From NCBI GenBank assembly GCA_963797555.1, contig CAWCPV010000015.1, positions 10,585-74,584 on the forward strand: a stretch of 64,000 bases of DNA, written 5' to 3'. Source of the stretch: an uncultured Gammaproteobacteria bacterium. Its GTDB lineage: Bacteria; Pseudomonadota; Gammaproteobacteria; CAWCPV01. Below are positions 1 to 64,000 of the stretch, one piece after another (position 1 is the first letter of the stretch; the number at the start of each line of letters is the position of its first letter). The notes under the pieces are model-generated. The model made no database searches, had not been told where the DNA came from, and worked only from the letters and a program-made list of their open reading frames with translations. A program made the position numbers and the translations under genes.

Positions 1-341
1 ACAGCCAGGACATTACGTCTCTGACCACCAGGGTGGGCGGGCAAGCCTCCTACGCCGTCAGCCGATCCTGGGGGGTTCTGGTGCCTCAGGGGCGCCTGGA
101 GTGGCTGCACGAATTCGAGGACAACAGCTATCTCATCACGTCGAGTTTTGTGCAGGATTCGGCGGGGGTACCGTTTTCGGTCCCTACGGACACCCCGGAC
201 CGGGATTACTTCAATCTCGGCGTCGGGCTCTCGGCGGTCTTTCCACGGGGGCGGTCCGCCTTCATCAATTACGACACCGTCCTGTTCCGCAACAACCTCA
301 CTCAGCACTTCGTGACAGCCGGGATACGGCTGGAGTTCTGA
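1..341 (+). CDS. Autotransporter-type outer-membrane beta-barrel, C-terminal part (runs off window start)
   Basis: Amphipathic beta-strands (VLVPQGRLEWLHEF, DRDYFNLGVGLSAVF) ending in the BAM signal AGIRLEF with terminal Phe. Confidence 0.8.
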   Translation, partial: SQDITSLTTRVGGQASYAVSRSWGVLVPQGRLEWLHEFEDNSYLITSSFVQDSAGVPFSVPTDTPDRDYFNLGVGLSAVFPRGRSAFINYDTVLFRNNLTQHFVTAGIRLEF

Positions 342-423
342 GAGCTCGTGAATAAATCTGCTCGTCGCTGCGCTCCGGGCGCCCCACTCTCGGGCCACTC
401 GCGACCATTTCTTCACAAGTGCT
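341..423. repeat. MITE-like dispersed repeat, family copy 1 (internally shortened)
   Basis: Imperfect terminal IRs AGAGCTCGTGAATAAATC ... ATTTCTTCACAAGTGCT; 3' half matches 50676-50724 and 52590-52635. Confidence 0.55.
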
Positions 424-475
424 GAGTCCGGATGCCTCCGTTTGGTCCGACCGGCTGCTGGCTCATTCACCGGGT

Positions 476-1363
476 TCACTGGGCCGCCAGCCTCCGGAGG
501 GTGGGGTCGTCCGGGCGCTCTTTCGAAAGCCGCCTCCAATATTGGCGCGCCTCGTCCCTTAGATCCATCTGCTCGAGCAACGCCGCGAACGCCACCCTCT
601 GAGACAGCGTCGCCCCGCTCGTCGGGCGGAGCTTTTCGACCAGTGCTGTTTCCGCGGCATCGGCGACCCGGAACTCTGCCCGGCTGGAGTACCGATGTCC
701 GTCGGGCAACCTGCCCTCGATCTCCCACCCGTAGGTGGCCCCCGGCTGGAGCTGGACCTTCTCCGGGAGCCGGAGGGAGCTGCCGCGGGCGTCCGTCTCG
801 AACAGGATGCGTCCCGCGGAGTCCGTGAGCTCGAAATGGTAGCTTGCCTGCATTTTCACTGGTTGCCACCGGAATACGGGCCGGACTTCCAGGGTCTTGG
901 TATCGACTGGCGCCACGAGCCGCAACCGGTCGGGCAGGGGAACTGCGCGCAACACCACACCGGCTTGCGCCAGCCCCAGCGGCTTGATGGCGACGTCCGT
1001 GGCTCCGGCCCCGAACAGGGCATGCTTGGCCGGCTCCTGTCCCTCCAGGGCGACGGGCTGATCCTCGCGAATGTAAACCTGAGCCGGTCCACGAAAGGTA
1101 AATTCGTTTCCGGACTTGAAGTAGACCAGCGTGAGACGAGCATTCGGCTCCAGGTTGACGAGGACTCCCGGGGCCAGCTCTGTAAGGATCGTGAGCTGGC
1201 TGTTCCCCTGGTCCCACTGGAGCCGAGCCTGTCCCTGCAAATCGGTCACCATGGACACGGTCGGGTTTGCCGCCGCAGAGTGGCTGCACAGCAAAAAGCA
1301 GGCGAGCACGATGCCCCCCCGATACCCCGAGACGAGATTCCCCATGCCATGACGGTTGTGCAT
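476..1363 (-). CDS. Secreted CHASE2-associated protein: FecR-like N-terminus, DUF928-like beta domain, TPR-like C-terminal helices
   Basis: Signal peptide (IVLACFLLCSHSAAA), RPVFRWQPV...YHFELTD...LQPGATYGWEI segment, directly downstream of CHASE2 cyclase. Confidence 0.6.
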   Translation of the reverse strand: MHNRHGMGNLVSGYRGGIVLACFLLCSHSAAANPTVSMVTDLQGQARLQWDQGNSQLTILTELAPGVLVNLEPNARLTLVYFKSGNEFTFRGPAQVYIREDQPVALEGQEPAKHALFGAGATDVAIKPLGLAQAGVVLRAVPLPDRLRLVAPVDTKTLEVRPVFRWQPVKMQASYHFELTDSAGRILFETDARGSSLRLPEKVQLQPGATYGWEIEGRLPDGHRYSSRAEFRVADAAETALVEKLRPTSGATLSQRVAFAALLEQMDLRDEARQYWRRLSKERPDDPTLRRLAAQ

Positions 1364-1383
1364 CTCAGTGCTCCTTCTGAAAA

Positions 1384-3191
1384 TTAGGGGGGCGGGCCAG
1401 CGGGCGGGTGGCCGCGGCTCGGCCAGCCGTAAACCTGTACCGGGGTGTGGCCCTTGACGGGCTGCTCACCCAGGGAGTCGAAGTGTTCGCCGGGCAAGGT
1501 CTCGATCACTGCAGCGGCGCAGATCACCGGGTAGCCAAGCGCCTTGGTGAGCCCTTCCAGGCGTGAGGCGACGTTGACGACGTCGCCGATCGCGGTGTAC
1601 TCGTGCCGCGACTCGGACCCGACGTGACCGATCACCGCATCGCCCACGCACAGACCGATGCCGATGCGGATTGGCGTGACGCCATCCGCCTCCAAGTCGT
1701 GGTTCAAGCTCTCCAGCCTCGAGAGCATCTCCCCTGCGGCGTCCAGCGCCTGACGACAGGGGTTGGCCAGCGGCTTCGGCGCTCCGAAGAACGCCATCAT
1801 GCCGTCGCCGATGAATTTGTCAACCGTTCCGGAATGGTCGTGGACCGCTGCCGTCATGTGAGCGAAGTGGCGATTGAGGAGTCCGATGACCTGCTCGGGC
1901 GGCATGGTCTCGCTGCGCGTCGTGAAGTCCCTAATGTCCGAGAACAAGACGCATACGCGCCGCCGGTGCCCACCCAGTCCGATGTCGAGCCGACCTTCCA
2001 GGATCTCGTCCATGATCTGCGGGCTCACGTAACCGCCGAAGGCGCCGCGAAACGTCGGCGCTCCAGCATCTGGAGCGCGGCTTCACGAGTCTCCCGGCCA
2101 ACCGTGGCGAAGATCGCCGCGCCTAGCATGGTGCTCACGGGCAGCCACCATCCTAGATGCAGCAGCCACGTGGAGACTGCCAGCGCCAGGACAGAGACGA
2201 GCCCGAGCGCGGCTACTGCTCGACCGGGTGCCGTCGCCGTGAACCACAGCAAGGCGGCGAGGACCGTGCCCGTGGCGACCCATCGAGTCGGCACTGCGCG
2301 AATGAGCCCGGGTCCCATGAGGGAACGCAAGGTCTGGCCGTGGATCAACACGCCGGGGACCGCGTACTGCCCTGGCTCCCAGCCCGCCAGGGGCGTGGGC
2401 ACGCGAAGGCGATCCTCGAGAGGGAGGACCGTGCCCAGCAAGACGGGACGGCCTGCGAAGGCGTCCTTCAACGCCTGCTGGTCGCCACGCTCGACCCACT
2501 GCAGGACCTGGATCAGCGGTAGGTAGCGGAACGGCGCCCCCAGCGTGTAGTCGATGATGCCGGCCCGCGCCTCTACGTTGAGGTGTCGGGCCAGGCGGCC
2601 CACCAGTGTGGCCGTCTCGTCCCGCCCGCTGACCAAATCGGGGTCGAAGCGCCGGACCACCCCGTCGGGGTCGGGACGCACTAGGGCGAAACCGGTGGAG
2701 TCCCGACCTGCGAGGGAAACGAAGGGCGCGTAGATGGGCCGCGCCCTCCCCTCAGCGTCCACTGTGCGGCCCAATACCACGGGTACGCGGCCGCGCAGCG
2801 CCAGCAACTCCTTTAGCAGGCGGCGATCCCGGCCGGGGATCAGAAAGTCGTAGGAACGGTCCGGCAGGATCACGTCCAGACCGATGACCGAAGCCTGCCC
2901 AGCAGATGCCGCCTTGAGAAAGGCCCCGAGGTGGGCGTGCCAGAGGGCCATCGGCTCGGGCAGCCGTGATACCGTCTGGCTGTCGATGCCCACGATCACG
3001 ACGTCGCGCGCCACCGGTCGTGTGGCGATTCGGCGTAGCAGAGCGAACTGCCGGTCCAGCAGGCCCAGGTCAAGATGGTCGCTGAGTCCGACTAACTGCA
3101 TGGCGCCGGTCAGTGCGAGGACTGCCAGGAGACCGACGTGGCTCAGCCAGACCGGACGCAGCGCCTCGGTGCTGTCCGCGGGGGTGGGCAT
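1384..3191 (-). CDS. CHASE2-domain adenylate/guanylate cyclase (class III), one frameshift near 2045
   Basis: CHASE2 motifs (DVVIVGID, PDPDGVVRR, PGVLIH), 3 TM helices, then FGGYVSP in the next frame and cyclase motifs VLFSDIRDFT, DKFIGDGMMAFFG, YTAIGDVVNVASRLE. Confidence 0.9.
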
Positions 3192-3440
3192 GTCAGGGGT
3201 GCCGACTGTTGCGTGCTACTCGAAACGACCTCGGGCCGGTTGGCAGGCTGGCTCCGGTCGCCGGCGCAGCGCCCCACCATTGCGGGCGCCTGATTCCCCA
3301 GGCCTCAGCAGCGGGCACGCTCCGGCCCGCCGCTGGCCTCGTTCCGGCGCTTGGAGGAGCGCTGACAACCCATCGCGGAGGTTACCCCTAGACGAGTGCC
3401 GCCAGCAAGGCAGCACCCGCCCCCACGCTGCATGCCGGCC

Positions 3441-3469
3441 TTGACGCCACCGCTCGCCGTGCTTAGAAT
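3441..3469 (+). promoter_or_regulatory. Sigma70-type promoter of the str operon
   Basis: TTGACG - 17 bp - TAGAAT, 65 bp upstream of rpsL. Confidence 0.7.
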
Positions 3470-3533
3470 GCTCGGTCTTTGTGACAGGCAGGCGGTCAAC
3501 CTGCCTGTTGTATTTTAGAGGCCGGAGCCTGAT

Positions 3534-3908
3534 ATGCCCACCACCAACCAGTTGGTCCGCAAGCCTCGCACCAGGAAAAGGGCGAAAGGCGACGTACCGG
3601 CGCTGGAGGCGTGCCCGCAGAAGCGCGGCGTGTGCACCCGCGTGTACACCACAACGCCCAAGAAGCCTAACTCTGCGCTGCGTAAGGTGGCGCGCGTCCG
3701 GCTGACGAACGGCATGGAGGTTACCTCCTACATCGGAGGCGAGGGACACAATCTACAGGAGCACTCCGTGGTGCTGATCCGGGGCGGTCGCGTCAAGGAT
3801 CTGCCAGGCGTTCGCTATCACTTGGTGCGGGGCTCTCTGGACGCCTCGGGTGTGAATAACCGCCGCAAGGGCCGCTCCAAGTATGGTGCGAAGCGTCCCA
3901 AGGCTTGA
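3534..3908 (+). CDS. rpsL: 30S ribosomal protein S12
   Basis: [20 protein letters not shown] motifs. Confidence 0.99.
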
Positions 3909-4059
3909 CCGTTCACGGCGATATTCGCAGTCCGGAACATGAGACGGGTTACCGCGCCGCCACCGGCCCCTTCGATCTCCGTCTCCTGCGAGAGAGGTGA
4001 GGGGGCAAAGGGCGTCTGCGGAGCATGTTCTCGGTAACCACTATAAGGTAGTAGCTGTC

Positions 4060-4530
4060 ATGCCCAGAAAAGGTTCTGTTCCAAGGCGGGCTATTCTGCC
4101 CGACCCCAAATATGGCAACGTCACCGTGGCCAAGTTCATCAACGTGCTGATGCGCGCTGGGAAAAAGCCGGTGGCCGAGAAGATCGTGTACGGCGCTATG
4201 GAACGTATTGCAGGGAAGGGCAAGGGGGAGCCGGTCGAGTTGCTCGACAAGGCGCTCTCCAACGTGCGCCCCATGGTCGAGGTGAAGTCGAGGCGGGTAG
4301 GCGGAGCCAACTATCAAGTGCCCGTGGAGGTCCGTGCTCTGCGTTCCCAGGCTCTGGCCATGCGCTGGCTGGTGGATGCCGCGCGCAAGCGCGCCGGAAA
4401 GTCCATGGGCGACCGGCTGGCGTCCGAGATTCTGGACGCTTCCGAGAGCCGGGGAGCCGCCGTCAAGAAGCGTGAGGATACGCACCGCATGGCCGAGGCG
4501 AACAAGGCGTTTTCGCATTACCGGTGGTAA
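4060..4530 (+). CDS. rpsG: 30S ribosomal protein S7
   Basis: MPRKG start, [23 protein letters not shown]. Confidence 0.99.
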
Positions 4531-4548
4531 TCCTGGGAGCGACTGACC

Positions 4549-6642
4549 GTGCCACGCAAGACGCCGATTGAGCGTTACCGGAACATCGGCATCATGGCGC
4601 ACATCGATGCCGGTAAGACCACGACCACGGAGCGCATCCTGTATTACACCGGCGTGTCCCATAAGCTTGGTGAGGTGCACGAAGGCACCGCCACGATGGA
4701 CTGGATGGCGCAAGAGCAGGAGCGGGGAATCACGATTACTTCCGCGGCCACGACGTGCTTCTGGAAGGGTATGGAGCAGCAGTATCCGGAGCACCGGATC
4801 AACATTATCGACACGCCGGGCCACGTAGACTTCACCATCGAGGTGGAACGTTCGTTGCGTGTCCTCGATGGGGCGTGCGCTGTGTTCTGCGCGGTGGGCG
4901 GCGTCGAGCCGCAGTCCGAGACGGTGTGGCGTCAGGCCAACAAGTACGGCGTCCCCAGACTGGCCTTCGTGAACAAGATGGACCGCGCGGGGGCCAACTT
5001 CGTCCGCGTCGTGGATCAGATGCGCACACGTCTGGGGGCTAAACCGGTACCGCTGCAGCTCCCCATCGGCGCAGAGGATACGTTCAAGGGCATCGTGGAT
5101 CTCGTCAGGATGAAGGCCATCTACTGGGATGAAGCCACCATGGGGATGCGCGTCGATGAGGCCGAGATTCCAGCCGATATGCGCTCGGATTGCGATGAGT
5201 GGCGCGAGAAGCTTGTCGAGGCGGCCGCAGAGGCATCCGAGGACCTGATGGAGAAGTATCTGGAGGGTGAGCCCCTGAGCGAGGGGGAGATCCGCAAGGC
5301 CATCCGTATCCGTACGCTGCGTAACGAGATCGTTCCGATACTGTGCGGTTCCGCCTTCAAGAATAAGGGTGTCCAGGCGATGTTGGATGCGGTGATCGAG
5401 TATCTCCCGTCGCCGGTGGACGTTCCCGCCATCAACGGCATACTGGAGGACGGGAGCGTGGCGGAGCGTCAGCCTTCCGACGATCAGCCGTTCTCCGCCC
5501 TGGCCTTCAAGATCGCCACGGACCCCTATGTCGGTACTCTGACGTACCTGCGGGTCTATTCCGGGCAGCTGAAGGGGGGTGAGCAAGTCTATAACCCGGT
5601 GAAGAGCGGGCGGGAGCGCATCGGCCGCATTCTTCAGATGCATGCCAACCACCGCGAGGAGCGTAAGGAGGTGTTCACCGGGGACATCGTCGCTGCCGTG
5701 GGGCTGAAGAACGTGACCACTGGCGATACGCTGTGCGACATGAATCGGGTAATTACCCTGGAGCGCATGGAGTTTCCGGCGCCGGTAATCTCGGTGGCCG
5801 TGGAGCCGAAGACCAAGGCCGACCAAGAGAAGATGGGTGTTGCCCTGGGCAAATTGGCCGCCGAGGACCCGTCCTTCCGAGTGCATACCGACGAGGAATC
5901 CGGTCAGACCATTATTTCCGGTATGGGTGAGCTGCACCTCGAGATCATCGTCGACCGTATGAAGCGGGAGTTCAACGTCGAGGCCAACGTGGGCGCTCCG
6001 CAGGTGGCCTATCGCGAGACCATCCGGACCGCGGTCGAGCAGGAGGGCAAGTTCGTACGTCAGTCGGGCGGCCGCGGCCAGTACGGGCACGTGTGGCTGC
6101 GCTTGGAGCCGAAAGAGCCTGGCACCGGCTACGAGTTCGTCAACGGCATCGTGGGAGGCGTCATTCCCAGGGAATATATCCCGGCGGTCGGCAAGGGTGT
6201 GCAGGAGCAACTGGACAACGGGGTGATCGCGGGTTTTCCGGTGGTCGACGTAAAGGTTACCCTCTATGACGGCTCCTACCATGAGGTGGATTCCAGCGAA
6301 ATGGCTTTCAAGATTGCCGGCTCCTTGGCCTTCAAAGAAGGAGCACGTCGAGCCAGGCCGGCTCTGCTCGAGCCCATCATGAAGGTCGAGGTAGTGACCC
6401 CGGAGGAGTATATGGGCGACGTCATGGGTGACCTGAACCGTCGTCGTGGGCTGGTGCAGGGGATGGAGGAATCTCCGGCCGGGAAGATCATCCGTGCGGA
6501 GGTGCCGCTGGCGGAGATGTTCGGCTACGCGACGGACTTGCGCTCCGCGACCCAGGGCCGGGCAACCTATTCCATGGAGTTCTCGAAGTACCTTGAAGCT
6601 CCCGCCAACATTGCCGAGGCGGTTATCAAGAAGGCGCACTGA
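4549..6642 (+). CDS. fusA: Elongation factor G
   Basis: [26 protein letters not shown] motifs. Confidence 0.99.
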
Positions 6643-6678
6643 TTCATCAGTGTCGGTCGTGGCCTCAGGAGCACATCG

Positions 6679-7869
6679 ATGGCTAAGGAGAAGTTTCAGC
6701 GCACCAAGCCGCATGTCAATGTGGGCACTATTGGGCATGTGGATCATGGCAAGACCACGTTGACGGCGGCGATCACCAAGGTGATGGCGGCGAAGTTTGG
6801 TGGGGAGTTCAAGAGCTATGATCAGATCGACTCGGCGCCCGAGGAGAAGGCGCGTGGGATTACCATTGCCACGGCGCATGTGGAGTATCAGTCGGAGAGG
6901 CGGCACTATGCGCATGTGGACTGTCCCGGGCATGCCGATTATGTGAAGAACATGATCACCGGTGCGGCGCAGATGGACGGGGCCATTTTGGTGGTCTCGG
7001 CGGCTGATGGTCCGATGCCCCAGACGCGCGAGCATATTTTGCTGGCGCGTCAGGTGGGGGTGCCCCACATCGTGGTGTACATGAACAAGGCGGACATGGT
7101 GGATGATCCCGAGTTGTTGGAGTTGGTGGAGTTGGAGGTACGGGATCTGCTGAGCAGCTATCAGTTTCCTGGGGATGACACGCCGGTGGTGGTGGGTTCG
7201 GCGCTGAAGGCGTTGGAGGGGGATGGCTCCGAGCTTGGGGTGCCGTCCATCTACAAGTTGATGGAGGCGATGGATGCGTTCATTCCGGTGCCTGAGCGTG
7301 CGGTGGATCAGCCGTTTTTGATGCCCATTGAGGATGTGTTCTCGATCTCTGGGCGTGGGACGGTGGTGACGGGGCGGGTGGAGCGTGGCAAGGTCAAGGT
7401 GGGTGAAGAGGTCGAGATTGTGGGGTTGAGGCCCACGCAGAAGACCACGGTGACTGGGGTGGAGATGTTTCGCAAGCTGCTCGATGAGGGGGTAGCGGGG
7501 GACAATGTGGGGGTGTTGTTGCGTGGGACCAAGCGTGATGAGGTGGAGCGTGGGCAGGTGGTGTGCCGGCCCGGTTCCATCACTCCGCACACTCAGTTTG
7601 AGTGTGAGGTGTATGTGTTGTCGAAGGAGGAGGGGGGTCGGCACACGCCGTTTTTCCATGGGTACCGGCCGCAGTTTTACTTTCGCACCACGGATGTGAC
7701 CGGCTCCATTGAGTTGCCCGAGGGGGTAGAGATGGTGATGCCTGGGGACAATGTGAAGCTGAAGGTGAATCTGATTGCCCCCATTGCCATGGAGGAGGGA
7801 GTGCGCTTCGCCATCCGCGAGGGCGGACGCACCGTCGGCGCCGGCGTGGTGTCGAAGGTCATCGAGTAG
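6679..7869 (+). CDS. tuf: Elongation factor Tu
   Basis: [31 protein letters not shown]. Confidence 0.99.
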
Positions 7870-7874
7870 TCTCC

Positions 7875-8186
7875 ATGGCAAAACAGCGAATTCGTATACG
7901 GCTGAAGGCATTCGATCACCGGCTGATCGACCAGTCTGCGCGGGAGATCGTCGAGACCGCGAAACGCACAGGTGCGCATGTGCACGGTCCTATTCCGCTG
8001 CCGACCAAGAAAGAGCGCTTCACTGTGCTGACCTCTCCCCACGCCGATAAAGACGCGCGCGATCAGTACGAGATCCGGACCCACAAGCGCCTCATGGACA
8101 TCATCGATCCCACCGACAAGACGGTGGATGCGTTGATGAAGCTCGATCTGGCAGCGGGCGTGGACGTGCAGATCAAGCTCTACTGA
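7875..8186 (+). CDS. rpsJ: 30S ribosomal protein S10
   Basis: [21 protein letters not shown]. Confidence 0.99.
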
Positions 8187-8210
8187 GCACGGACCTAAGG
8201 ACTAGCAGCC

Positions 8211-8876
8211 ATGGGCATCGGGGTCGTCGGAAGAAAGTGCGGCATGACGCGTGTGTTCGCCGAGGACGGAACGTCGGTGCCGGTGACGGTGATCGAGGTG
8301 GAGCCTAACCGCGTCACCCAGGTGAAGACGGCGCAACGCGATGGTTATCGCGCGGTGCAGGTGACTGCGGGCACGCGCCGTGCTAGCCGGGTAACGCGGC
8401 CCCTCGCCGGGCACTTCGCCCGGGCCGGAGTCGAGGCCGGGCGCGGACTGTGGGAGTTCAGGCTGCAGCCCGACGAAGGGCAGGACTTGGTGCCGGGCAG
8501 CGAGGTCAAAGCCGATATCTTCTCGCCGGGTCAGAAAGTCGACGTGCGCGGGACCAGCATCGGCAAGGGCTTTGCCGGGACCATCAAGCGGCATCACTTC
8601 GCCCGCGGCGATGCGACCCATGGCAACTCGCTCTCTCACCGGGCGCCTGGTTCCATCGGTCAGAGACAGACTCCAGGTAGGGTCTACAAGGGTAAGCGCA
8701 TGGCTGGGCACCTCGGCAACGTACAGCGTTGCGCACAAAACTTAGAGGTGGTGAGAGTCGAGACGGCCCGCAACCTGTTGCTGGTCAAAGGGGCGGTCCC
8801 TGGTGCCAAGGGAGGCGACGTCGTTGTCACTGCGGCCGCCAAGGTTCGTCGAGGGAGAACCGGCCATGGAGCTTAA
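8211..8876 (+). CDS. rplC: 50S ribosomal protein L3
   Basis: [26 protein letters not shown]; 3' end overlaps rplD start by 11 nt. Confidence 0.98.
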
Positions 8877-9483
8877 ACTGCTGGCTCAGGGTGCTGCGCA
8901 GGGTGCCGGCGTGGAGGTTTCGGACCAGGTCTTCGGGCGCGACTTCAACGAGGCATTGGTGCACCAAGTGGTGACGGCCTATCTGGCGCGTGCTCGCCGG
9001 GGAACACGCGCGCAGAAGAGTCGAGCGGAAGTCACGGGTAGCGGCAAGAAGCCGTGGCGGCAAAAGGGCACCGGACGAGCGCGCGCGGGGAGCGTTACCA
9101 GCCCCTTGTGGCGAGGTGGCGGGGTCACCTTCGCCGCGCGCCCGACGAGCTACGCCCAGAAGGTGAACAAGAAGATGTACCGGGGCGCGATGCGCTCCAT
9201 TCTCTCAGAGCTGGTGCGCCAGGGTCGTTTGGCCGTCGTCGAGGAGATATCGCTTCCCGACGCCAAGACGAAGAGCCTGGTCAGCTATCTTGTCGGTGTG
9301 GGGGTGAGCGAAGCGTTGCTCGTGACCGAGGTTGCCGACGACAAGGTGATGGCCGCTGCCCGAAATCTCCCGGGCGTGGAGGTGCGGCGGGCGGGCAGCC
9401 TGGATCCGGTGAGCCTCATCGCTTTCGACAAGGTCCTCATGACGCGGGGAGCAGTGAAGGCCCTCGAGGGGCGCGTGTCATGA
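8866..9483 (+). CDS. rplD: 50S ribosomal protein L4
   Basis: [14 protein letters not shown] motif. Confidence 0.98.
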
Positions 9484-9776
9484 ATCAGGAACGGCTGATG
9501 GCGATCCTTTTGGGACCGGTGGTATCCGAGAAGAGCACCTCCGTGGCCGACCGCTACCGGCAGTTCGTGTTCCGGGTGACCTCGGACGCCCGTAAGCCCG
9601 AGATCAAGAAGGCCGTGGAGCAGCTGTTCAAGGTGGCGGTTGAGAAGGTTACGGTGTGCAACGTCAAGGGCAAACGCAAACGTTTCCGGGGCAGGTTCGG
9701 GGCGCGCAGGGCGTGGCGGAAGGCGTACGTCAGCCTTAAGCCGGGCCATGACATCAATTTCACCGGCGGCGCGTAA
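9480..9776 (+). CDS. rplW: 50S ribosomal protein L23
   Basis: MNQERL...PVVSEKS...KAYVSL; ATGA overlap with rplD. Confidence 0.97.
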
Positions 9777-9788
9777 CGGAGGTCGGCG

Positions 9789-10610
9789 ATGGCGTTGGTC
9801 AAGGCAAGACCCACTTCCCCGGGGCGGCGTTTTGCGATACGCGTCGTCACCCCCGGTCTACATAAGGGCGATCCGCATACCCCCTTGGTGGTGCATGCCA
9901 ACAAGAAGGGCGGGCGTAACAACCGGGGGCGGATCACGGTCCGCCACCGGGGTGGTGGCCACAAACGCCATTACCGATTGGTGGACTTCAGGCGCGACAA
10001 GGATGGTGTCCTGGGGAAGGTGGAACGCATCGAGTACGATCCCGGCCGTAGCGCTCATATCGCGCTCGTCCTCTACTCGGACGGCGAGCGGCGCTATATC
10101 ATCGCCTCCAAGGGGGTCGAGGTCGGTGGAAACATCGTCTCCGGGGTGGATGCGCCGATCAGCCCCGGCAACTGCCTGCCGTTGCGCAACATCCCAGTGG
10201 GGACCCAGGTGCACTGCGTGGAGCTGAAGCCGGGCAAGGGCGCTCAGATCGCCCGCAGTGCGGGAGCCGCGGTGCAGCTCATCGCCAGGGAAGGCGCTTA
10301 CGCAACCCTGAGGCTGCGCTCCGGAGAGATTCGCAAGGTGCTGGCGGACTGCAGGGCGAGCATCGGGGAGGTGGGCAATGGCGAGCACAACCTGCGCTCT
10401 CTGGGCAAAGCCGGGGCGGCGAGGTGGCGAGGCAGGCGTCCCACCGTACGCGGAGTGGCGATGAATCCGGTGGATCACCCGCACGGTGGGGGTGAGGGTA
10501 AGACCTCGGGCGGGCGGCATCCGGTGAGCCCATGGGGAGTTCCCACGAAGGGCTACAAGACTCGGCGCAATAAACGGACGAGCGCGATGATCGTGCGGCG
10601 CGGCAAATAG
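9789..10610 (+). CDS. rplB: 50S ribosomal protein L2
   Basis: [17 protein letters not shown]. Confidence 0.99.
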
Positions 10611-10630
10611 CAGAAAGCGAGGTTAGCGAG

Positions 10631-10903
10631 GTGCCACGTTCAGTCAAGAAGGGTCCCTTTGTCGACTTACACCTGCTCGGCAAGGTGTCGGAGGCGGTGG
10701 CGACCAACAGTCGGCGTCCCATCAGGACCTGGTCGCGGCGCTCTACCGTCACCCCCGAGATGGTGGGGTTGACGATCGCAGTTCACAACGGCCGGCAACA
10801 TGTCCCGATCCTGGTTACCGAGAACATGGTGGGTCACAAGCTGGGTGAGTTCGCCCCGACGCGCACCTTCAAGGGGCACGTGGGCAGCAAGAAGACGAAA
10901 TGA
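10631..10903 (+). CDS. rpsS: 30S ribosomal protein S19
   Basis: [22 protein letters not shown]. Confidence 0.99.
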
Positions 10904-10922
10904 CGGCTATCGGGGCTCGCTT

Positions 10923-11255
10923 ATGCAAGTTGCAGCAAGACTGAAGTACGCGCGGATATCGGCTCAGAAGTGTCGCCTGGTAGCTAACCAGATACGTGGC
11001 CTGCGAGTGGACCGGGCGCTCGATGTTTTGACGTTTAGCTCAAAGAAGGCGGCCGGTCTCGTGAAGAAGGTCCTCGAGTCCGCCATCGCCAACGCCGAGC
11101 ACAACGCCGCTGCTGATATCGATGAGTTGAAGGTCGCGCGGGTGCAAGTGGACGAAGGCCCCGCCCAAAAGCGCATGCAGGCACGGGCAAAGGGCCGCGG
11201 CACGCGCGTCCTGAAGCGCACCAGCCACATCACTGTGGCTGTTTCGGACGATTGA
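10923..11255 (+). CDS. rplV: 50S ribosomal protein L22
   Basis: [25 protein letters not shown]. Confidence 0.98.
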
Positions 11256-11264
11256 GGGGGCTGC

Positions 11265-11930
11265 ATGGGACACAAGGTACATCCGATCGGCATACGCCTG
11301 GGGATCGTGAAGGACTGGTCCTCCAAGTGGTTCACCAGCTCTCGCCAATTTCCGGAATACCTGCACACGGACATGAAGGTTAGGGACTTCATCAAGCGTA
11401 AGCTTGCACACGCCTCGGTGAGCCGCATCGAGATCGAGAGGCTGGCGGGAAAGGCGAATATCACCGTCCACACGGCCCGTCCCGGGATCGTCATCGGTAA
11501 GAAGGGCGAGGACATCGAAGCGCTGCGCAGGGAGATTTCGGCCATGATGGGTATCGCTACCCATATTCGTATCGAGGAGATACGCAAGCCGGAGATCGAT
11601 GCGCAGCTGGTGGCGGAGAGCGTGGCTCAGCAGCTGGAGCGGCGCATCATGTTCAGACGCGCGATGAAGAGGGCGGTGACCAATGCCATGCGACTCGGGG
11701 CGCAGGGCATCAAGATCAATGTCTCGGGACGCTTGGGCGGCGCAGAGATCGCCCGCAGCGAATGGTACCGGGAAGGACGAGTGCCGCTGCACACCCTGCG
11801 GGCGGATATTGACTACGGATTCGCCGAGGCGCGCACCACTTACGGGGTGATTGGCGTCAAGGTGTGGGTATTCAAGGGCGAGGTATTCGATCAGGCAGAG
11901 CGCACGGAACAGGTGGCGCAGCCGGCATAG
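11265..11930 (+). CDS. rpsC: 30S ribosomal protein S3
   Basis: [26 protein letters not shown]. Confidence 0.99.
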
Positions 11931-11980
11931 TCCGGTCGCGGGAGCGAGCCGGCGGCAGGGAAACACGAGGCGCTTGAACG

Positions 11981-12394
11981 ATGCTACAGCCAAAGAGGAC
12001 CAAGTTCCGGAAACAGAGAAAGGGGCGCAATCGCGGCCTAGCCGCCGCCGGAACTCGGGTGAGCTTCGGGGAGTTCGGGTTGAAGGCGATCACCCGAGGC
12101 CGGGTGACGGCGCGCCAGATCGAAGCCGCGCGCCGAGCGATCGTGCGCCATGTCAAGCGTGGTGGGAAACTGTGGATCCGAATCTTCCCGGATAAGCCTA
12201 TCAGCAAGAAGCCGCTGGAAGTGCGCATGGGCGGTGGCAAGGGCAACGTGGAGTATTGGGTGGCGCAGATCCAGCCGGGGCGCGTGCTGTATGAGATGGA
12301 GGGCGTCTCGGAGGACGTAGCCCGCGTGGCCCTGAGGCTCGCCGCGGCCAAGCTCCCGGTGCAGACGACGTTCGTGACGAGGACGGTGTTGTGA
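11981..12394 (+). CDS. rplP: 50S ribosomal protein L16
   Basis: [18 protein letters not shown]. Confidence 0.99.
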
Positions 12395-12582
12395 CGAAAG
12401 GTGAGGAACTGCGACGGCGAACGATCGAGGAGTTGCGAGCCGAGCTGCAAGCGTTGCTGCGTGAGCAGTTCAACCTGCGTATGCAGAAGGCCACGGGGCA
12501 GATTGGGCCGACCCATCAACTGCGCGAGGTGCGCCGAAGGATTGCGCGGCATAGGACAGTGCTGAGGGAGAAGGCAGGATAG
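12391..12582 (+). CDS. rpmC: 50S ribosomal protein L29
   Basis: [13 protein letters not shown]; operon position. Confidence 0.97.
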
Positions 12583-12587
12583 CGGCC

Positions 12588-12848
12588 ATGAGCGAGCAAA
12601 CGAAGGCACTGCGCTCCGTGGTGGGGCGGGTTGTCAGCGGCAAGATGGACAAGACCATCACGGTGCTCATTGAGCGCCGCTTACCCCACCCGCTGTATCA
12701 GAAGTATGTGCGCCGGTCGACCAAGCTGCATGTCCATGACGAGGCGAATGCCTGTCAGGAAGGGGATCTCGTGAGGGTCGCGCCCTGTCGGCCGCTCTCG
12801 AAGACCAAGAGCTGGCGCCTCGTGGAGATATTGGAGAAGGCGCGCTGA
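12588..12848 (+). CDS. rpsQ: 30S ribosomal protein S17
   Basis: [20 protein letters not shown]. Confidence 0.98.
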
Positions 12849-12872
12849 GACAGTGGGTTCGGGAGACTGACC

Positions 12873-13241
12873 GTGATCCAGATGCAAACGATGCTGGATG
12901 TGGCCGACAACAGCGGCGCACGCCGGCTGATGTGTATCAAGGTGCTGGGTGGCGCCAAGCGTCGCTATGCCGGCGTGGGCGACGTCATCAAGGTGAGCGT
13001 CAAGGACGCCATTCCCCGGGGCAAAGTCAAGAAGGGCGAGGTCTATAATGCGGTGGTGGTACGCACGCGCAAGGGCGTGCGGCGCCAGGACGGCTCGGTG
13101 GTGCGTTTCGACAGCAATGCTGCGGTGCTGCTCAATAATCAGATGCAGCCGATCGGTACTCGCATCTTCGGACCGGTGACGCGCGAGCTGCGTAGCGAGC
13201 GTTTCATGAAGATCATCTCGCTCGCGCCTGAGGTGCTTTGA
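12873..13241 (+). CDS. rplN: 50S ribosomal protein L14
   Basis: [26 protein letters not shown]. Confidence 0.99.
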
Positions 13242-13243
13242 CG

Positions 13244-13561
13244 ATGCGCAAGATCCGCAAAGGGGACGAGATTGTGGTCCTGGCCGGCAAGGACAAGGGG
13301 AAACGGGGGCGCGTGGTGCGTGTTGTCGACGCGGAGCATGTCATCGTCGAAAACATCAACATGGTGAAACGACACACCAAGCCCAACCCATATCGAGGAG
13401 TCTCCGGCGGCATTCTCGAGAAGGAGATGCCGATCCACGTGTCCAACGTGTCCCATTACAATCCGGGCACGGGCAAGGCGGATCGAGTGGGTTTCCGGAC
13501 GCTCGAGGACGGGCGCAAGGTGCGGTACTTCAAGTCCACGAACGAAGTCGTGGACGTGTGA
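13244..13561 (+). CDS. rplX: 50S ribosomal protein L24
   Basis: KOW motif [15 protein letters not shown]. Confidence 0.98.
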
Positions 13562-13575
13562 TGTAGTTCGAGGCC

Positions 13576-14115
13576 ATGGTGAGACTGCAACAGCACTATC
13601 GAGATAAGGTCGTCCCGGATCTCATGAAGAGTTTCGGCTATGCCAGCGCCATGCAGGTGCCGAAGCTATCCAAGATCACGCTCAACATGGGGGTCGGGGA
13701 GGCGGCGGCGGATAAACGCGCACTGGATCTGGCTATGGACGACTTGGCCCGCATCAGCGGGCAGAAGCCGGCGGTGACCCGCGCGCGCAAGTCTATCGCC
13801 GGTTTCAAGATACGAGCCGGGTGGCCCATAGGCTGCAAGGTTACCCTCCGCGGTGAGCGGATGTACGAGTTTCTGGATCGCCTCGTCAGCGTGGCCATCC
13901 CACGCATCCGGGACTTCCGGGGTTTCAGCGCGAAGGCCTTCGACAACCACGGGAACTACAGCCTGGGTGTCCGCGAACAGATCATTTTCCCCGAGATCGA
14001 TTACGACAAGATCGATAAGCTGCGAGGGCTGGACATTACTATCACGACCACCGCCCGGACCGACGAGGAGGGGCGCGCGCTGTTGGCGGCGTTCAACTTC
14101 CCGTTCAGGCAATGA
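13576..14115 (+). CDS. rplE: 50S ribosomal protein L5
   Basis: [26 protein letters not shown]. Confidence 0.99.
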
Positions 14116-14124
14116 GGCAAGCGC

Positions 14125-14430
14125 ATGGCTAAGGTCTCGATGATTTACCGCCAGTTGAAACGCGAGAAACTGGTCCGCAGGTTTGCCGCCAAACGCCAGG
14201 CCCTTAAGGCAAAGGTGAGTGACCCGACGGCCGAGCCGGCAGAGCGCCGCTCTGCCCAGCGACAGTTGCAGACATTACCGCGGGACGCGAGTCCGGTACG
14301 GTTGCGCAACCGCTGCCGCGTGTCCGGGCGTCCGCGGGGCTACTACCGCAGGTTCGGCCTGGGCCGTAACAAGCTGCGGGAGTCTGCCATGCGGGGAGAG
14401 ATACCCGGCTTGGTCAAGGCGAGTTGGTAG
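14125..14430 (+). CDS. rpsN: 30S ribosomal protein S14 (long, non-zinc form)
   Basis: 101 aa, [23 protein letters not shown]. Confidence 0.98.
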
Positions 14431-14441
14431 AGGAACGATCG

Positions 14442-14840
14442 ATGGCCATGACTGATCCTATCGCAGATATGCTTGCGCGCATGCGCAACGCCCAATCGGT
14501 CGGCAAACTGGAAGTGGCGATGCCGTCCTCCAAGCTGAAGGTTTCCATTGCAAAGGTGCTGGAGGAGGAGGGTTACATCCGGGACCATCGAGTGGAAGAA
14601 GATCAGGCAGGCAAGCGGACCCTTGCGATTGGCCTCAAGTATCACGCGGGTCGGCCGGTGATTGAGATGCTCCAACGGGTGAGCCGGCCGGGCGTGCGAC
14701 ATTATCACGGCTGCGCTGACCTGCCCAAGGTTCAGGGCGGCCTGGGCGTGGCGATCGTATCTACGTCCAAGGGCCTGATGAGCGACCGCGCTGCCCGGGC
14801 CGGAGGGCTCGGGGGCGAAGTCTTGTGCCTGGTCGCCTGA
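14442..14840 (+). CDS. rpsH: 30S ribosomal protein S8
   Basis: DPIADML, SRPG, STSKG, GGEVLC. Confidence 0.98.
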
Positions 14841-14852
14841 GGAGGCTGTCGC

Positions 14853-15386
14853 ATGTCCAGGGTCGCGAAACAACCCATCCCCGTCCCGAAGGGCGTCGAC
14901 GTAAGCCTCCAGGGGCAGTCCGTTACCGTGAAGGGGCCGAAGGGGACGTTACGGCTCGACGTGGTGCCCGGAGTAAACGTGGTGCAGGAGGACAGTGTCC
15001 TAAAATGTGCCGCTGCTCGCCCGGTCGACCGCTTGCGCGCGCTGGCAGGCACGACTCGATCCCTGCTCAACAATATGGTGAAGGGGGTGACGGAGGCATA
15101 CGTCAAGCGGCTGGATCTGGTCGGCGTAGGTTATCGAGCGCAGGTGAAGGGTCGGGAGCTGAGTCTTACGCTTGGCTTTTCCCACCCAGTCACGTTTCCG
15201 ATCCCCGATGGCATCACCATAGAGACGCCTAGCCAGACCGAGGTAGTGATCACCGGGGTCGACAAGCACCAAGTTGGACAGGTGGCTGCCAACATCCGTG
15301 CCTTCCGGCCCCCGGAACCATATAAGGGCAAGGGCGTCCGTTACCGAAACGAAGCGGTGATCCTGAAGGAGGCCAAGAAGAAGTAG
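14853..15386 (+). CDS. rplF: 50S ribosomal protein L6
   Basis: [16 protein letters not shown]. Confidence 0.99.
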
Positions 15387-15400
15387 CGGCTGGGGAGACA

Positions 15401-15766
15401 ATGGAAAGGCGTGCAGACAAGAAGGTGGCACGGTTGCGTCGGGCCCGCAAGGCGCGTGCTCGAATCAGCCAGCTCGGCATTAGTCGGCTGTCAGTTCATC
15501 GGACGCCGCGGCACATTTATGCGCAGCTGTTTTCGCCGGACGGTGGGCGGGTCATCGCCAGCGCGTCGTCCCTGGAATCGCAGCTCCGCGGCATGAACGG
15601 CGAAGCAGGGAAGAAGGCCCTAGCGACGGCGGTTGGCCGACTCATTGCGGAGCGTTCGCAGGCCGTTGGGATTACACGGGTGGCCTTCGACCGATCCGGA
15701 TATCGGTATCACGGCCGTGTCAAAGCACTGGCCGATGCCGCGCGGGAGCACGGTTTGGAGTTCTGA
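15401..15766 (+). CDS. rplR: 50S ribosomal protein L18
   Basis: [21 protein letters not shown]. Confidence 0.98.
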
Positions 15767-15778
15767 GGGTTTGGTTGA

Positions 15779-16288
15779 ATGGCGAGCTATGATACGGACA
15801 GATCAGGGGACGGGCTGCAGGAGAAGCTGGTGGCGGTTCGCCGCGTAGCCAAAGTGGTCAAGGGCGGCCGGCAATTTGGCTTCTCGGCGCTGACCGTGGT
15901 GGGTGACGGCCAGGGCCGCGTAGGCATGGGGCGGGGGAAGGCGCGAGAGGTTCCGGTGGCCATTCAGAAAGCCCTGGAGAGTGCGCGTCGCAGTATGCGC
16001 TCCATCCCTTTGAAGGGTGCCACTTTGCAGCATGCCATCACGGCCCGATATGGTGGCACGAAGGTGATCATGCGCCCAGCATCCGAGGGTACAGGCATCA
16101 TCGCTGGCGGAGCGATGCGTGCAGTGCTGGAGGTTCTCGGAGTGCGGGACGTCTTGGCGAAGTGCATCGGCTCGACGAACCCGATCAACGTGGTCCGCGC
16201 CACACTGGCGGGACTCAGCGCCATGGTTAGCCCGGAAATCGTTGCGACCAAGCGGGGCAAGACCATTGAAGAGATTACCAACGGATAG
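15779..16288 (+). CDS. rpsE: 30S ribosomal protein S5
   Basis: [18 protein letters not shown]. Confidence 0.99.
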
Positions 16289-16291
16289 GTC

Positions 16292-16480
16292 ATGGGCGAG
16301 CCGAAGCGACTCAAGCTCACCCTGATGCGCAGTCCCGCCGGAAGGCTTGACCGCCACCAGGCGTGTGTGCGCGGCCTCGGTCTGCGCCGCTTGCATCAGA
16401 CCGTGGAGTTGGAGGATACCCCTAGCATTCGGGGCATGGTCCGACAGGTGAGTTATCTTCTGAAGGTGGAGGAACGCTAG
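16292..16480 (+). CDS. rpmD: 50S ribosomal protein L30
   Basis: [16 protein letters not shown]. Confidence 0.97.
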
Positions 16481-16483
16481 GCC

Positions 16484-16918
16484 ATGCGGTTAAATCGCAT
16501 CGCCCCTGCGCCGGGCTCTAAGCGGGTCGGCAAGCGGCTCGGCCGCGGTATTGGCTCTGGTCTGGGGAAGACGTGTGGGCGGGGTCACAAAGGCCAGCAC
16601 GCCCGTTCCGGCGGGTTGCGGAAGGTAGGCTTCGAGGGCGGGCAAATGCCTTTGCAGAGACGTCTTCCCAAGTTTGGGTTTCGTTCTCCGCATGTTGGTG
16701 AGGTGGCCGAGGTACGACTGCACGAGCTTTCAAAGGTGAAGGGCGACATCGTCGATATCGAAACCCTCCGAGCCGCCAATGTCATCGGTCGACATGTGCA
16801 GCGGGTCCGTGTCATGCGGTCGGGCACCTTAGACAGACCAGTCCGACTCAGGGGTTTGAGAGTTACCGGCGGGGCGCGGGCCGTGATCGAGGCTGCCGGC
16901 GGGGTGGTCGAGGACTAG
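16484..16918 (+). CDS. rplO: 50S ribosomal protein L15
   Basis: [26 protein letters not shown]. Confidence 0.99.
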
Positions 16919-16928
16919 ACGAGGACTG

Positions 16929-18266
16929 ATGAGCGTTCCCGGTTCAGCCTTGGCCGACCTCGGGAGTCTGGGGCGGCTCACCGAGCTTCGGCACCGGCTC
17001 TTATTCGTGCTCGGGGCGCTCGTGGTGTTCAGGATCGGAGCCCACATACCGGTTCCCGGTATCGATCCCGTCGCGCTCGCCACCTTGTTCGAGCAGCACC
17101 GCGGGACCATCTTGGACATGTTCAACATGTTCTCGGGCGGTGCGCTGCGGCGACTAACGGTCTTCGCCCTCGGGGTCATGCCGTATATCTCCGCTTCCAT
17201 CATCATGCAGCTTCTAACGGTGGTGTCGCCTAGGCTCGAAGAGCTGAAGAAGGAGGGTGAGGCCGGCCGCCGCAAGATCACGCAATACACCCGCTACGGG
17301 ACGGTGGTGTTATCCAGCTTCCAGGCGTTAGGGATCGCAATTGCTCTCGAAAGTCAGCGGGCAGGCGGTATCCCGATCGTGATCGACCCTGGCCTTGGCT
17401 TCCGCTTCACTGCCGTAGTTACCTTAATGACGGGCACTATGTTCCTCATGTGGCTGGGCGAGCAAGTGACGGAACGCGGGATCGGTAACGGCATCTCTAT
17501 CATCATCTTATCGGGGATCATCGCGGGCCTTCCGTCGGCCTTGGGTGCGACCGTGGAACTGGCCCGCACGGGCGAAATGCACATCCTGACGCTGGTGTTG
17601 CTATTCGCCGTGGCCGTCGGCGTCACTGCCTTCGTGGTATTCGTAGAGCGTGGACAGAGGCGCATCACCATCAATTACGCTAGGCGACAGCAGGGACGCA
17701 AGCTTTATGCCGCGCAGTCGAGCCACCTCCCCTTGAAGGTGAATATGGCCGGGGTTATTCCACCCATCTTCGCCTCCAGCCTGATCCTGTTTCCAGCGAC
17801 CGTAGGCAGTTGGTTCGGGAGCGCCCAAGGCATGGGATGGTTGCAGGATATCTCGACTACCTTGTCTCCCGGTCAGCCCTTATACGTGATCACCTACTCC
17901 GTGGCCATCGTGTTCTTTTGCTTTTTCTATACGGCATTGGTGTTCAACCCAAAAGAGACAGCGGAGAACTTGAAGAAGTCGGGAGCCTTTATCCCAGGCA
18001 TTCGGCCCGGTGAGCAGACGGCGCGATACATTGACACCATCATGACCCGGTTGACCCTGGGCGGGGCCATCTATATCACGGCCGTATGCTTGCTGCCCGA
18101 GTTTCTGATTCTCTATTGGAACGCTCCGTTCTACTTCGGGGGTACCTCACTGCTCATCATCGTGGTAGTGGTCATGGATTTTATGGCACAGCTGCAAGCT
18201 CATTTGATGTCTCATCAGTACGAGAGCCTGTTGAAGAAGGCGAATTTGAAGGGCATCGGCCGCTGA
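16929..18266 (+). CDS. secY: Preprotein translocase SecY
   Basis: [35 protein letters not shown]. Confidence 0.99.
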
Positions 18267-18295
18267 AGCCGGAGCGCCAAGAACGGAGATCGAGA

Positions 18296-18409
18296 ATGAA
18301 GGTTCAGCCATCGGTCAAGCGCATCTGTCGCAACTGCAAGATAATTCGTCGCAAACGGGTGGTGCGGGTGATCTGCAAGGAGGCACGTCACAAGCAGCGG
18401 CAAGGGTGA
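18296..18409 (+). CDS. rpmJ: 50S ribosomal protein L36 (zinc-ribbon form)
   Basis: [15 protein letters not shown]...C...HKQRQG. Confidence 0.97.
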
Positions 18410-18415
18410 CGGGTC

Positions 18416-18443
18416 TTGCGGAAGTGGCTGGAAAGGCTATAAT
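18416..18443 (+). promoter_or_regulatory. Putative alpha-operon promoter
   Basis: TTGCGG - 16 bp - TATAAT upstream of rpsM, the position known from E. coli. Confidence 0.55.
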
Positions 18444-18491
18444 TACAGGTTCGTTGCGTCGGCTAGTCAAGGGTCGAGGGAGATCGGCATA

Positions 18492-18848
18492 ATGGCGCGC
18501 ATTGCTGGGGTGAACATTCCCGAACGCAAGCACGCGGTGATCGCGTTGCGGCACATCTACGGGATCGGTCCAAGCCGGGCGCGCCAGATCTGTCGGAACA
18601 CAGGGGTGCGTCCGGACGCCAACATCAAAGACCTTTCCGAGGCAGAGCTTGAGGCGCTGCGTGCGGAAGTCTCTAAGCACGTTGTCGAGGGCGACTTGCG
18701 ACGACAGGTGTCCATGGACATCAAGCGGCTGATGGATCTGAGTTGCTACCGGGGGCTCCGACACCGGCGCGGGTTACCCGTGCGCGGTCAGCGCACCCAT
18801 ACCAATGCGCGCACCCGTAAGGGTCCGCGCCGGATAATACGCAAGTAG
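18492..18848 (+). CDS. rpsM: 30S ribosomal protein S13
   Basis: [18 protein letters not shown]. Confidence 0.99.
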
Positions 18849-18859
18849 GGACGGGCGGC

Positions 18860-19249
18860 ATGGCAAAGGCGGTCACACGCGCGCGTAAGCGCGCCAAGAA
18901 GAGCGTCGTCGACGGCGTAGCGCACGTCTTCGCCTCATTCAACAACACCATCGTGACTATCACCGACCGCCAGGGAAATTCATTGGCATGGGCAAGTGCC
19001 GGCAGTTCGGGCTTTAAGGGCTCGCGCAAGAGTACGCCCTTCGCTGCACAGGTGGCCGCCCAAAAGGCGGGAAATGCGGTTGCAGAGTTCGGGATGAAGA
19101 ATCTGGAGGTGATGGTCAAGGGACCAGGACCGGGTCGCGAGTCGGCGGTCCGTGCGCTGCACGCTGCGGGCTTCAAGATATCCAACATTAGCGACGTGAC
19201 CCCGATTCCCCATAACGGGTGCCGCCCGCCGAAGAAGCGCCGCGTGTAA
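18860..19249 (+). CDS. rpsK: 30S ribosomal protein S11
   Basis: [27 protein letters not shown]. Confidence 0.99.
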
Positions 19250-19267
19250 GCTCAGGAGGCTCGATCG

Positions 19268-19894
19268 TTGGCCAAGTATACCGGTCCCAAGTGTCGTCTC
19301 TGTCGCCGCGAAGGTGAGAAGCTCTTCTTGAAGGGCGCCAAGTGCTACAGCAGCAAGTGCGCGGTGGAGAATCGCAGTTTCCCACCGGGGCAGCACGGGC
19401 AGCGACGCACACGCCTCTCCGATTACGCCGTGCAGCTACGAGAAAAGCAGAAGCTGCGCCGTATCTACGGGTTAATCGAGCGGCAGTTTCGGAACTATTA
19501 CGAGGAGGCGGATCGGCGCAAAGGATCCACGGGCGAAAATCTCCTGCAACTGCTGGAGTGCCGTCTCGACAATGTCGTTTATCGCATGGGATTCGGGGCC
19601 TCGCGCGCGGAGGCGCGCCAGCTATTGCGCCACAAGGCCGTGTCTGTGAACGGGCGGACTGTCAACGTGCCGTCGTACCAGGTCTCCGCAAACGCTGTCA
19701 TAGCTATCAATGAGTCGGCAGCGGGTCAGTTGCGCGTGCGTGGGGCTCTGCAGGTGGCCAGTCAGCGTGGCGCTCCGGAGTGGCTCGACGTGGAGCCGGA
19801 CAAGCTTCGGGGAGTATTCAAACGCCCGCCCGATCGCAGCGACCTGCCATCAGACATCAACGAGCACTTGGTCGTCGAGCTGTACTCCAAGTAG
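19268..19894 (+). CDS. rpsD: 30S ribosomal protein S4 (TTG start, Cys-containing N-terminus)
   Basis: CRLCRREG...C...C, LREKQK, VVELYSK. Confidence 0.99.
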
Positions 19895-20007
19895 GTCCCG
19901 GAACGGCCGCCGCGGGCGTACCAGAGCCGCCGCGCGCTGGCGCTCCGGCTCAGCATCACTGATGGAGCCGGGGGCCGTCCTTTTCAGGATAGGTGAGGGA
20001 AGTCTCT

Positions 20008-21021
20008 ATGCAGGGCTCCGTACCAGACCTTCTAAAGCCGCGTGTCGTAAACATTCAGGCCGTGAATGCACGGCATGCCCGCGTGACGCTGGAACCGCTG
20101 GAGCGGGGTTTTGGCCACACGTTGGGAAACGCGCTGCGTCGGATACTGCTATCCTCGGTTCCAGGCAGCGCCATTGTTGCCGTCGAAATTCCCGGAGTGG
20201 TGCACGAATACTCGACCATCGAGGGCGTGCAGGAGGATGTCATCGATATCCTGTTGAACCTCAAGGGCGTGGCTTTGCGCATGCATGGCCGTGACGATGC
20301 GGTGTTGACCTTGCACAAGACCGGCCCGGGGCCGGTATGCGTTGGCGACATCGCCGTCAGCCACGACGTGGAGGTTGTGAATCCAGATCACGTGATCGCC
20401 CATCTGACCAAGCCCGTGGACCTGGATATGACGCTCAAGGTCGTGCGGGGCCAAGGATACCAGCCGGCCAGTGTCGCCGTAGTCGGTGAAGAGGCGGCGC
20501 ATCGACCCATCGGTCATCTGGCTCTGGACGCCAGCTTCAGTCCGATCCAGCGCGTGACGTACAGCGTCGAGAGCACGCGCGTGGAGCAGCGGACCGACCT
20601 CGACAAGCTGGTGATCGAGATCGAAACGAACGGCGCGGTGGGACCCGAGGAGGCGATCCGGCTGGCTGCACGCATCTTGCAAGATCAGCTTGCGGCATTT
20701 GTGGACCTCCAGGGGAAGGCCCAGAGGCCGGAGCGGCCACGTGAGGCCGGCATCGATCCGTTGCTGCTGCGCCCGGTGGACGACCTCGAGCTGACCGTGC
20801 GTTCAGCGAACTGCCTCAAGGCCGAGAATATTTTCTATATTGGCGACTTGATACAACGCACGGAGGCCGAGCTGCTCAAGACGCCCAATCTGGGTAAGAA
20901 GTCACTCACCGAGATCAAAGAGATCCTCGCGAGTCACGGGCTGTCGCTGGGAATGAAGCTCGAGAACTGGCCGCCGCCCGGGCTGAGCGAGCAAGAAGAT
21001 CCGGAACATGCACCCGCGTGA
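20008..21021 (+). CDS. rpoA: RNA polymerase alpha subunit
   Basis: [33 protein letters not shown]. Confidence 0.99.
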
Positions 21022-21061
21022 AACCTGCCCATCAGTGCGGCCCGTGACAGGGGATTGACCT

Positions 21062-21430
21062 ATGCGACACCGTAACGTCGGTCGTTATCTGGGCCGTCCC
21101 ACCGGCCATCGGGAGGCGATGCTGGCAAATCTGGCGGCATCGCTGATGCGTCACGAATCCATCAAGACTACGCTTCCCAGGGCCAAGGAGCTTAGGCGCA
21201 TTGCCGAACCTCTCATCACCCTCGCAAAGTCCGACAGCGTTGCACGCCGGCGGCTGGCCTTCGCCAGACTGCGGAATCGCGATGTGGTGACCAAGCTCTT
21301 CAACGAGCTCGGACCGCGTTATCGCGAGCGTCCGGGCGGTTACCTGCGCATCATCAAGGCCGGCTATCGGCGGGGCGACAGCGCACCGGTCGCCATCGTG
21401 GAGCTGGTCGATCGACCCGAGGAGGCGTAA
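21062..21430 (+). CDS. rplQ: 50S ribosomal protein L17
   Basis: [24 protein letters not shown]. Confidence 0.99.
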
Positions 21431-21452
21431 GGTTTCCGCGCCGACGCTACGC

Positions 21453-21480
21453 AGAAGCCGGGACATTCCCGGCTTCTCTG
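21453..21480 (+). terminator. Hairpin terminator after rplQ
   Basis: AGAAGCCGGGA-cat-TCCCGGCTTCT 11-bp stem; weak U-tract. Confidence 0.6.
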
Positions 21481-21546
21481 TGTGAGATCTAAGCTCCTGG
21501 ACGGCGCCGCAATTGCGTTCCGGGGCCGGAAAGAGCGCTTACACGC

Positions 21547-22281
21547 ATGCCCATGGTCGTGTTGTTCACTGACTTCGGCATGTGCGGCCCTTATGTCGGA
21601 CAGGTTAAAGCAGTGCTGCATCAGCAGGCCCCGGAGGCGTTCGTTGTCGACCTTTTCGCGGATGCGCCGGTCTGCGCGCCTCAACCGTCGGCCTACCTCC
21701 TCGCCGCCTATGTGGGGGAGTTCCCGGCCGGGACCATCTTCCTGTGCGTGGTGGACCCAGGGGTGGGAAGTGAGCGGCGAGGCGCTGTGGCCAGGGCCGA
21801 TGAGCGTTGGTATGTCGGGCCGGATAATGGCCTGTTTACCCCCGTTGCGCGGCGCGCGCACGACGTCCAGTGGTGGGATATCCTTTGGCGACCCGAGCGT
21901 TTGTCTGCCACCTTTCATGGACGCGATGTGTTTGCTCCGGTCGCCGCTTGCCTGGCCAGGGGCGAGCCATGCCCCGGTGCTGCTGTCGACTGGAGACAAC
22001 GCATTGCCCCCGAGTGGCCGGACGATCTGCCCCAGGTCGTATATATCGATCGCTTCGGTAACGCAATGACCGGCCTACGGGCCGCTGGTGTGCCCCAAAG
22101 TGACGCCCTTGTGGTGGGCGGCCGAAACGTGCGCTATGCCCGCACCTACGCCGATGTCCCGGCCGGGGAGGCATTCTGGTACGCCAATGCCAATGGGCTG
22201 CTCGAGATCGCCGTCAGCCGGGGTAACGCCGCCAAGGACTTGGGCTTGTCTGTGGGCGCCCCAGTGTGTCTGAGGCGGTGA
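21547..22281 (+). CDS. SAM hydroxide adenosyltransferase / SAM-dependent chlorinase-fluorinase family (DUF62)
   Basis: LFTDFG, VVDPGVGS, VGPDNG, SATFHGRDVFAP, YIDRFGN, LEIAV. Confidence 0.92.
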   Translation: MPMVVLFTDFGMCGPYVGQVKAVLHQQAPEAFVVDLFADAPVCAPQPSAYLLAAYVGEFPAGTIFLCVVDPGVGSERRGAVARADERWYVGPDNGLFTPVARRAHDVQWWDILWRPERLSATFHGRDVFAPVAACLARGEPCPGAAVDWRQRIAPEWPDDLPQVVYIDRFGNAMTGLRAAGVPQSDALVVGGRNVRYARTYADVPAGEAFWYANANGLLEIAVSRGNAAKDLGLSVGAPVCLRR

Positions 22282-22438
22282 GCGCGCCAGTGGATTCTAG
22301 GCCGCCGCATGTAGGTGCGTGGATACTCGGCAAGGCTATTCGGCCGTCGGCCCATTCCGTTTTCTACTCGTTGTCGCGGCCCGAATGTGTTTAGTTTGCT
22401 GGCATCGCGAGAATGTCGAGCGTCATGAGGTAGCTGTC

Positions 22439-23104
22439 ATGCACATCGATGCCGTGAAGAAGGCATATCGCCGTTACGCTAACATCTACGACGCAGTGTT
22501 CGGGTCCATCCTCCATCCTGCTCGTAAGGCTGTGATTCACGTTCTCAACTGTCAGCCCGGCGAGCGTATACTGGAGGTCGGAGTCGGAACGGGCCTTTCA
22601 CTGGCCCTATATCCACCCAACGTCCGAGTCATCGGCATCGATATCTCCGCGGAGATGCTCGCCAAGGCGCGTGTGCGCGTGGCGCGCCAGCGTCTGAAGA
22701 ATGTTGAAGCGCTGCGGGAGATGGACGCCGAGGCGATGCGGTTCGACGACCATTCCTTTGACAAGGTCGTCGCGATGTACGTGGCCTCGGTCGTTCCAAG
22801 TCCCACGCGCCTCGTCGAAGAGATGCGTCGCGTTTGTCGGCCGAGTGGTGAGATGGTCATCGTGAATCACTTTCGCTCCCGCCAGCCGTTGCTCCGGACT
22901 ATCGAGGATGCGCTGGCTCCGCTGTCTCGGTTGGCGGGTTTCCGTCCCGACTTCGACCTGGGCGAGTTTCTGCGCTCGACCCGGCTGGATGTGGCCGAGA
23001 TGAAGCCCGCGAACCTGCTCGGCTACTGGAAAATCCTGCATTGCCATCCGCGGCCGCTGGCGGCTATGACGGGGGGTGAGGCCCGCGCGCCGATGGCGGC
23101 GTGA
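22439..23104 (+). CDS. Phospholipid N-methyltransferase, PmtA-like class I SAM methyltransferase
   Basis: AYRRYA..YD..FG, LEVGVGTGLSL, AMYVASVVP, IVNHF. Confidence 0.8.
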   Translation: MHIDAVKKAYRRYANIYDAVFGSILHPARKAVIHVLNCQPGERILEVGVGTGLSLALYPPNVRVIGIDISAEMLAKARVRVARQRLKNVEALREMDAEAMRFDDHSFDKVVAMYVASVVPSPTRLVEEMRRVCRPSGEMVIVNHFRSRQPLLRTIEDALAPLSRLAGFRPDFDLGEFLRSTRLDVAEMKPANLLGYWKILHCHPRPLAAMTGGEARAPMAA

Positions 23105-23782
23105 AACCGTGCGTAGCGGCTTATCACGCTCACATCCAATGGGCTGCGCTCGCCCGCGAGGAAGCGAGTGTTTCGCTGGCTACAGCCCGTGTGGCGAGAG
23201 CAGGACGATCTGTGCCAAGGCGTGGCGGGCGTCGGAGCAGGATTCTCCCGCTCTCTGATCGCAGAGCTACCCCGCAGTTGCCTGTCATGCTTGATAGCAA
23301 ACACGGTTGCTCTCCCGCAAGCGGGCGAGGGGGATTTTGCGGCGCCTACGGCGCACTTTCACGTTAATTCGTTAATTAAAGAGTAATCATTTTCCAAACC
23401 TGCGCTGCTTGCGTAGTCGCGCGGAATCGCTTGCGGCGGATCGTCCTTCCCCGGGTTGGCGGGAGACTCACCAAGCGCGCAGAACGCTTGTTGGTGGCGG
23501 GCTCCATGACCCTTATCGGACGGTTGTCCACGGATATCCACAAGAACTGTGGAGATCTCAAGCCGGGCCGATGCGGCTCGAACTCCGCTCTACCGGCAGG
23601 CGGGGACTCGGGCAGGCCCTACGCTGTCTCTCTCCCCCGGTGTAAAAGAATCTCGGTTGCCATCAAACTCCGGCTTCAGGGGTCGGTCTAATTCTTTAAG
23701 TAAGGTGCGAGGATTTTTCCTCGCCCCGGGGAGGAGCACGCAAGAAAGCCTGGGGCGAGGCGGGCGTTCGCGCGGAGGCGTG

Positions 23783-24991
23783 ATGCGCAAGTTGGCCAGG
23801 GCACTCATGCTGTGTGTTGCTGCCGTACCACTTGCTTACGCGGGCGGACAGGGCGGAGCTTATTCTCTCGGCGGGTTCGGTGCCGGAGTTTCGACGGGTC
23901 ACTTCGGCAGCGGGCGCTCGTTCGGTAGCTTCGGGGGTGGCCACTCTAGCCGTAGCTTCGGCAGCGGGCGCTTCAGCGGCGGCCAGCCTGCCGGCGGCTT
24001 CGGTGGGGGGCGCGCCGTCGGTCGTGCGGGCGGGGGACCCTCTGTCGGCAACTTCGCTAGCGGGCACTCCGTCGGGAGCTTCAGCGACCAGCCATCTGTC
24101 GGCGGCTCCGCTGCTGGACGCTCTTTTGGCCGCCCGAGCTTCGGTCGCCCGAGTGATGGCCGGCTTGGGCGCAGCGTCGGAGCTGAAAGCTCCGTCGGAG
24201 ACCTCGAGGTCGGGCGCTCCGTCGGTGGCTTCTCCACCGAGCGCCCCATCCGTAGGTTCAACGGTGAGCCCGCTGTCGGCACGCTCGGTGCTGAGCGTTC
24301 GTTGCGCAGTTCCGCGCTGGAAGAGTCTCCCGGCAGGCCGAGTGGCAGGCGCATCTCCGCCGACGCGGTCGCTCCTCACCCTGCGGGTCCCAGCATAGGC
24401 GATGCTCCTGCCGAGCAACCCGGCACGCGGTCCACCATTTACCGATGGGTGGACGGGAAGGGGACCTTGCACTTTTCGGATAGGCGCCGCGGTGAGGGAC
24501 AAGCCGCTGGAGCAGAGGTTCTGGCGCACGACTCGCCCGTCTTAACGTCGACGACGCTGCCACGGCGAAACGTAACGTCACCCGGAGAGCGCGACGCACA
24601 GCGAGGGAGCCACGTGACCAACGGTCCTGGCGCGGCTCATCCCGGGGGTAGCCGGACAATCGACGGTGGGGCGACGAGTGGCCCTCATATCGGTAACGCG
24701 GGTTGGGGGCATGGGTTCCGACACCATCGCCATCACAACGCTCACCGCCGCCCCGTTGAACTCCTGGTGTTTGCGCCGTTTTACCCATTCTTGAATTTTG
24801 GCTATCCCTACGGTTATTACCCGTACCCTTACACCTTCGATGCATACGATGGCTACGGCGACTACTGTGATCCAAACTCTCCGGCTTACGATCCCTCCCG
24901 GCTCGGCACCTACGGCGATGAGCTGATTTGCTGCAGCCCATATTCTCCCTACTATGATTCCGACCACTGCGTAAACGCCGACGAGTCCTGA
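23783..24991 (+). CDS. Secreted Gly/Ser/Phe-repeat protein with DUF4124-like motif and Tyr/Pro-rich tail
   Basis: GGAGG RBS, signal peptide MRKLARALMLCVAAVPLAYA, TIYRWVDGKGTLHFSD motif. Confidence 0.65.
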   Translation: MRKLARALMLCVAAVPLAYAGGQGGAYSLGGFGAGVSTGHFGSGRSFGSFGGGHSSRSFGSGRFSGGQPAGGFGGGRAVGRAGGGPSVGNFASGHSVGSFSDQPSVGGSAAGRSFGRPSFGRPSDGRLGRSVGAESSVGDLEVGRSVGGFSTERPIRRFNGEPAVGTLGAERSLRSSALEESPGRPSGRRISADAVAPHPAGPSIGDAPAEQPGTRSTIYRWVDGKGTLHFSDRRRGEGQAAGAEVLAHDSPVLTSTTLPRRNVTSPGERDAQRGSHVTNGPGAAHPGGSRTIDGGATSGPHIGNAGWGHGFRHHRHHNAHRRPVELLVFAPFYPFLNFGYPYGYYPYPYTFDAYDGYGDYCDPNSPAYDPSRLGTYGDELICCSPYSPYYDSDHCVNADES

Positions 24992-25089
24992 CCCGACGTT
25001 GACAGCATTTACCCACACGGGGGTCGAAACACGATAGGCGACAGGGACTTACTTGCCGCGGGCGGTTAAAGGGCGCGTCTCTAAAGCGC

Positions 25090-26028
25090 TCAGCCCTCGA
25101 GCTGCTGGATACCGTCCAGGAACCATGTGGGACGGGTGCTGCGGTTCGGGCGTATGAAGTGCCAGACCTCCCGCACCTGGTAAGGCCGCGCGTCTTCGCC
25201 CTTCTCGCTGTCCACTTCACGCATCAGGACGTCGAACAGCACGCTCGCCTCCGTCCGGTCATCCACCTCCCGCACTTCCAGGAGTTGCGCGTCCACCTTG
25301 AAGACATCGGTCCGGTTGGTGCCCGAGCGGGCACGGAACTGATCCTGTATCTCGGTGAACACCGTGTCCGTAGTGAACTGCCGGATGTCGGCGAGGTCGC
25401 CCTTGTCCCATGCCTCCTGGAGGCGGCGGTAGGCGCTCTGGGCCCCTTCCAGGAAACGCTCCCGGTCAAACCCCTCAGGGATGCTGCTTAGCGGTGCCGG
25501 GGCGACTGCAGCGGCTTCGCCCTGGCCCTCCCGCTTGAGAAGCAAGTCGGTGTCGAAACCGCGCTCGGAGCGATCTTCGTAGGCGTTGCGCTCGAAGGCC
25601 CCGGAACCCGGCGCGCCGTCGCCCGGAGATGCCGCCGACATCCCTCGCGCACGCCGACGCATCCTGAACAGGTAGTAGAGCAGGAGGGCGATGCCAGCGA
25701 ACACCAGGATGTCGAACAACTTGAGCCCCTCGAACGCGCCGCCGAAGAACAGCGCGCCCAGCAGACCGCCCAGCGCCAGCCCACCGAGCATCCCCCACAG
25801 CCCGCCGCGCTGCGAGAGCTGCGTGCGCCGTGCCTGGTTCTGCGCCTGACCCAGGCTCGGTGTCTGGTTCAGCGCAGGCCTATTCATCCTGTACGGCTGA
25901 CTATAGAAGGGCTTGCTCCCGAAGGAGCGACCGCCGCCTAGGCGCCCGGCCTGGGCATCGCCGAATGGTACCAGCAGCAATGTCGCCGCCGCGAGGACGG
26001 CCATCGCGATCACCAGAAATTGCTTCAT
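25090..26028 (-). CDS. Tim44-like domain protein
   Basis: AQAGRLGGGRSFG, GLALGGLLGALFFG, LQEAWDKGDL, REVWHF, WFLDGIQQ. Confidence 0.92.
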   Translation of the reverse strand: MKQFLVIAMAVLAAATLLLVPFGDAQAGRLGGGRSFGSKPFYSQPYRMNRPALNQTPSLGQAQNQARRTQLSQRGGLWGMLGGLALGGLLGALFFGGAFEGLKLFDILVFAGIALLLYYLFRMRRRARGMSAASPGDGAPGSGAFERNAYEDRSERGFDTDLLLKREGQGEAAAVAPAPLSSIPEGFDRERFLEGAQSAYRRLQEAWDKGDLADIRQFTTDTVFTEIQDQFRARSGTNRTDVFKVDAQLLEVREVDDRTEASVLFDVLMREVDSEKGEDARPYQVREVWHFIRPNRSTRPTWFLDGIQQLEG

Positions 26029-26461
26029 ACATCCCCCTCCTTTATGGACCAGCCAGCAATGTCCTGGCCCACCTTCTCGGCCAACCGTCATCCCATCGAA
26101 CTCCACCTCTCTGACCCCACTCGGCACACCGCGGTTCCGTTGAAGTGGATCCCGGACAAGTGGAAAAGTAAGGCGTTGAGGGCGCAATGCCATCCGCCAA
26201 TGCGCGTTGCTGGACCTGCCGCGGTCGAGCTACTACCTCACCCGGCCAAGGGGTGCCCGAGAAAACCGCTGCTGGCGGCAGCTCGGGCCTCCGTGTTGTG
26301 CTATCGTCGAATGTCACCAGCCAGGGGCCGCCAGGGGCGTGTGGCACGCGAGCCGAATGAAAGACAATTTCGGTCGGAGACCGGTGCTGCTGGGGATCGC
26401 TGACTCCCCCGGAACACGCCGGAACCTTTGCGGTCGATCCATACGGAAACGGGGAAGACTC

Positions 26462-26764
26462 ATGTTCATTGCAACCAATCGGTTCAGAATCGCGCCCGGT
26501 CGAGAGGAGGAGTTCGTCGAGATCTGGCGCAAGCGCGACACCTATCTCGACGGCGTACCGGGTTTCAAGGAGTTTCATCTGCTGCGAGGGCCGCAGGAGG
26601 AGACGCACACGCTGTTCGCCTCGCATTCGGTCTGGGAATCGCGCCAAGCGTTCGATGCCTGGACGAAGTCGGAGGCATTCAAGAAGGCCCATGCTCAGGC
26701 GGGTGGTGCGCGCGACCTGTATCTGGGGCCGCCGCAGTTCGAGGGCTTCGAGGTCGTTGTCTGA
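26462..26764 (+). CDS. Antibiotic biosynthesis monooxygenase (ABM) family, heme-degrading monooxygenase-like
   Basis: MFIATNRF, VPGFKEFHLLRG, WTKSEAFKKAH. Confidence 0.88.
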   Translation: MFIATNRFRIAPGREEEFVEIWRKRDTYLDGVPGFKEFHLLRGPQEETHTLFASHSVWESRQAFDAWTKSEAFKKAHAQAGGARDLYLGPPQFEGFEVVV

Positions 26765-27066
26765 CGATACCCATCGAGGCGGCAGCCGGGTCAGGCTTGA
26801 CGACCAGACACCCGGAGGTGCGGGCGCGGAGTCGGGGCAGTCCCTGCAAAGCCGTCCTCGGACGTTCAACGCGCCCCGAGCGGCGCTCACCATCGGGCGT
26901 CCGCTCGCCGGAGCAGCCGCGGCCGGCACCGGCGCGTACAGGCCGGCGCTGTCTGGCGAATAGACGGCGCGCTGACCTCGAGCCCAGGCGCACGCACGAG
27001 CGCACGCCGGCCGGCTGACCCCGGCGGCCCGGAGCCGTATGATAGGTGTGCGGCGGGGAGATGATC

Positions 27067-27717
27067 ATGGCGCACAAAACGCTGTCCGAGGCCAACAAAG
27101 AGCGGTTCGACGAGATCGCGAGCGCATGGGACGAGGACCCTCGCCGCGTGGGCACGGCGCGCGCGATCGCGCAGGCCATCCTGGAGGCGGTCCGCCCTAA
27201 CGGGACCGAGCGGGCGCTGGAATTTGGCGCAGGCACAGGCCTGATCACAGCGCTTCTCGCGCCGACGCTGGGCGAGGTGCTGGCGGCGGACAACTCGGCG
27301 GGGATGCTCGAAGTCCTCGATAAGAAGCGGGGCGAACTCGGGCTCGCCAATGTGCGCACCCAGCAGAGCGACCTCTCCCGGGAGACCCCTGCCGGGCCGT
27401 TCGATCTCATTTTCAGCAGCATGACGCTGCATCACATCCAGGACGTGGAAGGTCTTCTGGCGCGCCTCGCGGGGCTACTGGCGCCCGGCGGCCGTCTCGC
27501 GGTGGCGGACCTCGACCACGAGGACGGCAGCTTCCACGGCGACGCGCAGGGCATCGCGCATCACGGCTTCGAGCGTGGGGTGATGGAACGCTGGCTGCGC
27601 TCGGCAGGGCTGGAACAGATCGCGATCGTTACCGCGCACGTCATGCACAAGGCTGGAGCGGACGGGCGGCCGCGCGAGTACCCGATCTTTCTCGCAACGG
27701 CACGCATGCCGGGTTGA
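27067..27717 (+). CDS. Class I SAM-dependent methyltransferase
   Basis: LEFGAGTG, SSMTLHHI, DLDHEDGSFH, HHGF. Confidence 0.9.
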   Translation: MAHKTLSEANKERFDEIASAWDEDPRRVGTARAIAQAILEAVRPNGTERALEFGAGTGLITALLAPTLGEVLAADNSAGMLEVLDKKRGELGLANVRTQQSDLSRETPAGPFDLIFSSMTLHHIQDVEGLLARLAGLLAPGGRLAVADLDHEDGSFHGDAQGIAHHGFERGVMERWLRSAGLEQIAIVTAHVMHKAGADGRPREYPIFLATARMPG

Positions 27718-27973
27718 CCCCTTCTGAACCGCTATCAGCGGGTGAAGGACCAGGTTTTCACCCGGTTGGCTTGCGCCCCGTTGGTTGCAGGGTAGACGAT
27801 GGTGGCCGATACCGAAAAGTAGCGGGATTGCCGATGTTCGAGACCGCCGCTGCGCCGGCAGCCATTTCTTCGCTTGACCACTTACCTTCGCCGTCCGACC
27901 TGTCCTCATCGCTTTTCACGTGTCCCCGTATCCCCGGTCACTTGCGGCTATCGCCCGAGGCTTGCGCATCGCA

Positions 27974-28335
27974 ATGGCGACGTGCGCGCAGGGAGAAAGC
28001 GGACTGCGGACATTTGTTGCGGTGGTACAGGGGCTACGCTATCGGCGCCAGACATGCTGCAAGGCGCTGGCTAACGGTCGCTGCCGCCTCCACGGCGGGC
28101 TGAGCACAGGACCGAAGACCCCTGGGGGGAAGGTCCGTGCACTCGGCAACCTCAGGCAGTACCGCGCTGCGCCCGAGCCGCAACGGGTGCCGTCAAGTAC
28201 ATCGGCACGAAGCCGGTCAAGCGGGACAACGTCTGCAACACCGGGCTGGCGTGGACGCCAGGACAGGTGATCGCGGTCCCGCGTGAGGTCGCCGACCGGC
28301 TGCTCCGGTATCCCGATGTCTGGGTCCTCGGCTGA
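27974..28335 (+). pseudogene. Phage-like remnants: HGGxSTG-domain fragment plus a second short fragment (28192-28335)
   Basis: NGRCRLHGGLSTGPKT motif; VKYIGTKPVKRDNVCNTGLAWTPGQV...LLRYPDVW lacking its own start. Confidence 0.55.
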
Positions 28336-28792
28336 AATGCGCACTTATTGCGCGCCTCCTCACTGGCTCGCGCGTTGGGGTCCCCCTGCCTCGTGCATCT
28401 CGGGGTTCGGTGCGGGCAGTCCACACCCCTCACCACCCCGACCCGAACGGCTGGTCATACACGCCTGTCTACCCGCGAATGCGCCCGATGAAGCCGATAG
28501 GTGTGGACGGAATGAAGGTTGGGTTGAACGTCTACAAGAAGCGGTAGGACTCAACCGGAGTGACGCGTCAAGGGTTCCGGGTCTGCATCCGGCTCGGCAA
28601 CCGCTCAACTGGGGCCGCCGGTCACCCGCCCAATTTGTCGTCACTTACGTCAGCAGAGTCTCTCCGTAATTGACGGCGACACCGGGTAGCTTCGGCCTCC
28701 ACCGTTCGTCGAAAGGACGCCGGCAAGCAAAACAGTGACAGTATCCGGGTATCGCATGCTCATGATCGGCTTGCTGCCGCGTACGCTCGGCG

Positions 28793-29443
28793 TTAGTGCC
28801 CGGCTGTCTGTGCCCGGCGCAAGAGGGCCACAGTGATATCATGCGCTACCATGCCGCAGTAGGCCCCTGCGATGACATCGCTCAGGAAGTGGTAGCCGGT
28901 GCCCATGAGCGCGGCTGCCAAGACGCAGGACAGCCCCACACACCAGGCGCGCGATCCCGGATAGAAGCGCGATACGGCCAGCAGGGCCGCGGCAAACACC
29001 GACATATGGCCGGAGGGGAAGGCATCGAGCTGCGCGGCGCCGCCCCACCAATGGAAGCCATAGAGTTCCGGATGATCAAGCCACTGCCGTGGCGAGGGCC
29101 GCCCAAACATATACTGAAGTCCCGTCTTGAGGGCATAGGCGACGACGACCGAACTGCCAAGGAGCTGAAAGAAACGCGCCGCGATGGATGCGGGCTCCCG
29201 AGTTTCAAGGTACAGGGCAAGCGTCCAGCTCCCGAGCGCAGTCACCATCACCAGCGCCAGCAGCAGATCGGGGATAGCGCCGGTGGCGCGGCTGAGTGCA
29301 GCGTTATGAAAAATGACCCTGGCCACCGACCGTGCGATGGGCATATCCAGATACCTGAAGCTCACGGCCACCGTGGCGACGACGGCAACAAAACCGATAA
29401 TAGTCCTTCCACTCAGCCATTCGAGTCTCGTGTATATCGACAT
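28793..29443 (-). CDS. PAP2 family membrane phosphatase
   Basis: FGRPSP, FPSGH, YHFLSDVIAG motifs and TM helices. Confidence 0.9.
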   Translation of the reverse strand: MSIYTRLEWLSGRTIIGFVAVVATVAVSFRYLDMPIARSVARVIFHNAALSRATGAIPDLLLALVMVTALGSWTLALYLETREPASIAARFFQLLGSSVVVAYALKTGLQYMFGRPSPRQWLDHPELYGFHWWGGAAQLDAFPSGHMSVFAAALLAVSRFYPGSRAWCVGLSCVLAAALMGTGYHFLSDVIAGAYCGMVAHDITVALLRRAQTAGH

Positions 29444-29563
29444 CGTTCAGGGCTTCCGGGCTGGGGTGTGGCAGGCTAACTTCTGCGCATGCGGTTGCCA
29501 TGCGGGCGCTCACCATGACGGTGGAGGACCTGCCATAATCCTCCCACCCGACGCCGGCCATGG

Positions 29564-30010
29564 TCAGGGGCATCCCCTCCCCGGGCGGTAGCCCGCCATC
29601 TCGGCCGCCTGACGGCTGGTGAAGTAGGTCTTGTGCTCCGAGCGCTCGGCGTGCGCGTAGCCGGGACTCCCGGGAAATGATAGACGTGACTGCGGGTGTT
29701 CCCGATGACCGGGCCAAAGAACGCGACGCGGGAAGTGGTGAGTCGCGGTTCTCCGAAAGCATCGGAGCCAGCGGTCTCACTGGCCGACCGGTAGGGCTCG
29801 GAGTGCTGCTGGTGGACTTGCCAGTTCTGGCGGTACAGGGCCGCGAGCCGTGAGTGAGAGCACCAGCACGTTTTCGGCGTTGTTCTCCTCCGCAGCCGGA
29901 GTGAAGTTGAAAGAGCCCGTGACCACGATGCTCCTGTCGATCACCATCACCCTTGTTGTGGGCGATGGCGTGTTGGCGGTCGACCCAGACAGGACGCCGG
30001 CGTCTGGCGA
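29564..30010 (-). pseudogene. 5'-truncated PLD-family (Nuc-like) nuclease fused to an Ada-type metal-binding domain, frameshifted
   Basis: HAIAHNK/VMVID...TGSFNFT..AEENNAEN, then VIGNTRSHVYH...YFTSRQAAEMAGYRP across three frameshifts. Confidence 0.7.
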
Positions 30011-30032
30011 CCTCATGGTCGGCCCCCCGCGG

Positions 30033-30659
30033 TCAGTGCTTGCCATAGTCGAGCGCAACACCCTTTCGCTGCGCGTACAAGTAAGCTTCTAGCGCTCTCA
30101 TCTTCGGGTCATCCGCACTCAAAGGCTTGCCTTTGACCGGATGCTCTATGCACCAGTTGATCATGTCTCGGAGCAGAGCGACACGTCCGAGCTGTTCTTG
30201 AAACTTGGGATAGGTCTCTGGGTGTGTGTTGGCACCGTTGGGATGGCACATATCACAGGAGACGCCTATGGTGCCACGCAGCTCCGTTGCGCTGTGGAAA
30301 ACGGTGGAACCGTATACCGCGAGCTTGTAGGTCTCTCGCTGCCACATCTGTGTGTCCGGCTTGGTGACGTCGGCATAGATGGACCCTTGGCCGCGGCCGA
30401 CCTGATCGCTGTTATCGGCGGGGGCGACCACCGTATGCCTTTCCAGCTCCTCCTTCATCCAATGGATCTCCGGGTGACCGGTCAGCCACTGAGCCATTAT
30501 CGCCGGGTCCAAGCTTTGGGCTTGCGGGCTAGCCTCGGCCGGAGAAATCCGGACGTGGCTCTGCTTGGCTACCTCGGTCTGGGTGGCGCCACGGCTGTCT
30601 GGTGGGCCGATAAGGCAGGCCAGCGCGGCAATTGCACCGTACAGCTTAACCCTGTTCAT
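30033..30659 (-). CDS. Periplasmic monoheme cytochrome c, SoxA/TsdA-like domain
   Basis: Signal peptide, CDMCH, YPKF...LRDMINWC. Confidence 0.8.
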   Translation of the reverse strand: MNRVKLYGAIAALACLIGPPDSRGATQTEVAKQSHVRISPAEASPQAQSLDPAIMAQWLTGHPEIHWMKEELERHTVVAPADNSDQVGRGQGSIYADVTKPDTQMWQRETYKLAVYGSTVFHSATELRGTIGVSCDMCHPNGANTHPETYPKFQEQLGRVALLRDMINWCIEHPVKGKPLSADDPKMRALEAYLYAQRKGVALDYGKH

Positions 30660-30709
30660 GCCTCTCTCCTCAGTGAATGCCTCGTCCCTCGGATTATCGA
30701 GCGCAGCGC

Positions 30710-31852
30710 CTAGTAGCTCGTGAGGTTCGGTTCCGCCGGCCGGTCCGCCTGACCGCCGCTGGTGAGGTACGCGGCCTTGACCTGCACCGGATTACGGTTC
30801 CAGAATCGATACACCGCATCCTTTAGCCCCTCGGGATTTGCCCGGAACGTGCCGTCCCCGAGAGCGTCATTGCGATTAAAGGGATTCGCCCGGTCCATCT
30901 GCACCGTAAGTTTTGGCAACCCTTCCGGGGCATACGGCCAGGGCCAGGCCGTCGAGAGCATGCCGTAGAAGTTGATGTTGCCGATGCGGTTCATCAGCAT
31001 CTGGTGGGTATGGCCGTGGACGACACTGACCGTTCGGAATCGGCCGAGAATCGCCTGAACCTCATCGGCGTCCTCGGTCCAGAAATTCCACGGCCGGTAG
31101 TACTTGTACAGAGGAGAGTGGGAGAACACGATGACGGGTGTCTCCGGGGTGTAACGGGCCAGGTCGTTCTTTAGCCAGTCTCGCTGCTCCTCCCCCACCT
31201 TGAAGCGCCCCTGGATTCCGTTGTCCAGGCCCGCGACCGTCTGCATCCGTTCCATGGGCGTCATGCCGCGGGCGGTCCAAAAGTCGTCCTCATAGACACT
31301 CTGCAGCACGACGAAGTGCACGCCCTTATGGTCGAAGGAGTAGGTCGGCTTGCCAAAGAGCTGCTGCCAAGTCTCACCGAGATCGTAGAACCAGTCGTGC
31401 TCGCCGACCATCACCTTGAGGGGCGCCTTGATAACCTTGAGAATCTCCGCTCCCATGTGCAGCTCTGCCGGCTGACCAAGCTGGGCCAGGTCGCCCCCGA
31501 AGAGCACGAAGTCGGGCTGGGGATTCATGCTGTTGATGTCATCTACCGCCCGCAGCATCTGATTCACGAAACGGTCGTTGACGTTCTTCGTATAGAGGTG
31601 AGCGTCCGACAGATAGGCGAAGGTAAAGCCCTGGCCGTCAGCACCGCCTTCGGCCCCGAAGGCGACTTCCACCGGTTGGAAGCCATGAAAAGGATGGCTC
31701 ACTCCAGCCGACAGGGCTCCGCCGGCGGCCGCGATTGCCACCTTCAGGAAGGAGCGGCGGTCGAGGTTGCGCAGTCCCCGGAAAAAGGTCTCGCGCTCCT
31801 CGTAGTACCGGGTCTCCACGCTCTTGACGTGGGGTATTCTCTTTGCACCCAT
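30710..31852 (-). CDS. Tat-exported calcineurin-like metallophosphoesterase
   Basis: DRRSFLK Tat motif; DAH, GGD, GEHD, SH, HGHTH metal ligands. Confidence 0.88.
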   Translation of the reverse strand: MGAKRIPHVKSVETRYYEERETFFRGLRNLDRRSFLKVAIAAAGGALSAGVSHPFHGFQPVEVAFGAEGGADGQGFTFAYLSDAHLYTKNVNDRFVNQMLRAVDDINSMNPQPDFVLFGGDLAQLGQPAELHMGAEILKVIKAPLKVMVGEHDWFYDLGETWQQLFGKPTYSFDHKGVHFVVLQSVYEDDFWTARGMTPMERMQTVAGLDNGIQGRFKVGEEQRDWLKNDLARYTPETPVIVFSHSPLYKYYRPWNFWTEDADEVQAILGRFRTVSVVHGHTHQMLMNRIGNINFYGMLSTAWPWPYAPEGLPKLTVQMDRANPFNRNDALGDGTFRANPEGLKDAVYRFWNRNPVQVKAAYLTSGGQADRPAEPNLTSY

Positions 31853-31864
31853 GGCCCGACCTCC

Positions 31865-33214
31865 TCAGCGCCCGCTGTACTTGCTCAAATCCACTTTCAC
31901 GCGCTCCTGGAATGGGAGCTCTTTCCGTCCGCGAGCGCGGTATCGCGCAACGGCCTGTTCTTTCGGGCCATCGCCGATTGCTGGGCGCGTGCGTCGGCGT
32001 TCTGTTTGGCGAAGCGCTCATCGGTCAACGTGAGCAGGAATGCGACCATGTCATCGATCTCGTCGTCGGTGAGTCCCAGAGGCTGAATGCCGCCATCGAG
32101 AAACGGATTGGCCTCACCGCCCTTGTTGTAGTGATCCATGACATCCCACAGCGTCGCCAGGGAGCCATCGTGCATGTACGGCGCGGTGATGCCGATGTTT
32201 CGGATCTGCTCGGTCTTGAAGGCGCCAATATCTGCGGGAGCCTTGGTCACGAGAAAACGCCCCAGCTCGGAAAGGTCGGTCTGCAACGCCAGTACATCTA
32301 CCGCTTGCAGGCCCCCTGCCGTCTCGAGCGCCGCCAACGCCCGCTGAGCCAGCGCCTCGAAATCCTGGTGACGCGCGGCAACGCCGATGTTGTGGAAGCG
32401 GTTGTCGGTGCCGAGCGGCTGCGCCGGATTCAGCATGTGGCACGAGACGCAACGGGCCTTCCCGTTGAACAACGCCCAGCCACGCTTTGCTTGGGCGGAG
32501 ATGGCCCGCTGGTCGCCGGCCAGGAAGCGGTCGAACGGCGCATCCAGGAATACGAGGGTACGCTCGAAGGTTGCGATGGCGCGGGCCAGGTCCTCGTAAT
32601 TGGGGTCGTGCCCATAGGCCTCGTGGAACATCTTGATGTAGTCGGGATCCTTTGCGACGGCCGCGATCGCCTGCGCCTGGTTGGGCTGTCCCATCTCGAC
32701 GGGGTTCAGGATCGGCAGCTTCGCCTGGGCCTCCAGCGAGGGCGCGCGACCGTCCCAGAACAAGCTGTCGAAGAACATCGCGTTCAGCGTCGTCGGCGCG
32801 TTGCGTTTGCCGTGCTGGCTACGGATGCCCTCGGAGGTCTTGCGCCGATCGGTGAACGCCTTGCCCACGTCGTGACAGGTCGCGCAGGCCACCGTCCCGT
32901 CTGCGGACAGCCGGGTCTCGAAATAAAGTCTCTTGCCGAGCGCCACCCGCGCGGGGGTGATCGCGTTGTCCGCAGGCACCACCATGGCGTCCCAGACGCC
33001 CCGGTCTACCGTTGGCGGCAGTTGTGTCACGGGCTGGTTGGGGTCTCGGCCTGCCAACAACTGATGCAACTGAGCGATTTGCTGATCCATCGGCTGCGCG
33101 CCGTGGAGATCCCTCGGTGCCGCTCCGCAAGCTGCAATCCAGCCCGCAGGAGCTCAGCACGACGACGGCATGGAGAGTCATGAGCTGACACACCCGCGAT
33201 GCTCGCTTGTCCAT
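31865..33214 (-). CDS. Diheme cytochrome c peroxidase, MauG-like; frameshifts near both ends
   Basis: CATCH and CVSCH, RNAPT, FWDGRA, TAPYMHDG...HYNKGG; N-terminal leader and C-terminal ELPFQER...SGR lie in shifted frames. Confidence 0.88.
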
Positions 33215-33309
33215 GGCAAACGACTCCGACGGTGGTAAAGGAATTTTAGACGTGGTCCAAGCCTAAACCACGGAAATCCCCTTTGCAAGGCCCGGCGGAT
33301 TAGTTTTCG

Positions 33310-33352
33310 TCGTTGCTCTCGGGCCGCTCGCGAGGATTCGTGCACAGGCTCT
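33310..33352. repeat. MITE-like repeat family, degenerate right end (copy 2)
   Basis: CTCTCGGGCCGCTCGCGAGGATTCGTGCACAGGCTCT resembles 50686-50724. Confidence 0.4.
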
Positions 33353-33469
33353 GAGGGGTTCAGGGGCGCCGGCTCACCGGTACCTAGGGACCGATGTAAC
33401 CATGCGCGCCGGGGGTGGTTTAACATCTGTGTGCGGCGGGACGCCGCAGCATTCCAACGGAGATCCGCC

Positions 33470-35116
33470 ATGTCCATGCGCCATCCCACTATCGGACGTT
33501 ATCTCCTGCAGAGCCTGCACCGGGCCGGCATCGGGCATGTGTTCGGAGTGCCCGGTGACTATGTGTTGCGCTTCTACGATGAGCTGACGCGCGGGCCGCT
33601 GGTGCACATCGGGACGACACGCGAAGACACGGCGGCATTCGCGGCGGATGGCTATGCGCGCTGCCGCGATCTGGGTGCGCTGGCGGTGACCTATGGGGTC
33701 GGGGCGCTCAATGTGGTGAACGCGGTGGCAGGGGCTTTCGCGGAGTCCTCGCCGGTGGTGGTGATCAGCGGTGGCCCGGGCGTGCGTGAGCGGCGCGAGG
33801 ACCCGCTGATCCACCACCGCTTCGGCCCCTTTACTTTTCAGCGCGAGATCTTCGAGCGCATCACCTGCGCCACCGCGGTGCTGGATGATCCGCTCACCGC
33901 CTTCCGCGAGATCGACCGCACCGTGCAGGCGGCGCGCTCGCACCGCAAGCCCGTCTATATCGAGCTGCCGCGCGACGCCGTGGATACGCCGGGCTTTCCG
34001 GTGCCTTCCGAGCCATTGAGCGAGCCGGGCAGCGATCCCGCTACGCTGCAGGAGGCGGTCGAAGAAACCGTGGCACAGCTCGCCCGCGCCGCACACCCCG
34101 TCGTATTGGCTGGTGTCGAGGTGCACCGGCGCACACTCCAGGACGAGCTGGCGCGTTTCGTGCTGCGCACGCACTTGCCGGTCGCGGCGACGCTCACCGG
34201 CAAGTCGGTGATCGGGGAGCGGCATCCGGCCTACCTTGGCGTCTACGAGGGAGCGATGGGCGCTGAGGCGGCACGACGCGCCGTAGAGGAGGCGGACCTG
34301 CTGCTGATGTTCGGCGTCACGCTCAACGACGTCGATCTCGGCGTGTACACCGCTCGCCTCGACCCCAACCGCATGGTGCGTGCCAGCCAAAACGAGGTGG
34401 TGATCCGTCACCACCGCTATGCGCAGGTGTCGCTGCGCGATTTTCTGGTGGCACTGGCCGAGACCGCGCCGCAGTTGAGTGTGGTCTGGCCCGAAGCCGG
34501 CTGTGGTCCCACCGCGCCCGGGTTCCCCGAGGCCGGACGGCCCATGTCCACGGCACGCCTGATCGGGCGCTTGAACACCGCCTTGACGCCGGATATGACG
34601 GTCGTGGCCGACACCGGTGATTGCCTGTTCGCGGCCATCGAGATGCGCGTGCACGAGCGCACCGAGTTCCTGGCCTCGGCGTTCTACACCACCATGGGCT
34701 TCGCGGTGCCGGCCGCGCTCGGCGCACAGGTCGCGCGCCCCGAGCGCCGCCCGCTGATCCTGGTCGGCGACGGGGCGTTCCAGATGACCGGCACCGAGCT
34801 TGCTACCGCCGCGCGTCTAAAGCTCGATCCCATCGTGGTGGTGTTCAACAACGGCGGCTACGGCACAGAGCGCTACATCCTCGATGGGCCGTTCAACGAC
34901 ATCAGCGCATGGCGCTTCGATCGCCTGGGGGAACTGTTCGGCCCGCTGCACGGCTTCGATGCGCCCGATGAGGCGTCGTTCGAACGCGCGTTGCTGGCCG
35001 CGCTGGATCTGCGTGCGGCACCGAGCGTGATCAACGTGCACCTTGCGCCCGACGATGCCTCTCCGGCGATGCGCAGGCTCGCCGAGCATCTGCGCGCCCG
35101 CATAGCCGGTCAGTGA
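33470..35116 (+). CDS. Thiamine-diphosphate-dependent alpha-keto acid decarboxylase (pyruvate/indolepyruvate decarboxylase family)
   Basis: FGVPGDY, AADGYAR, TYGVG, IHH, GDGAFQMTG...NN TPP motif. Confidence 0.93.
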   Translation: MSMRHPTIGRYLLQSLHRAGIGHVFGVPGDYVLRFYDELTRGPLVHIGTTREDTAAFAADGYARCRDLGALAVTYGVGALNVVNAVAGAFAESSPVVVISGGPGVRERREDPLIHHRFGPFTFQREIFERITCATAVLDDPLTAFREIDRTVQAARSHRKPVYIELPRDAVDTPGFPVPSEPLSEPGSDPATLQEAVEETVAQLARAAHPVVLAGVEVHRRTLQDELARFVLRTHLPVAATLTGKSVIGERHPAYLGVYEGAMGAEAARRAVEEADLLLMFGVTLNDVDLGVYTARLDPNRMVRASQNEVVIRHHRYAQVSLRDFLVALAETAPQLSVVWPEAGCGPTAPGFPEAGRPMSTARLIGRLNTALTPDMTVVADTGDCLFAAIEMRVHERTEFLASAFYTTMGFAVPAALGAQVARPERRPLILVGDGAFQMTGTELATAARLKLDPIVVVFNNGGYGTERYILDGPFNDISAWRFDRLGELFGPLHGFDAPDEASFERALLAALDLRAAPSVINVHLAPDDASPAMRRLAEHLRARIAGQ

Positions 35117-35184
35117 GGAGTCGGGCGCGACGGCGCCGGGCGCGCCCTCGGACAGCGGCCCGAATCGGCCGCTGCCCCAACCCC

Positions 35185-35300
35185 AGAGCTTGCGAACAAA
35201 TCGTCGCCAACGGTCCGATAACAAGGCGCGCGTCGCGTAGCAGACGACGAGACCTAAGTGGAGAGGCGAGGAACGCGCACCGCGCACTGCCGCAACGACT
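35185..35300. repeat. MITE-like repeat family, inverted copy 3
   Basis: AGAGCTTGCGAACAAATCGTCGCCAACGGTCCGATAACAAGGCGCG is the reverse complement of the right ends at 50724 and 52635, with mismatches. Confidence 0.45.
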
Positions 35301-35330
35301 GGAGGCGCTCGCAGCCGTATGCCGCCGCCT

Positions 35331-36383
35331 TCAAACCAGACCACGCTCGGACAGCTCGTGTTTGAGATAGGCGTAATAAATTGGGGCGGCGACGAGACCG
35401 CCGATGCCGAAGGCCGCCTCCATCACCATCATCGCAACCAGCAGTTCCCAGGCACGCGAGTGGATGCGCGCACCCACGATGCGCGCGTTGAGGAAGTATT
35501 CCAGCTTGTGGATGACGACCAGGAATGCCAACGATGCGCCTGCGACGTAGAGGGAGCTGCCCAGGCTCACGAGCACGATCAGCGTGTTCGAGATGATGTT
35601 CCCGACGATGGGTAAGAGGCCCACGACGAAGGTCAGGACCATCAGGGTCTTGGCCAGCGGCAGGTAGACGCCGAAAGCTGGCAGCACGACCGTGAGATAA
35701 ATTGCGGTCAGCGTCGTGTTGATGGCGGCGATGGATACCTGGGCGAATACCACCCGACGGAAGGACGTCGCCAGATGACTGGCGCGCAGGGCCAGAGCCC
35801 GCGCCAGCGGCCCGGGGGCCTCGAGCGGTTTCGCTTCACGAAGAGCGACGAGCGCCCCGACAACCATGCCGATCAGGATGTGCGCCAGAGCTCGCCCGAC
35901 TTCTTTGCCCGCGCCCTGAACCTCGCCCGCGTGCTCGCGCAGCCACCCCACCACCGTCTCGCGTACCTCGTCGGTCGTGGTCGGCAGTTTTGCCGCGAGC
36001 GCCTGCGGTAGTGTCGAGCGGGCTCCTTCGATGATCTGCGCCATCTTTTTAAGCAGTGCCGGGAGACTCCCGACCTCGCTGCGGAAGAACGCTGCCACGC
36101 CGGCTACCGCGAGGGTGACCGCAACGACGACGAAAGCCGCCAAGATGGCCACCGCGACCCTCCTTGCCGCTTCGCTCGACAGTCGGCGGTGCAGGCGCGG
36201 CGCGACCAAGTGGACGAGCTCATATACCAGGAGTCCGGCAAACAACGCGGGCACCAGATGCAGGGGAGGGACGAGCAACAGCGCCGTCCCCGCCGCGATC
36301 CAGGCGGCAATCTCGTACCCGGTCGGTCTTGCCGGTGCTACGTCGGCAGCAGTCTTCAGAGCGAATGGATGGTCGGATGGCAT
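35331..36383 (-). CDS. AI-2E family transporter
   Basis: Multi-TM; FAQVSIAAINT, GLLPIVGN, HKLEYFLNARIVG. Confidence 0.88.
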   Translation of the reverse strand: MPSDHPFALKTAADVAPARPTGYEIAAWIAAGTALLLVPPLHLVPALFAGLLVYELVHLVAPRLHRRLSSEAARRVAVAILAAFVVVAVTLAVAGVAAFFRSEVGSLPALLKKMAQIIEGARSTLPQALAAKLPTTTDEVRETVVGWLREHAGEVQGAGKEVGRALAHILIGMVVGALVALREAKPLEAPGPLARALALRASHLATSFRRVVFAQVSIAAINTTLTAIYLTVVLPAFGVYLPLAKTLMVLTFVVGLLPIVGNIISNTLIVLVSLGSSLYVAGASLAFLVVIHKLEYFLNARIVGARIHSRAWELLVAMMVMEAAFGIGGLVAAPIYYAYLKHELSERGLV

Positions 36384-36921
36384 GGTATGTCGCGCGTGTC
36401 ATGGGCCGCGGGGTCGTTGCATGCTTGGCCCGAGAGGCTGCCGGTGGGCCTGGAATGCACGAACCCGTGAGCAATGATAACAGCGGGCGGCTGCGAAGCT
36501 GATCCAGACCCTCCCCGTTCATCGCAGCGCACGCGAGGATCTGTGCCGCCGCGGCGGTACGCTGGATCGAAAACCTGGATGAAACGGACCGAGTCGCCAA
36601 GCTAGCCCTGTAAAGCCGGACCGTGGATGGACTGGGAGCTACCGGTATCGGAGAAACCTGCTGCAGCGAGGAGAGCGGAGGGACTGCACCGGCAAAAAAG
36701 GCTCACCCCCTGGCCCTTTCCGGGAACGTCGGCCGTGGTGAAAGAGAAATCGGCGCCGGCCGACCGCATGCGACGCCACAAGCCGTGAGCAGGCGGCGTG
36801 TGCAGCCATGACAGGTAGGGAAAAGAGAGCAGGCCCTTTCCTCGGCGTTCGATACACGACTCGCTGCCCGCATGTTGATGCTTCAATCATCGTGATGACA
36901 GAACATCACCAGGAGTATCCT

Positions 36922-37152
36922 ATGCGCAACACGCTCGACCTGGACGAAGACGCTACCGCGGTAATCATGGAGCTGGCACACACTCACAACTTTTCCATCG
37001 GAAAGGAAGTCTCCCGGCTGGTTCGCGAGGCGCTCCAGGCGCGCCCAGGGGGTCATGGGGAGAGCGTGGCTGGCTTCGAGCCCTTTCCGGCAGAGGGTAG
37101 GCTGGTCACGAACGAGATCATAGACCGTCTGCGCGACCTGGAAGGCGTTTGA
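36922..37152 (+). CDS. Ribbon-helix-helix antitoxin (VapB-like)
   Basis: AGGAG RBS, MRNTLDLDED...VSRLVREAL...VTNEIIDRLRD; overlaps a PIN gene start. Confidence 0.75.
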   Translation: MRNTLDLDEDATAVIMELAHTHNFSIGKEVSRLVREALQARPGGHGESVAGFEPFPAEGRLVTNEIIDRLRDLEGV

Positions 37153-37290
37153 TGCGGGCTCCGCTCGATATCAACGCGTTGATCGCGGTTCTGGATGCCG
37201 CCCACGTGCATCGCCTCCCTGCGCGGGTGTGACCGGCGGGCGGCGATCGCTCACGGCTGGGCCTCCTGCCCGATCACCCAGAACGGCCCC
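37152..37290 (+). pseudogene. VapC/PIN toxin N-terminal remnant
   Basis: [20 protein letters not shown] then stop and frameshift; [11 protein letters not shown]; rest deleted. Confidence 0.7.
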
Positions 37291-37311
37291 GAAAATTCTG
37301 GAGATCTAGTG

Positions 37312-37620
37312 ATGTCTGCCCGCATCGCCGTGCCCCGCGACCATATTGCAGATTTCTGTCGGCGCAACCACATCCGTCGGCTCGCACTGTTCGGCTCGGT
37401 GCTCCGCGAGGACTTCGGTCCAAGAAGCGACGTGGATATCCTGGTAGAGTTCGAGGAGGGCTACACCCCAGGGTTTCTCGGGCTCGCGAGGATGGAGCGG
37501 GAGCTTTCCGAGGTGTTCGGCGGCCGCAAGGTGGACCTGCGCACGCGCGCGGACCTCAGCCGCTATTTCCGCGACGAGGTGGTCGCTGCGGCGGAGCTGG
37601 AGTATGAGACACCAGGATGA
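37312..37620 (+). CDS. Minimal nucleotidyltransferase (MntA-type antitoxin)
   Basis: [19 protein letters not shown]. Confidence 0.9.
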
Positions 37621-37951
37621 AATCCGCCTGCGGCACATGCTGGACGCGGTTCGAGAGGCGATGTCGTTCGCCCGTCATCGAACGAGACAGGACCTCGATG
37701 CGGACCGCATGCTCGTCCTCGCCCTGGTGAAGGACATCGAGATCATCGGGGAAGCGGCGAACAGCATCAGCCAGGAAACCCGCGCCAGGCTGCGCCACAT
37801 CCCATGGCGCGACATCGTGGGCATGCGGAACCGGCTGATCCACGCGTACTTCGATGTCGACTTGGACGTGGTGTGGCAGACGGTGACCAGTGACCTGCCT
37901 GCATTGGAGCCGCTGCTCGTCGACGCACTGGGGACTCCGCCCAACTCGTGA
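37604..37951 (+). CDS. HEPN toxin (HepT/DUF86)
   Basis: [19 protein letters not shown] RxxxxH motif; overlaps MNT gene. Confidence 0.9.
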
Positions 37952-38180
37952 ACCGGGCGTCGTCGACCGGCTCACCTTCGACTCCCCTTACCCGGAGCCG
38001 CGCCAGCACTGGGCAGTACGACCGCGACAGCCGATCCTTCCGCCTGAAGGAAGGGCGGCGCCCCGCGGGTTACGCGTGGCCGCCCCCCGCTCCCGTTCCT
38101 TGGACCACCCGGGCGTCTTCGTCCCCACCCCGCTGGTCAACCGCATGCGGGACCGCGTGCGGGCGTGGCGGCAGGGTCAG
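37948..38180 (+). pseudogene. N-terminal stub of a type III-like restriction endonuclease/helicase (BPTD_3080-like, from memory)
   Basis: VDRLTFDSPYPEPRQHW / DRDSRSFRLKEGRRPAGY / DHPGVFVPTPLVNRMRDRVRAWR across frames. Confidence 0.6.
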
Positions 38181-38612
38181 CCTCAAGCCCGCCAGAGGGC
38201 ATGCCGTGCGAGCAACCAGTGTGGGCTCCGCACGTGGAACCGCGGCAGAAGGATGTGCGCCGACAGCCGGTCCAAGACTCGAGGCGCAGCTCCGTTTGCC
38301 CGTCGGACAGGGCTTTGGGCAAGCGGTGGACCAGGGCCGCTCCGTCGGCCGCTCGCTTGGTCTTCACGGTCATTGGCGTCAGACGCGCCCGAAGCTACCT
38401 CCCATCACCCCGTCGAGTCGCATGCGCTTTCGTAGTTCTGGGACTCTCGGGCCCGCGCCGTTTCCCAATGGGAGTCCCATCTATGGACAGTGCTCCGTTG
38501 CTTGAATCGGCAGGGACGGTACGCCGCAACTGCGGCATGATGAGCGGATCTCGTCAAGTTCGGGGGCTTAAGGATCTGACCCGCAGCCCGGATGCTTGCT
38601 CCGGGTCTCCAC

Positions 38613-38709
38613 CGTCATTCCGGCTGGGAAGCCGGAATCCAGCGGCCACGGACGGCATGGCTCGGCCTCCGTGCGCCTGGATTCCGTACAGTCCCTGTAC
38701 GGAATGACG
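38613..38709. repeat. Palindromic REP-like element (double hairpin)
   Basis: CGTCATTCCGGC..GCCGGAATCCAG ... CTGGATTCCGTAC..GTACGGAATGACG. Confidence 0.65.
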
Positions 38710-38798
38710 AGCTGCGCGTAAGGACGTGGGTTTGACCGGGCGTACGCGACGTGCTGCAATGGAACGCGTGATAAGCGGTTCATCAGGAAGGTCCCGGC

Positions 38799-39305
38799 AT
38801 GAGTGCAGCGCAACGTTTCGTTCCCGATCCGAGAGTCGAGGCCGCCATCGAATTCGGCCTCGGCCTTGAGATCGATGCCCCGTGGGAGACCAATGGACAA
38901 GGACAGATCATCCTGAATCCGCCCATCGGTCTCGCCCACGCCAAGCGTGCCGACCGCATTGCCGTGGCCATCCGGTCGCTCCTGCCCGACTGGCACGTGT
39001 GGTCAGGAGTCGGGATCCATACCGCCGACGGGGTGAAAGCGCCCGATCTGGCCGTCGCTCCCCCGGATTTTGACGAAGCCACGGACTCGCGGGGCTTCCT
39101 CGTCCGCGCACCGGACATCTGCGTGGAGATCATGTCGCCCTCCAATACCTGGGAAGAGATGCGTCACAAGACACTGCTCTATCTGGCCGCCGGGGCGAAG
39201 GAGGTGTGGGTGTGCGACGAAAGCGGGGCGCTGCATTTCTTCGACGGCGCCGGAGAGCGAAGCGCATCGGCCTTGGCCACCGGGATGGCCAGCAGTATCG
39301 GCTGA
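38799..39305 (+). CDS. Uma2 family PD-(D/E)xK endonuclease-fold protein
   Basis: KAPDLAV, APDICVEIMSPSN, YLAAGAKEVW. Confidence 0.9.
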   Translation: MSAAQRFVPDPRVEAAIEFGLGLEIDAPWETNGQGQIILNPPIGLAHAKRADRIAVAIRSLLPDWHVWSGVGIHTADGVKAPDLAVAPPDFDEATDSRGFLVRAPDICVEIMSPSNTWEEMRHKTLLYLAAGAKEVWVCDESGALHFFDGAGERSASALATGMASSIG

Positions 39306-39535
39306 GACTGACGCAGTGACTCTCCGCATGGGGTGTGCCCGCACCGCAGACACAGCGTCGGTCGACGCGGAGAATTCGCGCGTGGGCCGTTATGTTGGCA
39401 GAAGTTGTCGACTTCCTTGCGCTCCTTGCACGGCATTTCACCAGTGTCGAAAGAATTGTGCGTGCAGCGCGAAGAGCGGAGCGAGAATTCCGCTGACCCA
39501 AGGGTGACCCCGTGGTCGTGGGCATTTCTTCGTTG

Positions 39536-41630
39536 CTAGCCGGAAATAAATATTTCTTTCGCGTGGAACTGACTTACTCCAATGTCATCTGTGCCGGACC
39601 ACTTTCCAACAATATCTATGTGTTTTTCTAGGAACTTCAGCTTCTTCCCAGGCCATGGACAGAGTAGATCCTCTGGGTTCTTGGGCGATCCACCCACATA
39701 GACCGATATCTGGCCATGAGTAAAGATAATCCCAATTGTCTTTCCATTGTATTTGGCATCAAAGCCACCCATTCGGTTCCCGCAGCCATTATTACCTATC
39801 GGTGTAACCGTGATCGTCTCAGATTTAGATGGGGTATTGATAGCATGGACAGCCGCTGTGGGCTCGATCACTATAGCAAGCGGACAGGGATTTACGTCAC
39901 AGGCATGCCCCGTCAAGCACTTGTCCCAATCCTTGGATCGAAAATACAAGATGACATGCGCAGATTCTTGTCGCATCGCCCGCCTTCCGGTCTCCCAGTC
40001 GACATCGCCACGGCCGATGCGAAAGTAAAGTTCGTCGTAACTACTGCACATGAAGCCATATTGTGCGTTATTGTCGTCGGCCTTAATGGAGAATGACCAG
40101 AAGCCGCCAGACCCGGATGGTTCTTCGACCGTCGTCATTCTCCCAGACAACGTCATGGTTCCGTGGGCTAGAATCTTGTCGACCTGGCCAGCTTCTTGGT
40201 TCAGCCGAACGCGTTCGGCGATGAGTTGCCGTTTCTCGGCCTCGTTCGCAGCATCATTCTTCTGCACAACCCCAGGTACGCCCTTCTCCGGTGCCCATGT
40301 GGTGGCGTCACGCGGCTTATTGCCAATCGTGTAGATGACTCCGATAACCAATGCCACCAGGACCAGGGCCACGAGGCGCGGCCAAGGGCGTTTGGGCTGA
40401 GGAGGCGTGGGCGTGGGGGGAGGTTTAACAGTCTGCCTTGGTACTGGGCCGGGCGCCGGGCGCGTCGGCTGAGGCTGGGGTTGCGGGGGTGGTTGGGGCT
40501 TCGGTTGCGCGGCGGGTGTGGGCTGCGCAGCCAAGGTAGATACGGTGGTGGGCGGTCGGAATCGGGTTCGCACCACGAGGGGCTCGAGGACCTGGATCCA
40601 CTGCCTGTAGCTCGCCCGGGCGTTACGGCTTATGGCATCCGCACCCTTCCAGAAGGTCGCTTCAAAGGGGCGCTTTAGGGAGTCCTGGGTAGCCGCGTAG
40701 GTCTGGCGGTAGTGGGCGTAGAACTCGCTGTTGTCCGCTTCGAAGTTGTCGTAGGACGGATCGACCTCCGGCCAGCGATAGCGGGAAACATAAGCTTCGA
40801 GTCCCCTCGGACCCAGGACATGGAGGTAGAAGTAGGGGAAGCAAGCAAACAGAAAGTAGTGCACCCCGACCGCCACGGACCAGGTGTCCGTGAGCAGGTC
40901 CACGGTCACAGTGCTCTGCCCGTCGGATGCCTGACTCCGTTGCGCGTTGATCTCTGGCGCCACCCACTCGTCGCCCTTGCCGAAGGTGGTGGGCGCATCC
41001 TCCGGGCGATCGACCACCACCCCGCTGTCATAGTCGATCAGGACCAAGTGCCCATCGGTTCAAATTGACGAACAAATTCGGTGGGTTGACGTCGGCGTGG
41101 ATGTAGTACAGCTCGCGGAGGATGGCGAAGCACTCCGCCAGCTCCAGCGCCAACTGGCGCTTGAGGTTGCTGTCAAGATGCAGGAACTCCCGGAAGCGGT
41201 GGTCCAGGCGGTGGTCCAGGATGTCCTCGAAGCTGGTGAAGTAGCTCGGGTCGAGCCAATGGGCGGCGTACCCCAGCACCGACTGATGACCCAGTTGTCC
41301 TTCGAAGCTGAACTGAGGCAAGGCGTACAGACCCGGAACCGCAGCGAGTGACTTGCCCTCGCGGGCCAGCTCCTCCTGCTTGCTGCGGACCCGTGCCTGG
41401 AGTTTGCGAATCGTCTCGTAGCTGCGCCGGTCGTTGCCTCCCGGGTCGGGCTTGAAGAGCTTGATCACCAGAGCCACCGGCGGGGATGCATTGTTCACCG
41501 CCAGGCATCGGTAAATCTGTCCGAAACCCCCTTCGCTGAAGGGCCGCGCGTCAATCTCGACGGATTGCAACTGCTCCCAGCCAGCCGTGAGACCGCTACT
41601 CTGCGATTGCGTGATTCGAATGGCAGGCAT
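39536..41630 (-). CDS. Membrane Ser/Thr kinase copy A (YegI/TerY-associated type) + Pro-rich linker + TM + unknown extracytoplasmic region; frameshift near 41055
   Basis: EGGFGQIY, VIKLF, HADVNPPN, LIDYDSG, APE, DTWS motifs; TM LVALVLVALVIGVIY. Confidence 0.82.
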
Positions 41631-41637
41631 TACATGG
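40505..41637. repeat. 1,133-bp direct repeat copy 1 (kinase module)
   Basis: Matches 44291-45423 (offset 3786); only one 2-nt difference seen (GAGTCC vs GAGCTC). Confidence 0.92.
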
Positions 41638-41811
41638 AAGGCCGGGGGCCGCCCCTAAGTCCTCTCCTCGTCGGCGCGCGGGCCTATCGGGGCTCCGGGT
41701 GTGCAAGGAGCGGAGTACGGCTTGGTGATCGCGACAGGTGCCTTTCGTGCCGCACTCTGGGAATGGGGAGTCAGGGTGCTTCAGTTCCGGAGATTGGCAA
41801 CTGACCGACAG

Positions 41812-42012
41812 TTACGGGATTCCACGGAGAAGACGAAATACAAACCGAGCCAGCCGAAAGGGCGCCAGAAATAACGCCCTTACTACATACGCCGCCAATG
41901 TGCCAACCATTTCTGCCCACCCCTCTTTTCCTAGGCTGAATCTTCCCAACGCCACCAGCATGACAATCAATATGCCAGCGGCCACGAGTAACGGAAGTGC
42001 AGTTTCCTTCAT
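41812..42012 (-). CDS. Small putative membrane protein (66 aa)
   Basis: Two hydrophobic segments, basic C-terminus, purine-rich upstream; lies between the two kinases on the same strand. Confidence 0.4.
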   Translation of the reverse strand: MKETALPLLVAAGILIVMLVALGRFSLGKEGWAEMVGTLAAYVVRALFLAPFRLARFVFRLLRGIP

Positions 42013-42800
42013 CCCTTCGTCGTCTCCTAACATCCCGTTCATCCGACGCCAGCGGCAACGCAGCGCACGCATCTCCTCGGTTAGCTTCGTCCGGCAATCG
42101 CAATACTGTTTCCCGAAGTGGGAGAGGCCGTGGCCGTTCGCCGGTAACTGCTGCTGTGCGCGCCGCGGGCGGCCGGGTCTGCCAATCCGTCTTCACCGTT
42201 TTTTCTCGTACATGTAACCCGTGCCATTACAATTAGGGCAAGTCTTTTCTTTTCCTGGCCCCAATAAACCATGGTCACGGACGGTCCCTTTGCCGCCACA
42301 TCTTGGACACTCGACCTTCTTTCCAGACATTGGAGGTTCCCTCGCGTGATGAGCGTGTCAAATCCCAATCGCTATGCCCCACTATATCGCTATGCCCCAC
42401 CATAAAGAGACGACGCCTAAAGCTCCAGCAACCGCCGGCCACCCTCCTTCAGCCACCAGCCCAGACGCTCGCCCATCCTGCGCCAGGGTTCCGCAGCCTG
42501 TGCGGGGGGCCACGTAGCTGCGCTGAGGAGGCCTCGATGCTCCGCCGCGCCACGGTGCGAAGTCGATTTGGGCGGGGTCGGCCAGACGAGAAGTTTTATG
42601 AGTGAAGCGCCATCTGAGCTGGAGGTCTGCCGAGACGACCTCCGCAATGTCTCCTCTGCGGCGGGACCCCCTCCGGCCCCGAAAGCCACCGCGGCGATGG
42701 GGAGATGGGCCTCCACTCCCGTGAGCAACGCACTGGCTCCCAACGAGACCGACGACAGGGGAGGGCGACGCGCCAACGCCAGTCGCATTTGTTCACCTTC

Positions 42801-45416
42801 TCACACGTCCGGCCCGAACTTGAAGTTGAACTCCCTGAATGGCTCGAACATGTTGCTATCGGTCGGCACCGGCAACGGGGCCGACCCGCGGATGGCGGCC
42901 AAGGCGGAACGGTCAAACGCATCATTGCCGCTGCTCCGTTCGACCTTCACGTCCGTGACCTCGCCGCCGGGCTGCACGCGGACACGCACCACGCACGACA
43001 GTCCCGGCGGCACGCCGAAAGGTTCCTGCCAGTTCCGTTGGACCGTGGCCCGAATGCGGTCATTATACTGGCTCAGGATATGCTGGGTCTGTCGCACCGG
43101 CTGCCTTGCCAACGACTGCTCCTTGATCCGCCATAGTCGAATACCGCCAGTTTCAGGATTCGAGAAGGCAAAAGTCTTGCTGTCGGGGGCGAAGGCGATG
43201 CGCTTCTGGCAGCACCCAGTTTCCCTGAGGTCAAATAGGAGACGTCCATCAGCTACCCGCCACAAGCGCAGTACGGTTGGCGTGCCAGTGTACTTGTCAT
43301 TGACAATACCCTGATAATAATCTAATAATTGACCGTCGGCGAAGCCCAGGAGCATTGTGCCGTCCGGACTGAAAGCCAGCTCGGTGCCCTCCAGGCGGTA
43401 AGAGCCGGATGGAAGAAAGTCCAATTGATGCAGGCTGCGGCCGTCGCTCATTTGCTGGAGCTCTATGAAGTGCCTGTTGTCGTCATTTCCTCCATGCTGT
43501 TTCCACACGGCGCGGTACCTCCCGCCCGGTGAAACTTGCGCCTGACGCCCTCGCACCCAAGAAATGGAGAAGTCTTTTTCATCCTCTTTCCTGACATCGG
43601 TCAGGCGTCCGTCGCTGAGCCGCCATAGTTGGGTCTCGGTCCGGAACCTGACAGCAATTTCGCGCGCACCCCGGCTGAACCGAATCTCATGGATCTCCTC
43701 ATACGGTCGGTTTACGTCGATGGTATGTGCCAAGCTGCCGTCTGTCGTCCGCCAAAGCTTGATTGTGCTCTTCTGGCCTACCGTAGCCAGTGCAACGAGT
43801 TGTCCGTTGGGACTGTAGGTGAACGCGGTGGGCCGATCCCCGCAAGGGTACCCAGTTTTTGGAGGTAACGAGATGGTAAGAAGAATGCGTCCGCTCGCGA
43901 CATCAAAAAAAACTGGATCCCCAGATTACAACCGTACGCAACAGCCAGGGTGCCCGCGTCGGGACTGAAGGCGAGAGCATCCGCTTCGCCCAGCGTCCTA
44001 AATTGTTTATCGGGTGGCCATGTGGTACTAATGCGCTTCTCAGGCGGTGGTGGAGCGACGCCGGGAGGTTGCATTGGGTACTGTGCCCGGCGCACCGGCT
44101 GCGGTTTATTACCAATTGTGTAGATGACTCCGATAACCAATGCGACCACGACCAAGCCCACGAGGCGCGGCCAAGTGGCTTTGGGCTGAGGAGGTGCTGG
44201 GGTGGGAGGAGGTTTAGGAGTCTGCCTGGGGACTAGGCCGGGCGCGGGCGCCGGGCGGGTCGGCGGAAGCTGAGGTTGTGGGGGCTGGACTTGCGCGGCG
44301 GGTGTGGGCTGCGCAGCCAAGGTAGATACGGTGGTGGGCGGTCGGAATCGGGTTCGCACCACGAGGGGCTCGAGGACCTGGATCCACTGCCTGTAGCTCG
44401 CCCGGGCGTTACGGCTTATGGCATCCGCACCCTTCCAGAAGGTCGCTTCAAAGGGGCGCTTTAGGGAGTCCTGGGTAGCCGCGTAGGTCTGGCGGTAGTG
44501 GGCGTAGAACTCGCTGTTGTCCGCTTCGAAGTTGTCGTAGGACGGATCGACCTCCGGCCAGCGATAGCGGGAAACATAAGCTTCGAGCTCCCTCGGACCC
44601 AGGACATGGAGGTAGAAGTAGGGGAAGCAAGCAAACAGAAAGTAGTGCACCCCGACCGCCACGGACCAGGTGTCCGTGAGCAGGTCCACGGTCACAGTGC
44701 TCTGCCCGTCGGATGCCTGACTCCGTTGCGCGTTGATCTCTGGCGCCACCCACTCGTCGCCCTTGCCGAAGGTGGTGGGCGCATCCTCCGGGCGATCGAC
44801 CACCACCCCGCTGTCATAGTCGATCAGGACCAAGTGCCCATCGGTTCAAATTGACGAACAAATTCGGTGGGTTGACGTCGGCGTGGATGTAGTACAGCTC
44901 GCGGAGGATGGCGAAGCACTCCGCCAGCTCCAGCGCCAACTGGCGCTTGAGGTTGCTGTCAAGATGCAGGAACTCCCGGAAGCGGTGGTCCAGGCGGTGG
45001 TCCAGGATGTCCTCGAAGCTGGTGAAGTAGCTCGGGTCGAGCCAATGGGCGGCGTACCCCAGCACCGACTGATGACCCAGTTGTCCTTCGAAGCTGAACT
45101 GAGGCAAGGCGTACAGACCCGGAACCGCAGCGAGTGACTTGCCCTCGCGGGCCAGCTCCTCCTGCTTGCTGCGGACCCGTGCCTGGAGTTTGCGAATCGT
45201 CTCGTAGCTGCGCCGGTCGTTGCCTCCCGGGTCGGGCTTGAAGAGCTTGATCACCAGAGCCACCGGCGGGGATGCATTGTTCACCGCCAGGCATCGGTAA
45301 ATCTGTCCGAAACCCCCTTCGCTGAAGGGCCGCGCGTCAATCTCGACGGATTGCAACTGCTCCCAGCCAGCCGTGAGACCGCTACTCTGCGATTGCGTGA
45401 TTCGAATGGCAGGCAT
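42801..45416 (-). CDS. Membrane Ser/Thr kinase copy B + Pro linker + TM + WD40-like repeats + TolA/TonB C-terminal domain; frameshifts near 44841 and at T8 tract 43905-43912
   Basis: Same kinase motifs; LAFSPD...IKLW/LRLW repeats; VERSSGNDAFDRSALAAI..SAPLPVP TonB_C/TolA signature. Confidence 0.82.
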
Positions 45417-45423
45417 TACATGG
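44291..45423. repeat. 1,133-bp direct repeat copy 2 (kinase module)
   Basis: Matches 40505-41637. Confidence 0.92.
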
Positions 45424-45510
45424 CGGGCGGGGGGGAGTGGGCCGACCCCGGTTTACGCAGGCCGCTAGGGAGAGATGCCAGGCTAGGCTGTACCATCCCA
45501 GGTCGGAGAA

Positions 45511-46428
45511 TCATTCATCTTGCCGCGGGGGCAAACCCGGGCGCCGCCGCCCAGCCTGGTAACGCACCGTCGGCGCGGTGACGATCACGCCCAAGGACGC
45601 ATCGTCGTCCAGCAAATGCTCGGTCCGGAGCTCGTCGGCATAGGCCCTGAGGGCGGCACTCAAGGCGCCATCGGTCGTGTTCTCGGGCAGGGAGAAGAAC
45701 CCATTGAGCGTGGCGAAGAAACGCAACATCGGGGGTTCCATTTTGATCCATGTGGTACCGTCCTTGGTGCGCCCGACGTTAACCTGATCATGGGAAAAGA
45801 TGCCGTCCGTGCACGTCATCACAATGTCTCCGTACTCAAAGTCTTTGCCCAAGCAGAGAATTGCCGGCTGAGCTTCCTCGTCGCGCGCGGAAATGGAGAT
45901 CATGCGGTACAGTGCCTCTTTGCCCATCTCATTCTGCACTGTGTGTGGGTTGAGGTAGTTCAGAGCGTTCCACGGGGCGTAATGGTTTGGTGAGAGATCG
46001 TTGAAGTTGCCCCGAAGGTGCCAGAGGCCGCCATTGCCCACGTAGCCCAGCCACAACTCCGCCATGCTTTCTACGGCCACGATTAAAGTGGTGCCGAAGC
46101 TCTGCTCGGGGTCCACCTGGATCCCCTCCCGCGCGCAGTACTCTGCCGCCTTCTGCTTGACGTGCACCCGGGCCTGGGCGAAAAGCTGCCGCAGAGTGCA
46201 AGCATCCATGCCCGGTACCCCGGCGATGCTGGCAGCCGCTGCCTCAACTGCCCACTGAGCGCCGAGCCCAGCGTGCGCCTGCGAGCCCAAGCCGTCGGCG
46301 ACAATTACCGCCCGCAGGCCGCACCTCGGATTGTCCGCCGTGGCAACCGCGTCCTGGTTCTCGCTCGGGTCCTTCCTGTAGGTGGTTGAGGCTACGCCTA
46401 TGAGAGAGGAAGGGGACTCCATCTGCAT
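45511..46428 (-). CDS. PP2C-like protein phosphatase (YegK-like)
   Basis: NQDA, VADGLGS, GTTL, VGNG, TDG, DDAS motifs. Confidence 0.85.
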   Translation of the reverse strand: MQMESPSSLIGVASTTYRKDPSENQDAVATADNPRCGLRAVIVADGLGSQAHAGLGAQWAVEAAAASIAGVPGMDACTLRQLFAQARVHVKQKAAEYCAREGIQVDPEQSFGTTLIVAVESMAELWLGYVGNGGLWHLRGNFNDLSPNHYAPWNALNYLNPHTVQNEMGKEALYRMISISARDEEAQPAILCLGKDFEYGDIVMTCTDGIFSHDQVNVGRTKDGTTWIKMEPPMLRFFATLNGFFSLPENTTDGALSAALRAYADELRTEHLLDDDASLGVIVTAPTVRYQAGRRRPGLPPRQDE

Positions 46429-46498
46429 CGCCACTGTCCGCCGCCGCTTAAACACGTCGCTTAACCGGTGATAATGGGGTCGGCATCGAAATCGTGTC

Positions 46499-47157
46499 TC
46501 AGGCGATTTTCACGTTCTTGCCCGAAGAGACCGATTCGATGAAGAATTTCCGCAGGTCTTCGTCCCGGTAAGTGGTCCGGTAGCGCAGAGGCGAACTCGC
46601 CAGATCCTGAAGGAGGGCCTCGGCCTCAGTGTCCTTCTGGCCGACAGCCGCAAAGAGCGTGGTGCACAGGGTGATCTTCAGGTTCTGTTTGACTCCTGTG
46701 CCACCGTTCTGGGGTCGCCGCCGCTCATACCGTCGGACATGACGACGATGACCACGCTGCGGGGCACCGACTCGGTGCTCGATCCCGAGAGAAACTGCTG
46801 CGCAACCCCCTCGGCACAGCGCAAGGCCACCCCAATGTCGGTTCCCCCACCGTGGCCGATCATGGGGTTGTAGTTCGCATAGTCGTCGATGTCCTTAACA
46901 GAGCTCGCCGGAGTGTGGACGGTGGCGCTGGTGTCAAACGTCACTACCGCGATGGAGAAGTTCGACTTCACACGGCTCTTCTTGAGCAGGCCCAACAGTT
47001 CCTTGACAGCCTGCTCCACCATCTGCGCCTTACTGACTTTGCTGGCGGTCATCTCGCCCATGGACCCGCTGCCGTCGAGCACGAGAATACCGAGCTGGCG
47101 GAAGGTGGCGGGCACAACGGGAGGAGCATCAAAGTCTGTGACCAATTGGTCTTTCAT
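46499..47157 (-). CDS. TerY-like vWA domain protein; two frameshifts in 3' third
   Basis: MIDAS DGSGS, GGGTD, VMSDG; continuation KITLCTT...LQDLAS...LRKFFIESVS in shifted frames. Confidence 0.85.
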
Positions 47158-47384
47158 GGGTTTCTCCGAAGAATAGCAAATTCAAAGACTCCAGAAGATA
47201 TTAGCGCCCGCGGGCTCGTGACGCTCTCGGGTCACGTTGCCTGGTTTCTTTGAATCAACGCATTCATTGCTTGTAGGCGCGCGGTATCTTGTAGCATCAT
47301 CGCGTTACGCGTGCAAGCCAGTCAGCAGTCTCGTGTGGATAGCGCAGACGCGGAACGCCCAAGACCGAAACGCCCCGTGCGGCT

Positions 47385-47513
47385 CAGGCCCCAGAAACTC
47401 AGAGCGGCGCCTTGGTCGCTGATGAGATCCGAGAGGTTCTCGATAGCCTCGGACATCCGGTAGTCGTGGACCATCGGATGGAGCTTGCAGGTGTCACGAA
47501 CGGTTCCGAGCAC
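47385..47513 (-). pseudogene. Possible N-terminal stub of a DUF499-like ATPase
   Basis: VLGTVRDTCKLHPMVHDYRMSEAIENLSDLI resembles remembered N-termini of this defence-associated family; unverified. Confidence 0.3.
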
Positions 47514-47634
47514 GTCAACCCCCGAGTTCCAGTGTACACGCCATTGCGCGTGGTTCCTCCGCTCCTGGGGCGGGTCGCCCTCCGTCATCGAGCGATGCGA
47601 TGAATCGTCTGCTGCTGGTCCGCAGTCTTTCGGT

Positions 47635-47760
47635 CGCAGCGCCGCTCACCTGATTGCGCAGCGCACGGCGCTTGAGCCAAATGTCGAGGGTTTCCCGGCC
47701 GCAAGCGAATCCCGCGCAGTCATGGCGATCGGTCAACGGTTCCGGCGCACCGATCGTCAC
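47635..47760 (-). pseudogene. GNAT toxin (TacT/AtaT-like) N-terminal remnant
   Basis: APEPLTDRHDCAGFACGRETLDIWLKRRALRNQVSGA then loss of similarity; overlaps DUF1778 stop. Confidence 0.8.
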
Positions 47761-48047
47761 CCCTTCTCCCAGGGCGGCACGGTCTGCATGGTCTTGCGCA
47801 GCCGCTCGTTGGGTTGCGGCGGGGCCTCGAGCCGTGCCTGGAAGGCGGCGAAGGCTGCGGCGCCAACGCGCAACAGCGCGCGATCGAGCACGGCCTCCTC
47901 GGCGGCCCGACGCGTGGCGTCGAGGATGAACTCGGTGCGGTTCTTGCCCGTAGCGCGGGCGGCACGGTCGATCAGGTCGCGTTCCTCTGGCTTGATACGC
48001 AGGTTGAGGGTCTGGCGCTTGCTGGGTGGTTCGTGGACTGTCGACAT
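47757..48047 (-). CDS. DUF1778 family RHH antitoxin (TacA/AtaR-like)
   Basis: LNLRI...LIDRAA..GKNRTEFILDA...LEAPPQPNERLRK. Confidence 0.9.
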   Translation of the reverse strand: MSTVHEPPSKRQTLNLRIKPEERDLIDRAARATGKNRTEFILDATRRAAEEAVLDRALLRVGAAAFAAFQARLEAPPQPNERLRKTMQTVPPWEKG

Positions 48048-48108
48048 GGCTTCTCTCCGGTTTCCTCCGATACTACCAGCCGCGTAACGACATTGTCACT
48101 ACAGGCGG

Positions 48109-48221
48109 GTACGTCGGGCTGGGCGCGCTTGTGAGTAGCCGGAGTATTTCGATATGAGCCGGCGCGCCGTAAGCCGATGCTTGCCAGGGATGTCGGGTTA
48201 CGCTGCGCTAACCCGACCTAC
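48109..48221. repeat. GTAG-type REP doublet, copy 1
   Basis: GTACGTCGGGCTGG ... GTCGGGTTACGCTGCGCTAACCCGACCTAC; homologous to 49440-49553. Confidence 0.75.
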
Positions 48222-48501
48222 GGCTTGCGCCCCGAGGAGGCTTGGTGGCTGTTCGGCATGACCGCCCTCGCGACGGGCGGCATCAATGATGCGGACAAGG
48301 GTTGGCGGGTTGCGCTGTGCTAGGCGCTGGGCGACGTGGCCCAGAACGGGCTGATCAAGCGGCGGCGCCTGGCGGCGAAGGAGGGGCAGGGCGGGCATAC
48401 GGCACTGCCGTTGTTCGAGGATTGAATTCCTCCAGAGAAGGCAAGATTGACTCGCCTGAGAGTCCCAACCAATATGGTTGCAACCAGCGAGGTATATTTC
48501 C

Positions 48502-48786
48502 ATGCCTTCCCTCACCTTGAAAGACATTCCGATGCCCCTGATGGAACGGCTGCGCGCACGCGCCGCGGAGGATCAGCGGAGCCTGAATCGGGAAGCCATC
48601 TGGCTGCTGGAGCAGGCCCTGGAGCCATCCGGCGATGCCGCGCTGCGTCTGCAGCAAGAATGCGAAGCCCAGGTTGCCGCCTGGAATGCGCTGGCTGGAC
48701 GCTGGCAGGGAACCGAGGAAGAAACGGATGCGGTGGTCGAAGACATCTACCAATCCCGCACCCGGGGTCGAGAGATCACGCTTTGA
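48502..48786 (+). CDS. FitA-like RHH antitoxin
   Basis: MPSLTLKDIP..LMERLRARAAEDQRSLNREAI. Confidence 0.85.
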   Translation: MPSLTLKDIPMPLMERLRARAAEDQRSLNREAIWLLEQALEPSGDAALRLQQECEAQVAAWNALAGRWQGTEEETDAVVEDIYQSRTRGREITL

Positions 48787-49193
48787 AGCTGCTGGATACG
48801 GACGTTTGCATCGAGATCCTGCGCGGCAACCCACGGGTTCTGCAACAGCGCACCGCTATCCCGGACCGGATCGCCACGACCTGGATCACAGCCTGCGAGC
48901 TGGCCTACGGTGCAGCCAATTCCCGGCACCCGAAAGAAAAGCAGACCCTGGTGACGGAATTCCGGTCCACGCTGCCGCTCGTTGACTTCAACCTGGCCAG
49001 CGCACTGCTCTTCGGGAGCCATAAGGCACGCCTGCGTCGGGGTGGAGCGTCCGTCGCGGATGCGGACCTGATGATCGCTTCGATTGCCCTCGCCCACGGT
49101 GCGACCCTGGTCACTGGCAATACCCGTCATTAGGAGCGGTCCGATGGTTTGCTGTTGGAGAACTGGATACGCGAGCCGCCGCGGGAGCGGTAG
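48783..49193 (+). pseudogene. VapC/PIN toxin with in-frame amber stop at 49131-49133
   Basis: LLDTDVCI, ELAYG, DLMIASIA, LVTGNTRH*ERSDGLLLENW. Confidence 0.8.
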
Positions 49194-49246
49194 CGCCCGC
49201 TGCGGGAACCAATCGCCCGCGATGAATCGACCTGCCGACCATACCA

Positions 49247-49396
49247 GTGCGGCTCGAAACATTGCAGGTAAAGCGCGACGCCATCACTGCGGCGGGAAAA
49301 GAGTTCGGTGCCCGACGCATTCGCGTGTTCGGCTCGGCGGCACGCGGGGACCGCCACCTTCGGCCTTATGTGCGGGTGGAGGCCGTAGACCTGTGA
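49247..49396 (+). pseudogene. MNT nucleotidyltransferase N-terminal remnant
   Basis: KRDAITAAGKEFGARRIRVFGSAARGD, truncated before the DxD motif. Confidence 0.7.
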
Positions 49397-49439
49397 GCAA
49401 GCCATGGAGCCCTGCGCACTGCACATTCTCGACAGACGG

Positions 49440-49553
49440 GTAGGTCGGGTTAGGCGCGCTTGCGAGTGGCCGGAGTATTTGGATGGCTGCGACGCGCGCC
49501 GTAACCCGACGCTTGCCGTGGATGTCGGGTTACGCTGCGCTAACCCGACCTGC
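49440..49553. repeat. GTAG-type REP doublet, copy 2
   Basis: GTAGGTCGGGTTAGG ... CGTAACCCGAC ... GTCGGGTTACGCTGCGCTAACCCGACCTGC. Confidence 0.8.
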
Positions 49554-49573
49554 CATCTGCCTCCGTTCGACAC

Positions 49574-50356
49574 ATGAATAGCGACCTGCGCGACCAGAGC
49601 ACCATCCTCGACGCACTGAATCGCCTGGCGTTCCGCCGGCCTCGGTAGCCCTGTACATTGATGCCGATAATCAGTCTCACCAATGCGCGAAGGGACTGCT
49701 GAGCGTGTTTCGGGAGGATCTCGACACCCGCGTCGTTAGCGCCACCATTGCCGGGAACAATCATGGCAAACAGATCGACAGATGGCGCGACGAACTGGTC
49801 GCCGCGCTTCCCGACCTCGTGGTGCACCCGCTCGCCGCGCCTGACCGCAAGCAGGCGGCGGATGTTGCCCTGCTGATGGCGTTGGGGGCTGACCTGGAAC
49901 GGCATATCTGCGAGGGCGAGGTGGTGGTGATCGTTTCCTGGGATGAGCTATTGATCGGCGCCGCCGAACAGATCAAGGCGCGCGGCTGCAGGACCTTGAT
50001 CGCTTACGCGGACGGCGAGATCCCGCCGGCCCGCAATCCACACCTGACGACCCTGCTGCTGCCCGCTTTGGCGAAACCGGTCTCGGTCCCTCGTGCGGCG
50101 CCGGTCGTCGCCCGGCGGCTACCGAGACCGCGCCTGCGCGGCTGCCGGACCGGGCTCCCGACGGCGCCGTCGCGTCGGTGCTCGCACAGCTCGCGGCATG
50201 TGTACGCAGCAGCCGGGTGGGGGCTATGGCGCTTCGGATGTGGGCCAAGCCCTGTCGAAGCTCGGCTACGACAAAGCGGCGCGAGCCCGCTTCCTTGCGT
50301 CGGTGCCTGGCCTCCGTGTGCGCGGCACTGGCCCGAACAAAGTCTTGGAGTTCTGA
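49574..50356 (+). pseudogene. NYN-domain (PIN-like) protein with C-terminal HTH-like domain, frameshifted
   Basis: ALYIDADN, KQAADVAL, IVSWD motifs; C-terminal DVGQALSKLG in another frame. Confidence 0.65.
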
Positions 50357-50639
50357 GACGGTCGAGGAATCCGGCGCCGCACCTAGCCAGTTTCGTCAGC
50401 CGATAACCCAGCAATTCCCGGGGGTAGACGAGATTGTCCAGATGCGATTCGAGCCTCGAAATAACATCCTCAAGACCGTAACGTGGACCTGGCGCCGTGG
50501 AATCTGAAGATCGCCCAACTGCGCGAGACGCGGATGCTCGGGCGCTGGAACGAGCGGTCCATGGAGGCACGAGTCGCTGCTGAACCGGGAGCGCTATCGG
50601 CGCTTGGATGTCTTCTTCGCCAGGGGGGCCAGGCAATCC

Positions 50640-50724
50640 GAGTCGCACCGGACAGCGTGATTCGGTCGCTCCTCGCCGGGCGCCTCGCTGTCGGGCCACT
50701 CGCGACGATTTCTTCACAGGCTCA
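50640..50724. repeat. MITE-like repeat family, right portion (copy 4)
   Basis: ATTCGGTCGCTCCTCGCC..CGCCTCGCTGTCGGGCCACTCGCGACGATTTCTTCACAGGCTC. Confidence 0.55.
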
Positions 50725-50961
50725 GAACAGTTCGTTTCTATTGACCAATCTCAAGGAACGTTAGACTATGATTTGCCGCCTAAGGGGTGGGGATCGCGAA
50801 ATCTCTTTTCCATAGGCGCTGATAGGGGGAAATCGGAGTCCAGAGTGGGGAGCTGCCTTCGTGCAACTCTTTGATGGAATCCGTTTTCTCGCCGCTCATC
50901 GCCTCCAGGCAGCCAAGACGATGCCATATAAGACACTAACTCACCAGAGGAGACCAACAGG

Positions 50962-51939
<978 letters not shown>

Positions 51940-51944
51940 AGTAC

Positions 51945-51978
51945 GCGGGGTGCCCGCATCCTGGTGCGGGCACCCCGC
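51945..51978 (+). terminator. 14-bp perfect hairpin after Gly/Met protein
   Basis: GCGGGGTGCCCGCA-tcctgg-TGCGGGCACCCCGC; no U-tract. Confidence 0.55.
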
Positions 51979-52274
51979 CGATGGCTGAGGCACGCTCGTA
52001 CCGAGGGGGTTCGGCTGACTGCTTAACGGTCACTGTGTCCCGTGCCGCAGGGCATTATGTCCTCTGCGCGCGTTGCTGCGCGGGTGTTGGCGCCGGCGCG
52101 GAGGATGCCTCGTGTCACTTCCGCTCGACGCCGTCCCCGCATCCCCGATAAATAAGGCGACGCCGCGTTCCGGCAGCACGAGCCCTTGCCCCAGCCTCCC
52201 TGTTCATCCGCATGCGCATGCGGCTGCGCCCTCGAGATTCCGAGCGAAGGCCGCGCCCGGACATCGCCCAGCGC

Positions 52275-52403
52275 ACAGGGGTCGATAGTCCTCCACAGGG
52301 CGTCGGCGCTGTGGTTCCAGCTCCAACGCACATCCAGGGCCAGCTCCGCGAGGCCCGCCAACGGCTCGGGCAAGGGACGCAGGAAATAATGGGCAGGATG
52401 CAT
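52275..52403 (-). pseudogene. glgP: Alpha-glucan phosphorylase N-terminal remnant
   Basis: LPEPLAGLAELALDVRWSWNHSADALWRTIDP then loss of similarity. Confidence 0.75.
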
Positions 52404-52419
52404 AGGGTCCCCTCCGCCG

Positions 52420-52635
52420 AGAGCCTGTGAATCAATCCGCTGCGCTTTCCGACAGGGCGTTGCGCGGTGTTCATGGCGTACCTCCCTTTACGCCACCCCT
52501 TCGGGGTGTCCTGCGGACGTGCCGAATGGCTGTCCTGCCATTCGGTCGCTCGTCGCCTTTCGACTCGATGTGTCTCGTCGCCGCGCGCCGTGCGCCTCGC
52601 TCTCGGGCCGTCGGGACGATGCCTTCACAAGCTTT
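52420..52635. mobile_element. MITE-like element, longest copy (copy 5)
   Basis: Imperfect IRs AGAGCCTGTGAATCAATC ... GATGCCTTCACAAGCTTT, non-coding interior. Confidence 0.55.
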
Positions 52636-52695
52636 GAGATCGCCCCGCCCGGGGCCACACGGTGCTCATCGCTCGGCGACCGATACGCTCGCCTG

Positions 52696-54523
52696 TCATG
52701 CCGGCCCGGCTTCCGCCTCGGCTAGCGCGACGGTAGCCGCGATCAGCGACAGGTGGGTGAGGCCTTGGGGAAAGTTGCCGAGCATCTCCCGGCTGCGCGT
52801 GTCGTACTCCTCCGCAAACAGGCTCAGGTCATTGCCGGTGGCGACCGCTTTGCGGAACACCTCATGGGCCTCGTCCACCCTTCCCTGGCGCGCCAGGCAT
52901 TCGACGAGCCAGAAGGAGCAAGCGAGGAACACGCCTTCCCGGCCCGGCAGACCGTCGTCGTCGGGAGCATAACGCCGCAGCAATCCGTCCTCTGCCAGCC
53001 CGGACCGGACCGAGTCCGTGGTGCGGATCATGCGCGGGTCCTGATACTCCACAAAGCCGACGATGGGCAGGAGCAGCAAGGCCGCGTCCATCCGGGGACG
53101 GTCGAAGGCTTGGATGAAGACCCCGCGCTCGCGGCATCGTAGCCCTTCTCTTCCACTGCACGCCGTATCTCGTCGCGGGTGCGCTTCCAGTCCTCTACGG
53201 AGCGTCCCGTCCCAGATCCTCGGCAAGGCGGATCCCGCAGTCCAGCGCCGCCCAGCACATGGCCTTGGACTGGACGAAATGGCGGGGCTCGCCGCGCATC
53301 TCCCAGATCCCGCGGTCGGGCTCGCTCCAGAGCGCGGCTGCAGCGTTCACCAGCTCGACCAGGAATTCCCAGTAGTCGTCGTCCGGCGAGTGCCCCCGCT
53401 GGTGCCAGCGCCAGGCGAGGCCCAGCAGCTCGCCGTAAGCATCGAGCTGGACCTGTCCTTCGGCGGCGTTGCCGATGCGCACGGGCCTGGCGCCGCGATA
53501 GCCCTCCAGCTCCTCTACCGAGTGCTCGTGCAGGCGGCGCTCACCACCGACGCCGAACAGAATCTGCAGCTCCTCGGCGCTTCCGGCGGCGCTGCGCTCG
53601 ATGAAGCGGCGGAATCCGTCGGCCTCCTTCACGTGGCCTAGCTCTGCCAGGGAACGGACGGTGAAGGAGGAGTCGCGGACCCACGTGTAGCGGTAGTCCC
53701 AGTTCCTGGAGCCGCTGGGAGATTCGGGCAGCGAGGTGGTCGGGGCTGCGGCGATGGCCCCGGTGGGCGCGTTGGAGAGCCCCTTGAGAACGATGGCGGA
53801 ACGGCGCGCCAGTTCGGCGTACGGTCCGGCCACTGTGGTCCTGGACGACCAGTGATACCACCAGGCGATGGTCTCTTCCAGACGGCCGTCCAGCACACTG
53901 CTTTCGGGCGGTTCGACCAGCCCCTCGTCCAGGTCTTCCGGAAGGCGATAGAGGATCGAGAGCCGCGCACGGGCCCCCGGCCCGACCCTGAACGCCCCGA
54001 CCAGGTCGTGCCTGTGCTTCATCTCCAAAGGAAAGTCGCCGGAGATGAGCAGGCCGTCCGCGCCGCCGATGGCGATGTAGTGATGGGGGTCGCTGCGCCC
54101 GCGGATCCAGGGCTTGATGGCCCCGTAGTCGAACCGCGGCGCCACCGTGACGTGGAAGTCCACGCTGCCCTCGACGCCCTCCACGATGCGCAGCAGTTGC
54201 CCGTGGGGGTGGTGCTCTCCGCCCCTGCGCATCGGCAGGCAGTCCGTGAGCCGAGCGGAGCCCTGGTCGGTCCGGAACGTCGTCTCCAGGATGAGCGTCT
54301 GAGGAAGGTACTGCCGCTCGACGCGGTACTCTGCGGCGGGCTCAATCTGGCAGTAACCGCCCTCCTGCCAGCCCAGCAGGCGCCCGAAGCAGCTTCGCGA
54401 GTCGATGCGGGGCATGCAGCACCAGTCGATGGAGCCGGCGCGCGAAACCAGCGCCGCAGAGTGACAGTCCGAGAGGTACCCGTAGTCGGCAATCGGCGGG
54501 TAGGGTTCTCGAACGTCGCTCAA
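52696..54523 (-). CDS. Glycoside hydrolase family 15 (glucoamylase/trehalase-like), frameshifted near 53140-53200
   Basis: IAAAPTTSLPE, RNWDYRYTWVRD, QLDAYGE, GIWEMRG, LFAEEYD, GNFPQGLTH. Confidence 0.92.
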
Positions 54524-54538
54524 GTCCGCCTCCCGATC

Positions 54539-56389
54539 TCAGGGCTGCAGGACATAGGTGCCGGGCGCTTCACCGAGGGGAGGCAGGGCGTCGGCCGGCG
54601 CGCCCATGAGGGGAGGCGTCACCCGTTCCGAGGAGTGAGCGGCGAGCCAAGCGGTCCAGGCAGGCCACCAAGAGCCCTCGGAGCTGGCTACCGACGCTGC
54701 CCATGTTTCGGGGTCCACATAATGCTCGCCTTCACGGCGCGTGGTCATTTGGTAAGTTCTCCCCGGATGCCCCGGCTCGCTGACGATGCCGGCGTTGTGA
54801 CCCCCGCTGGTCAGCACGAAAGTGATCTCTTCGGCGTCCGCCAGCAGGTGGATCTTGTAGACCGAATGCCAGGGCGCGACGTGGTCTTTTACCGTTCCAA
54901 CCACGAACAGCGGGGCACGGATGTCGCTCAGCGCTACCGGGCGTCCCTCCACCTCGTAGCGGCCTTCCGCCAAATCGTTGTTGAGGAAAAGCTTTCGCAG
55001 GTACTCCGAATGCATGCGGTAAGGCATGCGGGTGAGGTCGGAATTCCACGCCATCAGGTCGAACATCGGCTGTCGCCGGCCGAGCAGGTAATCCCGTACC
55101 AGGCGGGACCAGATCAGATCGTTGGAGCGCAGGAACTGGAACGCTCCCGACATTTGCCGGGTGTCCAGGTAGCCCTGGTCCCACATCAGATCCTCCAGGT
55201 AGCTCACCTGACCCTCGTTGATGAAGAGCATCAGCTCCCCCGCCTCGGTGAAATCCGTCTGGGCCGCCAGCAGGGTGACGGTCCTCAGGCGACGGTCTCC
55301 GTTGCGGGCGAGGGTTGCGGCGGCGATGCTTAGAAGTGTGCCGCCCAGGCAGTATCCCACCGCATGCACGGCGCGACCGGGCAGCACGTCTGAACTGCGT
55401 CCAGAGCGGCGACGATCCTCAGTCCGCGATAATCCTCGAGGCTGAGGTCCCGATCCTCAGCGCTCGGGTTTTTCCAGGAGATCATGAACACGGTATGGCC
55501 GGCGTCGACCAGGAACTTCACCAGTGAGTTGTGGGGGGACAGATCCAGGATGTAGTACTTCATGATCCAGGCCGGGACGATGAGCACCGGCTCGGTATGG
55601 ACCGTATCGGTCGTGGGGGCATACTGGATCAGCTCGATCAGGCGGTTGCGGTAGATGACCTTGCCCGGGGTCACGGCCAGATCCCGCCCTGCCCGGAAGT
55701 TCTCGGCCCCCGCCGGCCTCTTGGCGCCGCCCGCCCGCTCCCAGTCCTCCAACAGGTTCATCCAGCCGCGCACCAGGTTCATGCCGCCTTCGCGGAAGGT
55801 CGCTGCGAGGACTTCCGGGTTGGTGAGCGGAAAGTTGGACGGTGACAGCACGTCGAGATACTGGCGCGTCATGAACGACACCACGTCCTCGCTGTGCTTC
55901 GCCACCCCCCGCACCCCGGTGGTGGCGTTGTGCCACCATTGCTGGCCGAGCAGGAAGGACTGATGGACGAGGTTAAAGGGAAAGACTTTCCAAGCCGGGT
56001 CCGCGAAGCGGTGGTCCTGGGGGAGCGGCTCGATGCAGGGGGGTATCCCCAGGCCGCACCGCGGACTGGGCAGCGTACAGCCCGAAGCGTAGTGCCTTGC
56101 GCAGCCCTTTCGCGACGAGCTGCGTTTGCTTGCCGGGCGAAACGGCGAGGTGCACCAGCCAGTCCAGGTAAGCCATGGAGAGCACCGCCGGCGACATGCC
56201 CAGGGTCAGCCGGGCCATGCCCGCGCTCAGGGCTCGGTCCACGATCTCGGACCCGTAGGACTGGTCCGGGTCCGGCGGCGGTGACCCGTCGTGGGGAATG
56301 GCACGGGCGCGCGGCTGCGGCTGCCTGGTCGGGGAGCCCGCCTTGGCAGCGTCCGGCCGCACGGTCTCCGACGCAGTATCGGTAATCAT
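54539..56389 (-). CDS. phaC: Polyhydroxyalkanoate synthase, frameshifted
   Basis: SPSNFPLTNPE, TPGKV, PAWIMKYYILDL, lipase box GYCLGG, DHVAPW, GGHNAG spread over three or more frames. Confidence 0.9.
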
Positions 56390-56420
56390 TGGATATTACC
56401 CCCTCGGCCGGGCGGGCATC

Positions 56421-56928
56421 TCACTGTGCAGTGGAGACGGGTCGGCCGGCATCCCCGTCGCCAGTCCAGGCATAGTCCGTCTGCACCCGCAGAGCTGTCA
56501 GCTCCGCGTGAATGGCCGTCAGCGCGCGGTCTTGCGCCGCCAAGTGAACGAGCACCGCCCGGACCTCCTCTTCGGCCTTCTGGTTCACCTGGTAGTCGTT
56601 GTGCGCTTCCAGGCGGTCCCGCTCCGCCTGACGGTTCTGGCTCATCATGATCATCGGCGCCGTATACGCCGCCTGCAGGGAGAGCAACAGGTTCATCAAA
56701 ATGAACGGATAGGGATCCCAGTGTCGTATCCAGGCGGTGACGTTCACGACCGCCCACACCAGCAGCAGGGCCGACTGGCCGATGATGAACGGCCAGGAGC
56801 CGACCGTGCCGGCCACCCGGTCGGCAGCCCGCTGCCCGAACGTGAGCCGCTGCTCCAAGAGTCTCATTGACGCTGCGAACCGGCGGGTGGCGGTGCCGGA
56901 AAGGCGCAGGAAAATGCAGCTTGCGCAT
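56421..56928 (-). CDS. DUF1003 family membrane protein (frameshift near 5' end)
   Basis: TFGQRAADRVA..GSWPF, DPYPFILMNL, APMIMMSQNRQ. Confidence 0.88.
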
Positions 56929-57227
56929 GGTGAATCTCCCCTCAGTAGAAACCTCAAACTTCCGTCTCGGTCCAGTCGTGGAACTCGCCCAGGTTCCCGA
57001 GGCGCCCGTCCACAAATTGACGATACCCGGTTACTTTGTCTCGAAGCGGCTGATGGATGCACCGACTGGGGCCCCGACATCCCGCACCCTTCTGGCCGGG
57101 GTCAGCGGCGGGTTGTGAGCGCTTCTGGTCGGTCACGCGGCTACTGCTGGGCTCGCGGGGCATGCCGGAGGCTTTCCGAGTTCTCGTGTAGGCTCGAGGC
57201 GACGTGCTCCATCGCCCAGCGGTACGC

Positions 57228-58970
57228 TCAGCCAGTCTCTTGGCGACTATACGGATACAACGCGGTCTTGGCGACCGGCAGGAATGCTGCGTGGCGCGGA
57301 CTCTCCATGTCCAGATGCCGGTAAACCGCCAGCTTGGCCGCATCGAGAATCACCATCCAGACCAGGGCATAGCCCCAAACCAGCCCAACCTGGGCCCAGC
57401 GAAGGGGCGCCAGCAGCCCCATCGGGTAAACCACCAGCAGCGTGGCTGCGGCTTTGGTCATCCGGTAGATGGCGTATGAGTTCATGCTTGCCGCCCTGAT
57501 CCTCACCGCGCCGGGGCTCTCGGTCATCGTGAACGCCGTCTCGGCAGAATCCTCGCGGGGCGGGTCGTAGAGCGGCAGAATACCCAGGAACGTCCAGTGC
57601 CCGGCGTCCTGCCGCGCCACGCCCAGGGTCCGGTAGCCCTTGGCGGCGAGGTCGTCCACGACCTGCTGGGCACGGGCGGCCTCCTCGCCCCCCAGGCCGG
57701 CGAGCTGCATGATGACCTGCGGGGCGCCCTTGGTGACCGTGAAGCGCTGGCCCGCGGCGTCCTGGATCTCCGCCTGGGTGCGCTTGCCGACCGGATCGAA
57801 GGGGGTGAAGCTCGACTGCCGATAACCCTCCAGCACCGCCCGGTCCGTGAGCCCCGCGAGCACCGCGAGATCGATGGGGTCCTGGTTTTCCTCCTTGGAA
57901 GCCAGTGCCCCGGCGAGAACGAGCGCCTGGGCGTCGGGCGCGGCGAACAGGACAGGCTCGCCGAGGGTCAGCTTGTTCTGGGTCAGGGTACCGGTCTTGT
58001 CGGAGCACAGCAGGTCTATGCCTGCCATCTCCTCGATGGACTCCAGGCGCGAGACGATGGCCTTCAGCCGGGAAAGGGCCAGAGCACCGACCGCCATGGT
58101 GACCGAGAGCACCGCCGGCATCGCCACCGGAATGGACGCCACCGTGAGGATCAGCGCGAACTGCACCAGCTCCAGCAACGGGGCGCCGCGGAACAGTTGG
58201 ACGGTCAGGAGCACCGCCACCAGCCCCAAGCTGATGTAAATCAGATAGTCGCCGATGGTGAGCACCGCCTTCTGGAAGTGCGAAGCGGCGCCTGCCCCCT
58301 CCACCAGCTTGGCGGTGCGCCCGAAGAAAGTCTCGGCGCCGGTAGCGGTGACCACGGCCACCATCTCCCCCTGCTTTGCGATGGAGCCGGAGTATGCGAT
58401 GTCTCCGGCCTTCTTGTTCACCGGCAGCGACTCCCCGGTGAGCGCCGACTGGTCGACGCTGAGGTAGTCCCCCTCGAACAGCTTGACGTCGGCGGGAACG
58501 ATGTCGCCGAGCCGCAGCCGCACAACGTCGCCGGGCACCAGGGCACTGGCCGGGAGGTCCCGCGTGTGCCCGTCGCGCCGCACTCTGGCCTTGAGGGCGA
58601 GCTGTTTCTTCAGTGCTTCCAAGGCGTTCGCCGCCTTGTATTCCTGCCAGAAGCCCACCCCTGCGTTGAACACCAGCAGAAGAAAGATGATGGCGAAATC
58701 GTCCCAGTGCCGCACGATGATCGAGAGCACCGCCGCCACCTCAATCATCCAGGGGATAGGCCCCCAGAAGTAGCCGAGGAACTTGACCAGCGGGCTGACC
58801 TTTTTCTCTACCGGGGCATTGGGCCCGAACTGCTGAAGCCGGGCCTTGGCTTCCGCCGAGCTCAGCCCCTGCGGCGAGGTTCCCAGCGTCCTCAGCAGCT
58901 CATCGAGCTCGGTCTTCTCCGCCGTCTGTGCGTCGATGCTGTGTATCATGCGCGAGTTTGACCTCGGCAT
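57228..58970 (-). pseudogene. P3A plasma-membrane H+-type P-type ATPase, internally deleted and rearranged but still in frame
   Basis: LTGESLPV, IPVAMP, DKTGTLT, KGAP, DPPR present; TGD, GDGVND and several TM helices absent. Confidence 0.85.
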
Positions 58971-59758
58971 TTGGGTATTGGGTTCGGGCCTCGATGCGCT
59001 GTGCGGCGCGATCCTGAGGTGCAACCGGCGTTGATGGCAGTCAACCGGCCACAGCATCTTCTATCGCCAACCGGGGAACTCCCTGCCGATGCCGGCCGTT
59101 TGCCGGTGACCGAACCCCGTGCCCCGCTACGGGGGCTTCCCCCGGAAAGCACCGCCTCACGCCGATCGCTCTCCTGGACCGGCCGCAACCCCCGGCTGCC
59201 CTGGGCCGGTTCAGCCGGCCTCCGGCACCGAAATACGCCCCCCGACCCGTCTCACCCGCGCGTTGACCGGTCCGTACGCACGGACTACCCTTCCTCTACG
59301 CCAGAGGCGGTTGCTTTTCCTAGTCTTTTGAGTGGCCGCATGGCCGGGCGGCAGTCGCCGACCAAGGTCCGAGAATCGGCCATTTCCGGCCCTTCGGGAC
59401 TTCGCGGCCCAGCGGCAGGTCCACTCTGGAAGCGGTCATACGGGGGCAGAGAGTGGTCGTCTGGGTGCCGCCCGAGCCTGGTGGTAAACGTCATTGAAGT
59501 ACAACCCCGACGGTCCCACCCGATGGACAGACCCGAAGTACGTATCGCGAATGCTGCCGACATTCTCTCCGTGAGCAGGGGCTCCCCAACCTCCTTGCAT
59601 AGGTGCAGTAATCGCCGCTCTCCCAGCCACTGAACGTCCCTTTCACCACGCAGACTCGCAAGAGCTGAGTGCCATGCTAACCTTTAGGATGAAGGGTTAG
59701 AAAAAGGAACGTTCGCGGTTTGCACATGCGCTCTGCGCAGAGAGCGAGGAGGTAGCTG

Positions 59759-60109
59759 ATGGCAAACCTCAACCGAGTGATGAGTTTGGGCGGCGCGGTG
59801 GCCGCTGGCGAGTTTTCCGCCGACGGGGGGCTAATATCGTACAAGGGCGACTTCCCGAGGGAGACGGCTCGCTACATCGCGACGCTATGCGCGGGCAAGG
59901 CTCTTATCGGAGCTACCGAGGTGGCTGCTCTGAGCCGGATGACCGGGATGGACTGGTTACCCTTCCAAGGCTGGGCAGTGTCGGGCGGTGACTATTCCAT
60001 CTGCGTGATCGGCCACCTCGGGGTGTTCGTGGAAACGGCCAAGGCGGACTTCAACGAGATCTACCGTGTGCTGAGCGAGGAGGCCGAAGTCGTCCTGAAG
60101 GCGGCCTGA
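59759..60109 (+). CDS. DUF2173 family protein
   Basis: GAVAAGEFSADG.L, GM.WLP.QGWAVSGGDYSIC, KADFNEI; GAGGAGG RBS. Confidence 0.75.
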   Translation: MANLNRVMSLGGAVAAGEFSADGGLISYKGDFPRETARYIATLCAGKALIGATEVAALSRMTGMDWLPFQGWAVSGGDYSICVIGHLGVFVETAKADFNEIYRVLSEEAEVVLKAA

Positions 60110-60314
60110 CAACTCCGCCGAGACGTAGCCCTGAGGGCCGCGCGGTTCTGCCGGGCGGCCCGCGGCGTCTCTGGCACCAGCCCTGGGCTCGGCACGTGAT
60201 CCTCGCATCGCCGTTCGCGCTCAGGCTGCGACGGCCGGTGCCTACCCACACCCAGCCTCGTGCCGCTACTCAATATGTTGGGCCAACAGAGGCCACGTCA
60301 ATCCAGGAGTCACG

Positions 60315-60704
60315 GTGCCTACGAAGCCATGGGTAACATTCAGACGACCAGAGCCTGATCGACACTACCTGGCTCTTTTGTCCGAACTTGCGTTGAAGCG
60401 ATTTCAAGATCTTGGGGCTTTCCTTCTCTACAGTTGGCGAATCCAGGGCCAGTTGACGCACACTCCGGGCCTTCTCGGCTACTCGCTGCTGGCGCGTATG
60501 CTCAAATCAAGCGGCAGTTTTGGACGCTGTCAGTCTGGGAAGGTGAAGCCGCTCTCCAGCGGTTTGTCGTGGAGAACCCCCACGGCCAGGTCATGGTGGC
60601 GCTCCGAGACAAGATGGACCGGAGCGGTTCGTGCGCTGCGTATTCGCGGCTCGGAGTTTCCCCCGCGCTGGCAAGAAGCTTTTGGGAGGCGTGACACGGC
60701 CTAA
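60315..60704 (+). CDS. DUF3291-like dimeric alpha/beta-barrel protein, frameshifted
   Basis: QL..TPGLLGYSL, then FWTLSVWEGEAALQRFV..PH in the second frame. Confidence 0.55.
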   Translation: MPTKPWVTFRRPEPDRHYLALLSELALKRFQDLGAFLLYSWRIQGQLTHTPGLLGYSLLARMLKSSGSFGRCQSGKVKPLSSGLSWRTPTARSWWRSETRWTGAVRALRIRGSEFPPRWQEAFGRRDTA

Positions 60705-60827
60705 TCCGGCAAGGACAGGTCTAACCCGTCCTCCGACCGCACGCCATGAGGGTCGGCAGCCAAGGGCATTGACACAGTTTCGTCGTCGTCCTGACTCGCC
60801 TGGGTACTAGGAGCCTGTCGGACTTAA

Positions 60828-60967
60828 CAGGCTGTTGAAAAACTCCTGCGGACATTGAATCGGGGCGAGTCAATGGTGACTCAAGATTGAAGAATCAACG
60901 ACTTATGTGGCCGCGCTCGGCCACGGACACGAAAAGCAGCCTGCGGCCGGACTTTTTCAACACCCTG
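60828..60967. mobile_element. 140-bp MITE nested in the IS1182 end
   Basis: IRs CAGGCTGTTGAAAAA / TTTTTCAACACCCTG (14/15), TTAA duplication at 60824-60827 and 60968-60971. Confidence 0.8.
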
Positions 60968-61083
60968 TTAAGGTAAAAACGCGGGGGTTGCAACGCCCCA
61001 AGGGGGAATCTTGACCATGTGGCTCGGGTATGGGTGAGAAGCTATCCTTTTTTGCTTGGCAAGACCCTTCCCGTGCCTTCTTT

Positions 61084-62440
61084 TCACCCGTTCAGGGCAT
61101 GCATCCGCTTCAGATTCCACCCAATGCATACTAGAGCCCATTCACTTCGGACTGCGTCTAAGCCGCGAAGCAGAAATTGCCTGAACCCTTGCACGTGTTT
61201 GAGGATACCGAAGACGGTTTCCACGGAAGATTTGCGCTTGGCGTAAAGTGCCTTACCTTCCTTGGTTTGCAGGCGGTGGTGCATGGCCTGTACGGGTGTG
61301 GGATTGCGAGGGGGTTTGGGGTCTTCGGCGAAGCGCGTCTGTAAGGGAACATTGTGCTTCTCGCGTTTTTCCGGGATGAGCGGCGCGATGCGAGCGTCTT
61401 TGCACCGCTGAACGTTGGCCTCGCTGAAGTAGCCGGTGTCGGCGAGGAGGGATTCGCCCTGACCCAGCGCCTCGGGCAACTGGGCAATGTTCTCTAACGC
61501 TGGCGCAATCTCCTGTTTGTCATTGGGGTGCTGGGTGACGTGGTGCTCCACGATGAGGTGCGTCTCGACATCCACCCCGGCCTGCACGTTGTAGGCCTGT
61601 TCGAACCCTCCACTGGAGGTGGGCATGATGCGTGATTCTTCATCCGTCAGATTGACTTGGTCCTTGGCCTGCGGGCCGGGTGTCGGAGGAGTCGGCGCCT
61701 TGCCCCGAGCCTTCTTGCCGGTGTGTTTCTCATAGACCTCGCGCTTGGCCTGCTTGTGTTCGAACTCCGCCTGCTCGCGCTCAAAACGCGCCTGCGCCCG
61801 GCTCCGGATTTCCTCCTTCGCCCGGGCAATCGCCGCCAGTCGCTCTTCGCGACGCTTGATCTCGGCGGGAATATCCATCTCCTCCGCCAGTGAGCTCCGG
61901 TCGGCCTGCTCGGCAAAGCGCATCAGGGCTTGCACTTCCTCCTGAAGCTGCGCCTCGAGCCGGTTCGCGTACTCCCAACTCAGCGCCTTATGCTTGCTGG
62001 CGTTTGCTTTGACCTTGCTCCCATCCAGCGCAATCGTGCCCAGCTTCACCAGCCCCATCTCTGACGCCACCAACAGAATCTCGACAAACAGCCCCTCCAG
62101 CTCCTTCAGAAACCGCCTGCGAAATTGCGCGATGGTGTCATGGTCCGGGTGCGTGTTGGCACAGATATACCGAAACGCGATCGAATCATGGGTCGCCTTC
62201 TCCAGCTTGCGACTGGAAAACACCCCCGTGGCATAGCCATAAAACAGCAACGCCACTAACATCGCTGGGTGGTAGGGCTTCAATCCCTTCCCCGTACACC
62301 GCCGACAGATGCCTCAGCTCCAACTGCTCCACAATCTCCACCACAAATCGAGCCAAGTGCCCTTCCGGGAGATAGTCCTGCACGCAAGGCGGGAAAATAT
62401 ACGGGGTATCACGGTCTATCGGGATGAATTCAACAGCCAT
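61084..62440 (-). CDS. IS1182-family DDE transposase, frameshift near 62290
   Basis: LPEGHLAR, YHPAML, SSRKLE, PDHDTI, DGSK, ADTGY, YAKRKSSVETVFG. Confidence 0.93.
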
Positions 62441-62659
62441 CTTGCTCCCCAGGCGGTGGCCCGCTACAGTGCGCCTATCTACCCCCGTGTTGGCTCCAAG
62501 TCCGACAGCCTCCTAGGGCCTTGTCCCTTCGAAACCCGTTGCTGCGGTTGAGCGTGAATCGGGAAGGTTGGCATCCTCAATTCTCGAAGGTTCGGTCGTG
62601 GTCGCGGTACTCTAGCAAGTAAAGCCACTTCCCCGTCGTATCACACTGAGCATACGAAA

Positions 62660-63890
62660 TTGCACCATTCTGTCCGCGTAGCCGCCCAATACGCCCTGGC
62701 GCTGCTGCTCGCAGTGAACCTGCTGAACTACATCGACCGGCAGGTGCTGTACGCGGTGTTTCCGCTGATCAAGGCGGATCTCCGCCTCACCGACACCGAG
62801 CTGGGCCTGCTCGGCAGCGCCTTCATACTGTGCTACATGCTCTCCGCACCGGTGTTCGGACGGATCGGGGATCGCATGCGGCGGGTCGGGATCGGGGCAG
62901 CGGGGCTTGCGATGTGGAGCCTGGCCACACTGGGGGTCGCGCTCGCGACGGATTATCGGGCGTTGCTGGCGGCGCGCACGGCGGTGGGCGTCGGTGAGGC
63001 GAGCTTTGGCACGGTATCGCCGGCGCTGCTGTCCGATTACTTCCCGCGCGAGCGCCGCGGGCGCGTGATGGCCCTATACATGCTGGCCATCCCGGTAGGC
63101 AGCGCCCTGGGCTATCTCATGGGCGGACTGCTCGGCCAGCGCTTCGGTTGGCACTCAGCGTTTCTTATCGTGGGTGTTCCGGGCCTGCTCTTGGTGCTGC
63201 CGGTCTGGCTGCTGCGCGAGCCAATGCGGGGCGGGGTCAGCACCGCGGCGGACCCGGTCTCGACTGCCGTAGGGAGGGACTACCTGGGCCTCGCGCGCAA
63301 CCGTTCCTTCGTCACCATCACGCTTGCCATGGCGGCCATGACCTTTGCCATAGGAGGCCTAGCGCAATGGGTACCGACCTTTCTGTATCGCGTGCACAGG
63401 CTGGAACGTCGCGACCGGAAATGCCTGGTTCGGAGGCATCACCGTGCTGTCGGGGATCGTCGGCACCCTGGCCGGGGGCTGGTGGGGCGATCGCTTGCAG
63501 CGCAGCAGTGCGGCGGGCTACCTGATCGTGTCGGGGCTGGGCTCTTTGCTCGGCGCCCCGGTCACGGCCTATGCCATCATGACGCGGTCACTCACCGGCT
63601 GCCTCACGGGCATGTTCCTGGCCGAGTGCCTACTGTTTCTCAACACCGGGCCGCTCAATACGGCGATCATCAACGTTACCGCGCCTGCCGTCCGCGCCAT
63701 GGCATTCGCGGTAAACATCTTCATGATCCACGCCCTGGGCGATGCCATCTCGCCCACCTTGATGGGTGCGCTCTCCGATCGGTGGGGACTGCGCGATGCC
63801 CTGTCGGTGACGCCGCTCGCCATGCTGCTGGCCGCGGGGCTGTGCCTGCTCTGCATGCGCTTTGTCGCAGAGGACGACCAGCGCAAGTGA
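62660..63890 (+). CDS. Spinster-like MFS transporter, frameshift near 63405
   Basis: NLLNYIDRQ, GRIGDRMRR, VGVGEA, FPRERRG, HALGDAISP; TTG start inferred. Confidence 0.88.
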
Positions 63891-64000
63891 CGGCGGCCGA
63901 CGTGCGAGACGGTACGCCTAGCGACCCCACTCGGCACGTGGGCCATGCCGTGATCACGCTCGAAGGCCAGGACCTCGTGGCGGTCCTTGGCAAACCACGA

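Follow-up and report, generated by a model that had tools for sequence, protein, structure and literature searches.

A conserved gene triad joins a His/Tyr-type diheme enzyme, a predicted Tat-exported metallophosphoesterase-fold protein, and a SoxA/TsdA-type cytochrome in a candidate periplasmic redox module

Genes for a diheme enzyme of the CCP_MauG family (PER), a metallophosphoesterase-fold protein (MPE), and a monoheme cytochrome c (CYT) occur together as an operon in at least seven phyla, and we found no published description of this triad in the literature. The copy analyzed here lies in a 64,000-nt stretch of DNA from an uncultured Gammaproteobacteria bacterium (the window). From sequence and gene order we tentatively read PER, MPE, and CYT as subunits of one conserved periplasmic redox module that would be stoichiometric and peroxide-linked, with PER not a one-off Trp-modifying maturase, and we hold this reading with slightly more doubt than confidence. 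Table 1 lists the features of the window copy.

Table 1. Coordinates of the triad genes and their key features in the window.
Feature	Position	Strand	Details
PER: diheme CCP_MauG-family enzyme	31897-33090	-	397 aa from first in-frame ATG; PF03150
MPE: calcineurin-like metallophosphoesterase-fold protein, Tat-exported (predicted)	30710-31852	-	380 aa; PF00149, Tat motif
CYT: monoheme SoxA/TsdA-type cytochrome c, N-terminal signal peptide	30033-30659	-	208 aa; PF21342
Lipoprotein-type signal peptide MDKRASRVCQLMTLHAVVVLSSC	33146-33214	-	+1 frame relative to PER; three-frame translations
First PER heme-binding motif CATCH	32872-32886	-	CxxCH
PER Trp112 (LFWDGR), inter-heme Trp position	32755-32757	-	Trp in window copy
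Second PER heme-binding motif CVSCH	32437-32451	-	CxxCH
PER Tyr321 (VMDHYNKGG), predicted axial ligand of six-coordinate heme	32128-32130	-	Alignment with MauG, MbnH
MPE twin-arginine R32 R33	31754-31759	-	Invariant; conserved 30-residue region (KSVETxYxEER...) before it
MPE GEHD metal motif, Glu151 in usual Asn position	31394-31405	-	E151 67/67
MPE WPWPY segment, ~20 residues after GHTH metal ligands	30932-30946	-	67/67
CYT heme motif CDMCH	30243-30257	-	67/67
CYT Cys170 (INWC), predicted thiolate axial ligand	30150-30152	-	Aligned with SoxA Cys columns; 67/67

The first-pass annotation had described three co-oriented genes forming an orphan triad. Co-orientation was borne out, with all three ORFs on the minus strand and gaps of 44 nt from the PER stop (31897) to the MPE start (31852) and 50 nt from the MPE stop (30710) to the CYT start (30659). 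The label "orphan" does not fit a triad whose conservation spans several phyla. When co-conservation was checked in 80 fetched genomes (80 loci), a PER ortholog was upstream of the MPE gene in 78 and a CYT ortholog downstream of it in 75, in the same order and on one strand, and every missing partner (two PER, five CYT) fell at a contig end. Median gaps were 14 nt (PER-MPE) and 22 nt (MPE-CYT), and the genes overlapped at 13/78 and 3/75 of these junctions, respectively. Any further neighbor family occurred in at most 16/80 loci. MPE identity across phyla was 63–84%. We found 4802 MPE homologues, the best 120 of which shared 65–100% identity, and an MPE relative was encoded in 577 candidate stretches from a species-representative genome collection. 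On a Methylocystis plasmid the triad was flanked by Tn3 and IS6 elements. No mau, mbn, or sox family turned up among 68 window ORFs scanned with Pfam, as had been claimed, and neither sox nor mau/methylamine dehydrogenase genes were recurrent in the 80 loci.

PER matched PF03150 CCP_MauG (E 3.9e-56, 190.3 bits vs a cut-off of 25.6), which places it in this superfamily. Residue conservation in all three proteins was counted over 67 orthologues. In gap-free HMMER alignments, Tyr321 pairs with chain residue 294 of MauG (FYNK) and with the corresponding Tyr in MbnH 6e1c (IYSEGG). Tyr321 was kept in 67/67 PER orthologues; canonical peroxidases had a Met three columns beyond its position in the aligned stretch. 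The earlier reading of a Tyr at the Met-ligand position holds, and PER has DHYNKGG with an invariant Tyr instead of the canonical His/Met ligation of the electron-transfer heme. Gln122, Pro126, and Glu132 were each present in 67/67 orthologues, and there was no conserved distal His among them. The inter-heme Trp, which serves hole hopping in MauG, had been reported as kept (FWDG). It is present in the window copy and 46/67 orthologues but replaced by Leu in 21/67, and BthA likewise lacks it according to the available portion of its report (PMC6405878).

Overall scores for PER were highest against the canonical diheme cytochrome c peroxidases (e.g., PDB 4AAL, 3O5C, 1EB7; 174–231 bits) and came from the N-terminal peroxidatic domain. 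PER differs from these enzymes in the Tyr that replaces the Met-bearing stretch, in having no conserved distal His, and in its obligate linkage to MPE and CYT. For the C-terminal heme domain, MbnH (PDB 6E1C) gave the best score (58 bits) and has its Tyr in the same setting, but the partner of PER is MPE and not MbnP, with no copper or methanobactin context. With MauG (preMADH complex, PDB 3L4M) PER shares the Tyr294 equivalent, the distal Gln/Pro/Glu, and, in the window copy, the inter-heme Trp, but it has no accompanying mau genes and the Trp is not conserved in its family. PER scored below the NCBIfam cut-offs for both MbnH (TIGR04039, 237.8 vs 362.85 bits) and MauG (TIGR03791, 222.4 bits vs a trusted cut-off of 443.85). 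BthA (PDB 6NX0) was only distantly related (67.7 bits by single sequence, 101.5 bits by profile), with both scores lower than those for CcP, MbnH, and MauG. The alignments support assignment of PER as a His/Tyr-type (MauG/MbnH/BthA-like) diheme enzyme and not a canonical Met-ligated peroxidase.

PER had been placed from 33214, as one of three exported proteins. The ATG at 33214 does not share the reading frame of PER, whose own frame has a TGA at 33154-33156, is open upstream to 33153, and has its first ATG at 33090. That start was consequently not upheld, and since the signal is out of frame and the first in-frame ATG is at 33090, PER as written has no signal peptide. Export is predicted for CYT from its signal peptide and for MPE from its Tat motif. 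In PER orthologues the signal, a "PRGxHGA" stretch, and the core follow in one frame, and the window equivalent, PRDLHGA, is in the PER frame upstream of ATG 33090. The window PER would need a +1 shift to gain the signal peptide, and the copy works only if that shift is a sequencing error. The motifs and the three genes of the first-pass annotation were confirmed, whereas its 33214 start and "orphan" label were not.

MPE matched PF00149 (E 1.1e-13, 52.5 bits vs a cut-off of 21.5), conserved the two-metal ligand set (D83, H85, D121, H152, H245, H281, H283), and is a predicted Tat substrate (motif RRSFLK; RRSFLKVAIAAAGGALSAG; TIGR01409 19.7 vs a cut-off of 16.7). Foldseek searches with its AF2 model (pLDDT 88.4) returned GpdQ (E 1e-13), Rv0805, SMPDL3, and purple acid phosphatases as top matches. 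The best of these fold matches, GpdQ, the Rv0805 class III phosphodiesterases, and the purple acid phosphatases (E 1e-13 to 1e-8), have the DxH, GD, H, and GHxH ligand set in common with MPE. MPE differs from them in its predicted Tat export, the long conserved region before the twin arginines, an extra C-terminal beta domain (residues about 300–380 in the AF2 model), and its coupling to hemoproteins. It also carries GEHD, aligned with the GNHD of GpdQ, in place of the usual superfamily GNHD, a difference that the first-pass annotation had passed over, and Glu151 was found in at least 90% of MPE relatives at 27–47% identity as well. At the position of the Tyr in the purple acid phosphatase GDxxY motif MPE has GDLAQ with an invariant Q124, which sets it apart from that family.

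Because natural PER-MPE fusions exist, we conclude that PER and MPE act as a pair. The two fusions (P0272 and P0273, 744 and 745 aa; CCP_MauG plus Metallophos domains) aligned over 703 aa with 78% identity and a single gap. Both had an N-terminal Sec signal, had lost the twin arginines in the linker, and kept HYNNGG and WPWPY. A one-off Trp modification accounts for such a permanent 1:1 fusion less well than continuous electron exchange does, though the fusion may also be compatible with self-processing. The partners of more distant MPE relatives likewise seem to favor electron exchange: one relative was fused to a Rieske domain (P0237), a cupredoxin was the next gene in Ralstonia, and in Rhizobium and Phyllobacterium an MPE-CYT pair preceded COX1, FixO, and two cytochrome c domains (a cbb3-type oxidase). 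Within 5 kb of a Burkholderia multivorans relative (33% identity), no PER-like ORF was seen.

Purple acid phosphatases and PhoX need an Fe(III)-containing center, and MPE could be a periplasmic phosphodiesterase or phosphatase with such a center, whose metal site PER, served by CYT as electron partner, would oxidize or protect, unless PER just detoxifies H2O2 alongside it. The fold and ligands shared with GpdQ, Rv0805, and purple acid phosphatases agree with this reading, as does the annotation of the MPE family as CpdA/Icc by sources. There is also precedent for the gene pairing in the accessible text of two reports: a MauG-like gene lies beside the purple-acid-phosphatase-like phosA in Burkholderia (PMC6405878), and in Flavobacterium phoX and a MauG-like gene belong to one operon (PMC8812569). 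However, phosphate-regulon or phosphate-transport genes were not recurrent near the triad in the 80 loci, MPE scored far under the CpdA cut-off (NF008359, 31.6 vs 225 bits) with GEHD in 67/67 orthologues and GNHD in none, and the Rieske, cupredoxin, or oxidase coupling of distant relatives would be superfluous for a simple hydrolase. We consider an ordinary hydrolase quite unlikely.

The closest parallel in gene arrangement is BthA. In the portion of its report available, bthA always adjoins a putative purple acid phosphatase gene whose product the authors suggested as the BthA target (PMC6405878). Both systems place the gene for a His/Tyr diheme CCP_MauG enzyme beside one for a secreted metallophosphoesterase-superfamily protein, and neither has a mau operon (PMC6405878, PDB 6NX0). 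The adjacency of PER and MPE matches this pattern in 78/80 loci, with an MPE subfamily that differs from the purple acid phosphatases. PhosA is assigned there to the purple acid phosphatases and placed at the outer membrane (PMC6405878), whereas MPE is GpdQ-like, predicted to be Tat-exported, and has GEHD and no GDxxY Tyr. The same portion of the report mentions no SoxA-like cytochrome (PMC6405878), in contrast to the triad with its CYT.

The known maturases MauG and MbnH are separate, catalytic proteins. PER could be a maturase of this kind, one that would use H2O2 to oxidize an MPE Trp (e.g., in WPWPY) to a kynurenine- or quinone-type cofactor or ligand, derived from the protein itself and close to the two-metal site, with CYT supplying or removing electrons. 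The alignment of the invariant Tyr321 with the MauG and MbnH Tyr points in this direction, and so does the WPWPY segment, which the first-pass annotation had singled out after the last metal ligand and which is invariant and survives in the fusions. A weak HMMER domain (6.4 bits) also places MPE W303 on GpdQ chain residue 217, a His that we take to line the GpdQ active site. MbnH itself converts Trp174 in the WxW motif of its Trp-rich partner MbnP to kynurenine, as given in the available part of PMC11951088, and oxidation of the neighboring phosphatase was proposed by the BthA authors (PMC6405878). The WPW conservation is nevertheless uninformative, because all nine MPE Trp were at least 95% conserved (mean column identity 73%). 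WxW was present in only 10/21 relatives at 29–47% identity (the wider Tat-GEHD family), some members of which have other redox partners. The 1:1 fusion, the Leu at the inter-heme position in a subset of orthologues, and the scores under both maturase cut-offs also argue against a maturase. We therefore regard this role as rather unlikely. None of the outcomes that the first-pass annotation had named as counting against it (a misaligned Tyr, an unconserved WPW, or genes that are not co-conserved) was observed; its interpretation retains the His/Tyr PER and the gene co-conservation and loses the specific weight put on WPW.

CYT matched PF21342 SoxA/TsdA (E 2.7e-11, 43.8 bits vs a cut-off of 27), and the SoxA/TsdA-type Cys motif noted earlier was verified, with Cys170 aligned to the Cys residues of INAC and FRGC in SoxA 1h31. 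CYT thus resembles the SoxA/TsdA His/Cys cytochromes in domain and Cys ligand but differs in its single heme domain, its novel N-terminal region, and the absence of SoxX, SoxYZ, and SoxB. SoxB belongs to the metallophosphoesterase superfamily too, and a Sox-like scheme can be drawn in which the CYT heme would bind or oxidize a sulfur anion (thiosulfate or sulfane) as in SoxA and TsdA, MPE would hydrolyze the bound sulfonate like SoxB, and PER would pass electrons to H2O2. Consistent with this, a 47%-identical MPE and a CYT-like ORF of Sinorhizobium meliloti are divergent neighbors of fccB, a cytochrome c gene, soxZ, and soxY, and a rhodanese gene was directly downstream of the triad in 4/80 loci. 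The Sinorhizobium CYT-like ORF is unannotated and possibly disrupted, however, and the Rhizobium and Phyllobacterium pair adjoins an oxidase and not sox genes. The window lacks the sox operon (soxX, soxYZ, soxB), no sox genes recur around the triad, CYT scored 37.5 against a SoxA cut-off of 110 (TIGR04484), and no NCBIfam SoxB model matched MPE at E ≤ 0.01. A Sox-like function is accordingly very doubtful. Gene order sets PER rather than CYT beside MPE, and the role of CYT is therefore the least constrained of the three.

In the redox module that we favor, H2O2 would react at the open five-coordinate heme of PER, which has the conserved Gln122, Pro126, and Glu132, and the His/Tyr heme would share the oxidizing equivalent, as happens in MauG, MbnH, and BthA. 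The oxidizing equivalent may then pass to tightly bound MPE, either to the two-metal center with its Glu for Asn or to conserved aromatic residues, and the low-potential His/Cys heme of CYT could be a third redox station that donates or relays electrons. MPE would cycle in turnover as a redox-active subunit, either catalytic or substrate-binding, and would not be a plain hydrolase modified once.

Canonical bacterial diheme peroxidases are known to be under OxyR-type regulation, and a peroxide-type regulator (PerR/Fur-like or OxyR-like) was beside the triad in 24/80 loci. A Fur-family gene immediately preceded the triad, on its strand, in 15/80 (best NCBIfam models PerR or Irr), and an OxyR-like LysR regulator was adjacent in 9/80 (OxyR was the best model in 5/5 tested, all below the cut-off). 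Genes for KatG and for a peroxiredoxin each lay downstream in 2/80 loci, and one ORF (P0278) joined CYT to AhpC/TSA. No peroxide-type regulator flanked the window copy. The restriction of such regulators to 24/80 loci counts against the redox-module reading, as do the window PER having no in-frame signal peptide, the complete hydrolase-type ligands of MPE, and its nearest solved relatives, GpdQ and Rv0805, being true phosphodiesterases.

A broader proposal, which we consider somewhat unlikely, is that Tat-exported GEHD MPE-fold proteins are periplasmic redox enzymes of an unrecognized class, in which the two-metal site would exchange electrons with one-electron carriers (a His/Cys cytochrome, cupredoxin, Rieske domain, or cbb3-type oxidase). 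In the triad, PER, which some lineages have fused to MPE, would be the terminal partner that reduces H2O2. Such a complex would oxidize a small substrate at the expense of H2O2; that this might be a sulfur or reduced-phosphorus oxyanion is speculation.

MauG-type diheme enzymes carry out long-range protein oxidation, and to our knowledge partners are known for just two of them (preMADH and MbnP), the BthA target still being a guess. The triad is a better defined case, with PER obligately tied to one partner and a natural fusion as evidence, and it has cultured hosts in Cystobacter fuscus, Archangium minus, Chondromyces apiculatus, Methylocapsa polymorpha, and Nitrosococcus halophilus. Redox activity of the MPE fold, if borne out, would provide a new cofactor scaffold for periplasmic electron transfer and peroxide biology, and thousands of "CpdA/Icc" annotations would be corrected.

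Three adjacent minus-strand genes of the window encode a diheme peroxidase of the CCP_MauG family (PER), a Tat-type metallophosphoesterase (MPE), and a SoxA/TsdA-type cytochrome (CYT), with intergenic gaps of 44 nt (PER-MPE) and 50 nt (MPE-CYT). The nearest NCBIfam models to PER were MbnH and MauG, with scores of 237.8 and 222.4 bits that both fell below the cut-offs (362.85 and 443.85, respectively). MPE was far under the cut-off for CpdA (31.6 vs 225 bits), CYT was under that for SoxA (37.5 vs 110 bits), and the ESM Atlas returned solely CYT's own family. The presence of a ribosomal protein, secY, and rpoA cluster at 8-21 kb indicates that the window is chromosomal. An indolepyruvate/phenylpyruvate decarboxylase-like gene lies divergently upstream of the triad and a PLD-nuclease remnant and a PAP2 membrane phosphatase lie downstream; these flanking genes are unrelated to it. 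The remnant looks like a decayed gene; after it, in a different frame, comes a short stretch that ends in ...AGYRPGRGCP, a tail that may be an Ada-like zinc motif. We scanned 29400-33600 and 33080-33450 for promoters, terminators, and palindromes and found nothing exceeding shuffled sequence and no clear operator.

Features of the triad and of the surrounding window (window coordinates)
Feature	Position	Strand	Description
PER	31897-33090	-	397 aa; Pfam CCP_MauG E 3.9e-56
MPE	30710-31852	-	380 aa; Pfam Metallophos E 1.1e-13; Tat motif
CYT	30033-30659	-	208 aa; Pfam SoxA/TsdA cytochrome domain E 2.7e-11
GEHD of MPE	31394-31405	-	Glu for Asn of classical GNHD metal motif; alignments A2, A4, A6
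MPE residues 1-31	31760-31852		Long stretch before twin-arginine
Signal (...VVVLSSC)	33146-33214	-	+1 frame relative to PER
APAGWIAAC...PRDLHGA	33091-33153 region	-	In PER frame
PER tail	31900-32010		Departs from family consensus beyond RPxRDxAxA
PLD-family nuclease C-terminus remnant	29563-30061	-	PLDc_2 E 2.3e-6; overlaps CYT 3' end
Ribosomal protein operon	8.2-13.2 kb		Reads intact
ORF, 1320 aa	3949-7911	-	No Pfam match
ORF, 480 aa	23549-24991	+	Repetitive, Gly/Ser/Arg-rich; weak DUF4124 match alone
NTP_transf_2 nucleotidyltransferase and HepT-like ribonuclease	37195-37951	+	Overlapping genes
Uma2-family endonuclease	38799-39305		
PIN-domain ORF	48447-49130		
Apparently truncated genes	52026-59057 and 61084-62283		DUF3417 fragment, GH15 fragment, PhaC N-terminal piece, 609-aa P-type ATPase without C-terminal part; DDE transposase near

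The first-pass annotation regarded the triad as an orphan, but the same gene set is conserved in many genomes. A genome scan with MPE matched at least 599 stretches, 577 of which encode a relative, and we counted synteny in the best 80 loci of these 577. By record title they belong to Gamma- and Alphaproteobacteria, Myxococcota, Planctomycetota, Binatia, Acidobacteriota, and Thermodesulfobacteriota, with one MAG labelled Spirochaetales. PER preceded MPE in 78/80 and CYT followed it in 75/80, with no change of strand, so the expected co-conservation held; the loci without PER (L065, L077) and those without CYT (L006, L015, L018, L019, L058) are all cut by contig ends. Median gaps were 14 nt (PER-MPE) and 22 nt (MPE-CYT), with approximate starts. 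All-against-all ORF clustering of the 80 loci found no further flank family in more than 16 of them. On a Methylocystis plasmid the triad is flanked by Tn3 and IS6 elements and annotated as 'cytochrome c peroxidase / metallophosphoesterase / hypothetical protein'. The triad has good support as a single functional unit, and a keyword search of literature outside subscription journals found no published account of it. In one Gammaproteobacteria MAG (L001), a second, divergent CCP_MauG-like ORF (5172-6236, minus strand; 162 bits to PER) sits just upstream of the triad.

The PER start of the first-pass annotation, an ATG at 33214, had to be abandoned: it lies in another frame than PER, which is closed by a TGA at 33154-33156 and contains no ATG, GTG, or TTG between that stop and the ATG at 33090. 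Orthologues run in one continuous frame from a lipoprotein-type signal through a 'PRGxHGA' motif into the PER core. In the window the signal and the PRDLHGA stretch are in different frames, and therefore an extra base or a real frameshift lies around 33153-33180. The shift reflects either a single-base error in the assembly or a genuine, inactivating frameshift or decay; as a check for error-prone assembly, the ribosomal protein operon reads intact, and several gene fragments occur at 52-59 kb.

Elsewhere in the window, the run of truncated genes suggests local gene decay, and the overlapping NTP_transf_2 and HepT-like genes are presumably a toxin-antitoxin pair of the MNT-HEPN type.

Translation confirmed the motif coordinates and residues of the first-pass annotation, and its assignment of a MauG-type Tyr to PER stood: in gap-free HMMER alignments Tyr321 (DHYNKGG) lines up with MauG chain residue 294 (FYNK) and with the Tyr of MbnH 6e1c (IYSEGG). 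MauG Tyr294 and BthA Tyr463 are described as heme ligands in PMC6405878. We judged the relationships of PER to MauG, MbnH, BthA, and CcP by profile scores. The N-terminal domain scored best against canonical peroxidases (146 bits), whereas the C-terminal domain came closest to MbnH (58 bits), followed by MauG (37) and CcP (30). Conservation was assessed in 67 sequences, the window and 66 of the 73 loci that have the whole triad (seven were left out as incomplete). Tyr321, Gln122, Pro126, Glu132, and both CxxCH motifs of PER were present in 67/67, and no column held a conserved distal His. The inter-heme Trp noted earlier is present in the window copy but varies across orthologues (Trp 46/67, Leu 21/67). 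After the diheme core, orthologues share a C-terminal tail motif, RPxRDxAxA, that could be a docking peptide. In CYT, CDMCH and Trp169-Cys170 were found in 67/67, and the Cys of INWC matches the Cys columns in each of the two SoxA heme domains, as the SoxA/TsdA-type assignment required. The proposed analogy to Sox sulfur chemistry is a minority option.

MPE had a mean column identity of 73% over the 67 sequences, with both GEHD and WPWPY in 67/67. In the first-pass annotation, PER was proposed to oxidize a Trp of this WPW. Such a one-time modification of MPE is possible but gains nothing from the conservation of the motif, which is real yet uninformative, as each of the nine Trp of MPE is conserved to 95% or more. 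Among Tat-bearing relatives with 27-47% identity, the first WPW position was aromatic in 20/21 and WxW was present in 10/21 only. Glu151 of GEHD was at least 90% conserved in these relatives, and the motif marks a distinct Tat-exported MPE family. Homologues sharing words with MPE numbered 4802, of which the best 120 were 65-100% identical and mostly named CpdA/Icc by their sources; clustering at 50% gave one full-length representative. An AF2 model from the shallow alignment A1 was unusable (pLDDT 52), and the deeper alignment A6 gave pLDDT 88.4. Foldseek matched the latter to GpdQ (E 1e-13) and Rv0805, then to SMPDL3 and purple acid phosphatases; reading MPE as a plain Fe(III)-phosphatase is a minority option. 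The model predicts an extra region at about residues 300-380 that holds WPWPY and a small beta domain. The conserved stretch before the twin-arginine, KSVETxYxEERxxxFRGLxNLD, is unusually long, has near-invariant S11, E13, T14, and R20, and takes helical form in the model. A role in chaperone binding or proofreading is conceivable; no chaperone gene occurs in the triad operon.

A search for longer proteins joining PER and MPE gave three matches. Two of them, P0272 and P0273, read coherently as PER, linker, and MPE; they share 78% identity across 703 aa with a single gap, carry a Sec signal, and have lost the twin-arginine from the linker. This natural fusion supports PER and MPE acting as a stoichiometric pair, and its permanence fits less easily with PER modifying MPE once. 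The third match, P0274, has an Arg-rich, out-of-frame-looking middle and was rejected as a frameshift artefact, as were three apparent MPE-CYT fusions with similar middles (P0275, P0287, P0291). P0290, a single case, couples a short SoxA-like cytochrome to a PhnD-like phosphonate-binding domain, either as a fusion or because adjacent genes were read through; it offers no more than a lead towards a phosphorus-oxyanion link.

Several triad neighbours concern peroxide. Directly upstream, 15/80 loci have a Fur-family gene in the same orientation as the triad and one more has it on the opposite strand, an OxyR-like LysR regulator adjoins the triad in 9/80, KatG and peroxiredoxin occur in 2/80 each, rhodanese in 4/80, and one CYT ORF continues into an AhpC/TSA domain. 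The window has none of these neighbours and no CYT-AhpC/TSA ORF.

Relatives of MPE have other redox partners. The fusion protein P0237 combines a Tat-MPE with a Rieske domain, and in Ralstonia a cupredoxin gene comes next after MPE. Downstream of an MPE with 45% identity, Rhizobium gallicum and Phyllobacterium encode a SoxA-like cytochrome, then COX1 and FixO, the latter with two cytochrome c domains. On the megaplasmids of R. gallicum (L087, 6009-11608) and P. zundukense (L086, 6020-11714) this operon, whose oxidase is cbb3-type, also encodes a CarboxypepD_reg-like protein and has hemA, SCO, and a P-type ATPase as neighbours. An MPE-CYT-like pair in S. meliloti is divergent from fccB, a cytochrome c gene, soxZ, and soxY; its SoxA-like cytochrome ORF, right after the MPE paralogue (L082, 7069-7416), is unannotated and its 5' end possibly disrupted.

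Comparable pairings appear in two papers: bthA and a neighbouring phosphatase gene are both up-regulated anaerobically (PMC6405878), and Flavobacterium phoX shares one operon with a MauG-like gene (PMC8812569). We infer the mechanistic steps that go past gene linkage and residue conservation. Given that PER is of the His/Tyr type and that relatives of MPE retain one-electron partners, the most economical reading of these sequences is that the triad would form a continuously cycling redox complex, which H2O2 would enter via PER and in which CYT would be the third redox station.

Follow-up and report, generated by a model that had tools for sequence, protein, structure and literature searches.

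Can a cassette with two sister membrane kinases that carry different outside parts be a working phosphorylation switch with more than one sensor, or is it the remains of one? The window, i.e. the whole stretch of 64,000 nucleotides analysed, carries on its minus strand the four co-oriented genes reported by the first-pass annotation: a TerY-like vWA gene (46499..47157), a PP2C_2 phosphatase gene (45511..46455), kinase A (42801..45416) and kinase B (39536..41630). The vWA gene matched VWA_2 (E 1e-10) and the PADLOC TerY model (E 5e-4) and has a MIDAS-type DxSxS motif. The phosphatase, the sole intact gene of the cassette, is a 314-aa ORF matching PF13672 (E 2.2e-16, 60.5 bits, cut-off 24), with a likely ATG start at 46428, where its tblastn alignment begins. 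Kinase A is distributed over three frames (pieces 44814-45416, 43778-44833 and 42801-43925), and kinase B over two (41028-41630 and 39536-41047). The spacer between the kinases (41812..42330, minus strand) holds two small ORFs whose reality is uncertain, one encoding a 45-aa protein with two CxxCxGxG motifs (42196-42330) and the other 86 aa with one hydrophobic helix by hydropathy (41812-42072), neither of which gave a Pfam or PADLOC match. Together the four genes encode a metal-binding vWA protein, a phosphatase and a pair of sister membrane kinases that differ in their outside parts.

BLASTN aligned kinase A and kinase B at 96.9% identity over 1339 nt, and the module of head, Pro-rich linker and TM helix that was said to be common to both kinases is real and far above chance. 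Position-by-position alignment delimited a homogenised tract of 1133 nt in copy A (44291..45423, minus strand), which starts 7 nt upstream of the start codon and stops within the linker, and its counterpart in copy B (40503..41637, minus strand); 1131 of 1133 nt are identical between 45423-44291 and 41637-40503, and the two differing bases are adjacent. The ~190 nt that follow, encoding the Pro-rich linker and the TM helix, are about 85% alike with frame-keeping indels. A crude Kyte-Doolittle scan predicted the TM helix at 44111..44179 in kinase A (minus strand; hydropathy window at residue 219 of the middle piece) and at 40322..40390 in kinase B (minus strand; residue 220 of the 503-aa piece), and the TM motif quoted earlier was found in both copies. 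Beyond the linker-TM part nothing aligned between the two kinases, so that the tails are unrelated, in agreement with the complete divergence noted before. The kinase pieces themselves had no Pfam match; they contain the Gly-loop, the Lys, the HxD..N catalytic loop, DYD (the DFG-equivalent) and APE, retain the family-invariant kinase residues and are 57-60% identical to intact proteins, and Pkinase was matched by 72 of the 75 homologs scanned. The evidence supports both as single-pass receptor-type kinases in which the head is constant and the outside parts differ.

The tail of kinase A consists of a WD40-type propeller and a TolA-domain-III-like end (42804..43121, minus strand; TonB_2 E 3e-19; TolA PF06519 33.6 bits, cut-off 25). 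Over the last 105 residues, identity to the C-terminal domain of TolA from this same genome is 59% (E 8e-42); that TolA is encoded in an intact tolQRA-tolB-pal-cpoB cluster, and we infer that the kinase A end is a copy or paralog of the cell's own TolA domain III. The combination of propeller and TolA-like end was absent from database proteins of 205-655 aa in a near-length search. In kinase B, the Cys-rich outside domain D1 (39848..40255, minus strand) belongs to no known family; query stretches 225-416 were matched in P0020-P0023, P0053 and others, and elsewhere J-domain, Sel1 and other kinase proteins carry D1 downstream of a TM helix. For D1, the AlphaFold2 model had a pLDDT of 86, the Foldseek matches were tandem-OB proteins (E 1e-5 to 1e-3) whose TM-scores were low, and no Atlas match reached 0.9. 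D2 (39539..39838, minus strand) is an OB-like five-stranded barrel whose relatives are small proteins with signal-peptide-like starts (matches P0030, P0050, P0104, P0135 and P0157), and VIA-align against an SSB-type OB domain gave a Z of 8.6, within the range that the tool calls 'common', with rmsd 2.9 over 78 residues. Judged from the models, tail B is made up of two small OB-like beta-barrels, D1 and D2.

All seven of the closest relatives (P0001-P0007) follow this head-linker-TM plan while their tails vary, as expected if the C-terminal parts are exchangeable. A third gene in the genome, on contig C7, reuses the linker-TM cassette with another head, joining a Sel1 head to a D1 tail (84.8% identity over 623 nt of linker-TM-D1), which further upholds the proposed modularity. 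The kinase family is rare and horizontally scattered: none of 60 relatives and none of 400 phylum genomes carry it, and it was found in 2 of 151 genomes of the Hymenobacteraceae family. Among eight homologous loci, two have vWA–PP2C–kinase triads, each with a single kinase, consistent with the earlier remark that one kinase per triad is normal; the kinases at the other six adjoin ABC transporter, SbcC-like or MoxR-like genes. An intact orthologous triad is present in two Hymenobacteraceae genomes, and the PP2C and vWA proteins of the Hymenobacter triad are 35% (over full length, E 2e-50) and 39% (E 1e-30) identical, respectively, to those encoded here.

Four frame changes were located: one in the vWA gene, two in kinase A, one in kinase B and none in the phosphatase. 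The lesion in the kinase domain is the same in kinase A (44843..44844) and kinase B (41057..41058; both minus strand), namely a 1-nt insertion of a C after the catalytic loop (HAD..N) and before DYD; it lies in a CC dinucleotide, not a long homopolymer, and intact relatives read straight through. In tblastn, residues 1-188 of the intact relative P0001 end at 44844 in kinase A (frame -3) and residues 188-350 start at 44845 (frame -1), with none missing, and in kinase B residues 1-188 end at 41058 and residues 189-350 start at 41056. The second change in kinase A falls in a coding-strand run of 8 T (43905..43912, minus strand) inside the first propeller blades, where the WD40 homolog P0162 matches 43990-43937 in one frame and 43844 onward in another. 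In the vWA gene, a single -1 change lies between 46726 and 46675 (minus strand), residues 10-143 of the Hymenobacter vWA (L007) corresponding to 47124-46726 and residues 163-222 to 46675-46502 in another frame. Apart from these shifts the broken frames are clean: internal stops are absent and every catalytic motif is retained; therefore any decay is very recent, or an artefact.

The frame changes are probably real, because the housekeeping genes are unbroken, further accessory genes are split as well, and the genome has 95 DDE_Tnp_1 matches, many as identical multi-copy sets. The 17.5-kb ribosomal-protein/secY/rpoA block is unbroken, and IleS (1021 aa), LeuS (848), ValS (916), GyrA (858) and DnaE (1190) are open frames. 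On the other hand, four other genes in the window are split by 5 frame changes (CHASE2-cyclase, GH15, PhaC twice, MFS), and the C7 paralog is readable through only with at least 5. The alternative that errors of consensus calling or polishing in a long-read metagenome assembly conceal an intact, working two-sensor switch is in our view unlikely but deserves weight, given that one lesion sits in the T8 homopolymer, that an identical lesion in both kinases is the expected product of repeat-confused polishing, that nothing else mars the catalytic motifs or the two long frames, and that completeness of only 84.6% with rpoB not found marks the assembly as imperfect. However, random indels should strike housekeeping genes too, and we counted 0 frame changes in about 32 kb of these and 9 in the rest of the window (46.5 kb), where a uniform error rate predicts about 6 in the housekeeping part (Poisson P about 0.002, the choice of genes being post hoc). 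The CC context of the kinase lesion, the IS expansion and the heavily frameshifted paralog also speak against error, and the IS expansion fits relaxed selection. The assembly is probably long-read based (20 contigs, IS copies resolved). Polishing within a 1.1-kb repeat, we note, could transfer the state of one copy, frameshift included, to the other. A public run contributed three contigs of 151-202 nt, with the frame changes outside all three; this run looks independent but may be the source sample.

Two further readings concern the duplicated heads. A false duplication of a repeat, which would make the second kinase an assembly artefact, could be suspected from the 99.8% identity of the heads and is very improbable: each head runs into its own linker and TM helix, 85% alike, and an unrelated tail with its own homologs, the upstream DNA differs per copy, and short contigs of the public run match the A-specific and the B-specific linkers at 100%, one of them spanning the A boundary at 44291. 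That the shared +1 site is a programmed ribosomal frameshift yielding full-length kinases seems more improbable still. Conservation of the site in both copies would suit it, but the conversion tract spans both sites and accounts for their being identical, every relative inspected reads the stretch in a single frame, and nothing at the site resembles the stop or slippery pattern of prfB. The reading that the lesions are genuine is retained, and the cassette as sequenced is most likely a dead or dying, decaying relic. The suggestion of a working new system suffers accordingly, with three of four genes frameshifted and the chances leaning towards real lesions and a silent locus.

TolA is used by certain agents, and a TolA-like end would be a plausible bait for such agents. 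It could thus be proposed that the cassette is an anti-phage or anti-colicin TerY-P-type defence system with an expanded sensor repertoire, all the more as the distribution is sporadic and mobile-looking, the neighbours are toxin-antitoxin modules, and the gene content is that of the TerY-P triad as described in PMC11090510 and PMC7699616. We regard this as improbable, since the PADLOC TerY-P kinase and phosphatase models had no match and TerY matched only at E 5e-4, only two of the eight loci with homologous kinases are triads, the cassette itself contains no nuclease, restriction or other effector gene, and the genes are broken here. Intact kinase homologs reached E 0.003-0.005 with the STK_OB model, and the kinase pieces of the cassette did not match it; by these comparisons the kinase family lies outside the validated TerY-P (STK-OB) family. 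The supposed defence island resolved into toxin-antitoxin modules and two candidate (PDC) families, with no known defence system found there, and a defence role for the cassette is unsupported.

We therefore favour, with reasonable though not high confidence, a vWA–PP2C–Ser/Thr-kinase phospho-switch of a rare, scattered family, in which the kinase is now two paralogous receptor kinases and which is most likely dead or dying. Drawing on domain content and the TerY-P triad literature, we propose that a periplasmic module, the propeller with the TolA domain III paralog in kinase A and the two OB-like barrels in kinase B, would sense an envelope or periplasmic cue, and that the signal would pass through one TM helix and the Pro-rich linker to the Hanks-type kinase head. 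The head would phosphorylate targets in the cytoplasm, the TerY-like vWA protein probably among them, and the PP2C would reset the switch. The tails may have been assembled by shuffling at the reusable linker-TM cassette, and recent gene conversion, or a very recent head duplication, may have put the same lesion in both kinases, a single extra base that splits the kinase domain upstream of the DFG-equivalent and past the catalytic loop; kinase A and the vWA gene each have one more frameshift.

TerY-P triads were reportedly first described by Anantharaman, Iyer and Aravind in 2012, and an anti-phage TerY-P system is said to have been reported by Gao et al. in 2020. As described in PMC11090510 and PMC4978471, TerY-P triads have in common with the cassette a co-oriented TerY-like vWA, PP2C-like phosphatase and Ser/Thr kinase with the same proposed phosphorylation switch. 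The earlier assignment to these triads stands for this content, with a second kinase, and falls for the validated anti-phage family. The kinases described in these two papers are soluble, with either a CoCoNuT-linked zinc ribbon or an OB fold at their end, and the triads sit with tellurite-resistance or DNA-processing/restriction genes. The cassette departs from these descriptions in having two kinases, both of which carry a TM helix and an outside domain, in matching TerY only weakly (E 5e-4), and in its surroundings, where Ter, McrBC and nuclease genes are absent. The system of Gao et al., as described in PMC11090510 and PMC7699616, likewise combines vWA, phosphatase and kinase, and kinase B likewise ends in OB-like barrels, but these lie beyond the TM helix and are presumably extracytoplasmic.

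The comparison with YegI held for a distant relation of the heads (hhalign probability 94.6%, E 7e-8, over 282 columns that take in the helical extension past the kinase domain), but failed for topology, YegI being, according to bioRxiv 10.1101/819920, two-pass with both ends inside and no outside sensor domain. Escherichia coli YegL–PphC (YegK)–YegI similarly unites a vWA protein, a PP2C_2-type phosphatase and a membrane Ser/Thr kinase in one neighbourhood, with a single kinase where two are found here; by BLASTP, PphC and YegL had no significant similarity to window proteins (E 0.023 and 0.007). Among receptor-type Hanks kinases with outside sensor domains, the PASTA kinases PknB, PrkC and StkP have a cytoplasmic head, one TM helix, outside ligand-binding repeats and a PP2C partner nearby. 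The cassette shares with them the head, the single TM helix, an outside part and a nearby PP2C gene, but differs in its outside modules (propeller plus TolA-like end, and D1 plus D2, in place of PASTA), its vWA partner and its two near-identical heads. With the Tol-Pal system the likeness lies in the TolA and TonB_2 Pfam matches of the kinase A end; in Tol-Pal, TolA domain III sits on a TolQR-coupled stalk, whereas the kinase A version is joined via the propeller to a kinase.

The cassette of four genes and two kinases recognized in the first-pass annotation was confirmed by coordinates, domains and homologue alignments, all four genes lying on the minus strand. The vWA gene (47157-46499) matches VWA_2 (E 1e-10) and, weakly and over residues 32-86 only, the TerY model of PADLOC (E 5e-4), a model for which the intact vWA orthologs of Hymenobacteraceae gave no PADLOC match. 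The PP2C_2 phosphatase (46455/46428-45511; E 2.2e-16, 60.5 bits versus a Pfam gathering cut-off of 24) has an intact frame and aligns end to end with its Hymenobacter ortholog in locus L007 (35% identity, E 2e-50). Kinase A (45416-42801) has to be read across three frames and kinase B (41630-39536) across two. The vWA, PP2C and Ser/Thr kinase genes are thus adjacent and co-oriented, the arrangement by which a TerY-P triad is recognized at the level of domains. Taken singly, the kinase pieces matched no Pfam family; tblastn against intact database relatives recovered a complete Hanks-type domain at 57-60% identity, and alignment to the homologues P0001 and P0002 placed the Gly-rich loop, VAIK-type Lys, HxD..N catalytic loop, DFG-equivalent Asp and APE in the window pieces, with the family-invariant columns G35, G38, K58, D177 and D196 conserved. 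Pkinase (PF00069) was matched by 72 of the 75 homologues that were scanned from among 140 kinase-type matches. A crude hydropathy scan predicts a single TM helix in each window kinase, with 250-430 residues beyond it. The 1.17-kb spacer between the kinases holds two small minus-strand ORFs of doubtful reality, one of 45 aa (42196-42330) with two CxxCxGxG motifs of the DnaJ zinc-finger type and one of 86 aa (41812-42072) with one hydrophobic helix, neither matching a family in Pfam or PADLOC. A promoter and terminator scan gave no more sites than shuffled sequences and none usefully placed on the coding strand.

The heads of the two kinases are nearly the same sequence. BLASTN and position-by-position alignment of 45423-44291 (kinase A) with 41637-40503 (kinase B) showed 1133 nt in which two adjacent bases differ, a tract that opens 7 nt ahead of the start codon and extends as far as the Pro-rich linker. 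The following ~190 nt, encoding linker and TM helix, are ~85% alike, with indels that cancel and leave both frames open, and beyond the TM helix the sequences are unrelated. This mosaic pattern of identity does not match what a fresh whole-gene duplication would leave; it is consistent with two old paralogs in which gene conversion has recently made the heads alike. The first-pass annotation had named a misassembled duplication as what would overturn the two-kinase reading; we consider misassembly unlikely because the two heads lead into different linkers, diverged from one another, and into different tails, each well supported. Short contigs from one public run, possibly that of the source sample itself, agree with both linkers at 100% and span the kinase A boundary. 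A shufflon-like switch of heads and tails was also rejected, as both genes are complete and stand in direct orientation, so that recombination between the heads would only delete the tail of kinase A.

Neither kinase domain lies in one open frame. In intact relatives the catalytic loop and the DFG-equivalent are read in one frame, whereas in each window copy the two tblastn matches adjoin without losing a residue but are out of register by one base. A single additional C interrupts the domain beyond the catalytic loop, at 44843/44844 in kinase A and at 41057/41058 in kinase B (both minus strand). Kinase A is shifted again in a run of eight T at 43905-43912 (minus strand), within the first propeller blades, and the vWA gene between 46726 and 46675 (minus strand), both halves matching the same Hymenobacter protein. 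Three of the four cassette genes are therefore broken, and neither kinase is whole without frameshifting. Programmed +1 frameshifting at the kinase lesion was considered and rejected.

We lean towards real decay as the cause of these frame changes, with errors of assembly or polishing as the alternative. Four other genes of the window look split by five frame changes, namely a CHASE2 plus adenylate/guanylate cyclase gene (1387-3215), a glycoside hydrolase 15 (52699-54538), the PHA synthase PhaC (54542-56395), hit twice and in three pieces, and an MFS transporter (62558-63997), and the paralog on contig C7 of the same genome needs at least five frame changes for read-through. A P-type ATPase ORF (57231-59060) carries N-terminal and actuator domains only. 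By contrast, the str-S10-spc-alpha ribosomal protein block (3519-21018; 17.5 kb from rpsL to rpoA, with fusA, tuf and secY), used here as an internal control of assembly accuracy, is complete and contains no frame change, and IleS, LeuS, ValS, GyrA and DnaE elsewhere in the genome are full-length open frames. Nine frame changes fall within 46.5 kb of the window, while ~32 kb of housekeeping sequence has none where ~6 were expected (P ~0.002, for genes picked post hoc), which makes uniform error an improbable cause of the split. The genome also holds 95 DDE_Tnp_1 transposase matches, many of them in groups of identical copies, a sign of IS expansion. On the other hand, errors could have arisen in an assembly that is imperfect (84.6% complete, with rpoB, PF00562, not found), one lesion sits in a homopolymer, and polishing within a 1.1-kb repeat could carry a lesion from one kinase copy to the other. 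Public sequencing data comprise one DNA run, at 5% of sampled words, and no listed RNA run; three contigs of the DNA run (151-202 nt, 100% identity) fall on the locus at 40274-40475, 41141-41291 and 44230-44380, none of them covering a frame change. Should the changes stem from faulty assembly, the organism would have a working system; if decay is real, as we favor, the phospho-switch is most likely inactive in this genome.

The tail of kinase A consists of a WD40-type propeller, 26-32% identical to WD40 proteins, and a terminal domain matching TolA (PF06519, 33.6 bits, cut-off 25) and TonB_2 (PF13103, 69.3 bits, cut-off 22). Against the TolA of the same genome, whose gene stands between tolR and tolB within the intact ybgC-tolQ-tolR-tolA-tolB-pal-cpoB cluster, this end shows 59% identity to the C-terminal domain (E 8e-42), while database TolA ends reach only 45-50%; the domain was thus probably copied within this lineage. 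The propeller is not significantly similar to the genome's TolB (E 0.017). Complex prediction of the TolA-like end with the N-terminal part of mature TolB gave a weakly supportive score of 0.51 versus 0.00 for the best control, with contact agreement of at least 93% between runs and partner pLDDT of at least 77. Of 78 solved complexes, 51 reached the mark, as did 2 of 108 mismatched pairs; passes at 0.60 or under comprised only 5 of the 78 solved complexes together with all 4 mismatches that passed. Since TolA-TolB complexes have been solved previously, the modelled pass would weakly suggest likeness at most.

The tail of kinase B is modelled by AlphaFold2 (pLDDT 86) as two small barrels, D1 and D2. 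D2, an OB-like barrel of five strands, can be superposed on OB domains, the best fit (one of many ties) having Z 8.6 and rmsd 2.9 over 78 residues, but a Z of this size is common, and 7-8 is typical of models that have no true match. D1 has Foldseek matches to tandem-OB proteins at poor TM-scores. No Pfam family matched D1, and its best score in the ESM Atlas was 0.85, under the 0.9 treated as meaningful. In other proteins, D1 comes after a TM helix, with a J-domain, Sel1 or other kinase head in front, and D2 is found in small proteins whose starts resemble signal peptides. A third gene of this construction was found on C7 of the same genome (locus L017, ~324282-327614, minus strand), in which a Sel1-repeat head is followed by the same Pro-linker/TM cassette, D1 and a tail. 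Its identity is 84.8% with kinase B (623 nt) and 81.6% with the linker/TM part of kinase A (147 nt), and a piece of it is present in databases as protein P0021. The reuse of the cassette by a third gene indicates that the linker-TM joint is a recombination point at which heads and tails are exchanged, and gives the modular architecture first proposed for the two kinases its best support.

An exhaustive search with the 503-aa kinase B piece returned 309 proteins at E 1e-3, 174 at E 1e-10 and 15 at E 1e-30, counts that include the window's own two products and matches to D1 or D2 only. The window kinase head shares 50-60% identity with its seven closest relatives (P0001-P0007), every one of which keeps the plan of head, linker and a single predicted TM helix but has a different tail. 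FGE-sulfatase tails were assigned in 4 of the 75 homologues scanned, the remaining tails being of no assigned type; a PDB profile search matched these FGE-sulfatase tails strongly and the kinase head weakly (TNNI3K, E 3e-7). Tails were compared in the 80 of 140 proteins that retained the motif used for cutting, the other 60 being dropped. As the first-pass annotation had anticipated, C-termini of the homologues are not invariant: the 80 tails formed 22 BLAST clusters, the largest of which (47 proteins) consists of Ig-like repeats without a TM helix. By crude hydropathy, 58 of the 80 tails have no TM helix, 19 have one and three have two. With most tails in the wider family lacking a TM helix, the receptor plan belongs to the window's subfamily and not to the whole family. 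The family itself is rare in the genomes searched: the kinase head was not found in 60 class-level relatives, the class being the closest level at which relatives of this genome are available, or in 400 sampled genomes of the phylum (E 1e-25), nor was the kinase family found in 149 of 151 genomes of the family that contains the Hymenobacter match. To our knowledge, no phenotype has been reported for any member.

Eight homologous loci were inspected, from a locus search using the seven closest sequences. In three Thiotrichales/Gammaproteobacteria loci the kinase adjoins a peptide ABC transporter gene. Two loci on Bacteroidia-type contigs (L006 and L009) encode 778-aa kinases with a head, one TM helix and a WD40 propeller of the seven-blade type, the same plan as kinase A but without its TolA-like end; neither these nor one further Bacteroidia locus are triads. 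A metagenome scan yielded a single further locus, not a triad. Two Hymenobacteraceae loci (L007 and L021) are intact vWA–PP2C–kinase triads, each with one kinase lacking a TM helix, and behind them stand a 180-aa gene and a DUF4407 gene; the triad is thus a conserved unit crossing phyla. The five genes of L007 and L021 possibly make up one cassette, whose last gene could be an output; none of the five matched a PADLOC system. The DUF4407 membrane/coiled-coil gene is 630 aa in L021 and apparently split in L007, and the 180-aa gene is conserved. Two kinases in one locus were found in one of nine loci with the window counted; the copy number proposed at the outset thus stands for the window, while the eight other loci have no second kinase.

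The flanks of the cassette (36742-39302 and 47325-50403) carry genes of toxin-antitoxin type, at a G+C of 0.60-0.63, slightly below the surroundings. On one side are MNT/HepT (37183-37948) and Uma2 (38775-39302), and on the other a TacA-like antitoxin (47760-48095) with no GNAT toxin frame detected beside it, a VapBC-like RHH and PIN pair (48460-49130) and an NYN-domain gene (49582-50403). What had been called a defence island is a set of toxin-antitoxin modules with Uma2 and NYN genes, and the neighbours matched only the candidate PADLOC families PDC-S09 and PDC-S03. The tRNA scan found no tRNA gene in the window.

Taken together, the cassette is a receptor-kinase, two-sensor version of the vWA–PP2C–kinase triad, probably decaying here; the two-sensor triad with modular tails survives from the original interpretation, and membership of the validated TerY-P family and the defence island do not. 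The outside modules would bind periplasmic ligands or partners, the activated head would phosphorylate cytoplasmic targets including the vWA protein, and the PP2C phosphatase would reverse this phosphorylation. A defence role is possible but unlikely. It is a long shot that these are undescribed guard receptor kinases, in which a constant head is mounted on periplasmic baits through the Pro-linker/TM cassette and one bait, a paralog of the cell's TolA domain III, senses Tol-Pal, or its hijackers, and switches the vWA/PP2C module on; the bait might then report the state of Tol-Pal through TolB or CpoB, or alternatively the arrival of colicins or filamentous-phage proteins that parasitise TolA. 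Triads of vWA, PP2C and kinase genes are widespread, we know of no inputs or targets described for them, and the triad validated as phage defence reportedly has a soluble kinase. The locus suggests that such a triad can take its signal from receptor kinases that exchange their outside parts at a constant linker-TM joint, and the TolA-derived part suggests a concrete input, either Tol-Pal state or agents hijacking TolA. While the value of the locus is limited by a cassette that is probably dead here, it would be a clean example of an inactivating mutation spread between paralogs by gene conversion, in a genome that appears to be decaying.

In gene content the cassette resembles TerY-P triads as described in passages of PMC11090510 and PMC4978471; the supplementary data of PMC11090510 list TerY-P kinase architectures and may already include membrane-bound variants. 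A literature search over titles and passages found no kinase with a TolA domain and no two-kinase triad. The 64-kb window showed no Ter, McrBC, helicase or nuclease module. Against the TerY-P system of Gao 2020 as modelled in PADLOC, none of the four window kinase pieces matched STK_OB, the model for kinases ending in an OB fold, which was touched by 2 of 8 intact homologues over ~45 residues of the catalytic core only (E 0.0026-0.0052), and the TerY-P phosphatase model had no match in the cassette; judged by these profiles, the cassette falls outside the validated defence version. Among the E. coli proteins, PphC and YegL show no significant similarity to the window proteins. YegI is a distant relative of the window head (hhalign probability 94.6%, E 7e-8, 282 columns, 20% identity), the likeness comprising the kinase fold plus an extension. 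Passages of 10.1101/819920 describe YegI as a two-pass protein with both ends cytoplasmic and no outside domain, whereas the window kinases have one predicted TM helix and an outside part, and thus differ from it in topology.
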